Source: a virus (taxonomy: Duplodnaviria > Caudoviricetes). Taken from it: DNA of 64,000 bases. This document shows positions 1-64,000 of this stretch, piece by piece; within the stretch, counting starts at the first letter, position 1, and each line of letters begins with the position of its first letter. Both the position numbers and the translations under genes were made by a program. The notes under the pieces are model-generated. The model did no database searches. It had not been told where the DNA came from and was given only the letters and a program-made list of their open reading frames with translations. Where the stretch lies: IMG/VR virus record IMGVR_UViG_3300023301_000008, positions 367 through 64,366 of that record. One strand, written 5' to 3'.

Positions 1-536
1 ATGTGGAGAGGTTGCCCCCCGGTGCAGTGCCGTGCGAGGACTGCACTCCAGGTAGAACGAACCCTCTAGTATTCCCGGAACAGTATCGATACTGGACTTT
101 GGTGTCCGAGGACCCTGAAGCAATCATCAACGCGCTCTACAAGCCGGACGATTCCGGGGCTAGGTACCTCACTAACGTAGCCCGCCGTGTGCTTGACCAG
201 GCTGCAGAGATGGACCCAGACATTGACCAGGCGTATCGCATCGAGTTCATTCCGTAGACCTAAATGAGGTAGACTGGGTAAATGCTAGAGAATCCAGAAG
301 AACACGCCACCGGCGTAGACGATGTAAGCCCACTGCGGAGCCTCATTGTGGAAATTCACGAGATTTATCAGGAACTGATAGATGTTGGCTTCTCCTCCAG
401 CGTTGCGGCACAAATCGTAGGGCATATGCTCTCCGTAGCCGTTGGCTCTCGCGGAGACGATGACGACGATGAAGATGAGGTTGAAGACGAACCAGAAGTC
501 TGATAGACTCACAATTTCAAAGACAGAGACAGGACA

Positions 537-3377
537 ATGACAACAGACCTCAGCAACGTACAGCTACACTTCGTGGATAACCTTGAGAAAGCCATGGAGT
601 TCAAGCGGTGGCTTGGACAGGCCCGACCCCTTAACATGATCAGCATTGACATTGAGACCGGAGAAAAACCCGGAAACCACAAAGACGATGCACTATCTCC
701 TTGGCACGGCAAGATTCGACTCATGCAGGTCGGAGACAGCGAGCAAGGTTGGGCCATCCCATGGGAAGACTGGGCCGGAGTCTTCTATGAAGCTATGGCC
801 GACTTCAACGGCCCCATCGTATGCCACAACATCGCCTTCGAAGCCAAGTGGATGGCTGTACAATCCAAATGGAAAATGCCGTGGCACAACGCCCACGACA
901 CCATGATCATGTCCCAAATCATTAAGCCCAACCGTAGGTCACACGGTCTGAAACCACTAACTGCCGAGTTGGTAGACTCCAAAGCTGCAGCTATGCAGGC
1001 TGAGCTGGATAACGCCTTCTCCGAGAACGGATGGACTTGGGGCACGGTCCCCGTCAATTTCAAATGGTACTGGATGTACGGAGCCCTCGACCCAGTAATC
1101 ACGACACGTCTGGCACTAGAACATTTCTACAAGTACGTCCAGCCCGGAGCCGTCTTTAGTGAGGCATACGAACTGGAGATGGCTGTCCGTAAGATCGCCA
1201 CAACCATGGAGATCAACGGGGCCCGAGTAGACCTAGAGTATTCACAGAAAAAACTGGACGAACTGCAGCTATACACCGAAAGTGTGAAGGCATGGGGATT
1301 CAGTCGATACAACGCCTCCATCACGAGCAACATTCAGATGGTGAAGCTCTTCGAAAGCTTGGGTGGAGAGATCACTCAATTCACACCCAGCGGGGGCAAG
1401 TCCGTCAACAAGGACCAGATCGCAGTGTTTGCACTCAGTGAGAACACTGAGGTTCGCACCCTAGCCGAAACGATCCTCAAACAGAGACAGGCCGATAAGC
1501 TCGCCTCCTCCTACTTCTCGAACTTCATAAGCGACCAGATTGGCGGTGTACTGCACCCATCGATCAATATCATGGCCGCACGCACGAGCCGTATGTCAAT
1601 CACTAAGCCCGCACTCCAGACTCTTCCTGCCGGGGACGCTGCTGTGCGCCGAGCGTTCGTTCCCCGGCATGAAGGTGAGGTTCTGATTACGTCTGACCTC
1701 GATCAGGTGGAGTTCCGACTCACCGCGTGCTTCTCAGAGGACCCCGCGCTTATAGAGCTGTTCCACGAGGCTGACCGTGTAGGTGGTGACGTGTTCACCT
1801 CGATCATGCGTCAGGTCTATCACGACAACACACTCGTGAAATCTGATCACAGAAGGAAACTCATTAAGGGTTGTGTGCCGCTAGACTCTGAAATTTTAAC
1901 TAGACGTGGGTGGCTCACCTATGATCAGGTTGCTCCGGGTGATGAAACTTTGGGGTACAACATAGAGACGGGCCGGAGCGAGTGGACAACTGTAGAAGGT
2001 GTGCACACATTTGACGACTCAGACATCTACAAATTATCTAACGGGCACAAATCATTCCTATGCACAGAGGACCATAGATGGATTGCGGATAACGGACGCT
2101 CCGGGGATCGCGCCTCAAAGGCAAAAATTATCCACGCCGATGAGTTCATTGAGGGAAACAAGAGGCTAATACTAGCTGCAGGTGCTGAGGACGGCGCGTT
2201 TGATGTTTCGGACAGTGAGGCCCGTCTTCTGGGGTGGATTCTTGGTGATGGCTCGATCAAGCGCTCTAAATTTACTGGTGGGCCTTCACAGGCAGGTGGA
2301 GCCGGGGTGGGGTGTGCTGTGGAAATCTACCAGACCAAGGCAGTAGGAGAGGCAGCAATTGATGTGCTAGCCCAGGAGTATGAGCACACCAGAATTGTCA
2401 ATCCAAAAACAGGACAAGTAGTTTGGAGTTTCCACCCAGACAAGATGCGAGACCTTTTGGGACGTGCTCAGATCGTAGACAAGAATACATTTGATCCTTG
2501 GGCACTTGCAGCAGGTCTTACGTTATCTGCCCGAAACCAGATGATTCGAGGACTAGATGAGGCTAACGGGAAAAATAAGACATCGCAAAAAACAAGGACC
2601 AAAATTGATGTAGCTATTGTCCAATCAGCGGCAAGCCCTGTGGCTGAGTTAGTGGTGGCTCTGGGGTACCTAACTGGGCAGTTCGCTAGGCAGACTACCT
2701 ACGGCCCGGAGGGCAGCGCTTGGACAAAAAATCCGTACAAAGTTGTTTGGCATCAGCCCGGGAGAATGACTAATCAGCGTGCATCGCTGGAGTACGTGGA
2801 GACTGGCTCCGTGTGGTGTGTGACTACCGGTTCGGGAACTTGGACCATGCGCCAAAAGGACAAAGTTCCTGTCTTGACAGGAAATACAGTCTACGGTAAA
2901 TTGTACGGAGCCGGAGTTGACAAGATGGCTGCAACCTCCGGTGTCTCTTTTGGCGACATGAAAGAGGTGGTTGACGCATTTGACAACAACTATCCAGGAG
3001 TCAAGAGATTCCAAAAGCAGATTGAAAACGAGGGGGCCGCACGCCTCCGGGCTGAGGGTGAGGCGTATGTGCTCACAAAGACCGGTCGGAAGCTCCCTGC
3101 CGATGATGACCGTATCTACTCGCTCACCAACTACAAGATTCAGGCCACCGCTGCGGAGGTATTCAAGCAGAACCTCGTAAAGCTGGATAAGCAGGGGCTC
3201 TCTGAGTACATGGTTGTCCCGGTGCACGACGAGATCGTGCTGTCAGTACCTGAAGCCAACGCCGAAGATATTAAGGCGGTAGTCAAAGAGGCTATGACCT
3301 CTACCGAAGGCTGGGTTGTCCCCTTGACCGCTGGTGTGGACGGTCCATTCAAAAACTGGGGAGAATCCTATGAGTAG
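537..3377 (+). CDS. polA: DNA polymerase I (family A, 3'-5' exonuclease + polymerase), intein-containing
   Basis: Exonuclease motifs DIET and HNIAFE; motif A DLDQVEFR; motif B split by the intein (RRKLIKG|TVYGKLYG); motif C VHDEIV. Confidence 0.95.
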   Translation: MTTDLSNVQLHFVDNLEKAMEFKRWLGQARPLNMISIDIETGEKPGNHKDDALSPWHGKIRLMQVGDSEQGWAIPWEDWAGVFYEAMADFNGPIVCHNIAFEAKWMAVQSKWKMPWHNAHDTMIMSQIIKPNRRSHGLKPLTAELVDSKAAAMQAELDNAFSENGWTWGTVPVNFKWYWMYGALDPVITTRLALEHFYKYVQPGAVFSEAYELEMAVRKIATTMEINGARVDLEYSQKKLDELQLYTESVKAWGFSRYNASITSNIQMVKLFESLGGEITQFTPSGGKSVNKDQIAVFALSENTEVRTLAETILKQRQADKLASSYFSNFISDQIGGVLHPSINIMAARTSRMSITKPALQTLPAGDAAVRRAFVPRHEGEVLITSDLDQVEFRLTACFSEDPALIELFHEADRVGGDVFTSIMRQVYHDNTLVKSDHRRKLIKGCVPLDSEILTRRGWLTYDQVAPGDETLGYNIETGRSEWTTVEGVHTFDDSDIYKLSNGHKSFLCTEDHRWIADNGRSGDRASKAKIIHADEFIEGNKRLILAAGAEDGAFDVSDSEARLLGWILGDGSIKRSKFTGGPSQAGGAGVGCAVEIYQTKAVGEAAIDVLAQEYEHTRIVNPKTGQVVWSFHPDKMRDLLGRAQIVDKNTFDPWALAAGLTLSARNQMIRGLDEANGKNKTSQKTRTKIDVAIVQSAASPVAELVVALGYLTGQFARQTTYGPEGSAWTKNPYKVVWHQPGRMTNQRASLEYVETGSVWCVTTGSGTWTMRQKDKVPVLTGNTVYGKLYGAGVDKMAATSGVSFGDMKEVVDAFDNNYPGVKRFQKQIENEGAARLRAEGEAYVLTKTGRKLPADDDRIYSLTNYKIQATAAEVFKQNLVKLDKQGLSEYMVVPVHDEIVLSVPEANAEDIKAVVKEAMTSTEGWVVPLTAGVDGPFKNWGESYE
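1872..2885 (+). mobile_element. Intein in DNA polymerase motif B with LAGLIDADG-like endonuclease domain
   Basis: Starts CVPLDSEILTRRGW, block B TEDHRW, LLGWILGDGS motif, ends VWCVTT...VLTGN before Thr; removing it restores motif B. Confidence 0.9.
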
Positions 3378-3834
3378 GAGACGAGTGTTGGCTGTAGACC
3401 CCGGAAAGGAAACCGGACTGAGCTGCTTTGAGATCGAACCCGGGGGCGAGCCCGTTCTGATCTGGTCTGCCGAAGTGGACGAGGAGACGTTCATTATACC
3501 AATCAGAAAAGAGTTGGCAGAACACCCTCACCTGGAGGTGGCATGCGAGCGGTTCACGATCAACGCGGAAACAGCCAAGAAAAGCCAGGCTCCCTTCAGC
3601 TTGGAGACAATCGGCAACCTGAAACAGGCTGTGAGAGACGTTGGACGGGCCGCAGAGAGCATCAAACTGCAGTCACCGGCAGACGCTAAGAAACTGTTCC
3701 CCAACCCCGCACTGAAGCAGCTAGGCTACTGGCACGTGGGTGGAAAAGGCCATGCTATGGATGCAATCCGTCACGGACTGCTTTACCTTGTCAATACGGG
3801 CTGGGTCCCGTCCCGGCTATTGGATGATGACTGA
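3370..3834 (+). CDS. RuvC-like Holliday junction resolvase
   Basis: VLAVDPGKETG N-terminal motif, ACERF, HAMDAIRH; lies directly after the polymerase. Confidence 0.75.
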   Translation: MSRRRVLAVDPGKETGLSCFEIEPGGEPVLIWSAEVDEETFIIPIRKELAEHPHLEVACERFTINAETAKKSQAPFSLETIGNLKQAVRDVGRAAESIKLQSPADAKKLFPNPALKQLGYWHVGGKGHAMDAIRHGLLYLVNTGWVPSRLLDDD

Positions 3835-3888
3835 GAAATTAGGTTAGATGTCTGATAGTGTCATGAATGAAAGAATGGAAAGAGACGA

Positions 3889-5835
3889 ATGTCAGTACTT
3901 GTAGAGTTGGATGAAACTGGAAAACTCATCCTTATCCACGCCGAGTGGCGGTTTAAGGAGCTGTGCCAGACGATCCCCGGAGCACGATGGAATGATCCTA
4001 CAAACACGTGGCGCATGCCTGTGTCTTGGACGGGGTGCCTTGCGCTGCGCTCTACCTTCAAGGATGCTTTGGAGATTGGTCCCCGGCTAGGGGAGTGGGC
4101 CCAGAACGAGTTGACGACTCGGGTGGCCCCGGCTAACGCTCTTCGGGAGCTGCTGGATTTCGAGGGTGGGGACGCAGACTTATTTGCCCACCAACGTGCG
4201 GGGGTGGAGTTTCTAGCCACAGCTCGTCAGGCCTTGTTGGCCGATGAACCGGGACTAGGCAAGTCTGCGCAAGCTATTCGTGCTCTGGCGTATATCATAA
4301 AAAAGAACCCAAATGATCACGCGTTTCCAGTTCTAGTGGTGTGCCCGAACACCCTGAAGAAGAACTGGCAACGAGAGTTTGAAAAATGGGGTCCTCCCAA
4401 TCGTGATGTACTGGTAGTTACTGGGAGTGCTGCTCAAAAGCGCAAGCAGTTTAAGGACTACCACGATAGGATCAAAAAATGTCAGGTTCACGGTACACAT
4501 GCTCAAATAGAGAGTTTCGTGGAGCCCTCTGCCGACCCTGCAACATTGCTCTCCACCCAGGAGACAATGATATTGCCTGGTTTGATCGTGCCCGGGTGTA
4601 CTTGCTATCTAGGCCTGATAGTTAACTGGGAAAGTCTCAGGTCCCACTCCAGGCTCGCCCCCTACGGCTCTATTGCGCTCAAGAAGTGCAAGGAGCACGG
4701 TGGTGCGGACCCCAAGATTTCTGCCAACGCGTGTGAGGTGCACGAGCGAGAGCTAAACGAGATTGAGTTCCGTAGCGTCATCGCGGACGAGATTCACCGA
4801 GCCAAGGACCCCAAGAGCAAGCAGACGCGAGCCCTATGGTCTGCGTCCGGCAAGGCAGACATTCGCTTCGCCCTCACCGGCACTCCACTGGCTGCGGACG
4901 TACTAGACCTCTGGCCGACACTCCACTGGCTGAGCCCGGACGAGTGGCCGACCAAGACCAAGTGGATTGACCGCATGATCGATGTCATGAGTAACGCCTT
5001 CGGTGGTCTAATAGTGCTGGGAGTTAAGCCCCAGATGGAGTCTGAATTCTTTAGCGCACTGCATCCTCGTATGCGTAGGATGCTTAAGCAGGTTGTACTG
5101 CCATGGCTTCCGGAGATCGTCTACGACAAGCGGTACGTAGAGATGAACCCCAAGCAGGCCAAGGCCTACAAGCAGATGAAGACCAAGATGGTTGCCGGTC
5201 TGGACAGCGGAGGCTACGTAGTTGCAGCCAACTCGCTGACCCAGATGGGCCGTCTTCTCCAGTTCGCTTCCGCGTACGCCGAGATTCATGTTGACCCGGA
5301 CTCTGGAGATCAGAAGGTTGTTCTCTCGGAGCCGTCCGCTACGGTTGATGCTGCATTCACTGACCTCACCAGTGGTGACTTTGGGTCAGACTCAATTGCG
5401 ATATCCTCGGTCTCCCGTCAGTTGCTGGAACTCATGAGTGCTCGACTAACTAAGGCAAAGATTCCCCACGGTATGATTACGGGGCTAGTCGATGTCTACA
5501 CTAGACAGGCGGCAGTAGATGATTTCCAGTCAGGGAAGACTAAGTACATCCTGTTCACCGCACAAGCCGGTGGAGTGGGTATCACGCTGACCAAAGCCCG
5601 TAGACTGATTCGTCTGCAGAGGCCGTGGTCTCTCGTTGATGACCTCCAGGTGCGCGACCGCGTGCACCGTATTGGGTCTGAGGTTCACGACAGCATTATT
5701 GTCACCGACTACATCGTGGCCGGGACAGTGCAGGATGCCGTGGATGCAGTGCTTGACGGCAAGGCCGACAACTTTGAAGAGATTGTGAAAGACCAGGACC
5801 AGCTTAGGAAGCTACTAACTACGGAGGTATTTTGA
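3889..5835 (+). CDS. SNF2-family helicase
   Basis: LLADEPGLGKS Walker A, DEIH, ALTGTP, GVGITLTKA, DRVHRIG. Confidence 0.92.
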   Translation: MSVLVELDETGKLILIHAEWRFKELCQTIPGARWNDPTNTWRMPVSWTGCLALRSTFKDALEIGPRLGEWAQNELTTRVAPANALRELLDFEGGDADLFAHQRAGVEFLATARQALLADEPGLGKSAQAIRALAYIIKKNPNDHAFPVLVVCPNTLKKNWQREFEKWGPPNRDVLVVTGSAAQKRKQFKDYHDRIKKCQVHGTHAQIESFVEPSADPATLLSTQETMILPGLIVPGCTCYLGLIVNWESLRSHSRLAPYGSIALKKCKEHGGADPKISANACEVHERELNEIEFRSVIADEIHRAKDPKSKQTRALWSASGKADIRFALTGTPLAADVLDLWPTLHWLSPDEWPTKTKWIDRMIDVMSNAFGGLIVLGVKPQMESEFFSALHPRMRRMLKQVVLPWLPEIVYDKRYVEMNPKQAKAYKQMKTKMVAGLDSGGYVVAANSLTQMGRLLQFASAYAEIHVDPDSGDQKVVLSEPSATVDAAFTDLTSGDFGSDSIAISSVSRQLLELMSARLTKAKIPHGMITGLVDVYTRQAAVDDFQSGKTKYILFTAQAGGVGITLTKARRLIRLQRPWSLVDDLQVRDRVHRIGSEVHDSIIVTDYIVAGTVQDAVDAVLDGKADNFEEIVKDQDQLRKLLTTEVF

Positions 5836-5935
5836 TGGCTTCTCAGAATTCTAAGGCCTGCAAAAAATCAAGAAAACGAATGAGTGACGCAGCTAAAGCT
5901 CGCCACCAAAACAAAAGAAGGGAAGGTGATGCCAT

Positions 5936-6898
5936 ATGAACACTATCACTAACGGACAGGCCTACAAAGTCTCAAACTCAGAGATTCAGGTATTCAAGGA
6001 CTGTCGCAGAAAATGGTGGCTGACCTATTACAGACGGCTCAAGCCGAAGGACAAGAAATACACAGGGCCTCTGGCTCTGGGAAGTCGTGTTCACGAGGCA
6101 CTAGATCGTCACTATACTTCTGGCGATGATCTAATAGAGACGTACAACCTTCTACTCGCTGAAGACCTTCTAGCCATCGAAGAGGCTGAGATGTTTATCC
6201 CAGACAACTTTGGTTCCGAAGGGGAACTCGGTCGTATAATGCTGGAAGGCTACATCGACTGGTCTGACGAGGAGGGTATCAATTCCGACCTAGAGCTGGT
6301 CTCTACAGAGGAGATTCTATCTATGTTCCTCATGGACGGCACCGTAGAACTTCAGGGAAAGCTAGACATGCGTGTGCGCCGTCTCTCCGATGGTGCACGC
6401 CTGTTCCGTGACTGGAAGACTGCGATCTCATTCACAGACTTCGAATCCACGGCCCAAATGAACGAGCAGATTATGACCTACATGCTCTTGGAGCACGCCA
6501 ACAACCCTGACCCCGAAACTCGGAGCATGGGTGGAATCTTTACGCTTTTCCGTAAAGTCAAGCGCACCGCGTCAGCCAAGCCACCGTTCTATAAGCAATT
6601 TGAGGTCAATCACAACGTGTTCACCATGCGATCTTTCTGGGAACGCATCCACGGGGAACTAAACGACCTCATGGCGCTCAAAAATGCGCTAGACTCAGGA
6701 GCATCACATAGGCAGGTCGCGTATCCACGTCCATCCAGAGACTGTACATGGAAGTGCGACTTCTACTCCATCTGCACGATGTTCGATGACGGTAGTGCCG
6801 TAGAGGAGGCGGTGGCAGAACGATTTGAAGTATCCGACCCCTACGACTACTACAACAGCACACTAGACAAAACGAAAGAAGGAAAAGACAATGGCTGA
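5936..6898 (+). CDS. Cas4/RecB-like PD-(D/E)xK exonuclease
   Basis: SNSEIQVFKDCRRKW, GSRVHEAL, GKLD...DWKT, C-terminal CTWKCDFYSIC. Confidence 0.85.
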   Translation: MNTITNGQAYKVSNSEIQVFKDCRRKWWLTYYRRLKPKDKKYTGPLALGSRVHEALDRHYTSGDDLIETYNLLLAEDLLAIEEAEMFIPDNFGSEGELGRIMLEGYIDWSDEEGINSDLELVSTEEILSMFLMDGTVELQGKLDMRVRRLSDGARLFRDWKTAISFTDFESTAQMNEQIMTYMLLEHANNPDPETRSMGGIFTLFRKVKRTASAKPPFYKQFEVNHNVFTMRSFWERIHGELNDLMALKNALDSGASHRQVAYPRPSRDCTWKCDFYSICTMFDDGSAVEEAVAERFEVSDPYDYYNSTLDKTKEGKDNG

Positions 6899-7658
6899 TA
6901 TGAGACGATCTCTCACGATGCTCATCTACGGTGAGTCCAAGGTCGGTAAGTCCTCACTTGCCGCCACCGCGCCCTACCCCCGTTTGATGTTGGACGTGGA
7001 GGGTGGACACCGCTTCCTCCCTATCGTACCCACCTACTGGAACCCAGCGCTAGAGGAGCCACCAATGGCTGATGGCACATGGGACACCTGCATTGTGGAA
7101 GTGAATGACTACGACACAGTACTTAAGGCGTACCAGTGGCTCCGATCCGGAAAGCACCACTTCCGGTCCCTAATCATCGACTCAATCTCGGAGCTGCAGG
7201 TTAAGCTCTTGGACAAGTTGGTAGGAATCGATCAGGTCAAGATGCAGGAATGGGGAGACGTTCTACGTCAACTCGGTAGCCTGTTGCGAGACCTTCGTGA
7301 CCTCACGATGCACCCGACCAACCCACTGGAGGCCGTAATTTTGACCGCCATGGCGAAGCCGGACAAGAATGGAAAGTACCACCCGTACCTCCAAGGGCAG
7401 CTGGCAGTTATGGCTCCCTACTTCTACGACATCCTTGGTGCCGTAGCGATTGACACATTCCCGAACCCCGAGCCCGGACTACCTCCGCTATCGTTCAGAC
7501 GACTCTACGTTGTTGGGACCGAAAAGTATGAGGCCGGAGAACGAGTCCAGGGCCGTCTCGGAACCATTGTCGAGCAGGAAAACCTAAATGTGGTTAGAAT
7601 GTTGGATATGGTATTCGGAGAACGTCCAGCACCGCAGCCCGTACAACCAGCTGAATAA
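6891..7658 (+). CDS. AAA_24/Sak4-like ATPase (phage recombinase)
   Basis: IYGESKVGKS Walker A, LDVEGG, IIDSISE; located between the exonuclease and SSB. Confidence 0.8.
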   Translation: MADMRRSLTMLIYGESKVGKSSLAATAPYPRLMLDVEGGHRFLPIVPTYWNPALEEPPMADGTWDTCIVEVNDYDTVLKAYQWLRSGKHHFRSLIIDSISELQVKLLDKLVGIDQVKMQEWGDVLRQLGSLLRDLRDLTMHPTNPLEAVILTAMAKPDKNGKYHPYLQGQLAVMAPYFYDILGAVAIDTFPNPEPGLPPLSFRRLYVVGTEKYEAGERVQGRLGTIVEQENLNVVRMLDMVFGERPAPQPVQPAE

Positions 7659-7693
7659 ACAAACAAACAAGAAAAAAAGAAAGAGAGCACAAA

Positions 7694-8350
7694 ATGACAG
7701 GCAGTGTAAACTGGGGAGAGGTTATTCAAGAGGCCCGTGAAGGCGGCGGCTCTTTCGAACCCATCCCCGCAGGAGACTACGATCTCCTCGTAACCAACCC
7801 GACACATAAGGTGTCACAGGGCGGCAAGATGATGTACGTGATTGAAGCCACAGTGCAGGGTGGACCTTACAACGGCAGAAAGATTTGGGACAACCTCGTT
7901 GTCTCGCCGGACAGCGGAACCGCCATGGGCTACTTCTTCAAGAAGATGAAGGCAATCGGTCTACCGACTGAATACTTCCAGGGTGGCCCGTCTGATGACC
8001 AGATCGTTAATGATCTGCGCAACCGTAGCTTCCGTGCCAAGGTCGGCATCAAGACCTTCAACAGCAAGGACAGCAACAGTATCGTTGAGTACTACCCCTC
8101 AGCCGCAGCTCCCGGTGGGCCAGTACCAGCGACACCAGTGGCTGCAGCAGCGCCGATGCAGGCCGCACCTGCACCTGCACCTGCACCAGCTGCAGCAGCA
8201 CCGCAGTACGCTGCACCCGCGCCACAGGCTGCCCCGCAGCCCGCAGCGCCTCCTGCAGCTGCACCGCCCGCAGCAGCGCCTCAGGCCGCTCCGGTAGCAA
8301 GTCCGTGGGATGCTTCAACTCCCGCTCCACCGCCGCCCACGCCTTTCTAG
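7694..8350 (+). CDS. Single-stranded DNA-binding protein (DUF669-like) with Pro/Ala-rich tail
   Basis: FEPIPAGDY motif, GRKIWDNL, low-complexity PA tail ending in PF. Confidence 0.75.
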   Translation: MTGSVNWGEVIQEAREGGGSFEPIPAGDYDLLVTNPTHKVSQGGKMMYVIEATVQGGPYNGRKIWDNLVVSPDSGTAMGYFFKKMKAIGLPTEYFQGGPSDDQIVNDLRNRSFRAKVGIKTFNSKDSNSIVEYYPSAAAPGGPVPATPVAAAAPMQAAPAPAPAPAAAAPQYAAPAPQAAPQPAAPPAAAPPAAAPQAAPVASPWDASTPAPPPPTPF

Positions 8351-8359
8351 GCGGCACTT

Positions 8360-8400
8360 ACGGGCGAGTCGTTTATACGGCTCGCCCGTTTTTCTTTTCT
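8360..8400 (+). terminator. Intrinsic terminator
   Basis: acgggcgag...ctcgcccgt hairpin followed by tttttcttttct. Confidence 0.8.
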
Positions 8401-8434
8401 GTTATAATGAAGACTTAACGATTTAAGGAGCACC

Positions 8435-8857
8435 ATGCCCAAGGTTAATTACGACTGGGTGAGAGCCCAATTTGTGTCCGCTGGGGTCCAGCAGGGCGTG
8501 GGCGACACCGTACTGAAACTTCTCGCTGTGTGGGAGGATGTGGACGTACCTGAGAACATGCTTGAGGATTCCATTGAGTTCTTCTCGAAGGTAGCTCTCC
8601 AGCACTCACTGAATAATACCCCTGTAGAGGAGACCTGGGTCCAGGCACACTCCGGGGGCAATTCAATCGTAGGCGGCACCGTACGCGTCCGTCACAACTA
8701 CTTCGCAGGCGAGGCAGGCATCCTCCACAACGGGCGCAAAGGTCGAGTCACGGCTGTCCGATCCGGAGATGTCATTGTGCGTTCCACTGACGACCTTGAG
8801 CCGTTCCTGGATAATGTTCACTACCCATTCGAGGCTCTAGAGATTCGCGTCCGCTGA
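8435..8857 (+). CDS. Hypothetical protein
   Basis: 140-aa ORF with AAGGAG RBS. Confidence 0.6.
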   Translation: MPKVNYDWVRAQFVSAGVQQGVGDTVLKLLAVWEDVDVPENMLEDSIEFFSKVALQHSLNNTPVEETWVQAHSGGNSIVGGTVRVRHNYFAGEAGILHNGRKGRVTAVRSGDVIVRSTDDLEPFLDNVHYPFEALEIRVR

Positions 8858-8923
8858 TCGAGCGCGTCTCTTTTAAAAATGGTATGATGCTATTTAGTCT
8901 AGTATTAGAGGAAGTAGAATATT

Positions 8924-9499
8924 TTGTCAATAAGTAATGGGGAAGCTACCAACTGGGAAGCGGAGTCTCTTTGCTCCAAACCGGAGAACAAAGAACTCGA
9001 CTTCTTCTCTACAGACCCTGGCGAGGTGTCTGCCGCCAAGAATCTCTGCTTCAGTTGTCCCGTTCGTGGAGACTGCATTGAGTTTGCCCTGGAGAACGGT
9101 AAAATCTGGGGAGTCTGGGGTGGCCGGGATGCCAACGAGATCAGACGAATCCTGTCAGTCAACGCCAATGGCGAGGAAGTCCGAAGAGGACGCTTCCCCC
9201 AATGCGGGTACTGCGGAGCACGCACGAGCCGACTCACCACCAAGACTGTAGACAAGCCTGATGGGGGACGCTGGACTACCGTTAAGGCTGTGGAGTGCAC
9301 AGAGTGTGGATTCGAGTGGAAGAGCCGTACAAGTGCAAACGCAGTAAATGCGTACCACACCGCTCGCGCTGTGAAAGCTGAGCGTAGAGACAAGAAAAGG
9401 GCCCTCAACAAGAAAGGGCCCTCAACTCGTTCAGCTTCTAAGGCTAGCGCAAAACCTGCTCGTCCCGTAGACGCTCCTGAGGAGTCATCACAAAAGTGA
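8924..9499 (+). CDS. whiB: WhiB-family transcription factor with C-terminal zinc ribbon
   Basis: C...FF...AKNLCFSCPVRGDC...GVWGG, then CGYC/CTEC; start uncertain. Confidence 0.85.
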   Translation: MSISNGEATNWEAESLCSKPENKELDFFSTDPGEVSAAKNLCFSCPVRGDCIEFALENGKIWGVWGGRDANEIRRILSVNANGEEVRRGRFPQCGYCGARTSRLTTKTVDKPDGGRWTTVKAVECTECGFEWKSRTSANAVNAYHTARAVKAERRDKKRALNKKGPSTRSASKASAKPARPVDAPEESSQK

Positions 9500-10772
9500 G
9501 CATACCGGGGAGTGAATACTCTCCGGTGGACTGACGGAAGTACTCACTACCGCCATCCATGGCTGGTGTCTGTCGCCAGAGGCACGCACCCCAGTCACTG
9601 AGCTTGTCGTGGTGGAAGTGGTGTGTGATCAGAAGATCAGCCGCACCAATCGGGTCACGGCCAGCGGCCATATTTTTGAACCAATTTTGGGCTTTCTTGT
9701 CCTGCGTGGCACCCTGCACGCCCTTGCCATATACGTCTCCGTGTGTCGTGGCCAAACGCCAACCAGCCACGTCTACATACACGCCAGCCTCAGCCTCCGC
9801 GATGGTATATTCGACGTGCTGGAGAGCGGGGTCACGCTCAGTAGCCAATCGTGCCATCTCGAAGACCATAGTGTCGTCGTTGTCATAGAGTGTGGTCTTG
9901 TGGCCGTTGATCCGGTTCTCACCGTGGTTGCCTCGGGTGGCCAATACGATGACATCATCAAAGTACGGGGCGAGTCGGTCAATAGTATCCAAGATCGCAG
10001 TGACAGCTGTGTTAATCTGGCCGCGCCGAGTAAGGTCCAAACTGTACGACTGGTTCGGGTAGATCGTGCACCCCTCGATGATATCTCCACCTCCGATGAT
10101 AACCAACGTACCGATGCTTCGACCAATCAGTCTCAGCTCCATGACGCGTGCTTCGACCATAGCGAGGTATTTGTCCAAGCGAGCCAGTGTGGCGGGAGTT
10201 CCACCGTTCTCGTCCTTACCGAACTGGGTGTCGTTCAGTGAGATAACGAACACCCCACTGCCGGATGTCTGCAAGTTGCCTGTGTTGGCCACCGGAGATT
10301 TGGCTCTGAGGTTTCTCAGGCATTCAATCGGATCGAAGTCCTCTAGGACTACCTCATCAGACGCTGCAGTTGCGGCGATCTTCTTGAGGTTCGGCCATGC
10401 GGATAGCTTATTCGAGAATAGGCCATCACCGTAGGCGATAGATCGCACTGATACGTGGAAGTCTTCCGGCCTGTCTCCGGAAGAGCGCAGCCAGTCTCGC
10501 GCATCCTCCATAGTTACGGGGCGGTCGCGGACTGCCGCGTACCCTGTAACGGACTTGGTGCCCGTGGAGGAAGTTTCGGTGACCTCGCTCTGCATAGTTA
10601 CATCGCGCTCTCCGAGTTTGGGATCGGGGCCGTGCTTATAGTGCCTGCGGACACTGGCCTCCGATACGTCTAGTAGTTCTGCATAGAACGTGTTGGTGTG
10701 TTCTTCTTGGTCAAGGTGTACACCCTGAGCCAGTGAGTTTACACACACGCTGCAGCTGGAGTTATTTGCCAT
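9444..10772 (-). CDS. Calcineurin-like metallophosphoesterase (Mre11-like) with N-terminal HTH-like region
   Basis: DTQFG, GDIIEG, GNHGE, THGD and HHFHH motifs. Confidence 0.85.
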   Translation of the reverse strand: MANNSSCSVCVNSLAQGVHLDQEEHTNTFYAELLDVSEASVRRHYKHGPDPKLGERDVTMQSEVTETSSTGTKSVTGYAAVRDRPVTMEDARDWLRSSGDRPEDFHVSVRSIAYGDGLFSNKLSAWPNLKKIAATAASDEVVLEDFDPIECLRNLRAKSPVANTGNLQTSGSGVFVISLNDTQFGKDENGGTPATLARLDKYLAMVEARVMELRLIGRSIGTLVIIGGGDIIEGCTIYPNQSYSLDLTRRGQINTAVTAILDTIDRLAPYFDDVIVLATRGNHGENRINGHKTTLYDNDDTMVFEMARLATERDPALQHVEYTIAEAEAGVYVDVAGWRLATTHGDVYGKGVQGATQDKKAQNWFKNMAAGRDPIGAADLLITHHFHHDKLSDWGACLWRQTPAMDGGSEYFRQSTGEYSLPGMLTFVMTPQERLRDEQVLR

Positions 10773-10815
10773 TTGTCTTTATTTCTCCTTCGTAGGCAAG
10801 TTGCCTATAGCTATA

Positions 10816-11397
10816 CTAGCTTATTTCGGAGTGTGTTGCAGGGTCAGTCTGCTCCGGTGTTGTGATAGGGCCTGTGCTGGTTCCGAGCTTGTATCGGACT
10901 AGTTGTGTTCTTTGTTCGTCAATCTGCTCCATGGCTTCGCGGAGGTCGTTAACAGAACGGTCTCGTTCTCTTGTCAGACTGTCGATAATCTCTTTCTGGG
11001 TGTCAGCAGATTTAGTCAGAGTGATGATGAGCTGGTTCAGGGTAGCTACAGTCTCTCGCAACGAGACAACTTGCTTGTCTGCCATATCCAAAAGATGTTG
11101 GATTGTCCGAACAGCTGATTCTTTTTGGCTTCGCTCCTCGATTGCAGCCTCTTTGTATCGGTTGACGAGGTCAGACTCCTCGTCTACATCATTCTTGCGC
11201 TCCTGAACATTGGAGTTTCGTCTATTGATAAGGAACTGAATCACTCCGGTCACTATGGCACTGAAGACGGAGGCCGAGATGATAGCTCCGACGACCACAC
11301 TTATTATGTCTTGGCTTTCAGATGCCAGAGATGGTGCTACCTGGAGGACGTGTTGGAGGACGTATAGCATAGGGTTAGGGCTCCTCACTGCCTGCAT
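10816..11397 (-). CDS. Membrane-anchored coiled-coil protein
   Basis: One hydrophobic segment followed by a heptad-rich region; start uncertain. Confidence 0.55.
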   Translation of the reverse strand: MQAVRSPNPMLYVLQHVLQVAPSLASESQDIISVVVGAIISASVFSAIVTGVIQFLINRRNSNVQERKNDVDEESDLVNRYKEAAIEERSQKESAVRTIQHLLDMADKQVVSLRETVATLNQLIITLTKSADTQKEIIDSLTRERDRSVNDLREAMEQIDEQRTQLVRYKLGTSTGPITTPEQTDPATHSEIS

Positions 11398-11854
11398 CGA
11401 AGATGTCTATCGGAGTTGTGTCTGGATTCACGGCCTCTTTTACTCTGTTCGCTAGTTCTCTTCGTCTGTAATTCAGTGGGATGAAAAGCCACAAACCAAT
11501 CAAGATGACGCTGATTCTCATAAGAGGAGTGTCAGGCTCCGGTGATCTAATCTCATAGATGATGATACCTAACTGAAGGACTGCGTACGTGAGCGGAGTG
11601 ATCATCAGTATTGTCACTCCTAGGCGCTCAAGTATGAGGTTACTTCTTTTGAGTATTCCTGCAATACCGACTACGGCAGCAATCATTGTGAGTCCGGTCC
11701 ACACGATAATCCCGGAATAGGTCAACACGTCAACGGAAGCGGCAGGGGTGAACACAGCGTAGGATAGGGCCCACAGAAAGCTTACAGAGTAGATATACAA
11801 ATACTCTTTCCGCGTCCCTGTGGTTCCCCGAACCGATTCACGTAGTGTGCTCAT
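11375..11854 (-). CDS. Four-TM membrane protein
   Basis: Four hydrophobic segments. Confidence 0.6.
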   Translation of the reverse strand: MSTLRESVRGTTGTRKEYLYIYSVSFLWALSYAVFTPAASVDVLTYSGIIVWTGLTMIAAVVGIAGILKRSNLILERLGVTILMITPLTYAVLQLGIIIYEIRSPEPDTPLMRISVILIGLWLFIPLNYRRRELANRVKEAVNPDTTPIDIFDAGSEEP

Positions 11855-12107
11855 GTCGTATCTCCGAGCGGGTCAGTTTTTGGGTGGTCAGTACTCTATT
11901 GTAGGTCGAGATATACTGTTCTATCCCGGCCAGTCTGTACAGCACAGACAGTTTTGTACAGACAAAAGTGACGTAACTGCGGACCGACTTCTGTGCTAGA
12001 GTGGGGACACACTTCAGGTAGTTCGGTACGGTTTGACTTATTTCTGGGGAGTCACTACACTGAACGGTATCCCCGTCCAGTTCATTAATTACGTATAAAG
12101 GCAGCAC

Positions 12108-14708
12108 ATGGCAAATGACAATCTCTCTGTAATGGCGGAGCACTACGGCAGCATCGGCTGGAGCATCATGCCCACGCACGGGTTATTCCAGACCGGCCTG
12201 TGTACCTGTGGCGAGCGGCACAGCGACCCCAAAGATATTGGCAAGCACCCGGCCACCACGGGCGGGTTAAATGATGCCACCACCAACGGAGCAACCATTC
12301 ACGGATGGTGGGCCAACCAGCCCCTCTATAATGTTGCAGTAAACTGCGCCAAAACTGGTGTGTTTGTACTGGACGTTGACCCCCGTAACGGCGGTGTAGA
12401 TTCGTTCCTCAAACTAGAGGCCGAAATCAGCGGAGAATTTTTTGCCGAGGGATTCACCAAAACTGTGACGGCAACCACCGGAGAGTACACTCTCAACGGC
12501 CAGCCGATTCGGGGTACACACATGTACATCCTCGCACCGGAAGGTGTAGCACTCAGTGGAAAATTGAAGGACTTCCCAGGAATTGACATCAAGCATAAGG
12601 GGTACACTCTTGTTGCGCCCTCACGACACGTCTCCGGAGTTTTATACGGCTGGGCCCCGGGGCTGGCTCCGTGGGAGACCGTTATGGCCAAGCCGAGTCA
12701 GGTTCTTCTGGACCTGCTGAGCAAGAACACTGCACCCAGTTCCGGAGGCTCTGGCGGCATCGGTCGAACCAACTGGGACTGGCTGGGCGAGAAAATCAAC
12801 CTAGAGAGGTTCTTCTCCGAAGGCATTGACGAGGGGTCCCGAGTCACAGACATCTATACCATCGCATGTGCCATGGCGAACAAGTACGGCACCTCCGACA
12901 TGGACCGTAGTTTTATCGAGACACAGCTGTTGCGCTTCAACCACGAGATGGTCAGGCCCCCACTGGAGCTGGAAGGTACAGACGGCATCCTCCGGCACAT
13001 CCACAACGCTATTGACTTCGTGGCCGCGAACCCCAAAGACAAGAACATGCAAGGCATGGGCGGGTTCAGTGAGACTGTGCAGCGCGATGTTATGGGCTGG
13101 GCGAGGGGCACCGTAGAAGTCAAGAACACGATGACGAGAACCCAATCTGCGGATGAGAAGAACGAGCCCTACACCCGCGACGATGATGATGCTACCGGAG
13201 AGGACACTAACAGTGTGCCTCTGGATGTGAGCATTGCTATGGACGTAGACGCACTCTCCGAAGACGATGGAGGAACAGTAGGTGAGCGTACGCTCTCTGA
13301 TCTCGGAAACGGTCGTAGGTTTGTAGACGCGTTCGGCAACATCATGCGCTACACCCCCGGGCTCGGGTGGTTCAAATGGAACGGCCAGTACTGGAAGCCA
13401 GACACTGAGGACCTTGAGGTTCGTGAGCTAGCCAAGAAGTTAGGCTCGCTGATTAGCGCCGAGGCGGCTCATTATGAAGACTCGGATGCTCGCAAAGTTG
13501 TTCAGGCGTGGGCGAAGAACACCAAGTCCAATGCTCGTCAAGCTGCAGCTGTTGAGTCGTCACAGTCTGACCCTCGCGTAGGAGTAGATGTTGACCACTG
13601 GGACAACAACCCGCACCTTCTTGGTGTGGCCAACGGTGTCATCGACTTGCGTACCGGGGACTTGCTTCAGGGTCGCCCGGACCTGCACATCACGCGTAGG
13701 TCCCCTATCCGGTATAGCCCCGGATTCAGCACGCCGCGTTTCCAGGAGTTCCTTGACTTTGCCACACAAGGAGACAAGGAATACCAGAACTGGCTTAAGC
13801 GTGCGTTCGGCTACACACTGACGGGTCGCCGCGACTATGACGTTCTGTTCATCGTGTACGGTCCTGCCGGTTCTGGTAAGAACGTGTTTGTGGAGTCCCT
13901 AGTGAAGCTGCTAGGAACTAAGCAGTACGCGTTCCCACTGGACTCGCAGATTCTTGCACAGGGTGATGGTCGAGCCAACGCGGCAGACCTCTATCACTGG
14001 GCTGAGCTGCGTGGTCGCCGGATGATCTGGGTGGATGAGTTGCCCGAGTCCGAGCGTCTGAAAGAGAACGCGGTCAAGAAGCTGACCGGCTCCTCAGAAA
14101 TCTCGGCCCGCTCTCCAGGAGAGAAGCCGTTCACATTCGAAAGCCAAGGCAAGCTTTGGATCACCACGAACCACAGACCGGTCATTACTGACGATGCCAT
14201 GTGGCGCAGAATCCGTCCGATTCCGTGGATCAATGTTCCTGAGGTTGCGGACCCAACTTTGAAGGCGTACTTGCACGACCCCGAGGGCGGCCTTCCGGCT
14301 ATTCTAGCTTGGGCCGTTGAGGGTGCTATGGAGTTATATGCCTCCCGTGAGATTGATGCTCTCGGATGGTGCACCGCTGTTACGGATGCGGCAGAAGTTT
14401 ACCGCAAGAACGAGGACCGTCTGGGGCTCTTCCTTGAGGATGAAACTGAAGACGATGTTTCGTCCAGCCTGAAGATGCGTGACCTTTACGAAATTTACAA
14501 GGTCTGGAGTGAGGACCGCACCGAGCGTCCAATGTCTCGTATTGCTTTGGACCGTAAGCTGGCCGACCGTGGCCTACAGATTAGTGGTTCGGGGGGTAGT
14601 GCTGTAGTTTTGAGTAAGCGTCTGAAGACTCCAGGTGCTCCGGCACCTACGCACACTCCGGGGACCACTGATTGGGGACTAGCTGCTCGAATATCAAGAG
14701 ACGTATAG
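12108..14708 (+). CDS. Bifunctional primase-polymerase fused to D5/P4-family helicase
   Basis: CTCG...GKHP, VLDVDPRNGG, G.H, GIDIK...YTLVAPSRH prim-pol motifs; GPAGSGKN Walker A; ITTNHRP. Confidence 0.92.
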   Translation: MANDNLSVMAEHYGSIGWSIMPTHGLFQTGLCTCGERHSDPKDIGKHPATTGGLNDATTNGATIHGWWANQPLYNVAVNCAKTGVFVLDVDPRNGGVDSFLKLEAEISGEFFAEGFTKTVTATTGEYTLNGQPIRGTHMYILAPEGVALSGKLKDFPGIDIKHKGYTLVAPSRHVSGVLYGWAPGLAPWETVMAKPSQVLLDLLSKNTAPSSGGSGGIGRTNWDWLGEKINLERFFSEGIDEGSRVTDIYTIACAMANKYGTSDMDRSFIETQLLRFNHEMVRPPLELEGTDGILRHIHNAIDFVAANPKDKNMQGMGGFSETVQRDVMGWARGTVEVKNTMTRTQSADEKNEPYTRDDDDATGEDTNSVPLDVSIAMDVDALSEDDGGTVGERTLSDLGNGRRFVDAFGNIMRYTPGLGWFKWNGQYWKPDTEDLEVRELAKKLGSLISAEAAHYEDSDARKVVQAWAKNTKSNARQAAAVESSQSDPRVGVDVDHWDNNPHLLGVANGVIDLRTGDLLQGRPDLHITRRSPIRYSPGFSTPRFQEFLDFATQGDKEYQNWLKRAFGYTLTGRRDYDVLFIVYGPAGSGKNVFVESLVKLLGTKQYAFPLDSQILAQGDGRANAADLYHWAELRGRRMIWVDELPESERLKENAVKKLTGSSEISARSPGEKPFTFESQGKLWITTNHRPVITDDAMWRRIRPIPWINVPEVADPTLKAYLHDPEGGLPAILAWAVEGAMELYASREIDALGWCTAVTDAAEVYRKNEDRLGLFLEDETEDDVSSSLKMRDLYEIYKVWSEDRTERPMSRIALDRKLADRGLQISGSGGSAVVLSKRLKTPGAPAPTHTPGTTDWGLAARISRDV

Positions 14709-14740
14709 ACGCGCCTCTTGATTAAATTGGCGCGATATTT

Positions 14741-14824
14741 GCCTCAGTATCGTCGCTGTCTTATAAACAGTCCTATCTAATGACGTAATTGGTGGATGTG
14801 GGTTCAATTCCCATCTGGGGTACC
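14741..14824 (+). ncRNA. Atypical D-arm-less tRNA-Ile(TAT)-like RNA
   Basis: Acceptor gcctcag/ctggggt, anticodon arm gctgt-ctTATaa-acagt, T arm gtggg-ttcaatt-cccat; no D arm and a long extra region. Confidence 0.6.
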
Positions 14825-14953
14825 TATTGACAAAGAAGAAAATACGTGATAGAGTTTCTCTAGAAGCACAAAGCCAAACCCGTGTGAACTTGGTGATCCG
14901 GTCTTGCGGTTACTGACCGGCCCGCCGAGTGTGCTACAATGTATGAACAACAT

Positions 14954-15024
14954 AGGGCTATAGTCTAACGGTAAAACAGCAGTCTCCAAAACTGCATTTC
15001 CCAGTTCGAATCTGGGTAGCCCTG
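14954..15024 (+). tRNA. tRNA-Trp(CCA)
   Basis: Cloverleaf, gcagt-ctCCAaa-actgc. Confidence 0.9.
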
Positions 15025-15044
15025 CTCTATACAACTAAAAACTT

Positions 15045-15118
15045 AGCGAGGTAACCCGGAGGTGGTTCCGGTCAGGTCTCATACGCCTAGGACGAGGGTT
15101 CGACTCCCTCTCTCGCAA
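15045..15118 (+). tRNA. tRNA-Met(CAT)
   Basis: Cloverleaf, ctCATac loop, ggttcgactcc T arm. Confidence 0.8.
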
Positions 15119-15127
15119 CTATACCAA

Positions 15128-15200
15128 CGCAGAGTGACTGGAGGGGTCCCAGCACGGTCTCATACGCCGAAAGACGCGGGTTCAAATCCCGCCTCTGTGA
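15128..15200 (+). tRNA. tRNA-Met(CAT)
   Basis: Cloverleaf, cggt-ctCATac-gccg. Confidence 0.8.
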
Positions 15201-15652
15201 CTTATACGTCTCCTTTACGATCCCCGCAGCCACAACCGAGGATGTTGAGTGGAATACTCGGTCCAAGGGTGTGTGTGTGGGACCTTGAGGCTGTAGACAC
15301 TTCCGGGGCAGTTTATCGGCTCTTCTTTGGGAGCGTCAAAATCTCCTGGGATGCTACCCGAGACGTAGTGTAGCCGGACTCTTCTCAAAGAATTTTGAGA
15401 AAACTCTAGACACACCTCAAAATGTGTGTTAGTATTCATACATGAACGTTTTCGAGCACCCATTTGAACTGGATTACCCCCAGTAGAGGTCGAACACGCT
15501 TAAAAACTCGGCCTCCAATTCTGACACAGAATCGGGGGCCTTTCTAATTTAAACTCAAATCGAGTCTGAAAATTGATAACTACACAGAGTGAAGTAGTAG
15601 AAAGTAGTCTAGAGTTAAGTTCGACTCTCTAGATTGCTGGTATACTGTTGTA

Positions 15653-16372
15653 ATGAGAATAAACAGTAATACCCCATCCAAAGAGATGGTGGAGGATGCT
15701 ATTAGCAAATCAGAGACCATCAAGGAAGTTGGGCTACACCTCGGATACAAAGTCGGAGGCAGTCTAAACACTAGAGTGAAGTTCCTCGCAGAGCTTTACG
15801 AGCTGGACCTGCCCAAATTTGATTACCGCCTTGCTGCACAAAGAGTGGGCAGGTATAACAGGCTTTCAGACGAAGAGTGGTTCTCTCAAGGAACTTTCCG
15901 AAGTGGGGTACACACCAGGAAACGACTTGTGTCCCTCGGGGTTCCTGATATTTGTGCGGTTGTGGGATGTCCACTGAATCGTGGATTTTCGTGGCTAGGA
16001 GCTGATATAACCCCGCACGTAGATCACATAAATGGAGATAAATTTGACAACAGAAGAGATAATTTACAGTTTTTGTGCCCTAACTGCCACCAACAGACGG
16101 GAACCTGGGGGAACACTAGAAGAGGACCATCAAACGTAGAAGTTAATGTCTGTATCGACTGTGCAGATGAAATCTCTGTAGGGTCCGTACGGTGTAGGAC
16201 ATGTGACTCGAAAAATAAGATAGTGACTGGACGGGCAAGTAGAATATCTTGGCCCAAGGATCAAGAGCTATTGGTCATGGTTGAAAGAGATGGGTGTCGG
16301 GGGACAGGAAAAATTCTTGGTGTCTCCGACAACTCAATAAAGAAAAGACTTAGAAGGCAGAATCTTCTTTGA
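15653..16372 (+). CDS. HNH homing endonuclease
   Basis: HVDHINGDKFDNRRDNLQFLCPNCH; C-terminal HTH; AT-richer than neighbours. Confidence 0.9.
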   Translation: MRINSNTPSKEMVEDAISKSETIKEVGLHLGYKVGGSLNTRVKFLAELYELDLPKFDYRLAAQRVGRYNRLSDEEWFSQGTFRSGVHTRKRLVSLGVPDICAVVGCPLNRGFSWLGADITPHVDHINGDKFDNRRDNLQFLCPNCHQQTGTWGNTRRGPSNVEVNVCIDCADEISVGSVRCRTCDSKNKIVTGRASRISWPKDQELLVMVERDGCRGTGKILGVSDNSIKKRLRRQNLL

Positions 16373-16375
16373 TAT

Positions 16376-16447
16376 CTGGATATGGTGTAAGGGTTAGCGT
16401 ACGGCGTTCGGAACGCTGAGGACCAGTTTCGAGTACTGGTATCCAGA
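16376..16447 (+). tRNA. tRNA-Pro(CGG)
   Basis: cggcg-ttCGGaa-cgctg. Confidence 0.8.
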
Positions 16448-16461
16448 CGAATATGTAGTAA

Positions 16462-16535
16462 CAGAGAGTAGCTCAATTTGGTAGAGTGCTAGATTTGGAT
16501 TCTAGAAGCTGCAGGTTCAAATCCTGTCTCTCTGA
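16462..16535 (+). tRNA. tRNA-Pro(TGG)
   Basis: ctaga-ttTGGat-tctag. Confidence 0.9.
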
Positions 16536-16545
16536 CGAAGTACAG

Positions 16546-16619
16546 CAGAATGTGGAGCAGCCAGGTAGCTCGTCTTTCTGGGGAAATGAAGGTCGCAGGT
16601 TCGAATCCTGCCATTCTGA
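16546..16619 (+). tRNA. tRNA-Pro(GGG)
   Basis: Cloverleaf with ctGGGga loop; one anticodon-stem mismatch. Confidence 0.8.
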
Positions 16620-16865
16620 CAAAAGGTCTTGACAAACCTTAAAAATGTCTGTAGCATAGAAGTAGACATGGTGCCTGGGTGCGCCAGCAACCTGAGCCTT
16701 ACTAGTGTGCCGTAGGTGAAGAGAGGAAGTTGAGGCAGGCTTAGCGGCCTGATAGATGAGAATCTCATCCCAGACATGGTGGTTGAAGCTCAAGTAGTCG
16801 AGCCTTGACGAAAAATGTTCTTGACAAAACTTGAAACTGTCTGTGGAGTAGTAAAAGTACCGCCT

Positions 16866-16938
16866 GGTGGGCGTTGTATAAAGGTTATTACATCCGATTG
16901 TGATTCGGAAGATGGGGTTTCGATTACCCTCGTTCACC
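16866..16938 (+). tRNA. tRNA-His(GTG)
   Basis: tccga-ttGTGat-tcgga, G-1 present. Confidence 0.85.
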
Positions 16939-17043
16939 CGAAGAGGCAGTTGCTGTCTCGAATGTAAGACCCCGTAGTTACTGGACGTGACCTTAGTCGC
17001 GGGGTCGTGCATCGAAGGGGAGTCACGTCCCTGAGCAACACTT

Positions 17044-17116
17044 GCATTTGAAGACAAAAGGTAGAGTCGCTTCCCTGTCACGGAAGAGGTAGTGGGTTCA
17101 AGTCCCATCATTTGCG
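17044..17116 (+). tRNA. tRNA-Asp(GTC), two acceptor-stem mismatches
   Basis: cttcc-ctGTCac-ggaag; acceptor gcatttg/catttgc. Confidence 0.65.
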
Positions 17117-17119
17117 CGA

Positions 17120-17192
17120 GGGGGTGTTTGTGGGTTCGAATCCCATCTGGCGGGGGTCACCCTGCCGGTACGCTAACGGTAACGCGGCCTCC
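17120..17192 (+). ncRNA. Circularly permuted tRNA-like RNA (T arm, loop-closed acceptor stem, D arm; no anticodon loop)
   Basis: gtggg-ttcgaat-cccat, ctggcggg-loop-cctgccgg, cgc-taacggtaac-gcg, closed by gggggt/gcctcc. Confidence 0.6.
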
Positions 17193-17259
17193 GTGAATGT
17201 CAGAAAAGTCTTGACAAGATACTTATTTTCTGGTAGTGTTATAAACAAGTAGTAAGTAA

Positions 17260-17332
17260 GGTCCGTTAGCTCAGTGGTTAGAGTGCCTGCCTGTCACGTA
17301 GGAAGTCGCCGGTTCAAGTCCGGTACGGGTCG
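17260..17332 (+). tRNA. tRNA-Asp(GTC)
   Basis: Canonical cloverleaf, cctgc-ctGTCac-gtagg. Confidence 0.92.
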
Positions 17333-17395
17333 CGGTAATTGCTGTGTTGAACCCTGCAGTAATTGTGTGGTAGAATGTATCTAAGGGTTCAATTG

Positions 17396-17466
17396 GGCCC
17401 TATGGTGTAGAGGTAGCACACATCCCTCTCAAGGATACGGAAGCGGATCGTTACCGCTTAGGGTCA
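17396..17466 (+). tRNA. tRNA-Glu(CTC)
   Basis: atcc-ctCTCaa-ggat; atypical T loop. Confidence 0.75.
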
Positions 17467-17468
17467 CA

Positions 17469-18155
17469 ATGAAAACTACGGACGAAGGTTTTGCAGAACT
17501 AGTAAAAGACAGCACTAGTTACGCCGATATGTTTAGAAAAATGGGGTGGTCCACTAATGGAACATCATACCGACACTCACGTAAGCGAGTGGATAGGTTG
17601 GGGCTAGACACCTCCCACTTTAGGCGCGGGACTCCGGCTGGAGCACGGAAAAAGAATCAAACTGATCGACTAGTTCTAGGAGGTTTGGGGGGTTCAATTA
17701 GTGGCAGAGTTTTGAAGGCTGGTCTTCTTCAGATCGGTAGGCAATATGTGTGCGAAGGTGTATACGAGTTTTGTGGCAATCTGGGGGTGTGGCAGGGCCA
17801 GGAATTGACACTAGATGTTGACCACATAAATGGAGTTCGAAGTGATAATAGACCCGACAACCTAAGATTTTTATGCAAGAACTGTCACGGAATTACTGAG
17901 ACATTCGGGTCAAAAAATAGAAAAATTCGACCCCCGTCACGTTGCCACTGTGGTAGAGTGAAGGGTTCTCGATCTGTGGAATGTTCAGTTTGTTATGTAT
18001 CTTCTGGAAGAAACAGAGAGTCTCAAACTAAAAAAATTGATTGGCCCTCCAGGGAAGAACTTCTACTGAGGCTAAGCAGAAGTAGCTACCTAGCGGTATC
18101 AAAAGAGTTAGGAGTGTCAGACAATGCAATACGTAAGCACCTGAAAAACAATTAA
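17469..18155 (+). CDS. HNH homing endonuclease
   Basis: LDVDHINGVRSDNRPDNLRFLCKNCH; same architecture as 15653-16372. Confidence 0.9.
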   Translation: MKTTDEGFAELVKDSTSYADMFRKMGWSTNGTSYRHSRKRVDRLGLDTSHFRRGTPAGARKKNQTDRLVLGGLGGSISGRVLKAGLLQIGRQYVCEGVYEFCGNLGVWQGQELTLDVDHINGVRSDNRPDNLRFLCKNCHGITETFGSKNRKIRPPSRCHCGRVKGSRSVECSVCYVSSGRNRESQTKKIDWPSREELLLRLSRSSYLAVSKELGVSDNAIRKHLKNN

Positions 18156-18159
18156 ACAA

Positions 18160-18233
18160 GCCCCGTTGGTCTAGCGGTTATGATTCCAGATTTTCACTCT
18201 GAGAGATCGTCGGTTCGAATCCGACACGGGGTA
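18160..18233 (+). tRNA. tRNA-Glu(TTC)
   Basis: caga-ttTTCac-tctg. Confidence 0.88.
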
Positions 18234-18256
18234 CGCAACAACTAAATAAAACACAC

Positions 18257-18338
18257 GCCGTGTTATCCAAGTGGACAAAGGGTGCTGACTGTAAATCAGA
18301 TGTCAACGACTTCGTGAGTTCGAATCTCGCACGCGGTA
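18257..18338 (+). tRNA. tRNA-Tyr(GTA)
   Basis: ctga-ctGTAaa-tcag, long variable arm. Confidence 0.9.
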
Positions 18339-18354
18339 CGCAATAAGTGAATAA

Positions 18355-18428
18355 GCCAGCTTAGCTCAGTAGGCACGAGCGCATGACTGAAAATTATGAG
18401 GACACCGGTTCGAAACCGGTAGCTGGCA
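18355..18428 (+). tRNA. tRNA-Phe(GAA)
   Basis: catga-ctGAAaa-ttatg. Confidence 0.9.
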
Positions 18429-18520
18429 CAATGAGTGGGAGGAGGGTTTGATCACCTGACATCTACTCAGGGAGTGGCCGTTCTAGTAGAATCGATTCGG
18501 GACGGAATCACGCTCCATTT

Positions 18521-18604
18521 GGGTGTATGGCGCAACGGCGACGCAGCTGGCTTAGAACCAGTGACCTGAAAGATGGTTTCTCAGTTCGAATCTGAGTATG
18601 CCCA
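18521..18604 (+). tRNA. tRNA-Leu(TAG)
   Basis: gctgg-ctTAGaa-ccagt, long variable arm. Confidence 0.88.
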
Positions 18605-18619
18605 CAAAATTCAATACAA

Positions 18620-18694
18620 GCTCTCATAGCCCAACTGGTAGGAGGCGGGTGTCTCAAAAGCACCACAGTGTGAGTTCGAATCTCACTGGGAGTA
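18620..18694 (+). tRNA. tRNA-Leu(CAA), short variable loop
   Basis: ggtgt-ctCAAaa-gcacc. Confidence 0.85.
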
Positions 18695-18695
18695 C

Positions 18696-18768
18696 GCGTT
18701 TATAGCCCAACGGCAGAGGCAGAAGATTTAAATCCTTCTCAGTGCGGGTTCGAGTCCCGCTAGACGTA
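18696..18768 (+). tRNA. tRNA-Leu(TAA), short variable loop
   Basis: gaaga-ttTAAat-ccttc. Confidence 0.8.
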
Positions 18769-18769
18769 C

Positions 18770-18838
18770 GCAGATATGTTGGAATAGGTAGACAAGCATC
18801 GCTGCAAGGGCGTGGGAGTTCAACTCTCCCTATCTGCA
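18770..18838 (+). pseudogene. tRNA-Leu-like RNA lacking the anticodon loop
   Basis: Perfect acceptor gcagata/tatctgc, Leu-type D arm, intact T arm; anticodon arm collapsed. Confidence 0.6.
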
Positions 18839-18894
18839 CTAGATGAGAGCCTCAGGCATTGCGCCTGGGGCTTTTTTCATGTAGACTGCCTGTC

Positions 18895-19146
18895 ATGGAA
18901 CACGAATTCATTTGTGAAGTCTGCGGACTCACCGAAATGCTGACTGACGAGCTGGCCTACACGAGCGGCTGGGACTACCCCCCTTTCGTAGGAGTGTGGG
19001 CAATCATCAGCCCCCGCGCATGCCCGGACTGCGATATGACAGATACCGCATGGTGGGCCCTGCAGACCGGCACCTCGCCGGACGATCTCACGGATAAGCA
19101 GAAAGAAGCCGTAGAGAGAATTATCTATGAAGTGCCCCGGAGCTAG
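18895..19146 (+). CDS. Small zinc-finger protein
   Basis: CEVC and CPDC pairs; leaderless start after tagact. Confidence 0.6.
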   Translation: MEHEFICEVCGLTEMLTDELAYTSGWDYPPFVGVWAIISPRACPDCDMTDTAWWALQTGTSPDDLTDKQKEAVERIIYEVPRS

Positions 19147-19168
19147 AGAAATTTGGTAGGGTAGACAC

Positions 19169-19612
19169 ATGACTCAAATACAAGAACTACAGAAGCGTAT
19201 CGGTGAAACCAATGGCAAGAACGGGTTCAACGAGTACGAAAAACTTCCCCCCGAACACCAGAACAACTATATCGGCAACAAACTCATGCTGGTCGGCTCC
19301 GAACTGGCCGAGGCTCAAGACGAGCTGCGCACCGGGCACCCGATTGACGAAACGTATTACACCACTCCTCCAGTGCCTACCTCTCTGGCTGTGGAGTTCC
19401 CCAGCGGGGGGGACGCGCAAGAATACTGGAATGAGTATCAGGCCGCAATTCCTGGCCCCAAGAAGCCTGAGGGATTCCCCTCTGAGATTGCCGACGCAGT
19501 TATTCGACTGTTCGGAGTCGCCTACGAGACCGGCATCGACCTAGAGGCCGCGATCCGGGAGAAGATGGCATACAACGACACCAGACCCTTCAAGCACGGA
19601 AAGAAGTTCTAG
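19169..19612 (+). CDS. MazG-like nucleotide pyrophosphohydrolase
   Basis: LVGSELAEAQDE, SEIADAVIR, EKMAYNDTRPFKHGKKF. Confidence 0.85.
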   Translation: MTQIQELQKRIGETNGKNGFNEYEKLPPEHQNNYIGNKLMLVGSELAEAQDELRTGHPIDETYYTTPPVPTSLAVEFPSGGDAQEYWNEYQAAIPGPKKPEGFPSEIADAVIRLFGVAYETGIDLEAAIREKMAYNDTRPFKHGKKF

Positions 19613-20311
19613 ATGACTGATATAACACTAAGCTCGGAGGTCACCGTAAAGCTGATCCGAGCCCTTGCCTCAGATGATGGGGTTGTGCAGGCCGCACAGG
19701 TGTCTGTGAAGGGAGAGAATAGCCCCGAGACCGATGCCCCACGGCTGATCAACTATCTGATGTCAAGCCGCCACGGGAGTCCATTCGAACACAACTCGCT
19801 CACTTTTTTCGTGGAAGCTCCAATCTTCGTGTTCCGCGAGTGGCACCGCCACAGGATCGCTTCGGTCAACGAGATGTCTGGCCGCTACTCCAAGCTCCTG
19901 CCTAAGTTCTACAGCCCCGCAGACGACCGCAAGCTGATCAACACGGGTACGAGCGCTCGCCCTGAGTTTGAGACCGGCACCGAGGGGCAGATGACCGTGG
20001 TCCAAGAAGGGGACCGCCTTGTGGCCCAAGTGGCATGGAACGAGTACGAGATTCGCCTGAATTCTGGTATCGCCAACGAAATTGCGCGTACGGTACTTCC
20101 AGTCTCAATCTACTCCCAGATGTATTGGACGGTCAACGCTCGTTCGCTAATGAATTTTCTGTCCCTACGCACAGACTCACCGGACGCAGCAGTACGCTCG
20201 CGGCCACAGCGAGAGATTGAGCTGGGTGCTGAGCTGATGGAGGCCGAGTTCGCTCACCTAATGCCCGCCACACACGCTTCGTTCGTAGCGAACGGACGAA
20301 TTGCTCCCTAA
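19613..20311 (+). CDS. thyX: FAD-dependent thymidylate synthase
   Basis: HGSPFEH, REWHRHR, NEMSGRY, NARSLMNFLSLR. Confidence 0.96.
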   Translation: MTDITLSSEVTVKLIRALASDDGVVQAAQVSVKGENSPETDAPRLINYLMSSRHGSPFEHNSLTFFVEAPIFVFREWHRHRIASVNEMSGRYSKLLPKFYSPADDRKLINTGTSARPEFETGTEGQMTVVQEGDRLVAQVAWNEYEIRLNSGIANEIARTVLPVSIYSQMYWTVNARSLMNFLSLRTDSPDAAVRSRPQREIELGAELMEAEFAHLMPATHASFVANGRIAP

Positions 20312-20486
20312 GAAATAGGGTGTTTCGACAAATTGCTGTTTAGTGAGACAAAAGGGCTTGTAAGATGTTCCGATCTGTGCTAGAGTAAGTACATGACGAA
20401 ATCACAGCGCAAGCAAAGTACCGGGACAGTGAATACTGTGTCCGGTATCAGCGGGCTGTAACCAAGTCATAAACAGACTTAGAAGA

Positions 20487-20518
20487 AGCCCCTGGTTGTA
20501 ATAACCTAGGGGCTTTTC
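20487..20518 (+). terminator. Intrinsic terminator
   Basis: gcccctgg...ctaggggc hairpin followed by ttttc. Confidence 0.7.
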
Positions 20519-20520
20519 TA

Positions 20521-21117
20521 TTGGAACGGAAAGCAACTTGTCCACTTGATGGGCTTGAAGTGTGTTATAATTATATAGTGGAAGATAAATGTAGATATCC
20601 TGAGTGTGGGAAAATTCCTGGAACTCGGCATCGTGGGCTGTGTCCGTATCACTATGGACACTGTAAAAACCTTGGAACACTGGAGGAGCACGCGAGACCG
20701 TCAAGAACTGGAAAAACCCACTTATTGACGAATGTAGATGAAAAAACTAGACACGGAACTTGTTCAGTGTGTGGGGCCACATCAGTATTCCTAAAAAGTA
20801 ACAGCAGATGGTATTGCTCCAGCACCAGGAACTCTACGGACCGTAGACCATATAACGTGGCGTACTACTACAAGAACAAGTACGGACTGGAGCCAGACGG
20901 CAAACAAAAGCTTGCTGAATCCCAAGACAACAAATGTCCAATTTGTGACACAGAAATTGACTTGACACGGACAAAATCTCACATCGATCATAACCACGAA
21001 ACTGGAGTGATTCGAGGGGTTTTGTGTAACACGTGTAATATGGGTTTAGGGCTGTTCTACGAGAATAGAAATCTTCTACTAAAAGCTGTGGCTTACTTAG
21101 ATAAGCACGAAAATTGA
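20521..21117 (+). CDS. Endonuclease VII-like homing endonuclease
   Basis: QDNKCPIC...HIDHNHETGVIRGVLCNTCNMGLG; start uncertain. Confidence 0.88.
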   Translation: MERKATCPLDGLEVCYNYIVEDKCRYPECGKIPGTRHRGLCPYHYGHCKNLGTLEEHARPSRTGKTHLLTNVDEKTRHGTCSVCGATSVFLKSNSRWYCSSTRNSTDRRPYNVAYYYKNKYGLEPDGKQKLAESQDNKCPICDTEIDLTRTKSHIDHNHETGVIRGVLCNTCNMGLGLFYENRNLLLKAVAYLDKHEN

Positions 21118-21246
21118 AACAAAAATAGTGGATAAGTATTAATCTCCCCATAGTTCCAGTACGGTCCTGCCCAAACGCAGGTTACGACTGGTGTTGGCGT
21201 TCAGGAAGGGAGACTTGTGGGGTAGAGTGAACGTAGCCCCACGCCT

Positions 21247-21330
21247 GGAGTGTGACCCTGACTGGTGGAGGGGTACGCTTGGAAAGCGTCACGTACCGAG
21301 AGGTATGAAGTTCGATCCTTCCGCGCTCCG
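21247..21330 (+). tRNA. tRNA-Ser(GGA)
   Basis: acgc-ttGGAaa-gcgt, long variable arm. Confidence 0.85.
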
Positions 21331-21381
21331 CATACTCCCCTACGCAGCGTGTGAAATCCGTGACGGTGTTTGGGGTTAAAT

Positions 21382-21465
21382 GGATAGTAAACCGGCCAGG
21401 TGGTCGGGACAGCTTCGAAAACTGATCGCACCGAGAGGTGTGAGAATCGTGTTCTCTGCTATCCG
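21382..21465 (+). tRNA. tRNA-Ser(CGA)
   Basis: ttCGAaa loop, long variable arm. Confidence 0.8.
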
Positions 21466-21469
21466 CACT

Positions 21470-21555
21470 GGAAAATAAATCTGGGGGGTCCCAGAACTAG
21501 TCTTGAAAACTAGCGGTACCTGAGAGGGTATGGGTTTCGAATACTCTGTTTTCCG
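21470..21555 (+). tRNA. tRNA-Ser(TGA)
   Basis: ctagt-ctTGAaa-actag. Confidence 0.85.
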
Positions 21556-21559
21556 CTTT

Positions 21560-21643
21560 GGAGGGTAATTCAGTCTGGTGGCTGAGCATCCCTGCTAAGG
21601 ATCGCGCACCGAAAGGTGTAGGTTTCGATTACTTTGCCCTCCG
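21560..21643 (+). tRNA. tRNA-Ser(GCT)
   Basis: atcc-ctGCTaa-ggat. Confidence 0.85.
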
Positions 21644-21694
21644 CGATTGACTTGCAGGTTTCGATCTGTTAGACTAGTTTTACCCGACCCTCAT

Positions 21695-21765
21695 GGGCCT
21701 ATAGCTGAGGGGATTAGCATCTGGCTCTTAACCAGAGGACGCGGGTCCGATTCCCGCTGGGCCTA
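21695..21765 (+). tRNA. tRNA-Lys(CTT)
   Basis: tctgg-ctCTTaa-ccaga. Confidence 0.88.
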
Positions 21766-21896
21766 CAATGAGAGATAAGCTTTCTGTTCTAGAGCAGGAA
21801 GTCTAAGACTCAGGAACACAGGAAACAACTTGTAGTCTAGACCTTCAGTTGCTCCTCCCGTACAGTCGGGCGAACCGGGTTTCGATAAGCCCACTT

Positions 21897-21968
21897 GGGT
21901 CTCTCGTATATCGGAAAATACTGTAGGCTTTTACCCTTCAAAGCGGGGTTCGACTCCCCGGGGACCCA
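21897..21968 (+). tRNA. tRNA-Lys(TTT)
   Basis: ctTTTac loop, canonical T arm. Confidence 0.8.
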
Positions 21969-22012
21969 CTCGACCGTTCCGTTAGCCGGTCTCTAAAATG
22001 TTAGCGGGGTGC

Positions 22013-22083
22013 GTGGGTGTAGCTTAATGGTAAAGTACGACTCTTCCAAAGTTGTGATGCCGGTCCGATTCCGGTCACCCGCT
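22013..22083 (+). tRNA. tRNA-Gly(TCC)
   Basis: cgact-ctTCCaa-agttg. Confidence 0.88.
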
Positions 22084-22089
22084 CTCTAA

Positions 22090-22160
22090 CCCCCTGTAGC
22101 TCAGAGGAAGAGCAATCACCTTTAAGCGATGGGCCGAGATATCGTAATTCTCTGGGGGGA
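22090..22160 (+). pseudogene. Degenerate tRNA (Arg-TCT-like body, 6-nt anticodon loop ctttaa)
   Basis: Acceptor ccccctg/tgggggg, D arm gctc..gagc; anticodon loop one nt short. Confidence 0.55.
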
Positions 22161-22224
22161 CGCATGAAACTTAGGTAGTCAGGCATCTAAGGAACTGCGC
22201 CCGCCGTGTGCGGTGGCCTGACAT

Positions 22225-22295
22225 GTGGATATGGTGAAATGGTATCATCATAGCTTGCCAAGCTATGGGCGCGGGTTCGATTCCCGCTATCCGCT
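22225..22295 (+). tRNA. tRNA-Gly(GCC)
   Basis: atagc-ttGCCaa-gctat. Confidence 0.9.
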
Positions 22296-22382
22296 CGATA
22301 AGGGTACGCGACCCTTAGAAAGTCCTTTGATGCCTCTCGTTAAGTGGGAGAGGGTAGTTGGGAATCCAATTCAAAGGCATTT

Positions 22383-22455
22383 GCCTCCTTAGCTCATCAG
22401 GTAGAGCGCCACTCTTGTAAAGTGGATGTGATCGGTTCGATTCCGGTAGGTGGCA
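22383..22455 (+). tRNA. tRNA-Thr(TGT)
   Basis: ccact-ctTGTaa-agtgg. Confidence 0.9.
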
Positions 22456-22600
22456 CGGATACAGCATAGCTCAAGCAGGGCCCCAGTCGCGGTACCACGC
22501 GATCAGACGGTCCCCGAAGTGCTCCCCCTGCCGTTCGTGACAAATGGTTCTAGACGGCGGTAAGGGTAAGGAGAGGTTGGCTCTTCTCTGGTTTCCACCC

Positions 22601-22672
22601 GCCTCGTTAGCTCAGTGGTAGAGCACTTCTCTCGTAAAGAAGGGGTCGTCAGTTCAATCCCGACACGAGGCT
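22601..22672 (+). tRNA. tRNA-Thr(CGT)
   Basis: cttct-ctCGTaa-agaag. Confidence 0.9.
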
Positions 22673-22721
22673 CAATAAAAGACCTAAGGGGGAAATGCCC
22701 TCGGAGGAGAAAGATAGCATC

Positions 22722-22859
22722 ATGGCAACACAATCAGAAGCAGTAGCCTTGGCATTGGATACACTGGTCAAAATGGTGGAGGACAATGAAACGCCCTACG
22801 GGACGCGACTTGAAGCCATCAGAGAGATTTTCAGATACGACATGAGTCTACGACAGTAG
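22722..22859 (+). CDS. Small hypothetical protein (45 aa)
   Basis: MATQSEAVALALDTLVKMVED...; purine-rich RBS upstream. Confidence 0.45.
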   Translation: MATQSEAVALALDTLVKMVEDNETPYGTRLEAIREIFRYDMSLRQ

Positions 22860-22891
22860 CTTGAAGAGGGGTGCGACTCTAACGCACAATT

Positions 22892-22963
22892 GCCGCCTTA
22901 TATCAGTGGTAGATGGCGAACTTGGTAAGTTCGAGGCCGTGAGTTCAATCCTCACAGGCGGCA
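22892..22963 (+). tRNA. tRNA-Thr(GGT)
   Basis: cgaac-ttGGTaa-gttcg. Confidence 0.9.
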
Positions 22964-23120
22964 CGGCAGCAGACGAATATCGGGGTTGCACCTGAGAGTT
23001 TCGTCTAACCTAGGCATCGGATTTTTCAGTTCCGCGTGCGGTCTAGGGACACATGGGGGCTTATGGCTTTGTACTCCAAAAACTGACAGGCTGGCGAGGA
23101 TGCAACTCCGGACCAGCTAT

Positions 23121-23192
23121 GATCGTATAGCTCAGCGGTAGAGCTGCAGTGTGACACACTGCCTGTCGGGGGTTCAAATCCCTCTACGATCA
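23121..23192 (+). tRNA. tRNA-Val(GAC)
   Basis: gcagt-gtGACac-actgc. Confidence 0.88.
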
Positions 23193-23302
23193 CGCTTGAC
23201 TAACAGACCCAAGTCTGGTAGACTAAAGAAGTAGTGGTTGGGTTTCTTCAAGCTAACTAGGATTGTAACCTTCCGGCAGGTACCGCTGGAAACAACTCCC
23301 CC

Positions 23303-23371
23303 GGACCGGGGGCTGGTGTTCGATTGACTTTTACACGGTCGATTTGCTGAGTCCGATTCTCAGTCGGTCTA
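23303..23371 (+). tRNA. Atypical tRNA-Val(TAC) with reduced D arm and extended anticodon stem
   Basis: Acceptor ggaccgg/tcggtct; gattgac-ttTACac-ggtcgatt; T arm ctgag/ctcag. Confidence 0.6.
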
Positions 23372-23396
23372 CAAGGCTTGCATCCTACTGCTGTAT

Positions 23397-23467
23397 TCCT
23401 CTTTAGCTCCAAGGCGGAGCAAACGGCTGTTAACCGTAAGGGTCAGGTTCGATTCCTGAAGGGGGAG
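23397..23467 (+). tRNA. tRNA-Asn(GTT)
   Basis: acgg-ctGTTaa-ccgt. Confidence 0.88.
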
Positions 23468-23556
23468 CGACGAGGGTTTTTGCAAGTTTTACTCGGAGTG
23501 GAGGAAAAATGTGACGGATGCGGTCCAGAGTTCTAGAAATGGAGCCGTATCAACCT

Positions 23557-23629
23557 GTCTCCATAGCTCAGTGGATAGAGCGATTGACTACGCATCAATA
23601 GGCCGGGGGTTCAAATCCCTCTGGGGATA
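23557..23629 (+). tRNA. tRNA-Arg(ACG)
   Basis: attga-ctACGca-tcaat. Confidence 0.9.
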
Positions 23630-23634
23630 CGCAT

Positions 23635-23706
23635 GCCTCTATAACTCAACGGAAGAGTAGTAGCCTTCGAAGCTAAAAGTTGGGAGTTCGAATCTCTCTG
23701 GGGGCA
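23635..23706 (+). tRNA. tRNA-Arg(TCG)
   Basis: tagc-ctTCGaa-gcta. Confidence 0.85.
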
Positions 23707-23760
23707 CTAGAGGGGGAGCGACCTCTAGGACACCTGGGTGTCCGGTAAAAACGCTCGTAT

Positions 23761-23831
23761 TCCCCGTTAGTGTAACGGTAACACGACTGACTCTGACTCA
23801 GTTATTCTTGGTTCGAATCCAGGATGGGGAG
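23761..23831 (+). tRNA. tRNA-Gln(CTG)
   Basis: actga-ctCTGac-tcagt. Confidence 0.9.
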
Positions 23832-23883
23832 CAACATTCAAGACACTATTGACAATGACAGAAAGAACAGGTAGTCTCAGAAC

Positions 23884-25050
23884 ATGACACATTTTATCAA
23901 ACAAGGATCGCGCTACATGGTGGCCCCAGCTGAGGCTATCGATATGCGCAAGACCCTTCCTGAAGGGACGTACACGGTAAAGTTTGACGAAATGAGCGGA
24001 TCGTTCTACCTAGAGGTCATCGAAGACTTCACAGTAGCCACCAAGATTTACGGCGACACCACCAAGCATGCCAACCGAATCCTCGAAACTTTCGCGGACC
24101 GCCCCAACTCTACCGGAGTCATGCTCTCGGGGGAGAAAGGCAGCGGCAAGACGCTCTTGGCCAAGGTCATTAGCGTCCGTGCTCGCAAGGCCGGTATCCC
24201 CACCATTGTCATCAACAACGCGTGGTGCGGTGAAGTATTCAACGGGTTCATTCAAATGATTGAACAGCCTACTGTCATCATCTTTGACGAGTTCGAGAAA
24301 GTGTACGACCGAAACGAGCAGGAAAAAATGCTCACTCTGTTGGATGGTGTCTACCCCAGCAAGAAACTCTTTATCCTCACGTGCAACGACAAGTACCGCG
24401 TGAATACGCAGATGACCAACCGCCCCGGTCGAATCTTTTACCGCATGGACTACGCTGGTCTGGAGAACTCATTCATCATGGAGTATTGCGCCGATAACCT
24501 TGAGAACAAGGGCCACACGGACTCCATCTGCAGGATCGCCATGGCGTTCTCGGAGTTCAACTTTGACATACTCAAAGCTTTGATCGAAGAGATGAACCGC
24601 TACAAGGAAACTCCTCAACAGGCCATGGAAATGCTCAACGCCAAGCCTGAGTTCAGCGAGGGTGCTGATTACATGGTTCAGATCAAGGTCAACGATGTCA
24701 AGATTGATAAGGACAAGTTTGACGACTACTGCTGGAGCGGAAACCCGCTGGCTGGCACTGTACGAGTCGGCTACTACACCTCAGGCCCGGTCAGAAAAAA
24801 GCGCAGTCGCCCGGGCCGTGATACAAGCCCTGAGGCTCCGGTTTCCGCGAAGGAACTGATGGACAATCTCTTCGGTGACGATGACGTGGCTGAGGAGTCC
24901 GCATACACGTACCAGGACTTCACAAGCGCGGACCTCAAGGTGGTAGATTCTGCCGGAGGCAAGTTCAAGTTCGTGAACGGTGCTGGCTCCAAGCTCACCC
25001 TCACACGAATCCGTGCTCCGAAGTCCAACGTGGACTACAGCGCGTTCTAG
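23884..25050 (+). CDS. AAA+ ATPase
   Basis: GEKGSGKT Walker A, IIFDEFEK Walker B, NRPGRIFY. Confidence 0.9.
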   Translation: MTHFIKQGSRYMVAPAEAIDMRKTLPEGTYTVKFDEMSGSFYLEVIEDFTVATKIYGDTTKHANRILETFADRPNSTGVMLSGEKGSGKTLLAKVISVRARKAGIPTIVINNAWCGEVFNGFIQMIEQPTVIIFDEFEKVYDRNEQEKMLTLLDGVYPSKKLFILTCNDKYRVNTQMTNRPGRIFYRMDYAGLENSFIMEYCADNLENKGHTDSICRIAMAFSEFNFDILKALIEEMNRYKETPQQAMEMLNAKPEFSEGADYMVQIKVNDVKIDKDKFDDYCWSGNPLAGTVRVGYYTSGPVRKKRSRPGRDTSPEAPVSAKELMDNLFGDDDVAEESAYTYQDFTSADLKVVDSAGGKFKFVNGAGSKLTLTRIRAPKSNVDYSAF

Positions 25051-25091
25051 TAGCAACCGGCGAGGTGCCCCCGGTAAAATTGGCACCGTAT

Positions 25092-25165
25092 TCCCCGGTA
25101 GCACAATTGGTAGTTGCGGCAGTCTTTGAAACTGTAGGTTGTTGGTCCGAATCCAACTCGGGGAG
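25092..25165 (+). tRNA. tRNA-Gln(TTG)
   Basis: gcagt-ctTTGaa-actgt. Confidence 0.88.
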
Positions 25166-25187
25166 CACTACTTATCCACTATTTTCT

Positions 25188-25258
25188 GCCTCTCTAGCTC
25201 AGCGGAAGAGCACATCTTTCCTAAAGATGTGGCCCCGGTTCGATTCCGGGGAGGGGCA
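25188..25258 (+). tRNA. tRNA-Arg(CCT)
   Basis: catct-ttCCTaa-agatg. Confidence 0.88.
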
Positions 25259-25294
25259 CTTGCATTGAGTCTCCTCAGATGATAGACTGCTCTA

Positions 25295-25540
25295 ATGACT
25301 GACATAGAAACAGAACACGAACCCTGGACCGTCAACACCTTGATCGAAATTCTCGGGGAATATGACAAAGACGCGAAGATTAACGTCACCATGTACCCCT
25401 CTTGGAGAGGCATCTTCGTGATGATTCTTTGGAGAGTTCCGTACGTTGGTCGCTGGTCTCTCAAGCACAACCTTGATGTCCTTCCAAGCATGCCCATCAC
25501 TGCGGTGTCCACCTCAGATAGTGGAGTGGATATTGGTTAA
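25295..25540 (+). CDS. Hypothetical protein
   Basis: Leaderless ATG after a ttgcat-N17-tagact promoter. Confidence 0.55.
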   Translation: MTDIETEHEPWTVNTLIEILGEYDKDAKINVTMYPSWRGIFVMILWRVPYVGRWSLKHNLDVLPSMPITAVSTSDSGVDIG

Positions 25541-25579
25541 GGGCTTGCACTCCTAGTGCAGACCTGCTAGAATCTTGAT

Positions 25580-25810
25580 ATGGCAAAAGACAGAGATGAA
25601 TTCAGTGACGTAAAATCAGGCACGGCTGTTGCAGACCTTATAGGTAGAAGGCATGGTCGTGTAGTGGTCGTAATCGGCAAAGGTATGTTCCGAATCCGCT
25701 GGGAGGACGACGAAGACGAGATTCTTCAGCGTCACCAGCTCCTGGTTCGGTACACCACCGAGAGCCCCAAATTCATCCCAGGGCGCGTCAAGGTCTCAGA
25801 GAGGCCGTGA
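25580..25810 (+). CDS. Hypothetical protein
   Basis: Leaderless ATG after a ttgcac-N17-tagaat promoter. Confidence 0.55.
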   Translation: MAKDRDEFSDVKSGTAVADLIGRRHGRVVVVIGKGMFRIRWEDDEDEILQRHQLLVRYTTESPKFIPGRVKVSERP

Positions 25811-25917
25811 TAAGGTAGTCCTATGAGAAACGAAATCTACACTGACTATGACACTATTTAGGTCATAGATTCGAAGCGGGAACCGACCCGCTATCTATGG
25901 CCGGAAATGAGGTCATT

Positions 25918-26562
25918 ATGTCGAGAACCGACAAAGATCGTCCCTACTGGGTCAGGCAGAACGATGACGGAACAAACACCGATCACGGCCACCTTAAGCT
26001 GGGCAAGACGATCTACAGAACGTATTACGTGTATGACGAAAATGGCAAGGTCGTCTTCCACGAAGAGCCACAGTTCTATTCTGCAAGCCTCATTGTGCAG
26101 AACGTCAGTGGACTTACACGCTACTACACCATTTACACCTTCTCTGAAGAGGCAGTCAATGAGGCGCGTGAGCTAGTCAAAAAGGGCAAACCATACGATC
26201 AGGTGCAAACCGGTGTGCGGCTCGTGGCTCAGACAGAGAAGGTCGTGGCCGTGGTGCTCAAGGACTACTGCACCGAGGGTGAAAAGCTCACGGGCGGTGG
26301 CTACGGGCACTATGACGATCTGCCCTGCACCCCAGCAATGGCTCCAGGCGACTGGGGGTATTGCTACAGCTCTTTTAGCAGTAGCGGAAAGAAAAAGCGC
26401 GGATACTACGATATGCGTAATGGCTTGTCTCGACGTACGTCCCGAGACTATCTGCGTGGTGTCGTCGATAGCTTTAACACCTACGGAGAGGCCTTCGATG
26501 ACGATGACGAGCTGCCCCTGACCGCACAGCACCGTCACTCTATGTTGTGGGACCTTTACTAG
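25918..26562 (+). CDS. Hypothetical protein (MSRTDKDRPYWV-type)
   Basis: ORF with gaggt RBS and Arg/Tyr-rich C-terminus. Confidence 0.6.
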   Translation: MSRTDKDRPYWVRQNDDGTNTDHGHLKLGKTIYRTYYVYDENGKVVFHEEPQFYSASLIVQNVSGLTRYYTIYTFSEEAVNEARELVKKGKPYDQVQTGVRLVAQTEKVVAVVLKDYCTEGEKLTGGGYGHYDDLPCTPAMAPGDWGYCYSSFSSSGKKKRGYYDMRNGLSRRTSRDYLRGVVDSFNTYGEAFDDDDELPLTAQHRHSMLWDLY

Positions 26563-26715
26563 AAAAGGCTTGACGACAGGGTAAGAGCCTGATAGAGTAA
26601 GAGTATGATAACCAACGTATACCCTGTAGCACTGCCGGGAGCGGTACACGAGACCCTGATGTGGGCGAACGAAGTGGCCCACTTGCAGACGATCCTCTGC
26701 GTGAAAGGCTAAACC

Positions 26716-27186
26716 ATGGGAATGATTATCCACCAAACAGGAGACCTGTTCACAACTGACGCACGTGCTATTGGGCATGGTGTTAATGTCGATGGCATTA
26801 TGGGCTCAGGCATTGCTTTGCAGTTCAAAGAACGCTTCCCCGATATGCACAATGAGTACAAAAAGCTCTGCAAGTCGGGTGAACTGGAGCCTGGAGGCCT
26901 TATGGTCTACGAACAGGCTCCGGGGCTGTATATTTACAACCTCGCGTCACAGGATCGCCCGGGGGCTAACGCCTCCTACGAATGGCTGTCTGAGAGCTTC
27001 AGACGTGCGCTGGGTGTTGCCGAGGCTGATGGGTTGAAAGAGATTGCTCTCCCACGGATTGGTTCTGGTATCGGTGGGCTCAATGAGCGTCAGGTTGAGG
27101 GCATGATTGCAGACATCATTGCCCCTACCCGGGTGAACGTAGAAATTTGGTCCCCCCCTCAAAAGGACATTTATGTGGTAATCTAG
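26716..27186 (+). CDS. Macrodomain ADP-ribose hydrolase (TARG1/DarG-like)
   Basis: GDLF...HGVNVDGIMGSGIALQFK, IYNLASQ, LPRIGSGIGGL. Confidence 0.9.
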   Translation: MGMIIHQTGDLFTTDARAIGHGVNVDGIMGSGIALQFKERFPDMHNEYKKLCKSGELEPGGLMVYEQAPGLYIYNLASQDRPGANASYEWLSESFRRALGVAEADGLKEIALPRIGSGIGGLNERQVEGMIADIIAPTRVNVEIWSPPQKDIYVVI

Positions 27187-27193
27187 TAGTAAT

Positions 27194-27268
27194 GGTGGTG
27201 TGGCTGACTGGTTTAGGCGCTGCTCTGCAAAAGCAGATAAGGGAGTTCAATTCTCCCCATTACCTCCA
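27194..27268 (+). tRNA. tRNA-Cys(GCA)
   Basis: ctgct-ctGCAaa-agcag; CCA encoded. Confidence 0.9.
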
Positions 27269-27269
27269 C

Positions 27270-27343
27270 CTCTCCATAGCTCAGCGGATTAGAGCAGAAG
27301 GTTTCTACCCTTCGTGCCGGGGGTTCGACTCCCTCTGGAGAGA
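27270..27343 (+). tRNA. tRNA-Arg(TCT)
   Basis: gaagg-ttTCTac-ccttc. Confidence 0.9.
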
Positions 27344-27753
27344 CATGACAAACAAAAACGAAGACATGAAATTGAGCCTCCACCCGGACGCTTTGGATAG
27401 AAACTGCGGGTCCTTGGACGTGTCCACGGACTTTGATTCCTCTTGCCTCCCTACAACCTGGATTTGGCTGACCTTCAACACTCCGTATGAGCCGTGGTTC
27501 AGACTGACGTTTGCTGAGGCGGCGGAATTGCGAGACCGACTCAGCGACGAGCTGGTTGTCTACGACACACTGACCGATGAGCAGAAGCGCATTGCCGATA
27601 CGGAGTAGGTGCTATGATGTTGGATGGCTTCCGCTTGCAAATGCCGTCACAGGTGCTCACAGCCGAATTGTGGTTGTGGGTCATCCTGTGATTATTGTTC
27701 CCATAAAGCCTAGACAAACGATATAGAGTATGCTAGAATGTAAATTCACGCAC

Positions 27754-27830
27754 TGGGGTTTAGCTCATCTGGTTAGAGCGCGTCACTGATAATGACGAGG
27801 CACGCAGTTCAAGTCTGCGAATCCCAACCA
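27754..27830 (+). tRNA. tRNA-Ile(GAT)
   Basis: cgtca-ctGATaa-tgacg; CCA encoded. Confidence 0.92.
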
Positions 27831-27844
27831 ATACAATTCAATAT

Positions 27845-27917
27845 GGGGGTCTAGCTCAATGGGTAGAGCGTCGGTTTTGCAAATCGAAGGCAGGGGGATC
27901 GTAGCCCCCGACCTCCA
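27845..27917 (+). tRNA. tRNA-Ala(TGC)
   Basis: tcggt-ttTGCaa-atcga; G3:U70 present. Confidence 0.88.
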
Positions 27918-27922
27918 CTTAT

Positions 27923-27995
27923 GGGCCTTTAGCACAATTGGTAGTGCACATTTCTGGCAGGAATGAGGTTGCGCGTTCGAGTCGCGTAGGGTCCA
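27923..27995 (+). tRNA. tRNA-Ala(GGC)
   Basis: cattt-ctGGCag-gaatg; G3:U70 present. Confidence 0.88.
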
Positions 27996-28034
27996 CTCCT
28001 ATTTTACAGGTTTTCCTGCAATTTTAAGAAAGAC

Positions 28035-28063
28035 TTGCGCCCGTGAAAGTTTCGTGCTAGAGT
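28035..28063 (+). promoter_or_regulatory. Putative sigmaA-type promoter of the Y RNA/Ro60 operon
   Basis: ttgcgc-N17-tagagt, same pattern as the other phage promoters. Confidence 0.6.
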
Positions 28064-28096
28064 CTTACTTAGACGTTACAACTTAACAGAGAATTC

Positions 28097-28189
28097 GGTG
28101 TACGAGCCGGATGACAGACCGTTATCAAATCCGACTAATAATCAGACACGGCGAAAGCCAATCGGTCTTCAATAACATGCTCGTTCACC
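28097..28189 (+). ncRNA. Y RNA-like unit 1
   Basis: Terminal stem ggtgtacgagc/gctcgttcacc with GAGCCGGA and ACATGCTC; second stem agaccg/cggtct. Confidence 0.75.
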
Positions 28190-28196
28190 ACAAGCT

Positions 28197-28304
28197 TAGT
28201 GGGCCGGATGTTTTCGGTTATCTCTCACATAGAAGCGAAGGCACGTTCGATTCGTGCGACGGTCTGGCTACCTAGTTACCCCGATGGCAATTACATGCCC
28301 ACTA
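28197..28304 (+). ncRNA. Y RNA-like unit 2 (contains a T arm)
   Basis: tagtgggc/gcccacta stem, GGGCCGGA...ACATGCCC; internal gcacg-ttcgatt-cgtgc. Confidence 0.75.
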
Positions 28305-28311
28305 TAACAAC

Positions 28312-28443
28312 TTGACGAGCCGGAGATTGTTCGGTTATCTATGGAACAGAAGAGGTTGTCGGTTCGAGTCCGGCAACACCCTTAGGGGTGTTTAGCTCAA
28401 TCGGCAGAGCACTAAAACCCGAGTGTCATAACATGTTCGTCAA
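28312..28443 (+). ncRNA. YrlA-type Y RNA (unit 3)
   Basis: ttgacgagc/gttcgtcaa stem; T arm gtcgg-ttcgagt-ccggc, loop-closed acceptor aacaccc-ttag-gggtgtt, D arm gctc-aatcggca-gagc; this is the YrlA topology. Confidence 0.85.
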
Positions 28444-28452
28444 TAACCTTTC

Positions 28453-28622
28453 GGTGCGAGCCGAAGAGAATTGGTTACCCATGGAAGCCAGAGGTACGGT
28501 CGCTTGACGGCCCACTGCACTCTGGACTAGGCTGAGCTAGGCTCTCAGATATTGTGCGTAGAAACGCTCAAATAGCTGGAGGAAGTACCAGCACTTCCGA
28601 TTTTCACACACATGTTCGCACT
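28453..28622 (+). ncRNA. Y RNA-like unit 4 (multi-hairpin domain)
   Basis: ggtgcgagc/gttcgcact stem, GAGCCGAA...ACATGTTC; gagaattgg/ccgattttc; several internal hairpins. Confidence 0.7.
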
Positions 28623-28653
28623 ACAACTTCGCAGCCAAAGATGTCTGCACAAA

Positions 28654-28678
28654 TATGTTCGTCACAGGGCGAGCCGGA
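28654..28678 (+). promoter_or_regulatory. Permuted Ro-binding-like hairpin in the 5' UTR of the Ro60 N-half
   Basis: tat-gttcgtc-acag-ggcgagc-cgga, about 20 nt before the ATG. Confidence 0.6.
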
Positions 28679-28697
28679 AAAGAAAGAAGACAAAGAA

Positions 28698-29261
28698 ATG
28701 ACAGATTCACTTAAGACAGTACGCACCCGTGCCGCATCCCAGCTTGATCCTGCAAAAGCTCCTCAGACTGTTCGGACCCGCGAGGACCAGGTGCAGAACA
28801 ACGCAGGCGGTTTTGTATTTTCCGTCAACGACATGGAACGCGCCAAGCGCTTCCTCATTCTAGGTTCTGAGAAGAACTTCTACACTTCTGGGCAGAAGCT
28901 CTCGAAGGAGAACGCTGGTGTCATCACCAAGCTGGCTTCCGACGCTGAGGCTGGCATCCAGCTCGTGGACCTGATCACGGAGATTTCTGTGGCCGGTCGC
29001 GCTCCCAAGCAGAACCCTGCTCTCTTCGCTCTGGCTATTGCAGCTTCGAGTCCCGAAGAGTCGGTACGTTCGTATGCCCTCGACAAGTTGACTGATGTTG
29101 CGCGAACCGCTACACATTTGTTTATCTTCGTAGGGTATGTTGAACAGTTCCGTGGTTGGGGCCGTGCACTTCGTCGTGCTGTTGGAGGTTGGTATCTGTT
29201 CCACGAAGGACGTGGGTCTCTTGCATACCAAGTGACAAAGTATCGTAGTCGTGTGGTATAA
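28698..29261 (+). CDS. Ro60/TROVE RNA-binding protein, N-terminal part
   Basis: DQVQNNAGGFVF, RFLILGSE, GRAPKQNPALFALA, RTATHLF, GWGRALRRAV..WY, LAYQVTKYR. Confidence 0.92.
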   Translation: MTDSLKTVRTRAASQLDPAKAPQTVRTREDQVQNNAGGFVFSVNDMERAKRFLILGSEKNFYTSGQKLSKENAGVITKLASDAEAGIQLVDLITEISVAGRAPKQNPALFALAIAASSPEESVRSYALDKLTDVARTATHLFIFVGYVEQFRGWGRALRRAVGGWYLFHEGRGSLAYQVTKYRSRVV

Positions 29262-29292
29262 TGGAATCTTTCTGATTCTCATTTTCGAAAAT

Positions 29293-29320
29293 TATGCTCA
29301 CTAGTTGTGAGCCGAAAGGA
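29293..29320 (+). promoter_or_regulatory. Permuted Ro-binding-like hairpin plus RBS of the Ro60 C-half
   Basis: tat-gctcac-tagtt-gtgagc-cga directly abutting aaagga, 7 nt before the ATG. Confidence 0.65.
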
Positions 29321-29327
29321 ATAAAAA

Positions 29328-30398
29328 ATGACAAACACTGCTTGGACACACCGTGATGTCTTACGACTATCACATCCCAACATTACGGACGATAATCTGG
29401 TGAATTGGATGACCGGCAAGGATTTTGATCTAGATACCCTACCTGCTCAGACTAAGGGGTATGAGCTTGCCAAGAGCCCTGGCGCAGACGTGCCTGCACT
29501 CATTCGTGAGTACGGGCTGAGCTGGGAGATGATCCCGACTCAGGCACTCAACACGCCTGCCACGTGGGATGCACTGATGGACGGTAACGTTCCTCTCGGT
29601 GCGCTGATCCGTCAGCTCCCGCGTCTGACTCGTATTGGGTGGCTTGCACCTATGAATGCGAACACGGCTTTGGTCGTGACTCGTCTCACCGATACAGTCC
29701 AGTTGGAGAAGGCTCGTATTCACCCGTTGAATGTTCTGTCCGCGATGAAGACATATTCCGCAGGCGGCGCGACGTACGGGTACAGCAGCTCTGCACGTAA
29801 GCCGCAGATTCCGTACACTCCAGTGCGTGAGATCACAGATGCGTTGGATGCCGCGTTCTACTTGGCGTTCAAGTCAGTCACCCCCGCCAATAAGCGGACG
29901 ATGGTTGGTGTGGACGTGTCAGGATCGATGGCCTCGTACATCGGTGACAGCCCGCTATCCGCAGCAGAAGTTGCTGCAGCTATGGCGCTCGTCACTGTGG
30001 CTACCGAGCCGATGGTTGTGGTCTATGGGTTCTCCCACCAGATCGCAGAACTGCCGATCAGCCCGCGTCAGCGTCTTGACGATGTTCTGGACCTTACGAG
30101 GGATCGTAACTTTGGTGGTACGGACGCAGCTCTTCTAGTGCGTACGGCATCTGCGAAGAACATTCTCGTGGATACGTTCATCGTGATCACTGACAACGAC
30201 ACCTGGGGTATGAGACACGTGTATGCCGAATTGGAGAAGTACCGCGCCAAGACTGGAATTTTGGCCAAGATGATCGTCTTGGCCTGCACCGCAAGCGAGT
30301 TCACTGTTGCGGACCCGAGGGATGATCTGAGCCTAGATATTGCGGGCATGGACTCTGCAGTGCCGCAACTGATTGCTGAGTTCAGTAGAGGGGATTAA
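29328..30398 (+). CDS. Ro60/TROVE protein, C-terminal part including vWA domain
   Basis: WTHRDVLRLSHP, LSWEMIP, RIHPLNVL, MIDAS DVSGSM, GGTD, ITDNDT, DIAGMDS. Confidence 0.92.
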   Translation: MTNTAWTHRDVLRLSHPNITDDNLVNWMTGKDFDLDTLPAQTKGYELAKSPGADVPALIREYGLSWEMIPTQALNTPATWDALMDGNVPLGALIRQLPRLTRIGWLAPMNANTALVVTRLTDTVQLEKARIHPLNVLSAMKTYSAGGATYGYSSSARKPQIPYTPVREITDALDAAFYLAFKSVTPANKRTMVGVDVSGSMASYIGDSPLSAAEVAAAMALVTVATEPMVVVYGFSHQIAELPISPRQRLDDVLDLTRDRNFGGTDAALLVRTASAKNILVDTFIVITDNDTWGMRHVYAELEKYRAKTGILAKMIVLACTASEFTVADPRDDLSLDIAGMDSAVPQLIAEFSRGD

Positions 30399-30534
30399 CA
30401 AATAGAATTCACCCTGTTTTATTTTTAAAAAAGGTTCTTAGAACTTTGCCTTGCTGTATCATCATCAATCTGATAGACTGGGGCTCGACTTATTAATAGG
30501 TCGGGCCCCTTTATCTTTTAAGGAAGCAGAATAA

Positions 30535-30834
30535 ATGCGCGTACGTGAAGTTCATCAGAACGGCAGTGTTATCGAACTGCGTGGACTCTTTAGGGTCAAC
30601 AAAGCGCTGAAGGAGTGGCGAGATCGCCAGGAAGAAGTGCCCAAGAAGGAGGACCCTGAAGACTCCAGACCTAAGGTTACCGGAGTATCTGCTCAGGTGC
30701 ACGGCAGCGGCCAGCGTGACTATCAGATCAGTAAGGGGCGTATCCCCGAGATCAACGCGGAAACCCCCTTCAAATTCGGGTTCCAGCCTAACCCTGCAGC
30801 TCCTGTGGAGCCCAATACTTATCCTGAGGTGTAG
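30535..30834 (+). CDS. Hypothetical protein
   Basis: ORF with aagga RBS. Confidence 0.55.
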   Translation: MRVREVHQNGSVIELRGLFRVNKALKEWRDRQEEVPKKEDPEDSRPKVTGVSAQVHGSGQRDYQISKGRIPEINAETPFKFGFQPNPAAPVEPNTYPEV

Positions 30835-31147
30835 AGCGATCTTCAGATAGCCTGTAGGCCGTCAGTGGGCATCCTGTGCCCTCCAGAGACAGAAATAGCC
30901 GGGCACTTTGTGCTCGGCTTCTGTGCTTCCCGACCACTGGTAGGCCACCGCCAATATATGCGTATGGCCCCAGATCGAGATCGGGATCACCTCCCTGTTA
31001 GAGAATGGGGGTGACCATTCGGATGTCATAGCTCCAGATCAGGCCGCTAAGGGCCAGTTCGGTGAGTTTACGTTCGTTCATGTAGCTCCCATCTGGAGGC
31101 AGTATGCCATCCGTTAGTTTTGTTGTGTCTCCATTGTAGCGAAATTT

Positions 31148-32428
31148 TTAGACCACGACCGGAGTCTCAATGTCAATATTCTTGAAGAATCTGGACACGT
31201 TGGGGTCCACACGAATGTCACTGGGGGCCAGTGGGTGGCGCAGCATAAGTCCGCTGGCTGATGTCACACGACTCAGTGCCACGTACGTCTGCCCCGGGCT
31301 AAATGCTCCGGCTCCGAGGTCAATCTCAATCTCATCCTTGGTCATGCCCTGAGACTTGTGGATTGTTACGGCCCACGCGAGCTTCAAAGGTAGTTGAATG
31401 TATTTAGGAGAGAGCGGGAACATGTCTGGTGCACAGTCGGATGGAATCCACGGGTGGGGACTGATATTGTAGCGTTCTCCATCAATCTCTACTGTCACCC
31501 ACCCTTCATCAGTGCAGGTGACAATCTCGCCTACAGTTCCGTTGACCCAGCGATCCTGGCCATCGTTTGTGAGCATGATGACCTTGGCACCGGGCTTAAG
31601 GTGGATCACGCGTTCGGCTGGTTCGTCTCGTCCGAAGCCGGTACTGACTTTGGCCTCGTAGGAGTACATTTTGCCGGGCAGCTGTGCGAGACTTTGGGAG
31701 TTCTTATCGAACACGGTCTTGTTGTACCCGGCCAAGAGGAGTGTGTCGTCGGTGGGTTTGTTCATTCCCCCCACGATATTGATTAGACGTAGCTCATCAG
31801 AAGTGATCGACCCATCCCGCACCGCGTTCAGCAAGTGGGTGAATTGTTCATCTCCTCGTTGGCGCTGAATCTGCTCCAAAGCGAACGTGTCAAAGCTGGT
31901 GTCGTTCTTCCACACTTTTGCATCGAAGAACCACTCCGAGCGGTACTTACGGAGCTTCAGGTATTTCTTGAAGTCGTCGTTGACTACTGGAGGTAGTTGG
32001 TAGGGGTCGCCGAACATTACCAACCGCATCCCACCAAAGGGTTCGTGGCTGTTGCGAATGATCTGAAGGTTGCGATCCATAGCGTCCATGAGGTCTGAAG
32101 AGATCATCGAGATTTCATCGACAACGAGTACATCAAATTTTCTGATCCACGCGTGATTGTACTGGAGCTTGTTGTGGTCCGCGTACAGGTCTGCGGGGAG
32201 CGCGGTGCCTAGCCCTAGCAGCCTGTGCACGGTCTTGCCGTCCACGCTGAGCGCAGCCACTCCTGTAGATGCCGACACAAGAATTTTGTGTTTGCCTGAG
32301 GCCTGGTAGTGCTTGAGTACATGCGATTTGCCGGTACCGGCACGGCCAGTACAAAATACATGGCCAGAGGTATTATTTAGGTAGTCAATAACCTTCTGCT
32401 GCTCGTCACTAGGGGGTAAAAGTGTCAT
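31148..32428 (-). CDS. PIF1-family SF1B DNA helicase
   Basis: TGRAGTGKS, ASTGVAA, DEISM, FGDPYQLPPV, AWAVTIHKSQG, YVALSR. Confidence 0.95.
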   Translation of the reverse strand: MTLLPPSDEQQKVIDYLNNTSGHVFCTGRAGTGKSHVLKHYQASGKHKILVSASTGVAALSVDGKTVHRLLGLGTALPADLYADHNKLQYNHAWIRKFDVLVVDEISMISSDLMDAMDRNLQIIRNSHEPFGGMRLVMFGDPYQLPPVVNDDFKKYLKLRKYRSEWFFDAKVWKNDTSFDTFALEQIQRQRGDEQFTHLLNAVRDGSITSDELRLINIVGGMNKPTDDTLLLAGYNKTVFDKNSQSLAQLPGKMYSYEAKVSTGFGRDEPAERVIHLKPGAKVIMLTNDGQDRWVNGTVGEIVTCTDEGWVTVEIDGERYNISPHPWIPSDCAPDMFPLSPKYIQLPLKLAWAVTIHKSQGMTKDEIEIDLGAGAFSPGQTYVALSRVTSASGLMLRHPLAPSDIRVDPNVSRFFKNIDIETPVVV

Positions 32429-32463
32429 GGTGTCCTTAGTCTATAGGTATTTATTGGTCGTTG

Positions 32464-33972
32464 TCAACGTGTTTTCACATATCTAGATTTTCCGGCATCC
32501 CATACTCTGAACATGCCGTTGAGGGCTGCAAGCTCTTTTTCTGAGAGGCCTGGGATAGTTTTGAGGTCGGGGTCTCGATTGAATCTGTCTTTGCGGTAGT
32601 TGAACTTGTGCTCCCTACGGCGTGCCCCTCGTCTCAGGTATGTGTAGTCCGGAGGCAGAGTCTTATCTAGAACAAATCCTGTCTTCAAGTAGAGGTCTCC
32701 GGTGGAGACTCTAAGATCAGCGAAAGTGATCCACTCATCCACCTCGTACAAGTTCTCTACGTATTTCATTAGTTTGGGCATCCCTCCCGGCACTCTGGCA
32801 GATGTGGCGTATCGTTCTAGATAGAATGCTCCATTAAGTTTTGATTTTTGTTTGGCAACAAGAACAGCAACATCTTCTCCTTCCGGACTCACCAGCATTG
32901 CGTATACAGTGCCTCTTGCTGCCCCCTGTATGTGGTTGGCCTGTAGAAACGTGCTGGCGCGGTCATAGGACACAGACTCCATCGAACATTTTCTTGTGTT
33001 TATTTTAGAGTCTGTGCTCATGTTCAGCTTGTGTTTAATCATACGTTCTACTGCCTCTCTGTGGTATAGCCACTCGTCTTCCCAGATTTGAATAAGTTGG
33101 ACACCTGAAGCTTCACACGCCCTTAGTCGATTTGCGTGGCTATGTCTGTCTTTATATTTTTCGCTGTGCCAGAAAATCCCATCTAACTCAAAAGCCTGTC
33201 TAGTTTCTGGAATATAGACATCCAACTCATAGGGGGGCACCACACCGGTAACACTATTTTGTGCGGTCGGCTGGAGTGTGTGGATAAATGAGTACAACTC
33301 CTGTTCAATCTTTGAGGTTCCAGTGGTATTGCAGTGTCTACATCCTTGCCCGGACGCACGGTGGTAGACTCCGGTGGACCAGACTCTGCTGCACATGTTA
33401 CAGCGCCATTTGGCTCTGTACTTGGCAGACACCATATAATCCTCGGGGTTCCCGTGATTGTCCTCGTGCCACTCTGAGGCCAGCTCTGGAAATTGATGTA
33501 GAAGAGAATTTTTACGAGATGGGTCAACCTTAATTCCAGCGCAAAACGGACATCCGGATTTTGTTCGATTTCTTTGGTGAGGTGTGGCCTCCCAGGAGTG
33601 TTCTGGGTTGTTTTTGCAAAGCCACCACACTTTTTTTGAGTGGTTTGCAAGAATCTCAGTTGATCTTGTAGGGTTGGTCTTGGAGTACTCTTTATTAAGT
33701 TCTGGGTTAATGTCCGCCAATGAGTTGAACCCGGATAGAACTTTTCGCATGGGTGTGGAGCAGTACGGGCATCCAAAGCCCCTGATGCGGTCTTTGGGGG
33801 TGGCCCTCCATGTGTGGTAGTGTCCACTCTCTGGGTCTGTATGGGACCACTCTAGGAGTTGGTGCGTACCGGGACGCACAGATGTGGTGTGGCTGTACTC
33901 TACTGCCTCACGAGCCAGGTCTGGGAACAGGTCGGCTACGCTTCCCCCAGGGAGAGGAATTTTTGATGTCAT
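32464..33972 (-). CDS. Zinc-ribbon-repeat endonuclease (putative homing endonuclease)
   Basis: Repeated H.W...R...GCP.C units, ELDVY..AFELDGIFWH PD-(D/E)xK-like domain, C-terminal HIQG...FAD...VWDAGK domain. Confidence 0.7.
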   Translation of the reverse strand: MTSKIPLPGGSVADLFPDLAREAVEYSHTTSVRPGTHQLLEWSHTDPESGHYHTWRATPKDRIRGFGCPYCSTPMRKVLSGFNSLADINPELNKEYSKTNPTRSTEILANHSKKVWWLCKNNPEHSWEATPHQRNRTKSGCPFCAGIKVDPSRKNSLLHQFPELASEWHEDNHGNPEDYMVSAKYRAKWRCNMCSRVWSTGVYHRASGQGCRHCNTTGTSKIEQELYSFIHTLQPTAQNSVTGVVPPYELDVYIPETRQAFELDGIFWHSEKYKDRHSHANRLRACEASGVQLIQIWEDEWLYHREAVERMIKHKLNMSTDSKINTRKCSMESVSYDRASTFLQANHIQGAARGTVYAMLVSPEGEDVAVLVAKQKSKLNGAFYLERYATSARVPGGMPKLMKYVENLYEVDEWITFADLRVSTGDLYLKTGFVLDKTLPPDYTYLRRGARRREHKFNYRKDRFNRDPDLKTIPGLSEKELAALNGMFRVWDAGKSRYVKTR

Positions 33973-34014
33973 TTTAAAAGTATATCACAACTGGAGTGGG
34001 TTGGTAGGACTAGT

Positions 34015-34206
34015 CTACGCGTACAGGTGTGTCGTCTCACATGCGGAGCAGTAGTAGCCCACCAGATTTTCGCGCTTCATGTAGCCGCGTTTCTCCGTCT
34101 GGGTGATCGAGTTGAGGTTATTGAATGACCCCCCGCACGTCTCACACGTGTCGGGGGTTTCAAACAATACGACAGGTTTAATACTTTCTTGATCTTCATT
34201 GTTCAC
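34015..34206 (-). CDS. Small zinc-binding protein
   Basis: CETC and CSAC pairs. Confidence 0.5.
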   Translation of the reverse strand: MNNEDQESIKPVVLFETPDTCETCGGSFNNLNSITQTEKRGYMKRENLVGYYCSACETTHLYA

Positions 34207-35687
34207 TGTAGGTTTCCTCTTTCTGTTTTAGTGTACCTTATTTTACCGGCATCCCATACTCTGTAGAGCCCATTCAAAGTAGCCAGCTCCCGCTCTGTTA
34301 GTTCGGGTTGGTAGAGTAGATCATTATCGAGTCTGAATCTCTTTTTACGGTAATTGAATTTGTGGACACGTGTCTTTCTATTGGATAGGTATGTGTAGTC
34401 TGGGGGAAGAATTTTGTCTACTTGGAATCCAGTTGATTCATATAACCCCCCATCTGTTGTGGCTAGGTCTGCAAATGTGACCCAAGTCTTAACGTCCTCC
34501 ACTTTGGCTATGTGGGCCATCAGTTTAGTGAAGCCTCCCCGGACTAGACCCACCGTGGCGTACCTATCGATGATGTGCTCTCCTGATGAAGACACTCTCC
34601 GGGCCAGTACGGCCCTGAGGACCCCGTCTGAGGTTTTTAGTCCATAGTACCGTGCAACTCTCGGCGGCCCCTGGATGTGGTTTATCATTAAGAATCGTCT
34701 CGCTTCTAGAGCAGAGACTATCCCGGGCACACACTTATTGGCAGATACCCTCTCTCCTGAGAAATTTCCAGTAAGCATTAGTATTCTGTTTTCTATGAGG
34801 GATCGGTTTCTGTCCCAATCATCGCTCCATATTTGAAGAAGTGTGATATTTTTGTCTCGGCACTCCTGGTACTTGTCGTGGTGGTATCCTCTAGGACGGG
34901 TGCCTTCTTTGTGCCACCACAGGCCGTTGAATTCAATTGCCAAGTTGTGATTTGGTATCCAGATGTCCAGCTCTTTGGTTCGCAGTTGGGTTCTGTCTCT
35001 GGGTTGGTGTTCAATGTTGTGGTGGGTGAGGAAGGCCGACAGTTCCTCCTCGGGGCGACTGATAGAGTGTGCACACGTTGGACATCCTGTAGATTGGGAT
35101 GTTCTCATATCTGGAGACGCTAACCACGTGTGCTTTTTGTTGCATGACCAGTCTACTTTTTGGTTGTGCCCTGCTACAACATCTTGAGGAGTCATTCGGC
35201 TGTCTGCCCAGTCTTTGGCTACTTCTGGGTGAGATGTGCCTAGATCGTTGATTCCCACAACAACCTGTCTGTTGTAACACACAGCGCATTTTTGATTTCC
35301 GGCCACTCTATTGTTTACGGTGGCCTCCCACTCATGTCCGCAGGAGCCCAGCCACCATGCCTTGGTTCGGTGTCCTTTTCGGATAGTCTCTGGACCATAG
35401 AGATTCTTTGTGGGGTGCCATTCATCGGCTATGCTGGGGTTTGTGGTGAGTAGGTCATTGAATCCTGCCCAGGTGGCCTTATTGGCACAGTATGGACACT
35501 TTGAACCACGGACGCGCGGTCCGGGCCAGCTCTCCCACTCGTGGTTTAGGGCACACACCCACCAGTATTTTTTGTGTCCAAATGGGCTAATTGTGTTTAA
35601 CGTGGCAGGCAGATTTTTAGTGGGGTGCCACTCTAACAATAGTGATTCGGGGATAATAACCATATACTGATGGTACCATAAAGTCAC
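34203..35687 (-). CDS. Zinc-ribbon-repeat endonuclease, paralog of 32464-33972
   Basis: Same repeats, ELDIW..AIEFNGLWWH, HIQG, FAD, HKFNYRK, VWDAGK. Confidence 0.7.
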   Translation of the reverse strand: MTLWYHQYMVIIPESLLLEWHPTKNLPATLNTISPFGHKKYWWVCALNHEWESWPGPRVRGSKCPYCANKATWAGFNDLLTTNPSIADEWHPTKNLYGPETIRKGHRTKAWWLGSCGHEWEATVNNRVAGNQKCAVCYNRQVVVGINDLGTSHPEVAKDWADSRMTPQDVVAGHNQKVDWSCNKKHTWLASPDMRTSQSTGCPTCAHSISRPEEELSAFLTHHNIEHQPRDRTQLRTKELDIWIPNHNLAIEFNGLWWHKEGTRPRGYHHDKYQECRDKNITLLQIWSDDWDRNRSLIENRILMLTGNFSGERVSANKCVPGIVSALEARRFLMINHIQGPPRVARYYGLKTSDGVLRAVLARRVSSSGEHIIDRYATVGLVRGGFTKLMAHIAKVEDVKTWVTFADLATTDGGLYESTGFQVDKILPPDYTYLSNRKTRVHKFNYRKKRFRLDNDLLYQPELTERELATLNGLYRVWDAGKIRYTKTERGNLQ

Positions 35688-35696
35688 CGGATGCGG

Positions 35697-36776
35697 TTAG
35701 AAGTCCCAGTCCGTTTTCTCCATGGCCGCAGCCTTGGGGTCTTTGTAGGTTGAGCCGCCACCGCTGAAGAAGTCGTGATTCTCTCCCGTAAGGGATAGGG
35801 CAGACAGGATCGTGGCGTTGACCTGTGTCGTGTCGGATGGGAAGAGATTTGGGTATCCCAGATTCTGGAGTGCCTTGTTAGCATTATATCGGAGGTAGGT
35901 TTTGACCTGCTCGGTCAATCCAATCTCGTCGTACAGGTCTTGGGTGAACTGAATCTCATTGTCGTAGAGGTCCATGGTCAAGTTGACCGCGAACTCTTGG
36001 TAGTAGTTCTGTTGTTCCTGTGGGAGCTTGCGAACACCATTCTGGTATTTGTACCCGATGTATTGTCCGTGCACGGCCTCATCCCTAACGATTAGTCGGA
36101 TGATGTCAGCACTGTTGGTAATCTTGCCTCGGGAGGACATGTAGAACGGCCAGAAGAATCCGCTGTAGAACAGAAACGACTCTAGGAGGGTGCTTGCAAT
36201 CTTTCTCTTGTGCGGGTCATCTCCATCGTAGTAGCTGAGAATAATTTCAGCCTTCTTCTGCATCTGAGGATTCTCTTCAACCCAGCGGAAAAGGTCATCG
36301 ATCTCCTCGGTAGAGCAGAGCGTACTGAAGATGTTGCTATAGCTTCGAGCGTGCACTGACTCCATGAAGGCAATGTTGGTGTAGACCGCAGCCTCATGAG
36401 GGGTCACAGAGTCCGGAATGAGGGAGATTGCGCCCACCTCAGATTGGATCGTATCTAGAGCCGTGAGGCCACCGAATACCTTGCGAGTGATGTCCTTCTC
36501 GTTCTCGGTCATATTTCTCCATGAGGGGAGGTCATTGGATACGGCGATCTTCTCTGGGAGCCAGAAGTTCTCGGTGAGCTGGTTCCAAGCGATGCCGTCC
36601 ATCGGGTCTGGGAGTCGGTTCCAGTTGATGGCCGGGACTAGTCGGGGGTTCACCACAGTTGGTCCCCTTGAGGGCAACCTACTCAAGAACTCTAGAGGAC
36701 TGGTGGTGCATCCCGATTCGATGGTTTCTCTCTCAAGCGAGGAGGAATTGTCTGTCATTTCTTTTTCTCTTTCCAA
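35697..36776 (-). CDS. nrdF: Ribonucleotide reductase class Ib beta subunit
   Basis: AINWN, FWLPEKI, LDTIQ, ESVHARSY, ESFLFYSGF, DEAVHG, DWDF C-terminus. Confidence 0.96.
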   Translation of the reverse strand: MEREKEMTDNSSSLERETIESGCTTSPLEFLSRLPSRGPTVVNPRLVPAINWNRLPDPMDGIAWNQLTENFWLPEKIAVSNDLPSWRNMTENEKDITRKVFGGLTALDTIQSEVGAISLIPDSVTPHEAAVYTNIAFMESVHARSYSNIFSTLCSTEEIDDLFRWVEENPQMQKKAEIILSYYDGDDPHKRKIASTLLESFLFYSGFFWPFYMSSRGKITNSADIIRLIVRDEAVHGQYIGYKYQNGVRKLPQEQQNYYQEFAVNLTMDLYDNEIQFTQDLYDEIGLTEQVKTYLRYNANKALQNLGYPNLFPSDTTQVNATILSALSLTGENHDFFSGGGSTYKDPKAAAMEKTDWDF

Positions 36777-36894
36777 AACATTACGAGACCCAATGCGAGA
36801 CCGCCTGGGAACCTACGGGGAACGGGTAGCCATCGTCTCAGTCTGGCACTCCTCCACCCACACTCTAGACCAGCACGGAGTCGTCCCACCTTAC

Positions 36895-39800
36895 TCACAG
36901 CTCGCACGCAACACAGTTCGAGAGCTGAGTACCTTCCATCGGGTTCTGGTTTACACGGGTGTAGTAGATGGTCTTAAGGCCTTTCTTCCACGCGTAGATG
37001 TGCGCTTTAGTGATGTCACGAGTTGTGGCATCGCCGTTGATGAACAGTGTGCAGGAGAGGCCCTGGTCTACGTGTTCGGTTGCGGCAGCATAGACATCGA
37101 TCAACGCCTCTGGGGAGAGGTGGTACGAGTCTCGGTAGAACTCTCGGTTGTCTTCGTTCATTCCGAAGGCCGGGTAGTAGATGCGTCCGAGCGCACCCTC
37201 CTTACGAATCTCAATCTGTGCTGAGATCGGGTGGATGGATGCGGTGGAGTGGTTGATGTATGAGATCGAACCGGTCGGAGGCACCGCTTGAAGGTATCCG
37301 TTGTAGATGCCGTACTTAGCCACCACGTCCCGAAGAAGGGTCCATACCTCGACCCCGGGGACCGTAATTCCATACTTCTTGAATAGCTCCTGCACTCTCT
37401 CAGTTTTTGGTGCCCAACTCTGTGAGATGTACTTCTCAAAATACTCCCCAGAGGCGTACTTACTTGATTCAAATCCGTCAAAGGTCTCTCCACGTTCTTT
37501 CGCAATGGTGGCTGATGCTCTCACGGCATAGTAGGTAATGGCCGCAAAATACGCTGAAGTAAAGTCCACAGCCTCTGGAGAGTCGTAATGTATTTTCTCG
37601 GAGGCCAAAAATCCTGCAAGGTTCATCTGACCGAGGCCGATGGCGTGTGTCATGGCGTTTCCTTGTGCAATCGAAGGCACGGCTGACACATTGGAGAGGT
37701 CGGATACAGCGGTAAGTGCTCGAACAGCGATGTGTACCGTGTTTCCTAGGTCACCACCGTATATCGACTTGGCAATGTTCATAGAGCCTAGGTTGCAAGA
37801 GATGTCTCGACCAACGTGATCGTATGAGCCATCCTCATTGAAAGTGGAGGCGGTGTTGACCTGAAGAATCTCTGAGCAGAGGTTAGACATGTTGATGCGA
37901 CCCTTCAGATTGGAGGCCCGGTTAGCAGTGTCCTCGAAGAGAAGGAACGGATAGCCGGAGGACATAGCCAACTCTGAGACGACCTCGAAGAATCGAAGTG
38001 CCTTGATCTTGGTCTTCCTGATCCTAGAGTCCTCTACCCATGCACGGTAGTGCTCGGTCACAGAGAGGTCGGTCATGGGCTTACCCATAACGCGCTCCAC
38101 ATCATAGGGCGAGAAGAGGTACATATCCTCGTCGTTCTTAGCCAAGTGGAAGGTGATATCCGGAATGACCACGGCGAGGGAGAGCGTTTTAATTCTGCTC
38201 TTCTCGTCCGCGTTTTCGCGCTTGGTGTCTAGGAACGTCAGAATGTCCGGGTGGTGCGCGTTCAAGTAGACCGCACCGGCACCGGGGCGAGCCCCGAGTT
38301 GGTTAGAGTACGAGAAAGCATCCTCAAGCATCTTCATAACTGGCACGACACCGGAAGACTGGCCCTCGATCTTTTTTATGGGGGCACCGGCTTCACGAAG
38401 ATTGGTGAGCGTAAACGCCACACCCCCACCGCGCTTAGACATTTGGAGCGCAGCATTATGAATGTTCGAAATTGATTCCATGTTGTCTTCAGTACGTACG
38501 AGAAAACAGTTGTGAACAACATACCCATTTGCAACGTAGGTGTGATCATCCTCAACCTCCAAGTTGAAGACCTCTACAGGACTCTCTAGGGCTGTGTGGT
38601 CCACACTCCGCACCCTGTACATGGGGTGTCCGTCTATCACGCGCTTATGTACTGTGGACTGGTGGCTGTCAGTAATTCGGAACTTCTCAATGGTCTTGTC
38701 TACCGCATAGATATACTCAGTGTTTCTTCCGACTCCCTGTGTGATAATCAACTGGGCGGTAGGGTTTCCTGCCTGATTAGTATAAATTCTAGTTGTTGGG
38801 GCTAGGCCTGTTCGAAGGGCGGTATCAAAAAGTTGCTGAACTAGGGCTGGGTTTACGAGGTCCATAATTACCCCAGCCTTGACTGTTGTGCCGTCTCCCC
38901 GCATGGCTCCAATCAGGAGCCCCCACAGGAAATCAGCAGGAGCGTGAGTGTAAATTTCCGGTAGGGTTTTTCTATCAAAACCCGTACCAATGGTGTTTAG
39001 GAAGAAGTCCCCGACAGCTTGCGACCAGACAGCCACATTGGTGGACCCGTCCTTGTTCACGTTTATGGTAGGGGTGAGGCCGAAAATCTCCTCAGACAAG
39101 GCAATGACATCCTCAATGTATTTCTCCTCATGGGACCCAAAAGTAAATCGTACTCCCTTCACTGCGCCGTTGGTTCGATGTGTGTATCCCTCAGCCAGGT
39201 AGTATCCTATAAATCTTCCGAACTTCTCGTCAAGTTGCACGACATCCCGTACAGGCCGAGACTGTAGTGAGGTGGTGTGGCCTTTTCTTTTGTTGTTTTT
39301 AGCGTCCACTGTACCTACGGCCAGTACTCCTGCGTCTAGGCTATATCGAGTGCTGTTTCTCAGGTACGAGGACACCTGTATTTGAGTATCCTCTTCGAGT
39401 GTGGTGTCCACCCCCAAAGCCACATAGTCTCCGGGCTTTACATCCTGGAGGGGCACCCATTTCAGATTTTCGGTGGCTCCGTCTCCCAAGTGTACAGACG
39501 CTACGTCCCGGGGGGTAGATACCAGTACCGGGTGCTCCCCTGTGCCACGAAGGGGTCGGATGTTCCCACTCACAGCGAGAGTGACCATGAAGTCGGTCTC
39601 ATATCTGGAGCCTACAGAGGTTACGGACATGAATCGACCAGCATGTGTCAGTACTTTGTCTCCCGTTCGAATTTTCTCGATAGGTACAGAGCCGTTTTCG
39701 GTCGTAATCGGAGTCCCCGCTTCGAAGCACGAGACCAATTCTCCTCGCTGAGCCTTGGCCGCGTTGAGGAACGTGGGGGTTGCGGGCTGGTAACGACCAG

Positions 39801-40269
39801 TCATGATTTCGTCTACAAGGGACTCTGCAGTGGAGACATCTCCACGAGCGAGATAGAGCGCGGTGGCCGAAACTCGGTCCTCGAATCGCTCAAGATATCG
39901 CTTACCATCGAAGGTTTTCAGGGCATACGTGGTGTAGAACTTGACCGCTCCGAGGAGTCCTGGGAATCGAAACTTGTACGCGTAGGAGAGCTTGTATATG
40001 TCCTTGACATCCTCAAAGTTGTACTGGTCGAAGATGGCCTTCTCGTAGTACTCATTGTCGAATAGGAAGTCCAGCTTCTCTTCAAGGGTGTGAAAAAAGA
40101 CCGTAGAAGGATTAATGTTCGTCAAGAAGTATTGACGTGCGGACTCTCTGTCCATGTGGAGCTGGAGGGTCTTTTTCTCTTCATCGGCGTAGAAGTATGA
40201 CATCGCGTTCAAGGCGAAGTAGTCGGACTCCCCGTGCGATGTGGTGCTTACGTCCTCAATGATTGTCAT
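36895..40269 (-). CDS. nrdE: Ribonucleotide reductase class Ib alpha subunit, intein-containing
   Basis: YQPATPTFLN, GELVS|CFL, SNLCSEI, PPTGSISY, C-terminal CVAC. Confidence 0.96.
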   Translation of the reverse strand: MTIIEDVSTTSHGESDYFALNAMSYFYADEEKKTLQLHMDRESARQYFLTNINPSTVFFHTLEEKLDFLFDNEYYEKAIFDQYNFEDVKDIYKLSYAYKFRFPGLLGAVKFYTTYALKTFDGKRYLERFEDRVSATALYLARGDVSTAESLVDEIMTGRYQPATPTFLNAAKAQRGELVSCFEAGTPITTENGSVPIEKIRTGDKVLTHAGRFMSVTSVGSRYETDFMVTLAVSGNIRPLRGTGEHPVLVSTPRDVASVHLGDGATENLKWVPLQDVKPGDYVALGVDTTLEEDTQIQVSSYLRNSTRYSLDAGVLAVGTVDAKNNKRKGHTTSLQSRPVRDVVQLDEKFGRFIGYYLAEGYTHRTNGAVKGVRFTFGSHEEKYIEDVIALSEEIFGLTPTINVNKDGSTNVAVWSQAVGDFFLNTIGTGFDRKTLPEIYTHAPADFLWGLLIGAMRGDGTTVKAGVIMDLVNPALVQQLFDTALRTGLAPTTRIYTNQAGNPTAQLIITQGVGRNTEYIYAVDKTIEKFRITDSHQSTVHKRVIDGHPMYRVRSVDHTALESPVEVFNLEVEDDHTYVANGYVVHNCFLVRTEDNMESISNIHNAALQMSKRGGGVAFTLTNLREAGAPIKKIEGQSSGVVPVMKMLEDAFSYSNQLGARPGAGAVYLNAHHPDILTFLDTKRENADEKSRIKTLSLAVVIPDITFHLAKNDEDMYLFSPYDVERVMGKPMTDLSVTEHYRAWVEDSRIRKTKIKALRFFEVVSELAMSSGYPFLLFEDTANRASNLKGRINMSNLCSEILQVNTASTFNEDGSYDHVGRDISCNLGSMNIAKSIYGGDLGNTVHIAVRALTAVSDLSNVSAVPSIAQGNAMTHAIGLGQMNLAGFLASEKIHYDSPEAVDFTSAYFAAITYYAVRASATIAKERGETFDGFESSKYASGEYFEKYISQSWAPKTERVQELFKKYGITVPGVEVWTLLRDVVAKYGIYNGYLQAVPPTGSISYINHSTASIHPISAQIEIRKEGALGRIYYPAFGMNEDNREFYRDSYHLSPEALIDVYAAATEHVDQGLSCTLFINGDATTRDITKAHIYAWKKGLKTIYYTRVNQNPMEGTQLSNCVACEL
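38509..39729 (-). mobile_element. Intein in nrdE with LAGLIDADG endonuclease
   Basis: Starts CFEAGTPITT, TGEHPVL, IGYYLAEG and GAMRGDG, ends VFNLEVEDDHTYVANGYVVHN before Cys. Confidence 0.92.
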
Positions 40270-40672
40270 TGCTTTCCATTTCTGTGTAGGTGTGTAGCTC
40301 TGCTAGTACAGTGCTTACGTCTTCGTCTGAGCCAAGTAGCTCGAATCTGTGTAGTACGGGGACTTCACACTTTTGGGATACGATATCGCCTCCACGGCAG
40401 TATGTATCTCCGAAGTTGGTGTTCCCTGATGCTACCACGCCTCGGATCAATGCGCGGTTGTCGGGGTCGTTCAAGAATTTGATGACCTGTTTGGGTACTG
40501 CAGCCTCAACATCTCGTCCTCCCGCGTAGGTGGGGAAGATCAGAATGTAGGGCTTGGTGACCTTGAGAAGCTCGTCGGTCGGGTGTAGGGGGATGCGATG
40601 GGCTGGCCACTCTAGGCGGTCAACAAAACGCCCCGTGTTGTTTGTGATGTTAGAGAAAAAGACAACGTCCAT
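40256..40672 (-). CDS. nrdI: Flavodoxin NrdI
   Basis: FSNITNNT, PTYAGG, VPKQVIKFLN, SGNTNFG, FELLG. Confidence 0.95.
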   Translation of the reverse strand: MDVVFFSNITNNTGRFVDRLEWPAHRIPLHPTDELLKVTKPYILIFPTYAGGRDVEAAVPKQVIKFLNDPDNRALIRGVVASGNTNFGDTYCRGGDIVSQKCEVPVLHRFELLGSDEDVSTVLAELHTYTEMESNDNH

Positions 40673-40680
40673 AGCGAACC

Positions 40681-40914
40681 CTAGGCGCTGAGAGCTGACA
40701 ACCTGTCAGGACGGAATCCGCTCCAGTGGTCGTCTCCGGCGATTACTACGGGGGCCTGCATGTAGCCGAGGCTCATAGCCAGCTCGTAGGCTTCGGGGTC
40801 TTCAGTTATATCGCGCTTGGTATATTCGAGGCCGCTCTTATCTAGGGCTCTCTGGGTGGCCGTACAAGGTACGCAGTTGGGTTTTGCCAGTAATGTGATC
40901 GTCATGTCTGTCAC
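40681..40914 (-). CDS. nrdH: Glutaredoxin-like NrdH
   Basis: CVPC, QAPVV, HWSGFRPD. Confidence 0.95.
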   Translation of the reverse strand: MTDMTITLLAKPNCVPCTATQRALDKSGLEYTKRDITEDPEAYELAMSLGYMQAPVVIAGDDHWSGFRPDRLSALSA

Positions 40915-40920
40915 CCTATC

Positions 40921-40998
40921 CTATTGACAAGATTCGCAGGCGAATTCGTCTGCTGGGTCTATTGGGATGGCGTATCCGTCTACAAATTCATTTTCCAT
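40921..40998 (-). CDS. 25-aa peptide ending CESCQ
   Basis: MENEFVDGYAIPIDPADEFACESCQ with aaagga RBS; first ORF of the nrd operon. Confidence 0.65.
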   Translation of the reverse strand: MENEFVDGYAIPIDPADEFACESCQ

Positions 40999-41199
40999 GG
41001 GGTTCCTTTTTTGTCGTCCCCGGAAGCAAAAAAGACAGACCAAAGCACCGTAAGGCACCCGATCTGTCACGTAGCGGGGTTGCGTGTATGTCCAGCGATT
41101 TGCTGGTCCTAACAGACTAGCACCAAAGGTCGCTTGCGTGCTTAGAGAGGTGGCTGGTATGCTCTCTAATACTATTTTGAACTCCTCAATAAAGACGGC

Positions 41200-41240
41200 A
41201 AAAACCCCGGTCACCTTAAGAAAAGGTGCCGGGGTTTTTT
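41200..41240. terminator. Bidirectional terminator
   Basis: aaaaaccccggtcacc...ggtgccggggttttt. Confidence 0.75.
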
Positions 41241-41252
41241 GTCCTAAAGTGT

Positions 41253-41636
41253 CTAGACCTTGTTGGCAGAGACAGTTGTTTCCACTGCTTCTTGAGCGCC
41301 ATTCGGGATGACGTGGACACCAATTGCGGCTAGGCCAGCTAGTGCAACACTGATCCAGTCACTTGAGGTAACTGCTCCCCATGAGAGCGCGGCCCCTAGA
41401 ACCACAGCAAGGGCCATGAGTGAAGCTCCGGCGAGCACCACGAATGTCTTGCCAAACTTGGCCAGTCCTGCAGGCAGATTTGGAATCAAGTACACTCCGA
41501 TGGCGGTCACCATGGCGATAGCGATGTTGACGTATTCGATGGGTGTAACAAGATTGTCTGTGAGGGCCGATCCTAGGATAGCGATTCCTGCGGAGATGAT
41601 CATCACAATAGCTTTAGCGTATACACTAATGTTCAT
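41253..41636 (-). CDS. Holin-like membrane protein
   Basis: YAKAIV N-terminus, duplicated hydrophobic hairpins ending GVY/GVH-IPN. Confidence 0.65.
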   Translation of the reverse strand: MNISVYAKAIVMIISAGIAILGSALTDNLVTPIEYVNIAIAMVTAIGVYLIPNLPAGLAKFGKTFVVLAGASLMALAVVLGAALSWGAVTSSDWISVALAGLAAIGVHVIPNGAQEAVETTVSANKV

Positions 41637-41707
41637 GTGCTTCTTCCTATCTATGCAGGCGACAGAGCGCGGGAGTGCACAAATGAGCCTACATTACTAC
41701 TAATAGT

Positions 41708-41965
41708 TTACTCTACGTTTCTACGCTGATTAAAGAGTTTCCATCGCTCATCAATGATTTTGACAGCTGCAGCAGTGATTCCGGTCTTGTATTTGTTGAA
41801 GTGGTGGGAGCAGAACATGAGGTCTCCGTTACCGAGCAGCACACCTACGTATGCTTGGGCCCCGCACTGATCACATCTGTCCGAGACCACCAGAATATTG
41901 GTCTCATCCTCGGCTTCGGGTTCATCGGAGGCTTTAACCTCTGGGTCTATTGTTGCAGTTTCCAT
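41708..41965 (-). CDS. Small zinc-binding actinobacterial protein
   Basis: DRCDQCGAQAYV...LMFCSHH. Confidence 0.7.
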   Translation of the reverse strand: METATIDPEVKASDEPEAEDETNILVVSDRCDQCGAQAYVGVLLGNGDLMFCSHHFNKYKTGITAAAVKIIDERWKLFNQRRNVE

Positions 41966-42169
41966 ATGTACATTGTAACCCGCAATCTACTTCATTGTCC
42001 AGCCCTATTCGGATTTTTCACGGTATCTCAGGCATTCACTAGGCTTCGGGGGGATAGAGAACTGTCTGACTGGTGGGTTGTACAGATGCTACAAATAACT
42101 AGGGCTTGACTTGTGGCTTGCGGGGATATAGAGTTGGGGTGCACCGTTACCAACAAGAAAGTAGACACT

Positions 42170-42472
42170 ATGAGAACCATTCCTATGCCCACATTCGAGG
42201 GTAAAGGACCTCGCCCTTGTGCAACCGACCCCGAACTCTTTATGAGTGAGATCAACTTCCCGTCCAAGTCTAGAGAGGCCAGAGATATTGTAGTTGAGGC
42301 TAAAAAGATTTGTGCCACGTGCCCCTATAAGAGGGAGTGCGGAATTTATGCGCTTGACAGCCCTGACGAACGTGGTGTCTGGGGTGGCTTCTCTGAGCAG
42401 GAACGAAAGATGTTCCGTCAAACTATGTCCGGGGGGAAAGTTCGCCAGACTGCTCCAGTCGCACGCGGTTGA
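42170..42472 (+). CDS. whiB: WhiB-family transcription factor
   Basis: CATDPELF...AKKICATCPYKREC...GVWGG. Confidence 0.9.
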   Translation: MRTIPMPTFEGKGPRPCATDPELFMSEINFPSKSREARDIVVEAKKICATCPYKRECGIYALDSPDERGVWGGFSEQERKMFRQTMSGGKVRQTAPVARG

Positions 42473-42905
42473 TCGAGTAATATATTGGGTTGGCTGAGCT
42501 GAGCCCGAGCATATCCGCCACCTTGGCCATTGAAAGTCCGGCCTCAAAGTATTTGTGAAGTGCAAGGTGATATTCTTCGGTGCTCGTCAGCTTGGCCACG
42601 ATAATTTCAGCTAGTGCCGCATCGTAGACTTCCTGAGGGTACTTCGTACGTGCACGCCCAGAAGACGGCTTGAGGGACGCGGTGGTGACGCGCCTACGTA
42701 GACCGGCGTACGTGACTCCGAGGGCTGCAGCCATATCGAGCAGGGAGCCCCTCTTAGCGTAGTACTCGCAGAGGAGGCGTGTGTACTCACGGCTCGCGTC
42801 ATGCTGTGGGGACACGGTGTCCCTACTACCGTAGGCTCGTACGGCCAACGGCAGCAGTGGCGCGACTAGCGCGGCGTACTCCTGAGTCATTTCTGTCTTC
42901 GTCAT
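42423..42905 (-). CDS. Tandem HTH DNA-binding protein
   Basis: SLLDMAAALGVTYAGLRRRV and SMAKVADMLGLS helix-turn-helix-like segments. Confidence 0.65.
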   Translation of the reverse strand: MTKTEMTQEYAALVAPLLPLAVRAYGSRDTVSPQHDASREYTRLLCEYYAKRGSLLDMAAALGVTYAGLRRRVTTASLKPSSGRARTKYPQEVYDAALAEIIVAKLTSTEEYHLALHKYFEAGLSMAKVADMLGLSSANPIYYSINRVRLEQSGELSPRT

Positions 42906-42993
42906 ACCTCTACAATACTGACTAAAAGGTATAATGTCAAGGGCTCTTTAAAATTTTCTCGTTACGTTTTTAGAAATCCTGTAGGATGGGGGA

Positions 42994-43620
42994 ATGACTT
43001 CACCACAACCGCCATCTTTCCCGTTTACTCCCCCTATGCCTCCGCCTCCTCCTGAGACGGTCTATACCACTGCGCCCGGGCTTCCTCGGATCGCCCCGCC
43101 GCCCATCCAAGAGTGGAACGCGCCTACACCCGCGCCCGTGAGCGAGCCTGCACAGGTGGTCTCTCCAGTGCGAAAGAAGAGTACACGACTAAATTTGGAC
43201 TCCACATGGGTTCTGGTCTTCACCGTGTCCATTGTGTTCGGGTTGATGCTCGCCTCCTTCACTGCCTCGTTTGTTGCGATCTATGAGGTGGCTGAGTTTA
43301 CGGGTATTGGTGAGCTTCGCTGGGTGTTCCCGGTCTTCATCGATGCGGCTATCCTCGCGTACACGCTGTCCCTCTTTATCTTCAAGCATCGCGGGGAGAG
43401 TACGTGGCGCACCCTTCTAGGCCTCTTCGGCTTCGCACTCCTCTCTGTTGCGGCCAACGTGGTCCACACGATCTCGTATTGGGAGGGGGACATCTCCAGT
43501 TACCAGTCTTGGATCGGAATAGTATTGACTGCTGCTGCGCCTATCGCGGTGTTGCTTGCGTCTGAGGAGATTGCTCGTCTGGCATTCGAGCCGGAGGGCC
43601 TAGACAAAACTTCTGTTTAG
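42994..43620 (+). CDS. DUF2637-like membrane protein
   Basis: Pro-rich N-terminus, SF..., PVFIDAAI, SVAANVVH, four TM segments. Confidence 0.7.
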   Translation: MTSPQPPSFPFTPPMPPPPPETVYTTAPGLPRIAPPPIQEWNAPTPAPVSEPAQVVSPVRKKSTRLNLDSTWVLVFTVSIVFGLMLASFTASFVAIYEVAEFTGIGELRWVFPVFIDAAILAYTLSLFIFKHRGESTWRTLLGLFGFALLSVAANVVHTISYWEGDISSYQSWIGIVLTAAAPIAVLLASEEIARLAFEPEGLDKTSV

Positions 43621-44836
43621 CACTACATAGAAAGTGGTTAGAGCCCTGTCAAGATTCTTTGGCGGGACCCTCTCAGGACCAGTCATTATGATTGGAATGT
43701 TCCTGTTGCTTTCGGCTGGCCTCTTCATGGGGGTTCGCTGGGATGCGTAGGCGCGGTATGAATGTAGCGTAAACCAGTGTGAGACTCGTCTCATAGTGCT
43801 AGTATTGAGCCGTCCGGTAAATTGCCGGGCGGCTCTTACTATTGGGGGGCACCGTTGTCAATCGAATTTGATTATAAAGAGAACTCGTACATGCTTGTGC
43901 GCGGCCCTGGAACAGGGGTCTGGATTCTCCTGGTCAAAGGCGAGACCGGTGCCTTCACGATCCTCCTCAGATTCAATGGGGACACAGACGAGAGCAAAGC
44001 AATTGACACAGCAAAAGGACATATCAATGAAAAACGATCCGATTGAGATTGAGAGCCCCGCAGAACAGGAACGGCTATTCAAGAAACTGAAAGCCGAAAA
44101 TGACGCAGACCTTAAGATGGAAATGACCACACTAGCTGACGGCCCCGCCAAGGGGACCGAGATGCTTATCCCCCACGGAGTGTACGTAGTCTCTGCCGAA
44201 GTTGAGGGTAACGAGTACATTTACATCCGTAGCGCACGTCTGACCGACACATTTCTACACCTACGTACGGACAATTCTAGCTCCTCAGAAACAGGTGTAC
44301 AATGAATAAACACACAAAGTGTGTACCCCTCAACGAGGGCCAAGAAGGAGGGCCAGATGTCGCTTGATACCGCACCTCTAATCCTCTGTGTCCAGGACGA
44401 TCTTCTACAGGTCCAGGACAACTTTGGGTCGGACCTAATCTACGTGAAGTCAGTGCATGGCTTGGATGCCGTGCAGTTTAATGACGAAGGCGACGAGATC
44501 GCCCGTTACACCGTGGATGTGCAACTAACGAGGTTGTAGGTGTGTTCTCCGTCCTAGAGATTGTTCTATCCCTGGTTCTGGCATTTTTTGCCGGAGGCTC
44601 GGTTTGGCATGTCGTCAGCATTCGCACACACAGACGAAGAATCTGCGCAATAGTCTCAGCGGACGACCACACCAGAGAGGCCGCACGTCTCGTGCACCGG
44701 GCAATCCGCACCAAAGACCTCGTATACAAACAACACCTCCGGGATGATGCCTTCCAGCACTATGTCCTTGCAGACAAGATTGAGAATGGGCCATATTTCC
44801 CTTGACTTTTTAATAGTCCTGCCCTAGACTAGGGGT

Positions 44837-45151
44837 ATGGATTACATCAAGCTTCAAGAAAAAACCAAGACACTGTCTAAGATAGCCATACGGGTAGGCA
44901 TAGGATTTTATATCCTGCTCTGTCTAGCATTACTCACACTTCTGGGCATCATCCTCTCATCTATCTCATTCCCGGGAAACCTGATTTCCCTGGCCACCTA
45001 CAGTGTGGCCCTTCTTGCTCTTCTTTCGTACGTCTTCCGGGAGTTCGTAGAGTATAAGGCCAGGCAGCAGATCAACAAGATCGAAGCTGCAGAGAGTTCG
45101 GCCAAATACCAAGCCGAACTGGCTGAGCTGAGAGAGCAGGCCAAAAAATGA
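44837..45151 (+). CDS. Membrane protein
   Basis: Two TM segments; leaderless promoter. Confidence 0.6.
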   Translation: MDYIKLQEKTKTLSKIAIRVGIGFYILLCLALLTLLGIILSSISFPGNLISLATYSVALLALLSYVFREFVEYKARQQINKIEAAESSAKYQAELAELREQAKK

Positions 45152-46092
45152 GCATTAGTTTCCATTCCAAGCTTGAGAGCGGGCTCTATGTAGACTCCCC
45201 GTTTCATGCCCTGACCTTTCCAGCGGGGGAGGCTCACATTGTTACCCCGGACGCGTGGGACCCCAACGACTACACACTGCACATCGCAGACGTACGCGGC
45301 CACGACCCGCAAGACCTCTTCATGCTGGCCATGTGGGAGGAGATGCTGTACACCGTCAGTGACGACAGCAACAATCCCTGCAACTCTGCCGTTCTCATGC
45401 CCTACCTCCCCGGAGCACGCGCAGATCGCGGCAACCCCGTTGGGGCCAAGGTCTACGCCAACTTTCTCAACGGACTATTCCTTGGGCAGATCGTTACCTT
45501 GGACCCGCACTCTCCAGTGATGCAGGGCTACATCTGCAATACTGACAAGGTCGGTGCCGGAGGAAATAACCTCACAGTCTTCCCGTTCGAGCGCATCATC
45601 AAGAACGAAATTCAGGACGCATCATCCGGCTCTAAGCCTCAACCGTACGTGGGAGTTATTGCTCCTGACAGGGGAGCAGTAGACCGAGCCGCACGAGCCG
45701 CACGTGTGATGGGTGTGCCCGTCTACCGTGCAGAGAAGACCCGAAACTTCGAGACCGGGAGACTCAGCGGATTCCACATGGTTGATTCTTTACCGGAATC
45801 TGGTAATTTCCTTCTGATCGATGACATCTGTGACGGAGGACGCACCTTCGTTGGGCTGGCAGATGTTATCTATGAATCTAATCCCAACGTTAGTCTTGAC
45901 TTGTGGGTGACTCATGGAGTTTTCCCCAAAGAAGACGGATTCAAGCAGCTCACGCAGGTGTTTGGGAAAATCCACACCACCGATTCCTATCACATCCCAG
46001 ACAACGACAACGCAAGGCTGATGAAGCTCCAGGAGAGTGTAGTAGTCCACAAGCTCGCTCCGTACCTCTACGGGGAACTCAACACTGTTTAA
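45148..46092 (+). CDS. Ribose-phosphate pyrophosphokinase-like protein (candidate ADPR-PP synthetase)
   Basis: FPAGE, MPYLPGARADR, LDPHS, APDRGA, LIDDICDGGRTF, VTHGVF. Confidence 0.88.
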   Translation: MSISFHSKLESGLYVDSPFHALTFPAGEAHIVTPDAWDPNDYTLHIADVRGHDPQDLFMLAMWEEMLYTVSDDSNNPCNSAVLMPYLPGARADRGNPVGAKVYANFLNGLFLGQIVTLDPHSPVMQGYICNTDKVGAGGNNLTVFPFERIIKNEIQDASSGSKPQPYVGVIAPDRGAVDRAARAARVMGVPVYRAEKTRNFETGRLSGFHMVDSLPESGNFLLIDDICDGGRTFVGLADVIYESNPNVSLDLWVTHGVFPKEDGFKQLTQVFGKIHTTDSYHIPDNDNARLMKLQESVVVHKLAPYLYGELNTV

Positions 46093-46144
46093 TACTGATA
46101 TTTTAGGTCTTGATTTATAGTCATTCTTCGTGTAGCGTGGAGGT

Positions 46145-46509
46145 ATGAGTAAATTTGATCTTATTGCCCCACTCCTAGACACGGATTTTTATAAGGTTGA
46201 CCACCGAAGACAGTATATAGGGGGGACCACCAAAGTCCTCTCCAACTGGACAGATCGAGGGTCCCGACTGAAAGACGTTACCCACACGGTACACTTCGGC
46301 CTTCAAGCCTTCATTCATTCTTGGATGGTCGATGCGTGGAGACCGTTTTTCGCTGCGGACGAAGATACAGTTGCTTCCCTCTATGAGGAGTTCTTGCTGA
46401 ACACCCTGGGGCCAAACGATGTCGGGAGCGAGCACGTTCGTGATCTTCACCGGGGGAGTACACCTTCACTGAGGTCCGCGCTAACCTGCACCCGGAGGGC
46501 GTGATTTAG
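46145..46509 (+). pseudogene. Nicotinamide phosphoribosyltransferase-like gene with large internal deletion
   Basis: LLDTDFYKVDHRRQY...FGLQAF N-terminus stops after about 100 aa; an out-of-frame GEYTFTEVRANL tail follows. Confidence 0.75.
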
Positions 46510-46510
46510 T

Positions 46511-47146
46511 GTGAGTGAGAGATATGTTGTTGTCCCAGCGCGGGATCACAGTCCTCTCCTGGAGGGTCTTGCAGAGTCTGTGCTAGCGGTGGGGGCTCAG
46601 TTCATTATCATCCACACCAACCCCGACGCACCGGTAAGCAGTCCTACACCGGAGAGCACAGCACACGCGGAAACTCTTGTCCCGAAGATTGACATTCCAG
46701 GAGCCATCAACATTTTTGGTGACGCACAGAACTTCCAACGGTGGGTCAATCTTGGCCTCCGACGCGCCCTTGAATTGGGTGGGGATGACGCTCTCGTATT
46801 GGTCATCAATGATGACGTGATTGTGCCTCCGGAGTCCCTGGACTCGATGTTCTCTTTCCTAGAGAGCGCAGACCTGGTGTACCTGAACACCAGGCCGTTT
46901 GGTGCGCATACTCCTCTGACTGGTTGGCTGTTTGGAATTCGTCCGTCTGTCCTGATGATGGACGAACGATACACATGGTGGTACGGAGACGACCATCTAT
47001 GGAAAGAGGCCACAAGCCGGGGGCTCAGGATACTCATGTTGGATTGTGAGCACGAACACGTACGCGGGGATAAGCCGCCGTGCGAGCCCTCGTTCATCTC
47101 CCTCACGGAACTAGATAACGCACTGTACCGAAAACTTTGGGGATGA
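46511..47146 (+). CDS. GT-A glycosyltransferase-like protein
   Basis: YVVVP, NLGL, VINDDV, WWYGDDHL. Confidence 0.7.
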   Translation: MSERYVVVPARDHSPLLEGLAESVLAVGAQFIIIHTNPDAPVSSPTPESTAHAETLVPKIDIPGAINIFGDAQNFQRWVNLGLRRALELGGDDALVLVINDDVIVPPESLDSMFSFLESADLVYLNTRPFGAHTPLTGWLFGIRPSVLMMDERYTWWYGDDHLWKEATSRGLRILMLDCEHEHVRGDKPPCEPSFISLTELDNALYRKLWG

Positions 47147-47184
47147 CGTTTGATTTCTCACACATTGTTTGGTAGGGTATCATC

Positions 47185-47907
47185 ATGACTCTAATTCTTC
47201 GCGCCGAGTACGGCTCTCGGGCCTACGGCACCTATTCAGTTGACTCCGACCACGACATGGTGGAAGTCATTGTTGAGCCTCGTGAATATGTGACCGGGCT
47301 CTCTACTTGGGACACCAAGCACAACTCCACGGCAGGGGACGGCAACCGTTCGACCCGAGAGGACACCGACACCACGGTTTATGGTCTGCACAAGTTTGCT
47401 GACCTGGCCGTGACCGGCAACCTTTCGGTGCTGGGCGTGTTGTTTCTTCCGGAGTACGAGTCTATATCTGAATCTGGTCAAATGTTAGTGGACAATAGGA
47501 GCATCTGTGTGTCAAAATCTGCTGGCCACAGATTCTTGGGGTATATGGAATCACAACGTAAAGCCATCACCGGGGAGAGAAATAAACGAACAAACAGACC
47601 AGAACTCACGGAGCAATTTGGATGGGACGTGAAGTTCGGAATGCACGCTATTCGTCTGGGATATCTGGGGCTTGAGCTTATGTCTACCGGAAGCATTGAA
47701 CTTCCGATGAGCGGAATGCCTCTCAGAGTCTGCAGAGCAATTCGTGGGGGAGAGGTCACGAAAGATCAGGGACTAGCTCTAATTGAAGACCTTGGCGTAA
47801 AATTGGAATCAGCTATTGATCAATCTACTTTCCCAGAAAGAGGTGATAGAGAGGTGATGTCTAAACTTCTCCACACTATCTACACAAGTGAGTGGGAGTC
47901 AAGATAG
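47185..47907 (+). CDS. Pol-beta-fold nucleotidyltransferase (PF10127/RlaP-like)
   Basis: GSRAYGT...SDHD, KF...GN, GWDVKFGMHAIRL. Confidence 0.85.
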   Translation: MTLILRAEYGSRAYGTYSVDSDHDMVEVIVEPREYVTGLSTWDTKHNSTAGDGNRSTREDTDTTVYGLHKFADLAVTGNLSVLGVLFLPEYESISESGQMLVDNRSICVSKSAGHRFLGYMESQRKAITGERNKRTNRPELTEQFGWDVKFGMHAIRLGYLGLELMSTGSIELPMSGMPLRVCRAIRGGEVTKDQGLALIEDLGVKLESAIDQSTFPERGDREVMSKLLHTIYTSEWESR

Positions 47908-47967
47908 TCAGCCAAGCACTAGGTGCAGCCTATTGACAAACTGCGGTGGCCTCTGTAGACTTGGAAT

Positions 47968-48552
47968 ATGACTCAGCGATTTTTCTCCTCAGATTTTCAT
48001 TTTCGTCACGACAAAGTTGTGGCCCTCCGCGGCTTTGGCCGCGAGGACGGTTCCGTGGATCACGATGCCTACGAGGAGCAGCTGGCGCACAACTGGGATA
48101 GCCGTGTCAAGAAGGACGACATTGTGTGTATCCTAGGAGACATCGCCCTCAACCCTCGGAAGGGTGCATTCGACTGGTTCGATGCTCGTCCGGGTAGAAA
48201 GGTGTTGATTTCTGGTAATCACGACAATATTCATCCTATGCACAGCAAGGCTATGAGGGCTCTTCCCGAGTGGATGGAGCACTTTGAGTCGATCTGGCCG
48301 TTCCTGAGGATCAAGGTGGGAGGGCAGAATCTTCTGCTCTCACATTTCCCGTACACAGGAGAAGGGTCACGAGATATCGAGGACCGGCACATGGAGTACC
48401 GCCTAAGAGATGAGGGTTTGCCGTTGGCTCATGGTCACACACATTCCTCCACGGAAATCGCTCACGGACGGATGCTTCACGTAGGCCTGGACGCGTGGGA
48501 CCTGGAGTTGGTTCACGAGCTGTCTGTTGAAGACTGGCTCAAGACCCTCTAA
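47968..48552 (+). CDS. Calcineurin-like phosphoesterase
   Basis: SDFHF, LGD, GNHD, SHFP, HGHTH. Confidence 0.9.
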   Translation: MTQRFFSSDFHFRHDKVVALRGFGREDGSVDHDAYEEQLAHNWDSRVKKDDIVCILGDIALNPRKGAFDWFDARPGRKVLISGNHDNIHPMHSKAMRALPEWMEHFESIWPFLRIKVGGQNLLLSHFPYTGEGSRDIEDRHMEYRLRDEGLPLAHGHTHSSTEIAHGRMLHVGLDAWDLELVHELSVEDWLKTL

Positions 48553-48800
48553 AATAGTGGTATCCTGAGGGGGATGAACTCAAGTACCGGAGTACCTGTG
48601 TAGGCGCGACCTCGAAAAAACCGAGGCTAGAGCGCTACGAGGATTGGGCGCTTTCATTTCGCCTGGCTTCGGTTGCCTGATCGGATTGGCTGGCGACATA
48701 ACGAACAGCCGTATGGAAGTGTACACCATACGGAGCGCGTCGGCCAATCCGATTCTCATTTACTGTTGACTTATTCCCGGAGTTCTGCTAGTATAGTGGA

Positions 48801-49061
48801 ATGACTACTGCAACTATTTTTATCGGCCTGTATCAGGGTGTGATCGGCGCGGAAGAAGATGCCACTTTGGTGGCCGTCTTCTCATCCAAGAATCAAGCCC
48901 TTCGGCTCCGAAATGAAATCTCCGACTCCCATACGGACCTGAAACGCGCAGCCAACGAGGCTCGCCAAACTTACCGTCAGGAGACCGCTGAGGTTCCAGA
49001 CCTGTACTGGGACTTTCGCCCGGTATCGTTCGACCCCCGAAGCATTGAGGAACTCCTCTAA
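48801..49061 (+). CDS. Hypothetical protein
   Basis: Leaderless ATG after ttgact-N17-tagtat. Confidence 0.55.
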   Translation: MTTATIFIGLYQGVIGAEEDATLVAVFSSKNQALRLRNEISDSHTDLKRAANEARQTYRQETAEVPDLYWDFRPVSFDPRSIEELL

Positions 49062-49873
49062 TGTTGGTAGGTCTCTGGGGGGACATCCACGGTGACTACA
49101 CTTGGGTTCGTCACGCCCTTCCAGTTTTTGCGGCACGTGGCATTACGCGTGTGATTCAGGTCGGTGACTTCGGCATCTACTCGGGCTTCAAAGGGAGCAA
49201 GTTTCTCCGGAAAACGGCCAAGCTGGCAACCGGCCTAGGTATCGATCTGTACGTGGTGCCCGGCAACCACGAAGGCTGGGACATGATCAACGATCTCACA
49301 GACGAGGCCACGGATTTTGTGACCCTCTGGCCGGGTCTTCATATCGCTCCTCGTGTGCACCGCTGGGAGTGGGAGGGCGTTTCGTTCGCCTCACTGTCCG
49401 GCGCTCCGAGTGTGGATAGGTGGTGGAGGACTCAAGCTCAAGCCGTGGACCCTGTAGGGGCTCGTGACTACTGGTTTGAAGCCGAGGCCATCACTCCCGG
49501 TCAGGCTATGCAGATGGCTGAGGGTGGACGAGCGGACGTAATGATCGGTCACGATGCTCCGGAGGGCGTAGCTACGATTGAGCAGGAGATCGGCCACAAC
49601 CCTCACGGGTTCCGTGTCGCTGACATTCTGTATGCGGCTGAAGGCCGCCTCCGCATGGCCGAGGCATTCCGTGGTGTGTCTCCGGACTTGTTCGTTCATG
49701 GTCACTACCACTTCAAGGTGGACGAGGAGATTCGCAGTCCCGGTCGTGACGGCTGGACGCGCATCTTCGGTCTGGAGTGTAACAACCAAGAATTCAATCT
49801 GGGTGTGTTTGACACCGAGACTCGCAAAGCTGAGCACATCAGCATTTTTGAAGGGAATCAACCTAATGGCTAG
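49061..49873 (+). CDS. Calcineurin-like phosphoesterase
   Basis: GDIHG, VGDFG, GNHE, GHDAP, HGHYH. Confidence 0.9.
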   Translation: MLVGLWGDIHGDYTWVRHALPVFAARGITRVIQVGDFGIYSGFKGSKFLRKTAKLATGLGIDLYVVPGNHEGWDMINDLTDEATDFVTLWPGLHIAPRVHRWEWEGVSFASLSGAPSVDRWWRTQAQAVDPVGARDYWFEAEAITPGQAMQMAEGGRADVMIGHDAPEGVATIEQEIGHNPHGFRVADILYAAEGRLRMAEAFRGVSPDLFVHGHYHFKVDEEIRSPGRDGWTRIFGLECNNQEFNLGVFDTETRKAEHISIFEGNQPNG

Positions 49874-50265
49874 AGCAGCAAAACATCCAGGGCTATTGAA
49901 GGTCAAACTGAGCGTCAAGCGTGAGCGTGAGCTGGCGGCACGACGCGACTCATGGGATATGGACTTGGCGGTGGACGAAATTCTGGCCCAAGCCTTTGAC
50001 GACTGGCGAGACGTTACAGGGTCTGTGCAGGGCTGGGCCAGCTATCTGGCTCTCTCCTTGGACGACCTCGCTCATGTGCCCTCCCAGGAAACTCTGGTTC
50101 TTGTGCAGAAAGCGCAAAAAGCCTCAGACGTAGAGGTGGTTCAAGAGTTCTTCGGAAATGTTCCGGAGGATACTGTGCTCGGGCACATCTCCAACGAACT
50201 GGCAGAAAGTATCGAAGACGGCCAACCCGTTCGGGTGGTCGGATAGTGACGAAAGGATTTATATA

Positions 50266-50847
50266 ATGAAGGACAACAAACAAGTGCGAATGTACGTGGA
50301 TGTAGACGGCTGTATCAACGCTAGCCACTCGAAATTGGAGTGGGACGATGCCCCGAGTAGGGGGTCAGCCAGCCCCGAAGGGGAGGGCGGCTTCCAATAC
50401 AACATCACTTGGTCTCAGGCAATGATTGATGATCTCTCTCTTTTGGACGTGGAGATCGTGTGGCTGACCACGTGGTGTGAAGCTGCACCTGTGGAGATCG
50501 GTGGACTCACCGGTTTCGGCAGGAACGCCAGAGTATTGCGCCCTTTAGGAGGTGGTAATATTTCATTCCCCTCTATCGGATGGAAAGTGCTCTCACTAAT
50601 TGATGATCAGCAGAATGACCCGTCTCCGTATATCTGGATCGATGACGAGCTAAGCGATCAGATGTCTGTGATCGTCGATGAAGTCGGTCTGAAGTATGCA
50701 GGACTCTATATCAGACCTATTTACATCATGGGTATCAGCAAACACCAAGTGGGCGAGATGGATAAATTCATCCAGTCCAGTTCTTCCCACGTCCCGGACG
50801 GGCCAGCAACCCTCGATCCCGGGCCCGGTCCAGTCGATCCTGGATAG
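50266..50847 (+). CDS. HAD-family phosphatase (Swiss-Army-knife RNA-repair-like HAD)
   Basis: YVDVDGCIN, WLTTW, WK, WIDDE. Confidence 0.8.
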   Translation: MKDNKQVRMYVDVDGCINASHSKLEWDDAPSRGSASPEGEGGFQYNITWSQAMIDDLSLLDVEIVWLTTWCEAAPVEIGGLTGFGRNARVLRPLGGGNISFPSIGWKVLSLIDDQQNDPSPYIWIDDELSDQMSVIVDEVGLKYAGLYIRPIYIMGISKHQVGEMDKFIQSSSSHVPDGPATLDPGPGPVDPG

Positions 50848-51328
50848 TACGAACGCTGTCCATCCCCAGGACCTCAGCAATTAGCTTTGCGGGTGCTGGG
50901 GTTTGGAACGTCTCCAGGAACTCATACATAAGAGCGGTATTGGTGACGACCTCGCCCTCGGGGTCCAGGAGTCCGATAAACGCTTCCAGGTGGTGGGCGA
51001 TGTGCTTGGTGCGGTCGCCGGAAGATACGGCAGGGGCCACTCCACCGGAAGCCTGTTCGATCAATTCCAGCACGTCAGTAGAGATATGACTGACTCTACG
51101 CAGCGCCACCTCTCTGGAGCCACCGAATACGGGGATCACGAGGAAGCCTGCCGCCTGTGCTGTCTCAGTGTTAAGTCTGGAGACCCACCACTCTGAGGTC
51201 CACCCCGTGTTAGACTGGTTGAGTTCAACGGTAGCTAGCATTTCACCTAGAGAAAACTCCAGTATTTCATTGGTATCTACGGGTGTACTGTAGGACGCAG
51301 GATAGTTACGGACTCGTGGATTCTTCAT
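50768..51328 (-). CDS. Hypothetical protein with C-terminal HTH-like segment
   Basis: KLIAEVLGMDSVRTIQDRLDRARDRGLL. Confidence 0.55.
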   Translation of the reverse strand: MKNPRVRNYPASYSTPVDTNEILEFSLGEMLATVELNQSNTGWTSEWWVSRLNTETAQAAGFLVIPVFGGSREVALRRVSHISTDVLELIEQASGGVAPAVSSGDRTKHIAHHLEAFIGLLDPEGEVVTNTALMYEFLETFQTPAPAKLIAEVLGMDSVRTIQDRLDRARDRGLLARPGRGKNWTG

Positions 51329-51579
51329 GATCTAATTCTACCCCATTATTTTACTCTGATCCGCATGTTGTAGAAAGGTTCCAGACATGAAAATGTCCCC
51401 CGAAGTGGTCACAATTTCTCTGACTGAAGAGGAATCAGCCTTATTACTGGACTGGGCGGTGGAAATCCTGGGTCGAAAGCGGACAAAACCGGGTTCTGTG
51501 GACCACAGCCTGCATCAAAAAGTGTGGGACGCTTGGTCTGATGCTGCAAAAGGGAGAGAGATCGAGTAGACTGTGCTCT

Positions 51580-52143
51580 ATGACGAAATTACGTATACTC
51601 TCGGACCTCGATGGTTGTATTGCTGACTGGGGCCACGAGTGGGACCGCCATGCGGTGCTCTATCCGGGACTGAACCTGCCTACGACCGAGAAGCAGACCT
51701 CTTTTGATCTGACACTGGGTCTTAGCTCTGATGGGCGTGAGGCAGTGAAGTACATCATGGAGTACCCCGGGTTCTATGCAGCCTTGCGGCCTATTTATGG
51801 GGCTATCGAAGCCCTACACGAAATGGATGAGGCGGGGTACGATGTTCGTATTGTGACCTCTCCGTGGATTACGAATCCCACATGCGCTAGCGACAAGATC
51901 AATTGGGTTGAGCGTTTCGTGGGGGCCGGGTGGGGCAAGCGCGTGATCATTGCCTCAGACAAAACGCTGATCAGAGGGGATATTTTAATTGATGACAAGC
52001 CAGAGGTCACTGGAGCAGATGTTCCAGAATGGGAGCAGTTATTTTTCAGTCAGCCCTACAACATCAACTTAACTGGTAAGCGCAGAATAACCAATTGGAG
52101 CGATTGGCGTTCCATTATAGAAGAAGTGGAAGTATTCGCATGA
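51580..52143 (+). CDS. 5'(3')-deoxyribonucleotidase (HAD, NT5C)
   Basis: DLDGCIAD, IVTSP, DKTLIRGDILIDDKP. Confidence 0.9.
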   Translation: MTKLRILSDLDGCIADWGHEWDRHAVLYPGLNLPTTEKQTSFDLTLGLSSDGREAVKYIMEYPGFYAALRPIYGAIEALHEMDEAGYDVRIVTSPWITNPTCASDKINWVERFVGAGWGKRVIIASDKTLIRGDILIDDKPEVTGADVPEWEQLFFSQPYNINLTGKRRITNWSDWRSIIEEVEVFA

Positions 52144-52793
52144 GTGGACTACAAGCAGGGAGCACACTAGAGATGAGGGCTCCACGTACATCACGTACCC
52201 GACTGGTTGGTATCGGAGGCCTACTACAGGCCGGTAAGGATGCCGTGGCCGACTACCTTGTTAAGGAGCACGGCTGGGTGAAGATGGGCATGAGCGACCC
52301 GCTGGACCAGGCTCTACGGGCTATGAACCCATACATCCAGGTTCTCTCCGGAGAGCCCATGAACAAGAACAAAGGCCCGAAATACTTGCCCTACCAGGAC
52401 ATCAGAGACAAGCTCTCCTACGTGGAGGCCAAGAACATCACTGACGTGCGCCGGAATCTTCAGACGCTCGGTACTGAGGTGGGCCGAAACCTAATCGGGG
52501 AGGACATCTGGGCCCATGTCGCACGAGACAACATCAACGACCAGATGATTGACGGTAAGAGCGTAATCCTGACGGGCGTGCGCTACCCGAACGAGCTATA
52601 CCTGATAAACCAGTTCGTGGATGCCGGTCAGACGTGGTTCGTTACGCGCCCCTCCAAGCGAACGGCAGCGCAACCCGACCAGCACTCTTCCGAAACCTCG
52701 GTAAGCGCTGAGGACTTCTCAGTGGTCATCGACAACAGCGGCACTCTGGACGACCTGTACAAGTCCGTTGACGAGATTCTGTTTGGCTCCTAA
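52140..52793 (+). CDS. Deoxynucleoside monophosphate kinase
   Basis: GIGGLLQAGKD, VRRNLQTLGTEVGR, VRYPNE, HSSE, IDNSGTL. Confidence 0.88.
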   Translation: MSGLQAGSTLEMRAPRTSRTRLVGIGGLLQAGKDAVADYLVKEHGWVKMGMSDPLDQALRAMNPYIQVLSGEPMNKNKGPKYLPYQDIRDKLSYVEAKNITDVRRNLQTLGTEVGRNLIGEDIWAHVARDNINDQMIDGKSVILTGVRYPNELYLINQFVDAGQTWFVTRPSKRTAAQPDQHSSETSVSAEDFSVVIDNSGTLDDLYKSVDEILFGS

Positions 52794-52919
52794 TGGCTGT
52801 CGGAATTCAGGTGTACGCACAAGTTCCCCAGTGTATTAGTCCGGGGACGCACAACTTTGAGCTGTCTCCTGGGATCATGCTCGCGGTGTGTACACGCTGC
52901 GGGCTGATCCGTAGGCAGG

Positions 52920-53219
52920 ATGGCAGGTATGCCTGATTTTCCAGTTGACGAGAGTACGCTCAACAATGTAAAGCACGCGCTCGGCGCACGCCTAGATGAC
53001 CAGGGAGATGGGTACCCTATCGTTGTGGGGGCCGATTTCACGCTGCACCAGCTCCTGGACTTCTACTCGGGCTATATGCCGGAAACCAACCGACCGCTCG
53101 GAATGATAGAGACACCCTTCGGGCGCATGGAAGCGGAAGAGGTAGAGGCCGAACTATACACGGTGCATGACTTGATTGAGGCCCTCATTGCTGAAGTCGA
53201 AAGACTGCGTGGAAAATAG
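52920..53219 (+). CDS. Hypothetical protein
   Basis: ORF ending LIAEVERLR. Confidence 0.55.
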   Translation: MAGMPDFPVDESTLNNVKHALGARLDDQGDGYPIVVGADFTLHQLLDFYSGYMPETNRPLGMIETPFGRMEAEEVEAELYTVHDLIEALIAEVERLRGK

Positions 53220-53267
53220 TTATATAATGGGCTTGACACTGCTGGTTTCGGCCTGTAGAGTATAACT

Positions 53268-55520
53268 ATGAAACTTCCTACTAACACAGTCGCCGCTTTC
53301 GGGAACATCGCCTACGTTAAGAACGTTCCAATGCAGATTGATCCGGGCGCTTCCGGTATCATCCTCGACTCGCTGATCCGGATTTACACGTCCCCCTATA
53401 TTGCGGCTCTGCGTGAATACCTGAGCAACGCCATGGACTCCCACAAAGAGTGCGGCCAGACGCGACCTATTGAGGTCTCGCTGCCGTCCGCTCTCTCTCC
53501 GATGCTGATCATCGAAGACTTCGGTACCGGGATGGACTCGTACACTCTCGGCCAGTACGGCCAGTTCGGCTGGTCCACCAAGCGCGACTCGAACGATGAC
53601 ATTGGTGGCTTCGGTCTCGGCTCCAAAGTAGGGTTGGCTCTGACAGCGCAGTATACGGTACAAGCTGTTAAGGACGGTAAGCTCTCCCTTGCAGTCATTG
53701 GCCGGGGCTCTAACGGCAACCCGGAGATGAACTTCGTCACTGTGGACGAGGACACAGACCTCCCCAACGGAGTCAAAATTATCATCCCAACCTCGGAGCA
53801 CCGCCAGTTCTCCATCGACAAGGATCGATTCCTCATGGGCTTCCCAGCTGGTTCTGTCCTGCTGGACGGCCACCCCAACACGGTTTCAGTCCACGACACT
53901 GACTACTTCACACCCATCGAGGGTGTGGGCTGGCGCTCAGACCGCACAAACTCCGCTGCCATTGGTGGCATCGCCCTGGTTCACGGCGTGGTCTACGACA
54001 TTGAGTTCAGCAATCTTTCGGACGACTTCGACTACTCATTGCGCCGTGGGCTCTTCCAGGAGGTTGTGCTGGACCTTGAGAATGGTGAAGTTGATATCTC
54101 CCGTTCACGAGAAACCCTGGTTTACTCCAAGCGCACTCGTGAACTTCTTTCCAGTAAGTTGACTGCTATGGTAGATTTCCTGTCCATCAAATACGGCGAA
54201 GAGGTGGACGCGGCAGAGACCGCTCGTGAGGCCCTTCAGTTGACGGCGAAGGCTGCGGAAATTGGTCTGAACACTCACGAGTACACATGGAACGGCTCAC
54301 CATTGGTTCGTCCGACTGCCATGAACTACCACGACTCTATGACCACCCCGGAGGTTACAAAGATGGATCGCATCTGGTCCAGCGCTCGGACGACGAACAC
54401 ACGTTTGTCTCGTGAGTACACGCACTACGGGTACTTGCTTTCGGGTTCGGGGTTCTCCTACATCTTCTCCAAGTCTCACACGACTCTGGTGCACAGTGCC
54501 CAAGAGCCCGTCCACCAGGCGAATGGAATTACTGTCCACGCGCCGGAGGCCAATGCTCTGCGTGTCTTCGCGGAACTCAAGCACGGTGACACCGCAATCG
54601 GTATGCAGTATTACATCACTTCAATGAAGTTGAAAAACCTCCCTGTGGAGTTTACTCAGGCCTTCTCTGAGGTTATATCGGCCACAGACATGCTGGCTGA
54701 GGTCACCGCTGAGCGTGAGGCTCGCCGTCTAGCAGCAGCCGCTCTGCGTAGGGCAAACGCGGCTCTAGCCCCTAAGGCACCTAAGGTTGCAGAACTTGAG
54801 GTTCGTCGGATCATCCTGACCGGCAACGCCAACGGCTACTCCAGTTCCTACAGAGAGTACGTGACATTCGCTGACAACTTGGAGCCGGATGACACTCACG
54901 TACTGATCCAGCGCGGGATCGGTGGGCCCACTGAGGCCATGCTTGATTTGTTCTCCACCAAGGGTGGGGCCTACCAGAATTCCGAACTGTATCGGACGTT
55001 GCTTCACTTGCAGAAAGAGCATAAGGTGGTCTTTTTGATTCTGAACGCGGGACGTAGCACCAAGCCCTACACATCCCAGGTGCCTAACCTTGTACTCGCC
55101 GGTGAGCTGTTCACACAGATCATCGAGCCGTTGGTTGAGGGCCTCCAGGCTAGCGTAACCAACGCGGCACGACAGGCCATGCAGGACTCGGCTCTACCTA
55201 TGACCGGGTGGGTGAGTATGATCAGTGATACGGCGTGGCTGCAGATCACTAACGAAGATGTTCGCAACTGGGGTGCTTCAGTCCGGACCCACCGAACCGG
55301 GGGCTCTGGTATTATAGAGGTACGGGACAGCCTGCGGGTCCTTGAGGGGTGCAGGAGCGCATTCGTATCACTAGATGTAGACCTGTTCTCACTGGCTCCA
55401 ATTGCCGGAGACACCACGGCTGAAGATGTCCTTCACAAGCTTCCGCTACTCAAGAACGCACAAGATAGCGCGACCACGGATGATGTGGTTGAGTACATCA
55501 ACTTCAAAATCGCAAAGTAG
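53268..55520 (+). CDS. rIIA: rIIA-like protein (GHKL ATPase N-terminus)
   Basis: REYLSNAMD, EDFGTGM, STKRDSN..GGFGLGSK, SRETL. Confidence 0.85.
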   Translation: MKLPTNTVAAFGNIAYVKNVPMQIDPGASGIILDSLIRIYTSPYIAALREYLSNAMDSHKECGQTRPIEVSLPSALSPMLIIEDFGTGMDSYTLGQYGQFGWSTKRDSNDDIGGFGLGSKVGLALTAQYTVQAVKDGKLSLAVIGRGSNGNPEMNFVTVDEDTDLPNGVKIIIPTSEHRQFSIDKDRFLMGFPAGSVLLDGHPNTVSVHDTDYFTPIEGVGWRSDRTNSAAIGGIALVHGVVYDIEFSNLSDDFDYSLRRGLFQEVVLDLENGEVDISRSRETLVYSKRTRELLSSKLTAMVDFLSIKYGEEVDAAETAREALQLTAKAAEIGLNTHEYTWNGSPLVRPTAMNYHDSMTTPEVTKMDRIWSSARTTNTRLSREYTHYGYLLSGSGFSYIFSKSHTTLVHSAQEPVHQANGITVHAPEANALRVFAELKHGDTAIGMQYYITSMKLKNLPVEFTQAFSEVISATDMLAEVTAEREARRLAAAALRRANAALAPKAPKVAELEVRRIILTGNANGYSSSYREYVTFADNLEPDDTHVLIQRGIGGPTEAMLDLFSTKGGAYQNSELYRTLLHLQKEHKVVFLILNAGRSTKPYTSQVPNLVLAGELFTQIIEPLVEGLQASVTNAARQAMQDSALPMTGWVSMISDTAWLQITNEDVRNWGASVRTHRTGGSGIIEVRDSLRVLEGCRSAFVSLDVDLFSLAPIAGDTTAEDVLHKLPLLKNAQDSATTDDVVEYINFKIAK

Positions 55521-55616
55521 TCTGACGGTAGGGTTGACAGAGTTGGCCCTACCTGCTAGACTCATATAAGAACCTAAGACATATATACCAACTACAAACG
55601 AAAGGAAGTACCTGCA

Positions 55617-56750
55617 ATGTCCGTATTTTTCAGTAAGCAGACGAGCGAGGAGTTTGACGGAGCCATCGTACTTATCGATGGAGCCCCGGTGGCCATCGAC
55701 TCGTCCCACGCGAACTATGAGGATGTCATTGATCTCCTCATGAGCGGCCTTGATATCTTGGAAGAAGAAATTCGAGACATGATCCGACCGTTCGATAACG
55801 CTGCAGCAGAGATGATTCGTCTCTCTGAGCGTGTCACTGCGGGGGGCAACGTCCTCTACTTTGATGGCGACCCCATTGATGGATCGCTGTCCTCGCATAT
55901 CATCCGTATCCTCCAGGAAGAGGGGACGGCCAAAGAGGGCGGCTTCAGGAACTTCGTGGCCTTCCTTGAAAAATTGATGCAGAACCCATCTGAGGTCAGC
56001 CGTCAACACCTGTACGACTTCGTTACCCACCACGGAATCACGATCACGCCTGAGGGAGACCTCGCGCTGTACAAGAGCACTTGGGATGATGGCACCCCCA
56101 CCTACGCGGGGTACGGTATTGTTACCACACCGGACGGTGTGATTACCAAGTACGAGAATGGTCTTCTACCAAACGCTGTGGGAAACATCATCGAGATTCC
56201 ACGCTCAATGGTGGACGAGAACCGCAACTCTGCGTGCTCTACTGGCCTCCACGTGGGAGCGTTTAGTTTCGCCAGAGGCTACTCCAGGAAGCTTTGGGAC
56301 GTTGTCGTAAACCCGCGTGACGTTGTGGCCGTACCTCACGATGCGTCATCCGCGAAGATTCGCGTGTGCCGATACGAGGTTGTTAGTGTCAACGAGGAGA
56401 AGAAGGAATTCGAGGGTCCTTCGATCCTTATCAACATCGTTGTGGAGGACGAGTACGAGGATGAAGAGCACAGCGACGAGTGTGAAGAGGGCTGCGAGGA
56501 GTGTGACGACTTCTGGCTAGATGAAGAGGACGAAGACAACATCGTCTCGCGCCCCGCTTCTCTTGAGGACCAGCTTCCGGCCCTTGTGGTCGTCAGCAAC
56601 TCACGCGTTCCGGAGTATGAGGACCTGATTAAGGGTCTCATGAGAGCTGACCCTACTGTGTCTCTGAATCGCTACAAGTCCAAGAGAATTACAGCTGGAA
56701 GGCGAGATCAGTTTGCACAGGCAGCGCACAATCTAGGGTACAAACTTTAG
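55617..56750 (+). CDS. rIIB: rIIB-like protein
   Basis: NPSEVSRQHLYDF, ITPEG..LYK, CSTGLHVG, VNPRDVVAVP.D..KIRVCRY. Confidence 0.88.
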   Translation: MSVFFSKQTSEEFDGAIVLIDGAPVAIDSSHANYEDVIDLLMSGLDILEEEIRDMIRPFDNAAAEMIRLSERVTAGGNVLYFDGDPIDGSLSSHIIRILQEEGTAKEGGFRNFVAFLEKLMQNPSEVSRQHLYDFVTHHGITITPEGDLALYKSTWDDGTPTYAGYGIVTTPDGVITKYENGLLPNAVGNIIEIPRSMVDENRNSACSTGLHVGAFSFARGYSRKLWDVVVNPRDVVAVPHDASSAKIRVCRYEVVSVNEEKKEFEGPSILINIVVEDEYEDEEHSDECEEGCEECDDFWLDEEDEDNIVSRPASLEDQLPALVVVSNSRVPEYEDLIKGLMRADPTVSLNRYKSKRITAGRRDQFAQAAHNLGYKL

Positions 56751-57557
56751 GATCGGCCCTTACGAAGACTACATAGGCCGTGGGAGGGACGCACATTCTA
56801 AAGAGTGTGTGTTCCTCCCTTTATTAGTTGACCCTTTACTTTTGTATAGGGCGGGTGTAGACTTGAGACATGGAAGACATTGGACAAGAGCCCGACGAAA
56901 GTCAAGAGATGATGAAGGGTGTTTGCCGAAAATCGGAGGCGTTCGACCCTGACTACGTGATTGATAGTCCTGCAGACGTTCAGTACCTGGAGGTGGACCG
57001 GATGTTTGTTAAGCATATCTACGGCAATGCAGAGATAGACGGAACGATGCACGAGTTTAAATTCAAGATGGGGCAGAAGCTCTACATGACGTGCGGACAA
57101 GATATGAGCCGCCTCCCTGACCCGTTGCAAAAAGAGTCTAACCCTATCTGGGCCCCTCCTATAGATACTTCTGACGAAACCGTGTAGACTATCCCCATGA
57201 CTACTACAGATGAGACAAAGACAAACGAAGACCTCCCTAAGGACTCTCTCGTAAAGGGGGTGCGCGACTGGTTCGGATGGAGAGTTATTCTCTTCGGCAT
57301 GTTCATCACCTCGAAAGACTTCCAGAGCACAGTGAAGGAAATGCTCGCTCTGGGTATGGCCTCCAAAATCAAGAGCATCATGGGAGAGACATCTTTTGAC
57401 GACCTCCTGGATGCGATCAAGGACATAGAGGATGTTGACCAGACTGAAGAGTCCTGATAACCTATCTTTCAGTTGGGCCGGTCACAGTCCCGGGGTGCTT
57501 ATACACTCGCGGGACTTTCTATTGACTTTCATTCTGCCGTGTTGTAGACTATTGAGT

Positions 57558-58247
57558 ATGGAAAAGATTAAGACGTATCTAGTTGGTGGTGCCGTTCGAG
57601 ACCATATTTTGGGTCTTGACCCTAAGGACCTTGATTATTCGGTCGTTGCTTCCAGCTTCTCTGCTATGAAGTCCTGGCTTGAGGATGAAGGATACACTAT
57701 CTTTCTTGAGCATGAAGACTTCGGTGTGATTCGTGCACGGAAAGGGAAGCAAGTCGCTGACTACGTGATCTGCCGAAAGGACGGCGTTTACTCTGATGGT
57801 CGTAGACCGGACTTTGTGGAGGTCGGAACCCTCGAAGATGACTTGAGGCGGAGAGATTTCACCATCAACTCTTTAGCGATGGACGAGTCCGGCAAAGTCA
57901 TCGACCTCTTCGGAGGTGTGAAAGACCTGCAGTATCGACGGCTTCGCGCAGTGGGCGATCCTATGGATCGTCTACGTGAAGACCCGCTCCGAGCTTTCCG
58001 GGCACTTAGGTTCTCTGTTACGAAAGCGATGGAGATTGATAAGGACCTCGCGCACGCCATGCAAGTCCTGAGTGTTATTGACAGCATGGAGTCGGTGTCC
58101 ACGGATCGCATCCGTGTGGAGCTAGGCAAGATGTTCGCGTTCGATTCGACTGCGTCTATGGAGCTTTTGATTCGAACGTACCCCGACTACCTTCGAGTAG
58201 CTGTGGATCGTGGTATCTGGTTCGAACCGACAGTGAAGGGTCGATGA
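57558..58247 (+). CDS. Class II tRNA nucleotidyltransferase (CCA-adding-like)
   Basis: GGAVRD, DLD, EDDLRRRDFTINSLA, EDPLRAFRALRF. Confidence 0.9.
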   Translation: MEKIKTYLVGGAVRDHILGLDPKDLDYSVVASSFSAMKSWLEDEGYTIFLEHEDFGVIRARKGKQVADYVICRKDGVYSDGRRPDFVEVGTLEDDLRRRDFTINSLAMDESGKVIDLFGGVKDLQYRRLRAVGDPMDRLREDPLRAFRALRFSVTKAMEIDKDLAHAMQVLSVIDSMESVSTDRIRVELGKMFAFDSTASMELLIRTYPDYLRVAVDRGIWFEPTVKGR

Positions 58248-60449
58248 TGGTTGACGACTACTTAGTTGATGCTGAGTATCTTGTCATCCATCGGTTTGAG
58301 ACTGGAGGTCGGGATTGTGTTCTCTCTTTGGGATTGCACAACCCGGCCTACGTTCGAATCGAGTTCTACGGGGGCACCGGAGTAGTTGAAAAGTACTTCG
58401 ACTTGGACAAAGAGTTTGACATCTCATTGGATGTCTGCTAGACTTGTTTCATGTTTAAAAGACGGCATAAAGTAATCATCCACTACAAGAGTGGAATATC
58501 AGTCAAATTCCGAGCCAGCGAGTTCAGCATCAACAATGACACGTACTCCTGGAAAGACGCATACCCCCGCCCCTTGAAGCTGGGTGCGGAGGACATCGAA
58601 AGCGTGTGGTACAAATAGTGGACCCCCTAACTGGTGCAGTCGTCGGAGCAATCGTGCTCTTCTTTCTCCGTGAAGTTGTCGCGGTGCTTATCGTCTGGAT
58701 CGGAATGGTCCTAGGTATCGGTCTGGGCGGGGCGTTTGATGCACCCTGGCTGGCTGGATTTATTATCTTCTTCGCGTGGGTGGCCGCAGTCGTCTGGCAA
58801 GTCTTCGCCATCGTGTGGATCATCATTGACATCATCACCATCATACAGATAGCCGCCGGGAGTGCTTGACTTTTCAGGTATCTACCTATAGACTTTAGGC
58901 ATGGATACATTAACATACGCGTTCATGAAGAAGAAGCTAGAGTTTAGGCTCCGGAAAGAAATGATCCAGGCCGGACTCGATCCCGCACACACACCTTTGG
59001 TTGGTGACGGAGAGACTGAATGGCCGGTTGGCGAGCAGATGCTGGCCCGGATGGTTACAGCGGCACTCGTAGTTTTTGAGGGGGCCTCCGATGGATGGAC
59101 TTCAGATCAGTAATCTCAAGACGCTGCGCGAGTTTATGTGCAAGACCCAACACAAGGTCTACGCTGAGCCGGGAGGTCCTGAAAGCTACGAAGCTAAGAT
59201 GATCTCAGAACTTATCCGGGAGATTGACCGTCTGCGGCCACTCGGGTCTGACGGCAAACACGGTAAGCTCCACACCTATTACTGCCAGTGTGATCTTACC
59301 GCTGACGAGCGAACAGATTTATACTGGAGCAGCATTACGTGGGAGGATGTACAATGATGGCCCTGACAATGGACGAAATTCGATATGACTTCATGGTTAC
59401 TGAGGGGCGTTGGCTTGCTGAAAGCGACTCCTATAAACGAGGAATAGCGGTCGGTCGTGTTCAGGATTATTTGCTAGGTTCCTATGAGGTAGACTACTAC
59501 GAATCAGATTCCAACTGGCTCAGCAATAAGGACCTTCGGGAGCTGTTCCTGGAGGGGGTGCACGAGGGCCACACGTATGGTCGGACAGACAGCACAGCTG
59601 AGGAGCTGTTCATCGAAGCACACGAACTAGACGTGAAGACCTTCGGCCTCAAGAACTTGTTCGTGAAAGTTGTGCGTGAACCCTTGACTCCTTTAGTTGA
59701 GTTTGGTAGGGTATAGACATGACAACTTTTCTGGGTGTGTTCGCAATCGTTTTCGGCTTTGTGGTGATCTTGGTCACACTTGGTGGGGCAGTCTGCATGT
59801 GGAAATCCAAACACTATTGGCCCACTTCTCTGAAACTGGCCCTCTCTTTTGGAGGGATTATCCTCTTGTCTCTGATCATCTCTTTGGGGGTTGACGCTGT
59901 TGTGGCTGCTTCCTCCTCTGTCTGCTACGTGAATTAGGGGCTGAGATGTCTTCCAACTTTCCACCCCCGTTCGGGGAGATCACCAACAAAGTAACCCTAG
60001 TCTCACGGCAGAGCATGCTAGAGACTGTAGAGTGGCTGTCCGGTCCGTGTGGACACAGACATGCTATTACAGTTTTCCCGTTTATCAATCAAATCTGGAT
60101 ATCCGACTCAGCAATAGACTGCTTGTTTATCATGCAGAAAAATTTCGAGGCCGGTGAAGAGGTGGCTGAAGCGACAAATGGTGAGACGGAAGAAGAGAGG
60201 GAGATTGCGGAGTACAAAGGCCTGCCCAAATACGTGACTACACTAGACTCTGCAGACGAGGACTGGGAACTCAATGGTCAATCTGGTCTGTAGATTCTTG
60301 GGGTGTAGGCTGGTCATTCCGGTTGACAACCCATTCGATGACATCTATTGCGAGCGATGTGGTGTATACTTGATACCACGAAATGAGGAGAACAATGACG
60401 AATGAAGAATTGATGGAGACGCTAGTGAGTCTAAGAGATGATTTGAACA

Positions 60450-61532
60450 ATGACTAACCCTACAGACCTGTGCCTAGTGCTGATCGTAAAGAACGAGGCA
60501 CTGGTTATCGAACGTCTGATTGAGTCGGCGCGTCCACACATTACTTCATGGTGCATCCTGGACACTGGGAGCACGGACGGAACACAGGACGTAATTCGCA
60601 CGGCGCTCTCGGACCTGCCCGGCAAACTCATGGAGAAGCCGTGGGTAGACTTCGCGCACAACCGATCACAGGTCATGGCCGAAGCGACCAAGATGACAGA
60701 CGGTTGGATGCTCATGATGGACGCAGACTTCACGGTAGAGTATGAGCCCGGGCTCCTTGAAGCTTTGGCTGAGTTCGATACCGAGCAAGGACTGCTCCTG
60801 ATTGACAATCACCACCGGCTCCCGATGCTGGCCCGAACCGGAATTCCATGGTACTACGTGGGACGTGTCCACGAATACATGACCGCTGACGTACCATTCA
60901 ACCGCAAACCTTTTGATCACATTCGTCTGACACACCATGCAGACGGAGGGTCACGTGTAGGCCGACATGCTCAGGACGTGAAGCTCCTGGAGCAAGACGT
61001 AGCGGACGACCCCACCAACACACGATCTGTGTTCTATCTGGCGCAGTCCTACCGTGATACCGGGGATATTGAACGGGCGGCAGAGGCGTACCGCATTCGG
61101 GCCACTATGGGTGGCTGGGACGAGGAAGTCTATATGGCGCTCTTCCAGGCTGGAGTCATGGAGGAGAGGTTAGAGGACCCGAACTCAGTGCTCACCTTAG
61201 AGGCGGCATGGGAACTTCGACCGTCTAGGGCTGAAGCCACACACCAATTGGCGCGGCACCACCGTATCGCTGGAAACATTCGACTCGCGTGGCTGTGGGC
61301 TTACGCGGCTTACAACACTGATCGACCCGACGACATTCTCTTTGTTTACAGTTACGTCTACGACTGGGCTGCAGCTTTCGAGTACACGGACGCACTCTGG
61401 CGCAATGGGGCTTTCGGAGAGGCTGAGAAGGTGGCTCATAAGACTCTGAAGTCCGACCTGCCTGATGACTACCGTAACCATTTGGAGATGATTTTGAAGT
61501 ACATCGAGGATCAGAGGGAGAGCAATGAGTAG
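60450..61532 (+). CDS. GT2 glycosyltransferase with TPR repeats
   Basis: IVKNE, DTGSTDGT, DAD, GRVHE; TPR-like FYLAQSYRD. Confidence 0.88.
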   Translation: MTNPTDLCLVLIVKNEALVIERLIESARPHITSWCILDTGSTDGTQDVIRTALSDLPGKLMEKPWVDFAHNRSQVMAEATKMTDGWMLMMDADFTVEYEPGLLEALAEFDTEQGLLLIDNHHRLPMLARTGIPWYYVGRVHEYMTADVPFNRKPFDHIRLTHHADGGSRVGRHAQDVKLLEQDVADDPTNTRSVFYLAQSYRDTGDIERAAEAYRIRATMGGWDEEVYMALFQAGVMEERLEDPNSVLTLEAAWELRPSRAEATHQLARHHRIAGNIRLAWLWAYAAYNTDRPDDILFVYSYVYDWAAAFEYTDALWRNGAFGEAEKVAHKTLKSDLPDDYRNHLEMILKYIEDQRESNE

Positions 61533-62377
61533 AGTAGTTTTTATAGGCGGAGCGTTCAACGGAGTCGAAGTAGACCTGAAGCGATGGCCTGAGAAGGTTG
61601 AGATTGCCGGACTTCGGTACTCTCGAATTGATGACCCGGACACAGGAGTGTTCCTGGGCGCGTATGTAGGAGGAGAACCAATGGATGACGAGAATGTCCC
61701 TATGGAGGCTGTGGCAATGAATGCTGAGGAGGTTGTGAAGGCAGCAGTTGCGTGGAAGAGTAGCAAGGGGGGTAGTCCCGTGATGGACCGCAAAGAGTGG
61801 GCTCTGTTTGACGCTGTTGAACAACATGGTGCCGCTACAGGGGGATTCGAGCGCGATGATTGACAACTATCAAACTGCAGGGTGGCCACTAGGGCCGACC
61901 TCCACCATCTACATGGACGGCACAGCGGTATTCAACGTGCGTGAATATGGAGAGCCCGGAATCAAGACGACCGTGGTGCTCACGCCCAAACAGGCTGAGG
62001 ATATCCGCGAGGTCGTGTCTAACGAGATGGACGCAATGAGCGAATTTGATGCTCGGGAAGTTATGGCCGACGCAATGAAATACCTGAAGCGTGCCAAAGA
62101 GGCTGAGGCAAAGCTGGCCGCTATCGAAGAAATTCTGGAGCCCGAGTGGATACAAGGTAAAGTTCTTCCGGCCTACCTGGGGGCAGAGAATGCTGCTCGA
62201 ATGGGGGCTATTATGCGGGTATGGAATGATAATGAGTAAATCTCTGAGAGAGGAGCTTATCGACCTTCAGCTTGCGTCCAAATCAGTCACCAGGTCAGAC
62301 GGATACAAGTCCATTGTTACTGTGACGAACGAGGACGCGGCTGATGCCTTAGAATTTCTAGACGCGAGGGAAGAGAG

Positions 62378-62674
62378 TTGAGAGTGAAGATGAAGGAACC
62401 GATTAGACGATTCAAAAAGAAGCCGGTCGAGATCGAGGCCATGTGGTTGGGTTCGTATATGTGCGCCCAGGATATCGTGAACTGGATTGGTGGAGACGCG
62501 TACGCACGCAACACTCAGGGTGGGAACGGACCTGTGGCTTTATTCATTCCGACCCTTGAGGGTGTGATGCGAGCCGATATCGGTGACTGGATCATCAAAG
62601 GTGTAGAGGGAGAGTTTTATCCTTGTAAGAGCGGCATATTTGATCATACCTACGAAGAAATCATTGACTTCTGA
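62378..62674 (+). CDS. Conserved phage protein (KKPVEIEA...TLEG...GDWIIKG...YPCK)
   Basis: Characteristic motif set of a widespread phage family. Confidence 0.75.
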   Translation: MRVKMKEPIRRFKKKPVEIEAMWLGSYMCAQDIVNWIGGDAYARNTQGGNGPVALFIPTLEGVMRADIGDWIIKGVEGEFYPCKSGIFDHTYEEIIDF

Positions 62675-62751
62675 TCTAGAGTGTGGGAGGATATAGGCGT
62701 GCTTAGAGATAAACCACTAGAGGTTATACGGCTGGGGCGGCGGGTATTCTG

Positions 62752-63135
62752 ATGGCTTCCGGGGCGGGCTCGAACTCTAGTAAACCTCGGGTCCTCGTAA
62801 CGGGATCGCGGGACTGGCCGTGGGTGGACGTAATCCTCTCAGAACTCCTAGACGTGCGAGAGAACCTGGGGGATTTTATTCTCGTCTCTGGAGCGTGCCC
62901 TACCGGAGCGGACAGCATAGCAGAGATGGTGTGCGAGTGGGAGGGCCTTGAGGTGGAGCGGCACCCGGCCAACTGGTCACTGGGTCGGAGTGCGGGATTC
63001 ATACGCAACTCGGAGATGGTGAAGCTCGGGGCTACCGTATGTGTGGCGTTCATTAAGGACGGGTCTAAGGGCGCAACGCACACGGCTGGTCTAGCTATAG
63101 GGGCGGGAATTCCACTGATTAAGTATTCGGCTTGA
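62752..63135 (+). CDS. YspA/DUF2493 SLOG-family protein
   Basis: [31 protein letters not shown]. Confidence 0.85.
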
Positions 63136-64000
63136 CATTTATTGTTGAGGTCCTGTAGACTGTGTTTATGGACCCGAATGATCTAACAACCAACATAGAG
63201 CTGCCCTCGGAAAAACTAGGGGAGGCTCTGAATGTGGCGCACACTGTGATGCTGTTGATGGGCATCAGAGGCGAAGACCGCCTAGAAGTCGCACTCTTCA
63301 TGGGCTCTCCGGAGTTCCGTGCATGGAAAGCTGAGCACCGTAAAGAGGTACTGCTTGAGGCGGCGGATACGTGGGACTCACTGCAGACTCCGGAGAACGA
63401 TCACTACTCTCGCCGTGATACGGCCCTGTGGTTGACGGACCTTTCGGACTTGGATGAGTAATGGCCTCTCTAATACTGTGGGTGGTGGCTGCTTTGGCTT
63501 TCATGTTTGTGGGCATCTCGATGCCGGGGGTAGTCAAACGACACAAGCGTGCAAAGATATTGGCTCGCTGGGTACAAGACTTTGAACGGCTTGAGGGTGT
63601 GTTCGCTGGGATGACAGCATCTATGCGAGAAATGGCTGCAACATGGATCACACTAGGCGCGGCCTTCGAAGCTGTGGGGCTGGTTATGGAAATTAGCGAA
63701 GAGGAGGGTAATTGTGAATGTGATTACGAAGAGGGATGAACCTAAAGACCCGTGGGATTCGGGCCACTTTACACAGGACTGGTATAGCCAGGATGTAATG
63801 GATGATACGGAGCGCCTTGCGCGAGTACGGGTACAGAGAGACTATCGTGGTCGGGCGTTGTGGATTCGGCTCTACCCGCTGAAGGATATTCCAGTGGCCG
63901 GGCAGTCCTACGTGGTGACCGTGCGTACCTTCGACTCGGAGTGGCTGCATTGGAGGACTACAGTGTTTGGCCCTTTCGACACATCAGAAGAGTGTGACGA

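What the first reader, a model, noticed from the sequence alone, without database searches (positions are those of the whole stretch)
28097..28622. Tandem array of four Y-RNA-like RNAs with a shared scaffold and different internal domains, upstream of Ro60
Seen in sequence: four consecutive units (28097-28189, 28197-28304, 28312-28443, 28453-28622) share one architecture: terminal stem, G(A/G)GCCG(G/A)A, second stem, GTTA(T/C)C, variable domain, second stem, ACATG(C/T), terminal stem. The terminal stems differ in sequence but each pairs internally, which is covariation and argues for selection on RNA structure. The internal domains differ: unit 1 has small hairpins, unit 2 a lone T arm, unit 3 a complete permuted tRNA mimic (T arm, closed acceptor stem, D arm), unit 4 a ~100-nt multi-hairpin domain. 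Established: bacterial Ro60 binds Y RNAs through a conserved terminal helix, YrlA has the unit-3 topology, and Y RNAs tether Ro60 to effectors such as PNPase. Inference: the phage carries a modular set of Y RNAs that direct one Ro60 to several partners or act as different decoys, for example against tRNA-targeting defence nucleases. Units 1, 2 and 4 may be undescribed Y RNA classes.
Basis: partly seen in the sequence, partly recalled or inferred. Interest (0 to 1): 0.9.

Follow-up and report, generated by a model that had tools for sequence, protein, structure and literature searches.

The report
Four phage Y RNAs before split Ro60
A large phage carries four small structured RNAs in a row that share the docking stem used by Y RNAs to bind the Ro60 protein; such rows turn out to be common next to Ro60 genes, but here the Ro60 gene is split in two and each half is preceded by a small copy of that docking stem.

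Summary
A covariance model built mostly from other phages finds exactly four matches in the 64-kb window, at 28100-28186, 28197-28304, 28313-28442 and 28454-28621. They share a terminal stem, a CGRA loop, a second stem and GUUAYC. The same scaffold occurs 179 times, always on the Ro60 strand, in 68 of 90 phage sources, in arrays of 1-7 units. It also occurs 102 times in 80 bacterial Ro60 loci. The units are therefore Y RNAs of the YrlA/YrlB kind, and a four-unit array is ordinary.

- Unit 3 is a YrlA-type tRNA mimic.
- Units 1 and 2 belong to recurring subclasses.
- Unit 4, at 168 nt, is the longest unit seen and has no detectable relative.

Two features appear new:
- The Ro60 gene is split by a 66-nt spacer, which I saw in 0 of 169 other loci.
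- Both halves are preceded by a hairpin that is a circular permutation of the Y RNA docking stem plus CGRA, placed next to the ribosome-binding site. A similar leader sits at the Ro60 start in 17 of 172 other loci.

This suggests translational autoregulation, which is untested. No expression data exist.

The parts
28035..28063 (+). Putative promoter of the array: a -35-like hexamer at 28035-28040, a 17-nt spacer and an extended -10 (TGnTANNNT type) at 28055-28063, about 30 nt before unit 1.
   Evidence: Read by eye. The consensus scan did not list it because it matches 8 of 12 positions and the scan requires 9. Similar TGn-TANNNT motifs lie about 20 nt before the first unit in Cece, A3Wally, Big4 and GMA2 (by eye). 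This is an inference.
28097..28189 (+). Y RNA unit 1 (93 nt): scaffold plus small hairpins, including a GNRA-capped hairpin.
   Evidence: R1 match at 28100-28186, 42.4 bits. The fold shows both stems, z -2.82. The inner hairpin is shared with units in Cece (L008:2106-2191) and L011:2529-2610.
28197..28304 (+). Y RNA unit 2 (108 nt): scaffold plus a hairpin and a T-arm-like hairpin (YrlB-like).
   Evidence: R1 match at 28197-28304, 43.5 bits. 24 nt of the inner part are 96% identical to Cece L008:303-326. The same layout occurs in L024, L054, L011, L085 and the Mycobacterium MAG locus L114.
28312..28443 (+). Y RNA unit 3 (132 nt): a YrlA-type permuted tRNA mimic. T arm at 28358-28374, 7-bp acceptor-like stem closed by a tetraloop at 28375-28392, D arm at 28395-28410.
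   Evidence: R1 match at 28313-28442, 38.8 bits. Rfam RF02553 YrlA match at 28351-28413, 35.1 bits, E 7e-6, below the gathering score of 69. The arms were read.
28453..28622 (+). Y RNA unit 4 (170 nt): scaffold with the exact GCCGAAG motif and an inner multi-hairpin domain of about 115 nt with no known relative.
   Evidence: R1 match at 28454-28621, 41.6 bits. Fold z -2.54. It is the longest of 159 units in 60 distinct arrays. No blastn match at E<=1 in the other loci held at that call. No Rfam match at E<=10.
28657..28678 (+). Leader hairpin A before the Ro60 N half: a 7-bp stem with a 4-nt loop, followed directly by CGGA and a purine-rich tract, 19 nt before the ATG. It is a circular permutation of the Y RNA terminal stem and loop.
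   Evidence: The motif GAGCCGRA occurs 12 times in the window against 4.5 expected, and 5 of the 12 lie between 28104 and 29316. The descriptor did not find this hairpin because it lacks a canonical Shine-Dalgarno word. I added it by hand.
28698..29261 (+). Ro60 N-terminal half (187 aa, TROVE domain N part).
   Evidence: Pfam TROVE E 8.3e-13, profile positions 1-158. It aligns end to end with the N parts of 11 unsplit phage Ro60 proteins.
29262..29327 (+). 66-nt spacer that splits Ro60. It holds an extended -10-like motif over the stop codon (29254-29262) and leader hairpin B.
   Evidence: The Logan contig is identical to the window here. The promoter-like motif was read by eye only.
29296..29316 (+). 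Leader hairpin B before the Ro60 C half: a 6-bp stem with a 5-nt loop, then CGAA overlapping the AGGA ribosome-binding site, 11 nt before the ATG.
29328..30398 (+). Ro60 C-terminal half (356 aa, TROVE C part plus the Ro60 vWA domain).
   Evidence: Pfam vWA_Ro60 E 3.3e-46 and TROVE E 3.2e-21. 42-47% identity to the 'Ro-like RNA binding protein' of actinophages.
30480..30519 (+). Terminator-like hairpin (13 pairs) followed by a T run, after Ro60.
   Evidence: The scan listed no comparably strong (13-pair) terminator-like site on the + strand between unit 1 and the end of Ro60. It did list two weak + strand sites there (28316-28333, 5 pairs, inside unit 3; 28963-28980, 6 pairs, inside the Ro60 N half).

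Best explanation
The locus is a phage Ro60/Y RNA operon. A promoter near 28035-28063 probably drives one transcript that holds four Y RNAs, the two halves of Ro60 and a terminator at 30480-30519. The precursor is probably cut into four separate RNAs of about 90-170 nt, as in M. smegmatis. Each RNA carries the same docking module for Ro60: the terminal stem whose 5' strand ends in G-N, the CGRA loop opposite an A/C-rich ...CAU loop, a second stem, and GUUAYC. Each carries a different inner module. Unit 3 is a YrlA-type tRNA mimic, unit 2 a T-arm type, unit 1 small hairpins, and unit 4 a large domain without relatives. By analogy with published Y RNAs, the docking module holds Ro60. The inner module either gates the ring or tethers it to another factor, such as the host PNPase or tRNA-handling enzymes. 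What is shown here: the shared scaffold, its covariation, its wide occurrence next to Ro60 on the same strand, and the tRNA-like anatomy of unit 3. What is inferred: co-transcription and processing, Ro60 binding, and any partner of the inner modules. The two Ro60 halves probably reassemble into one ring. The permuted docking hairpins in front of both start codons probably let Ro60 bind its own mRNA and limit translation of both halves. I put the odds of that last point at about 0.4.
For: 1. R1 finds exactly the four units in the window at E<=10, and three of them were not in the seed.
2. R1 finds 179 matches at E<=0.01 in 735 kb of 90 phage sources, all on the Ro60 strand, in 68 of the 90 sources. 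It finds 102 matches in 80 bacterial Ro60 loci, 100 of them on the Ro60 strand.
3. Covariation in the MAFFT seed alignment: 90.1% of cells paired, 15 of 20 pairs changed on both sides, 0 of 500 shuffles as high, 33-49% paired when slid. In the 150-match alignment: 92.4% paired, 16 of 17 pairs changed on both sides, 33-41% when slid.
4. The 5' strand carries the published Ro60-site motif. It is exact in unit 4. Units 1-3 have CGGA in place of CGAA, as do 12 of the 16 seed units (motif from PMC4201824).
5. Unit 3 matches the tRNA-like core of Rfam YrlA at E 7e-6.
6. No comparably strong terminator-like site lies on the + strand between the units and Ro60 (two weak ones of 5-6 pairs were listed), and a 13-pair one follows Ro60.
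7. Published precedents: YrlA and YrlB bound by Rsr and processed from one precursor, and YrlA cut by RNase P and given CCA (PMC4201824); a phage Ro60 that binds two upstream Y-like RNAs and host PNPase (PMC12135203).
8. The record encodes a PolyA_pol/CCA-adding-type enzyme (97.7 bits).
9. Split halves: the complex prediction scored 0.86 against a best control of 0.00. That mark was reached by 58 of 80 solved complexes and 2 of 110 mismatched pairs. The runs agree in at least 86% of contacts and the partner pLDDT is at least 83. I used my own alignments, so these counts hold only roughly. Because Ro60 is a solved single-chain fold, the pass may come from memory.
10. Leader hairpins: in the 250-nt bin that holds the Ro60 start there are 19 in-frame hits in 17 of 172 loci, against 0-4 in every other bin. 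The 14 distinct versions have differing stems, always a G-C pair next to CGRR, and a start codon 11-19 nt later.
Against: - I have no transcript or binding data for this phage or any close relative.
- Rfam YrlA is far below its gathering score (35.1 against 69). The same is true of a Mycobacterium MAG, phage Farewell and L031 (35-41 bits).
- Units 1-3 have CGGA, not the published CGAA.
- Unit 2 alone folds no better than shuffles (z -1.14, 30 of 200 as good), and its minimum-energy fold lacks the second stem.
- The second stem of units 1 and 3 has bulges or mismatches that the model flags.
- I picked the seed units with a descriptor that requires pairing, and the alignment is fitted to the model. 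Both covariation counts therefore lean towards the structure.
- R1 misses units that are visible by eye in A3Wally, Big4 and Magritte, so all array sizes are lower bounds.
- For the leader: leader A lacks a clear Shine-Dalgarno word, the generic hairpin+CGRA descriptor is not specific (187 hits on + against 190 on -), and only about a tenth of loci have the element.
- The split could be a recent disruption, although both halves are intact.
Confidence: 0.8

Rival explanations
1. The four elements are not released as separate RNAs. Together they form a long structured leader of the Ro60 mRNA that Ro60 binds in cis, for example to set its own level or to protect the message.
For: No comparably strong terminator-like site lies between the units and Ro60. 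In many loci the last short unit ends 10-40 nt before the Ro60 start. Docking-stem mimics sit right at both start codons.
Against: In M. smegmatis the homologous RNAs are processed from one precursor and are bound by Rsr as separate RNAs (PMC4201824). In Cece and L031, units lie between tRNA genes and far from the Ro60 start. 7-9-nt spacers separate complete stems.
Confidence: 0.1
2. The units are decayed tRNA genes or tRNA-derived debris at the end of the 33-gene tRNA array, with no function of their own.
For: They follow directly after tRNA-Ile, tRNA-Ala and tRNA-Ala. Units 2 and 3 contain tRNA-like arms.
Against: The shared scaffold is not tRNA-like. ARAGORN and the Rfam tRNA model do not call the units. 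The scaffold covaries and tracks Ro60, not tRNA arrays, in 68 phage sources and in bacterial loci.
Confidence: 0.03
3. The leader hairpins are relics of truncated Y RNA units, that is, the junction of two tandem units cut after CGRA. The split of Ro60 is a recent insertion of such a relic, and neither has a regulatory role.
For: The 5' strand of leader A is nearly the same as the 3' strand of unit 3. A junction between two like units would form exactly such a hairpin. The insertion-type split was seen in 0 of 169 other loci.
Against: There are 14 distinct versions whose stems differ. All keep the G-C pair next to CGRR and lie 11-19 nt before the start codon, in phage and bacterial loci. They are enriched only at the Ro60 start. 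Both halves keep intact frames and conserved residues.
Confidence: 0.35

Closest known systems
Mycobacterium smegmatis YrlA and YrlB (Chen et al. 2014, PMC4201824; passages and section 5 read)
   Same: The RNAs are encoded directly upstream of the Ro60 gene on the same strand and made from one precursor. YrlA has a T arm, a 7-bp closed acceptor-like stem and a D arm, like unit 3. YrlB has a T arm, like unit 2. The 5' strand of the terminal stem carries the GNCGAA-type motif.
   Different: This locus has four units, not two, and is in a phage. Units 1-3 have CGGA. Unit 4 has a large inner domain with no relative. Ro60 is split. Nothing here has been tested at the bench.
Thermus phage phiLo Ro60 with Yrl1 and Yrl2 (NAR 2025, PMC12135203; abstract and passages read)
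   Same: A phage-encoded Ro60 with Y-like RNA genes directly upstream, found through the CGAA motif in a bulge between stems. In that paper the RNAs bind the phage Ro60 and host PNPase.
   Different: phiLo has two units and belongs to a different phage lineage. The passages I read mention no tRNA-like module. Its Ro60 is a single chain.
Rfam RF02553 YrlA (the Salmonella type)
   Same: The same order of tRNA-like arms. Unit 3 matches model positions 24-84 of 114 at E 7e-6.
   Different: The score of 35.1 bits is below the gathering score of 69, and the stem part of the model is not matched. Actinobacterial and actinophage examples behave the same way.
Deinococcus radiodurans Yrn1/Yrn2 and the four small RNAs upstream of rsr (as described in PMC4201824)
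   Same: Several small RNAs are encoded in a row upstream of the Ro60 gene. A Y RNA tethers Ro60 to PNPase.
   Different: The paper reports a different docking-helix type, with both strands conserved as in animals, and a different arm order.
Translational operators that imitate a protein's main RNA ligand, such as ribosomal-protein operons and the MS2 coat protein operator (recalled, not from a call)
   Same: The leader hairpins imitate the Y RNA docking stem and lie on or next to the ribosome-binding site.
   Different: No binding or repression has been shown for Ro60. The resemblance is in sequence and position only.

Membership tests
Bacterial/phage Y RNA (YrlA/YrlB kind) | Encoded close to a Ro60 (TROVE) gene on the same strand | tested here: met
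   The units lie at 28097-28622 and Ro60 starts at 28698, both on the + strand. The published criterion is within 4 kb on the same strand (PMC4201824).
Bacterial/phage Y RNA (YrlA/YrlB kind) | The 5' and 3' ends pair into a stem, and the 5' strand carries the Ro60-site motif GNCGAA(N0-1)G next to an internal loop | tested here: met
   The motif is exact in unit 4. Units 1-3 have G at the fifth position, as do 12 of the 16 seed units. The stems covary.
Bacterial/phage Y RNA (YrlA/YrlB kind) | Homology to Y RNA units at other Ro60 loci | tested here: met
   R1 scores of 38.8-43.5 bits, and only four matches in the window. The family occurs in 68 of 90 phage sources and in bacterial loci.
Bacterial/phage Y RNA (YrlA/YrlB kind) | Bound by Ro60 and stabilised by it | not testable with these tools
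   Requires RIP or gel shift.
Bacterial/phage Y RNA (YrlA/YrlB kind) | Present as a discrete small RNA | not testable with these tools
   No RNA data could be laid on the locus (see Tried and rejected).
YrlA subfamily (tRNA-mimic Y RNA) | T arm, closed acceptor-like stem and D arm, in that order | tested here: met
   Met by unit 3 only: Rfam alignment and reading. Units 1, 2 and 4 do not meet it.
Rfam RF02553 YrlA | Score at or above the gathering threshold of 69 bits | tested here: not met
   35.1 bits, and no match in the gathering-threshold scan. A Mycobacterium MAG, phage Farewell and L031 also reach only 35-41 bits.
tRNA gene | Called by ARAGORN or the Rfam tRNA model | tested here: not met
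   No call between 28097 and 28622.
Ro60 (TROVE plus vWA ring protein) | A TROVE domain followed by the Ro60 vWA domain in one chain | tested here: not met
   Both domains are present but sit on two ORFs separated by 66 nt with two in-frame stops. The halves are predicted to reassemble (the pass may reflect memory of solved structures).

The most novel reading that the evidence does not exclude
Ro60 controls its own synthesis through an operator that is a circularly permuted Y RNA docking stem. The hairpin's 3' strand, followed by CGAA, runs into the ribosome-binding site, so bound Ro60 would block initiation when free Y RNA is scarce. In this phage the gene was split, and the operator was duplicated so that both halves stay under the same control. 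A further possibility is that unit 4 is a new Y RNA class whose large domain recruits a partner other than PNPase or tRNA enzymes.
Probability: 0.4. Interest if true: 0.7.

Novelty: new variant of a known kind. Interest (0 to 1): 0.5.

Why it matters
Y RNAs are the regulators of Ro60, a conserved RNA quality-control protein and a human autoantigen. In bacteria, only a few Y RNAs have been seen at the bench, and the 2014 survey states that the non-tRNA-like ones eluded computer searches.

This locus led to a scaffold model that finds them. The model shows that Ro60 genes of phages and bacteria commonly carry rows of one to seven Y RNAs with different inner modules. That makes the question of what the different modules do testable in cultured phages such as Cece or A3Wally.

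The permuted docking hairpin at the Ro60 start codon, if it works as an operator, would be the first known feedback loop for Ro60. The split gene offers a natural test of how the ring assembles.

Tried and rejected
- **Rfam.** The gathering-threshold scan of the whole window listed only tRNAs. A permissive scan of 27990-28720 added only the partial YrlA match and two chance-level hits.
- **Near-relative search.** blastn of the region against 50,697 phage records gave one partial match, to Cashline, 17% of the query. A single-protein search of viral contigs found nothing, so I used an alignment instead.
- **Strict pairing descriptor.** It missed units 1-3 of the window itself, so I dropped it in favour of the covariance model.
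- **Generic hairpin+CGRA descriptor.** It is not specific (187 hits on + against 190 on -). Only the version tied to a ribosome-binding site and the Ro60 start is enriched.
- **Expression.** No RNA holder was listed. The only run holding the stretch is one DNA run of a hypersaline lake metagenome, which may be the source sample. Laying its contigs showed identity only.
- **Relatives of unit 4 and of spacer hairpin B.** Exact-pattern scans found none in viral contigs or metagenome contigs.
- **RNA repair genes in the record.** RtcB and RNA ligase were not found. The record is only about 34% of the genome, so this says little.
- **L050.** It looked like a second split Ro60 but is a plain frameshift.
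- **Papers and tools.** The two reviews on bacterial Y RNAs were not held. I did not use the search for homologous proteins, the search of protein representatives, structure prediction, fold search or the atlas.
- **Claims about print.** I found no paper on Ro60 autoregulation or on arrays of more than four units. This rests only on the searches and on the passages read.
Full report
**What is there.** The window is 64,000 of the 64,366 bases of a viral contig judged about 34% complete. It carries 33 tRNA genes between 14.9 and 28.0 kb (Rfam lists 35 tRNA matches). Each has:
- a terminal stem of 8-11 pairs;
- a 5' loop CGGA (units 1-3) or CGAA (unit 4), opposite a 7-8-nt A/C-rich loop ending in CAU;
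- a second stem of about 9 pairs;
- GUUAUC or GUUACC;
- a variable inner part.

Spacers between the units are 7-9 nt.

**Is it more than chance?** I collected Ro60 loci from elsewhere:
- 12 annotated phage records;
- 80 viral contigs;
- 80 bacterial or archaeal genome contigs.

I aligned fifteen short units from other phages with unit 1 and built a covariance model, R1, with the two stems. In the whole window, on both strands and at E<=10, R1 finds exactly four matches, the four units, at 38.8-43.5 bits. Units 2-4 were not in the seed.

Over the window plus 89 phage loci (735 kb), R1 finds 179 matches at E<=0.01. Every one is on the Ro60 strand. In the 80 genome loci it finds 102 matches, 100 of them on the Ro60 strand.

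Covariation is strong:

| Alignment | Cells paired | Pairs changed on both sides | Shuffles as high | Paired when slid |
|---|---|---|---|---|
| MAFFT seed alignment | 90.1% | 15 of 20 | 0 of 500 | 33-49% |
| 150 matches | 92.4% | 16 of 17 | 0 of 500 | 33-41% |

Two cautions apply. I picked the seeds with a descriptor that demands pairing, and the second alignment is fitted to the model. Within the window itself, four terminal-stem positions change on both sides between units and stay paired.

Single-sequence folding is only moderately supportive. The z-scores are -2.82, -1.14, -2.57 and -2.54, and the minimum-energy fold of unit 2 does not show the second stem.

**What the units are.** The scaffold matches the published description of bacterial Y RNAs: the 5' and 3' ends pair, and the 5' strand holds the GNCGAA(N0-1)G Ro60-site motif (PMC4201824, passages). 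Unit 4 has the exact motif. Units 1-3 have G at the fifth position, as do 12 of the 16 seed units.

- **Unit 3.** It has a T arm, a 7-bp acceptor-like stem closed by a tetraloop, the two linker bases and a D arm. This part matches Rfam YrlA at E 7e-6, but at 35.1 bits it is below the gathering score of 69. The same shortfall is seen in a Mycobacterium MAG, mycobacteriophage Farewell and the closest viral contig L031, at 35-41 bits over the same model part. The threshold therefore does not separate this lineage.
- **Unit 2.** It has a hairpin plus a T-arm-like hairpin. 24 nt are 96% identical to a unit of Microbacterium phage Cece. The layout recurs in several viral contigs and in a Mycobacterium MAG. 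M. smegmatis YrlB is described as having a T arm.
- **Unit 1.** It shares a GNRA-capped hairpin with units in Cece and L011.
- **Unit 4.** Its inner domain of about 115 nt has no blastn match at E<=1 in the other loci held at that call, no Rfam match and no exact relatives in two collection scans. At 168 nt it is the longest of 159 units. The next longest is 148 nt.

**How ordinary is a four-unit array?** Among 60 distinct arrays, the numbers of units are:

| Units per array | 1 | 2 | 3 | 4 | 5 | 6 | 7 |
|---|---|---|---|---|---|---|---|
| Arrays | 11 | 19 | 18 | 7 | 3 | 1 | 1 |

These are lower bounds. R1 misses units that are visible by eye in A3Wally, Big4 and Magritte, and 22 of the 90 sources had no match.

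By simple motif tests, the 159 units divide as follows:

| Class | Units |
|---|---|
| Short (59-77 nt) | 74 |
| T and D arms | 43 |
| T arm only | 22 |
| D arm only | 4 |
| Other | 16 |

Bacterial loci also have arrays: five units in L165, and four in two Mycobacterium MAGs and in Arachnia. In Cece and L031, units sit between tRNA genes.

The literature I could read reports:
- two Rsr-bound Y RNAs from one precursor in M. smegmatis;
- two in Salmonella;
- four small RNAs upstream of rsr in Deinococcus;
- 355 putative YrlAs in 254 bacteria and 22 phages (PMC4201824);
- two Y-like RNAs upstream of a Thermus phage Ro60 that bind it and host PNPase (PMC12135203).

The kind is therefore known, and this locus is a richer member of it.

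**The operon.** By eye, a -35-like hexamer and an extended -10 lie at 28035-28063. The scan tool did not list them. Similar motifs precede the first unit in four relatives. No comparably strong terminator-like site lies on the + strand between the units and Ro60. The scan listed two weak ones there, of 5 and 6 pairs, and a 13-pair hairpin with a T run follows Ro60 at 30480-30519. Co-transcription and processing are inferred from the M. smegmatis precedent.

**A split Ro60.** The TROVE and vWA protein is encoded in two ORFs in the same frame: 28698-29261 (187 aa) and 29328-30398 (356 aa). They are separated by 66 nt that carry two in-frame stops. The break falls between the conserved KYRxR and GW(S/T)HRD motifs without loss of residues.
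- In 86 of 89 phage loci the frame is open for at least 516 nt upstream of the C-half match. Two of the others sit at contig ends, and L050 has a plain frameshift.
- In 78 of 80 genome loci the frame is also open, and the other two are at contig ends.
- So I saw no other insertion-type split in 169 loci.

A separate assembly of the one run that holds the DNA is identical over 27900-30600, but that run may be the source sample.

A complex prediction supports reassembly of the halves. The score was 0.86 against a best control of 0.00. That mark was reached by 58 of 80 solved complexes and 2 of 110 mismatched pairs. Contact agreement was at least 86% and the partner pLDDT at least 83. I used my own alignments, so those counts hold only roughly. 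Because Ro60 is a solved single-chain fold, this shows likeness and may come from memory.

**Docking-stem mimics at both start codons.** Just before each half lies a hairpin whose 3' strand ends in GAGC and is followed by CGGA or CGAA. Its 5' strand is preceded by AU. The two are at 28657-28678 (19 nt before the ATG) and 29296-29316 (11 nt before the ATG, with CGAA running into AGGA). This is the Y RNA terminal stem and its two loop strands with the connectivity permuted.

GAGCCGRA occurs 12 times in the window against 4.5 expected, and 5 of the 12 lie within 28104-29316.

I wrote a descriptor of hairpin, CGRR, a Shine-Dalgarno word and a start codon. It gives 144 hits on the + strand and 142 on the - strand over 1.32 Mb. 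However, 19 in-frame hits in 17 of 172 loci fall in the 250-nt bin that holds the Ro60 start. Every other bin has 0-4. These loci include A3Wally, Big4, Zooman, Cece, L031, L011, and genome loci labelled Nocardia, Cellvibrionaceae, Armatimonadaceae and Kofleriaceae.

After collapsing repeats there are 14 distinct versions:
- the stems differ;
- all 14 have a G-C pair next to CGRR;
- 12 of 14 have U just before the hairpin;
- the start codon lies 11-19 nt after CGRR.

The descriptor missed leader A because its purine tract lacks a canonical word. I added it by hand.

My reading is that Ro60 binds its own leader and limits translation. I put this at about 0.4. The main rival is a relic of a truncated unit.

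I found no paper on such feedback. The two reviews on bacterial Y RNAs were not held, and supplements are closed.

**Function.** What the four inner modules do is not shown. The published model is that the docking module holds Ro60 while the other module gates the ring or tethers it to PNPase. The record also encodes a CCA-adding-type enzyme. This fits the finding that M. smegmatis YrlA is cut by RNase P and receives CCA.

**Verdict.** The Y RNA reading is well supported by homology and covariation but untested at the bench. The array as such is ordinary for Ro60 loci. Unit 4, the split Ro60 and the operator-like hairpins are the parts worth following up.

Noticed in passing
window 28698-30398: The Ro60 gene is split into a 187-aa half and a 356-aa half by a 66-nt spacer with two in-frame stops. 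I saw no other insertion-type split in 169 Ro60 loci. The halves are predicted to reassemble.
   Followed up: yes
window 28657-28678 and 29296-29316; also L002:2420-2442, L008:2419-2441, L009:2418-2440, L031:2908-2934, L091:2920-2941, L095:2944-2961 and others: A hairpin followed by CGAA and the ribosome-binding site lies just before the Ro60 start codon. It is a circular permutation of the Y RNA docking stem and occurs in 17 of 172 other loci.
   Followed up: yes
window 29254-29262: An extended -10-like motif (TGnTATAAT) overlaps the stop codon of the Ro60 N half. It may give the C half its own promoter. This was read by eye only.
   Followed up: no
L008 (Cece) 186-255 and 262-374; L031 2099-2233, tRNA 2237-2308, 2394-2525: In relatives, Y RNA units are interleaved with tRNA genes rather than all lying next to Ro60.
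   Followed up: partly
L054 1766-2944; L019 1848-2951: The largest arrays seen have seven and six scaffold units upstream of Ro60. L054 shares a nearly identical unit with the Mycobacterium MAG locus L114.
   Followed up: partly
window 57573-57947 (+): A PolyA_pol / CCA-adding-type nucleotidyltransferase domain (97.7 bits) in a 272-aa open frame.
   Followed up: no
window 36895-40269 (-): The large subunit of ribonucleotide reductase is interrupted by an intein (Hint, LAGLIDADG and intein-splicing matches). The small subunit is at 35697-36776.
   Followed up: no
window 32464-33972 and 34203-35687 (-): Two neighbouring proteins of about 500 aa, each with three DUF4379 treble-clef zinc-finger repeats. 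One also has a weak REase_MTES_1575 match.
   Followed up: no
window 26716-27186 (+): A Macro-domain protein lies within the tRNA region, just upstream of the last tRNA genes and the Y RNA array.
   Followed up: no
window 14741-14822, 15045-15118, 17044-17116, 27923-27996: The tRNA callers disagree. The first three are Rfam tRNA matches (30.1, 30.6 and 47.4 bits) that ARAGORN does not call. ARAGORN's tRNA-Ala(ggc) at 27923-27996 is missing from the Rfam list.
   Followed up: no
run X1, record 2 (5038 nt), touching window 28787-28810 and 29145-29165: A second contig in the same sample shares short stretches of the Ro60 N half, so a related phage may be present there.
   Followed up: no
L050 about 3250-3400: The Ro60 of this viral contig has a plain frameshift in the TROVE part. 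It could be a sequencing error or a pseudogene.
   Followed up: partly

What the first reader, a model, noticed from the sequence alone, without database searches (positions are those of the whole stretch)
28654..30398. Ro60 split into two in-frame genes, each preceded by a permuted Ro-binding hairpin at its RBS
Seen in sequence: the TROVE gene breaks inside the usually contiguous KYRxRxxWTHRD motif (KYRSRVV-stop at 29261; MTNTAWTHRD at 29328). Both ORFs are in the same frame, separated by a 66-nt spacer with a second in-frame TAA. The spacer is not random. It carries TATGCTCAC-loop-GTGAGCCGA directly abutting an AAAGGA RBS, and the ORF1/spacer junction reads TGnTATAAT, an extended -10. The 5' UTR of the N-half carries the equivalent TATGTTCGTC-loop-GGCGAGCCGGA. 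Both hairpins contain the two conserved strands of the Y RNA scaffold (ATG(C/T)TC and GAGCCG(G/A)A) in swapped order. Inference: the split is functional rather than decay. A two-subunit Ro60 could autoregulate translation of both halves by binding Y-RNA-mimicking operators, with the Y RNA array titrating it, or the vWA half could be expressed separately. I know of no description of this arrangement.
Basis: partly seen in the sequence, partly recalled or inferred. Interest (0 to 1): 0.88.

Follow-up and report, generated by a model that had tools for sequence, protein, structure and literature searches.

The report
Mobile two-piece Ro60 gene with operator hairpins
A phage gene for the ring-shaped RNA-binding protein Ro60 is cut into two separately translated pieces by a short inserted cassette that has spread among many phages, and each piece is preceded by a small RNA hairpin that copies the Ro60-binding stem of Y RNAs, which may let the protein control its own synthesis.

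Summary
Ro60 is split at 29261/29328 into an N-half (187 aa) and a C-half (356 aa), in frame, 66 nt apart, each preceded by a hairpin of the form AU-stem-CG(A/G)A.

This is not decay. Metagenome proteins include 24 N-halves ending KYRSR plus 1-2 residues and 14 C-halves starting 3-9 residues before the conserved W. Split copies keep 55-57 of 58 invariant Ro60 columns. A complex model joins the halves (0.88; best control 0.01).

The split alleles are scattered among intact relatives (12-15 changes on trees; one clade rejected, p-AU 1.8e-52). They carry a shared replaced tract around the break, so the split behaves as a recombining cassette.

The hairpin is a general element of phage Ro60 leaders: 21 of 74 viral loci have it against 0-5 of 74 in control windows. 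A covariance model built only from intact genes' leaders finds the spacer hairpin as its best hit in the 64-kb window (21.1 bits). Its 3' strand carries the published Rsr-recognition motif GNCGAAN0-1G next to the ribosome-binding site.

Autoregulation by Ro60 is plausible but untested. The extended -10 is not conserved. No split Ro60 or leader operator turned up in the literature searches.

The parts
28100..28625 (+). Array of Y-RNA-like genes: 5' strands GAGCCG(G/A)A at 28104, 28317 and 28458; 3' strands ATG(C/T)TC at 28177, 28433 and 28612
   Evidence: There is an Rfam YrlA partial hit at 28351-28413 (35.1 bits, below the gathering score). The fold of 28305-28450 gives -44.8 kcal/mol, z -2.78, with the basal stem formed by the two strands. 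The ends given are approximate.
28654..28686 (+). 5'UTR hairpin of the N-half: UAU-GUUCGUC-ACAG-GGCGAGC-CGGAAAAG, a permuted Y-RNA basal stem
   Evidence: Sequence, pattern test, fold, hairpin finder. It scores only 10.1 bits (E 2) against model R1, which is tuned to GCCC stems.
28698..29261 (+). Ro60 N-half cistron, 187 aa, ending KYRSRVV-TAA
   Evidence: Pfam TROVE positions 1-158, E 8e-13. The start is chosen by homology to P0122, P0002 and L002. The database gene call P0001 starts earlier, at 28641.
29196..29483 (+). Cassette tract: the last ~21 codons of the N-half, the spacer, and the first ~52 codons of the C-half. It is shared with other split alleles and is unlike the nearest intact relatives.
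   Evidence: Alignment of the window, P0002+P0123, P0122 and P0128. The GKDF.LD tract occurs only in 3 split C-halves among 360 proteins. The borders are approximate.
29254..29262 (+). TGGTATAAT, an extended -10-like sequence that overlaps the N-half stop codon
   Evidence: Sequence. It was not listed by the promoter scan and is not conserved in L061.
29262..29327 (+). 66-nt intercistronic spacer with a second in-frame TAA at 29322-29324
   Evidence: read-through translation. No Rfam family matched here at E<=1.
29293..29324 (+). Spacer hairpin and translation-initiation region: UAU-GCUCAC-UAGUU-GUGAGC-CGAAAGGAAUAA
   Evidence: Best hit of model R1 in the whole window (21.1 bits, E 4e-4, filters off). 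The same stem and flanks occur in the L061 spacer. The stretch GCCGAAAG fits GNCGAAN0-1G.
29328..30398 (+). Ro60 C-half cistron, 356 aa, starting MTNTAWTHRD
   Evidence: Pfam TROVE 278-351 plus vWA_Ro60. It matches D. radiodurans Rsr (2nvo) residues 180-533, E 3e-56.
30480..30519 (+). Terminator-like hairpin with a T-run, downstream of the C-half
   Evidence: 13 pairs, 8 of them G-C, followed by TTTATCTTTT.

Best explanation
This is a working two-piece Ro60.

**The two pieces.** The N-piece holds the first HEAT helices. The C-piece holds the remaining HEAT helices plus the vWA domain. They are translated from separate start codons and assemble non-covalently into the usual ring. The break sits in the short connector between two helices (inferred from models and conservation).

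**The cassette.** The break was made by a short cassette with four parts:
- a stop codon 1-2 codons after KYRSR;
- an untranslated spacer;
- a copy of the translation-initiation region typical of phage Ro60 genes, that is, a hairpin AU-stem-CG(A/G)AA(A)GGA with the ribosome-binding site in its 3' flank;
- an ATG plus 3-8 new codons (M-T/S-N-T) before the conserved W.

**Origin and spread.** The cassette probably arose in a lineage like the Streptomyces BE-type phages, whose intact connector reads KYRSR-T-FGG-NT-W. It has since moved by homologous recombination or gene conversion into many Ro60 backgrounds, dragging variable lengths of flanking coding sequence with it. Phylogeny and alignments show the scattered distribution and the shared tract; the origin, the mechanism of spread and any drive are inferred.

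**The hairpin.** It is a circularly permuted copy of the Y-RNA basal stem and carries the Rsr-recognition motif. The most likely role is an operator: assembled Ro60 binds it and covers the ribosome-binding site, so both cistrons are repressed together and in step, and free Y RNAs relieve the repression by competing. This last step is inference only; taken alone I put it at about 0.45.
For: **Recurrence of the break**
- 24 of the 120 listed short relatives end KYRSR plus 1-2 residues.
- 14 C-halves among 240 listed hits start 3-9 residues before the W.
- P0002 and P0123 both list a longest contig of 4347 nt, so they probably lie on one contig.

**No decay**
- The window, L061 and P0002+P0123 keep 56, 55 and 57 of 58 columns that are invariant in 27 intact Ro60s.
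- The one column lost in all three is the G at the break.

**Assembly**
- Complex model score 0.88, best of 3 controls 0.01. That mark was reached by 116 of 157 solved complexes and 2 of 215 mismatched pairs.
- The runs agree in at least 43% of contacts, and partner pLDDT is at least 81.
- N-half residues 138-186 contact C-half residues 5-45, and N-half 18-60 contact C-half 289-344.
- Ro60 is a solved single-chain fold, so this pass shows likeness to that fold rather than independent proof of binding.

**Position of the break**
- In the AlphaFold model of intact P0122 (pLDDT 88.4) the break falls between helix 171-180 and helix 189-196.

**Mobility**
- N-half tree, 191 rows: at least 12 changes of state, at least 7 forced by starred branches.
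- C-half tree without the first 60 residues, 227 rows: 12 changes, at least 10 forced.
- Reduced N-half tree, 67 rows: 15 changes, and one clade is rejected at p-AU 1.8e-52.
- The window N-half is 90% identical to intact P0122 over 152 columns.
- Around the break the window resembles the split alleles P0002/P0123, not P0122.

**Hairpin family**
- A hairpin followed by CGRA lies within 60 nt upstream of the start in 21 of 74 viral loci, against 0-5 of 74 in 11 control windows.
- The motif usually sits 14-16 nt before the start codon.
- In 25 hairpins the AU flank is present in 22, and there are 10 different stems.
- Model R1, built from 11 leaders of intact genes, hits the window spacer (21.1 bits), the L061 spacer (23.4) and the L061 leader (22.8). 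Of its 23 hits at E<=1, the best 20 all lie just upstream of a Ro60 start codon.
- Covariation: 100% of cells are paired, 3 of 5 pairs change on both sides, and 0 of 500 shuffles reach the observed value.

**Y-RNA mimicry**
- The Y-RNA stem in the window uses the same strands as the hairpins.
- The published Rsr motif GNCGAAN0-1G (PMC4201824, section 6, read) fits GCCGAAAG in the spacer hairpin.

**Origin**
- L043 reads R-T-F-G-G-N-T-W where L061 reads R-T-V-stop ... M-S-N-T-W.
Against: - No experiment or RNA data bears on any of this; no RNA run was listed.
- DNA of split loci is in hand for only 2 loci (the window and L061). The link between hairpin and split therefore rests on 2 of 2 loci, plus the conserved M-T/S-N-T starts of the 14 C-halves.
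- Most Ro60 genes lack the leader hairpin: 53 of 74 viral loci and 73 of 78 bacterial loci.
- The conserved CGAAAGGA could be kept simply because it is a ribosome-binding site.
- The window's own 5'UTR hairpin scores only 10.1 bits against R1 (E 2), and its motif lies 23 nt before the start rather than about 15.
- The hairpin folds are only modestly better than shuffles (z -2.4, -1.4, -1.9, -0.8).
- The hairpin set used for the pair counts was chosen by a pairing rule or fitted to a model, so the pairing itself is partly by construction.
- No homing endonuclease or other driver of spread was found. Repeated loss of the cassette, rather than repeated gain, would give the same trees.
- The trees are quick or FastTree searches.
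Confidence: 0.6

Rival explanations
1. The gene is split and functional, but the hairpins are ordinary leader elements: a 5' stabiliser, an RNase processing site left after the tRNA/Y-RNA array is cut out, or a structure that positions the ribosome-binding site. They are not bound by Ro60. Their likeness to the Y-RNA stem reflects common descent from neighbouring Y-RNA genes, not function.
For: - In the window and L002 the strands are the same as those of the Y RNAs immediately upstream, so a stray junction of the array could produce such a hairpin.
- AAAGGA is a normal ribosome-binding site.
- Folding z-scores are modest.
- Most Ro60 genes lack the hairpin.
Against: - In 18 of the 27 hairpins examined, no copy of either strand lies within 700 nt upstream. 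Most of these hairpins are therefore not by-products of an array.
- The unpaired AU and CG(A/G)A flanks are conserved while the stems vary.
- The element was copied to the second cistron, and there it kept the same stem and flanks in two phages whose N-halves are only ~42% identical.
Confidence: 0.3
2. The two ORFs are rejoined at expression into one polypeptide. This could happen by stop-codon read-through or ribosomal bypassing of the spacer (as in T4 gene 60), or by RNA splicing of a small intervening sequence.
For: - The halves are in the same frame in both loci with DNA.
- A hairpin and a Shine-Dalgarno-like sequence inside a coding gap also occur in the gene 60 bypass cassettes (abstract of bioRxiv 10.1101/2022.08.31.505936).
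Against: - There are two in-frame stops in the window and five in L061, and the spacers differ in length (66 versus 159 nt).
- I saw no matching take-off and landing codons when reading the two spacers.
- Every one of the 14 C-halves starts with its own ATG a few codons before the W.
- The otherwise invariant G before the W is absent from the window, L061 and P0002+P0123, so no splice would restore the usual connector.
- No Rfam intron or other RNA family matches the spacer at E<=1, and 66 nt is too short for a group I or II intron (general knowledge).
- Same frame in 2 of 2 loci is expected by chance 1 time in 9.
Confidence: 0.04
3. The split is a pseudogene or an assembly artefact.
For: - An internal stop in a normally single gene is the usual sign of decay.
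- The only run that holds the stretch may be the source sample.
Against: - A second assembler reproduces 28500-30500 with 0 differences.
- The identical break recurs in 24 N-halves and 14 C-halves from other assemblies.
- 56 of 58 invariant columns are kept.
- The C-half has its own ribosome-binding site and ATG.
Confidence: 0.02

Closest known systems
Split DNA polymerase gene 43 of Aeromonas phage 44RR (intercistronic untranslated sequence, IC-UTS) and phage 25
   Same: A short untranslated insert cuts a conserved phage gene into two cistrons (43A/43B). Their products reassemble into an active enzyme (passages of PMC2988022, section 17). As here, no endonuclease gene is present in the 44RR form.
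   Different: The host gene is different. There is no report there of the insert carrying a copy of the gene's own leader operator. I did not see data there on spread of the IC-UTS across many lineages. Recalled, from no call: T4-type gp43 represses its own translation through a leader hairpin.
Genes in pieces made by free-standing homing endonuclease genes (mobE in nrdA of phage Aeh1; mobA element with the gene 60 bypass cassette in T4-like topoisomerase genes)
   Same: A mobile insert lands repeatedly at one site of a conserved phage gene and splits it, and the gene stays functional. [quoted passage not shown]
   Different: No endonuclease gene lies in either spacer seen here (66 and 159 nt). 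The second piece is started by its own ribosome-binding site rather than by bypassing. Whether any enzyme drives the spread is unknown.
Autogenous translational operators that mimic the protein's natural RNA ligand (ribosomal proteins on rRNA-like leaders, threonyl-tRNA synthetase on a tRNA-like leader)
   Same: A leader structure next to the ribosome-binding site copies the binding site of the protein's main RNA partner. The partner RNA can then compete (recalled textbook knowledge, from no call).
   Different: Binding of Ro60 to these hairpins has not been tested. Three searches aimed at Ro60 regulation turned up no such operator. Here the operator is present twice, once per piece of a split gene.
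Bacterial and phage Ro60/Rsr with YrlA-type Y RNAs
   Same: A TROVE plus vWA protein sits next to an array of Y-RNA-like genes with tRNA-like modules and the 5' motif GNCGAAN0-1G (PMC4201824). Phage Ro60 binding phage Y-like RNAs has been shown for Thermus phage phiLo (PMC12135203 passages).
   Different: All Ro60s described there are single chains. 352 of 354 isolated-phage records give one piece covering at least 80% of the read-through, and all 80 best bacterial loci are intact.

Membership tests
Ro60 / Rsr (TROVE + vWA ring protein) | TROVE (HEAT-repeat) domain | tested here: met
   Pfam TROVE matches the N-half at profile positions 1-158 (E 8e-13) and the C-half at 278-351 (E 3e-21). Between them the two cistrons cover the domain.
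Ro60 / Rsr (TROVE + vWA ring protein) | C-terminal vWA domain with MIDAS motif | tested here: met
   vWA_Ro60 matches at E 3e-46. DVSGSM is present, and its D, S, S and M are among the invariant columns of the 27 intact Ro60s, of which the window keeps 56 of 58. It aligns to 2nvo residues 180-533, E 3e-56.
Ro60 / Rsr (TROVE + vWA ring protein) | Single polypeptide forming a closed ring | tested here: not met
   There are two cistrons with stops between them. The ring is predicted to be formed by two chains, so this is a two-chain variant of the family.
Ro60 / Rsr (TROVE + vWA ring protein) | Binds Y RNA encoded nearby | not testable with these tools
   Y-RNA-like genes lie at 28100-28625. Binding itself needs an experiment.
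Phage genes in pieces (split by an inserted element, products reassemble) | Relatives have one continuous gene and the break lies inside a conserved domain | tested here: met
   Intact relatives were found. The break lies between two HEAT helices.
Phage genes in pieces (split by an inserted element, products reassemble) | Both pieces are kept under constraint and assemble | tested here: inconclusive
   Conservation is met. Assembly is only modelled, and the model's pass may come from likeness to solved Ro60 structures.
Phage genes in pieces (split by an inserted element, products reassemble) | A homing endonuclease gene lies in or beside the insert | tested here: not met
   No ORF fits in the 66-nt or 159-nt spacers. 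A 502-aa zinc-ribbon protein with a weak REase_MTES_1575 match lies 2 kb downstream on the other strand, but nothing links it to the split.
Autogenous translational operator by ligand mimicry | Leader structure resembling the protein's RNA ligand and overlapping the ribosome-binding site | tested here: met
   The strands and flanks are the same as in the Y-RNA basal stem. The Rsr motif fits. The motif usually lies 14-16 nt before the start codon.
Autogenous translational operator by ligand mimicry | The protein binds the leader and represses its own translation | not testable with these tools
   This needs gel shifts and reporter assays.
Rfam YrlA (Y RNA-like) | Score at or above the gathering threshold (69 bits) | tested here: not met
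   The best hit in the window is 35.1 bits and covers only model positions 24-84. The hairpins themselves match no Rfam family at E<=1.

The most novel reading that the evidence does not exclude
The insert is a new kind of small mobile element without an endonuclease: an 'intercistronic cassette'. It homes to one connector of Ro60 genes in phages of different lineages. It splits the ring protein into two subunits and brings its own Ro60-responsive operator, so that the host gene's product controls both pieces. If so, Ro60 would be the first RNA-quality-control ring shown to regulate its own mRNA through a Y-RNA mimic. The natural two-piece ring would also show that ring closure can be post-translational, which could allow the ring to be loaded onto RNA or regulated by subunit supply.
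Probability: 0.25. Interest if true: 0.85.

Novelty: new variant of a known kind. Interest (0 to 1): 0.72.

Why it matters
Ro60 and Y RNAs are conserved from bacteria to humans, yet how Ro60 levels are set relative to Y RNAs is not known.

A leader hairpin that copies the Ro60-binding stem, and that sits on the ribosome-binding site in many phage Ro60 genes, gives a directly testable feedback model.

A naturally split Ro60, kept in many lineages, gives a ready-made system for two questions: how the ring closes around RNA, and which half carries which function.

The scattered distribution of one precise break adds Ro60 to the short list of phage genes that are repeatedly split by a moving insert. 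Here the insert has no visible endonuclease.

Tried and rejected
**Searches that gave little or nothing**
- Close DNA relatives: megablast of 28500-30500 against isolated phages found nothing. blastn of the window spacer and of the L061 spacer gave only chance-level short hits.
- Exact-hairpin scans: viral contigs returned only the L061 contig. Metagenome contigs returned the L061 contig again plus L083, which has no Ro60 within 3 kb and is probably a chance match.
- A protein-pattern scan of viral contigs with the C-half alone found nothing.
- The bacterial genome scan gave 0 split among the best 80 of 185 loci. The other 105 were not examined.

**Reads and expression**
- No RNA holder was listed. 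One DNA run (X1) holds the stretch, is kept as contigs only, and may be the source.
- A second contig of that run touches only 28787-28810 and 29145-29165. It looks like a diverged relative in the same sample and says nothing about the junction.

**Other points**
- The promoter scan lists no sigma-70-type site at the junction.
- The MAFFT alignment of 25 hairpins (A3) misaligned the 5' strands because loop lengths vary. It was not used for pair counts. Pair counts were made instead by anchoring on the stem ends and on the model-fitted alignment.
- L069 and L126 were dropped from the 27 hairpins before the counts, because they lack the AU flank and look like chance matches.
- The R1 hit at 62540-62566 (-) (14.5 bits) lies antisense inside an ORF and was judged chance.
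- Earlier findings of this scan were not open.
- dN/dS was not computed. The only DNA relatives are too distant (59% amino-acid identity or less) for a meaningful estimate.
- Supplements of the papers were not consulted. Supplemental alignments of PMC4201824 might show whether the leader hairpin was already seen.
Full report
**1. What is in the window**

The window is a 64-kb piece of an IMG/VR viral contig, estimated 34% complete. It carries 33 tRNA genes.

Between 28100 and 28625 lie several Y-RNA-like genes. One contains a YrlA-type tRNA-like module (35.1 bits, below Rfam's gathering score). It folds with a basal stem UUGACGAGC/GUUCGUCAA.

The Ro60 gene follows in two cistrons.
- The N-half runs 28698-29261 (187 aa, TROVE positions 1-158).
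- The C-half runs 29328-30398 (356 aa, the rest of TROVE plus vWA_Ro60).
- They share a frame and are 66 nt apart, with a second in-frame TAA at 29322-29324.
- A strong terminator-like hairpin follows at 30480.

Each cistron is preceded by a hairpin whose strands and unpaired flanks (AU ... CG(G/A)A) are those of the Y-RNA basal stem in swapped order. The joint pattern occurs only at these two places in 64 kb, with none in 100 shuffles.

**2. The split is neither an accident nor an artefact**

A second assembler reproduces the region without a difference, though from a run that may be the source.

Protein searches give stronger evidence.
- Of the 120 listed short relatives of the N-half, 24 end KYRSR plus one or two residues.
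- Two searches with C-halves list 14 proteins that begin 3-9 residues before the conserved W, mostly M-T/S-N-T.
- Four further N-terminal fragments end KYRQR(EG). They look like contig-end truncations and were not counted.

The window, L061 and P0002+P0123 keep 56, 55 and 57 of the 58 columns that are invariant in 27 intact Ro60s. The one column all three lose is the glycine at the break itself.

In an AlphaFold model of the nearest intact relative, P0122 (pLDDT 88.4), the break falls in the eight-residue connector between helix 171-180 and helix 189-196.

A complex model of the two halves scores 0.88 against 0.01 for the best of three controls.
- That mark was reached by 116 of 157 solved complexes and 2 of 215 mismatched pairs.
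- The runs agree in at least 43% of contacts, and partner pLDDT is at least 81.
- The N-half is held on both sides by the C-half.
- Ro60 is a solved single-chain fold, so this pass shows that the pieces still fit that fold. It is not independent proof of binding.

**3. Where split genes occur**
- None of the 80 best bacterial loci is split.
- 352 of 354 isolated-phage records match the read-through in one piece.
- Among the 79 IMG/VR loci fetched, one is split (L061); the window's own locus is a second case.

The split form is therefore a minority allele, so far seen only in uncultured phage-like contigs.

**4. The split allele moves**
- On a tree of N-halves and the N-parts of intact proteins (191 rows), the split state needs at least 12 changes, 7 of them forced by well-supported branches.
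- On a tree of the C-parts without their first 60 residues (227 rows), 14 split rows need 12 changes, 10 of them forced.
- On a reduced N-half tree without the last 22 residues (67 rows), it needs 15 changes, and holding the split forms together costs 826 log-likelihood units (p-AU 1.8e-52).

The window's N-half is 90% identical to intact P0122 over 152 columns. L061's N-half is 80% identical to intact P0242.

The alignment shows why. P0002+P0123 are nearly identical to intact P0128, except from about 20 residues before the break to about 52 residues after it. In that stretch they resemble the window's allele instead. That downstream tract (GKDF.LD ... KGYELAK) is found only in three split C-halves among 360 proteins. 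Other split alleles (P0143, P0156, P0190) have a shorter tract.

This is the picture expected from gene conversion with variable co-conversion tracts, as known for homing elements in T4-like phages (PMC2988022 passages). No endonuclease gene is visible in either spacer, and the trees cannot separate gains from losses.

**5. Likely origin**

Intact genes of Streptomyces-phage-like loci have a connector four residues longer than usual, KYRSR-T-FGG-NT-W. L061 reads R-T-V-stop ... M-S-N-T-W. The ends of the two pieces are thus the ends of that long connector.

The features that mark every split allele are the S in KYRSR (24 of 24 N-halves, against 6 of 56 read-through fragments), often a T after it, and often NT before the W. 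All of these are native to that lineage.

The new start (ATG-AGT/ACA-AAC) resembles the gene's own start in the same lineage (ATG-TCA-AAC, MSNA). This suggests that the gene's own initiation region was copied into the connector. That step is inference.

**6. The hairpin is a family of its own**

Printing the 80 nt upstream of predicted starts showed the same design in front of many intact phage Ro60 genes and a few Nocardia genes: AUGCCCn-loop-n'GGGCCG(A/G)AA(A)GGA.
- A simple finder (stem of at least 5 pairs immediately followed by CGRA) is positive in 21 of 74 viral loci in the 60 nt before the start, against 0-5 of 74 in eleven control windows. It is positive in 5 of 78 bacterial loci.
- In 25 hairpins the AU flank is present in 22, the outer pair is G-C in 22 (U-A or A-U in 3), and ten different stems occur.

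A covariance model was built only from 11 leaders of intact genes; neither the window nor L061 contributed.
- Its best hit in the whole window, with filters off, is the spacer hairpin (21.1 bits, E 4e-4).
- Over 486 kb of loci it hits the L061 spacer (23.4 bits) and the L061 leader (22.8 bits).
- Of its 23 hits at E<=1, the best 20 all lie directly upstream of a Ro60 start codon.
- Pair counts on the fitted alignment show 100% pairing and changes on both sides in 3 of 5 pairs. That alignment leans towards the model.

In 18 of the 27 hairpins no second copy of either strand lies within 700 nt upstream, so most of them are not a by-product of a Y-RNA array.

The window's own 5'UTR hairpin is a weak member by this model (10.1 bits). 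It has a different stem and a longer distance to the start codon.

**7. What the hairpin may do**

Chen et al. (PMC4201824, section 6, read) define GNCGAAN0-1G near the 5' end of YrlA RNAs as the likely Rsr recognition motif. They note that Ro60 mainly contacts that strand. The spacer hairpin reads G-C-CGAA-A-G at the junction of its 3' strand and the ribosome-binding site.

The simplest reading is an operator: Ro60 bound there would cover the ribosome-binding site, and Y RNAs would compete. Placing the same operator before both cistrons would keep the two subunits in step.

None of this has been tested. The rival that the hairpin is an ordinary leader structure gets 0.3.

Searches of the paper library found no report of a split Ro60. 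Three further searches aimed at Ro60 regulation and phage Ro-like proteins turned up no leader operator. These searches cover only the held open-access library.

**8. Rivals rejected**
- Read-through or bypassing is unlikely. There are two and five in-frame stops, the spacers differ in length, and every C-half has its own ATG.
- Splicing is unlikely. No RNA family matches, the spacer is 66 nt, and the usual connector would not be restored.
- The extended -10 at 29254-29262 is real in the window but absent from L061, so it is not part of the conserved design.

**9. Verdict**

The finding is real and richer than described. It comprises a recurrent, recombining two-piece Ro60 and a previously unreported leader hairpin family that mimics the Y-RNA stem.

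It is a new variant of known kinds: phage genes in pieces, and operators by ligand mimicry. Binding and regulation remain to be shown.

Noticed in passing
window 14954-27996: 33 tRNA genes in clusters on the + strand, interspersed with small ORFs. The Ro60 locus sits at the end of this tRNA region, as it does in L061 and L002.
   Followed up: partly
window 26716-27186 (+): A macro-domain protein (Pfam Macro, E 8e-13) lies between tRNA clusters, just upstream of the Y-RNA array.
   Followed up: no
window 31148-33972 (-): A PIF1-like helicase (426 aa) is followed by a 502-aa protein with three DUF4379 treble-clef zinc fingers and a weak REase_MTES_1575 match. The second is a possible endonuclease 2 kb from the split gene. 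Nothing links it to the split.
   Followed up: partly
window 28787-28810 and 29145-29165: A second contig of run X1 (5038 nt, higher depth) matches only these two short stretches, with 331 other letters between them. It is probably a diverged Ro60 gene of another phage in the same sample.
   Followed up: no
L039:2501-3100; L043-L057, L066-L068, L076 near 2969: Intact Ro60 genes with extra residues at exactly the split connector. L039 reads KYPQR-VTEEGNSKSS-W, and the Streptomyces-phage-like loci read KYRSR-x-FGG-NT-W. This connector tolerates insertions.
   Followed up: partly
L061:108-333: A manA RNA-like match (42.1 bits, below the gathering score of 55.2) lies upstream of the tRNA array on the other split-Ro60 contig.
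   Followed up: no
L084-L163, about +800 to +860 nt from the Ro60 start: The simple hairpin-plus-CGRA finder is positive in 15 of 78 bacterial loci in this one coding window, against 0-4 in the other control windows. This is probably a conserved coding sequence that happens to fit, and remains unexplained.
   Followed up: no
NC_054719.1 (Mycobacterium phage NoodleTree) 129590-129880: Only residues 1-106 of the read-through match, with no annotated gene there. This is a likely Ro60 remnant, unlike the clean split described here.
   Followed up: no
window 28641: The database gene call for the N-half (P0001, 206 aa) starts at an upstream ATG, which would put the 5'UTR hairpin inside the coding sequence. 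Homologues start at MTDSL (28698).
   Followed up: partly
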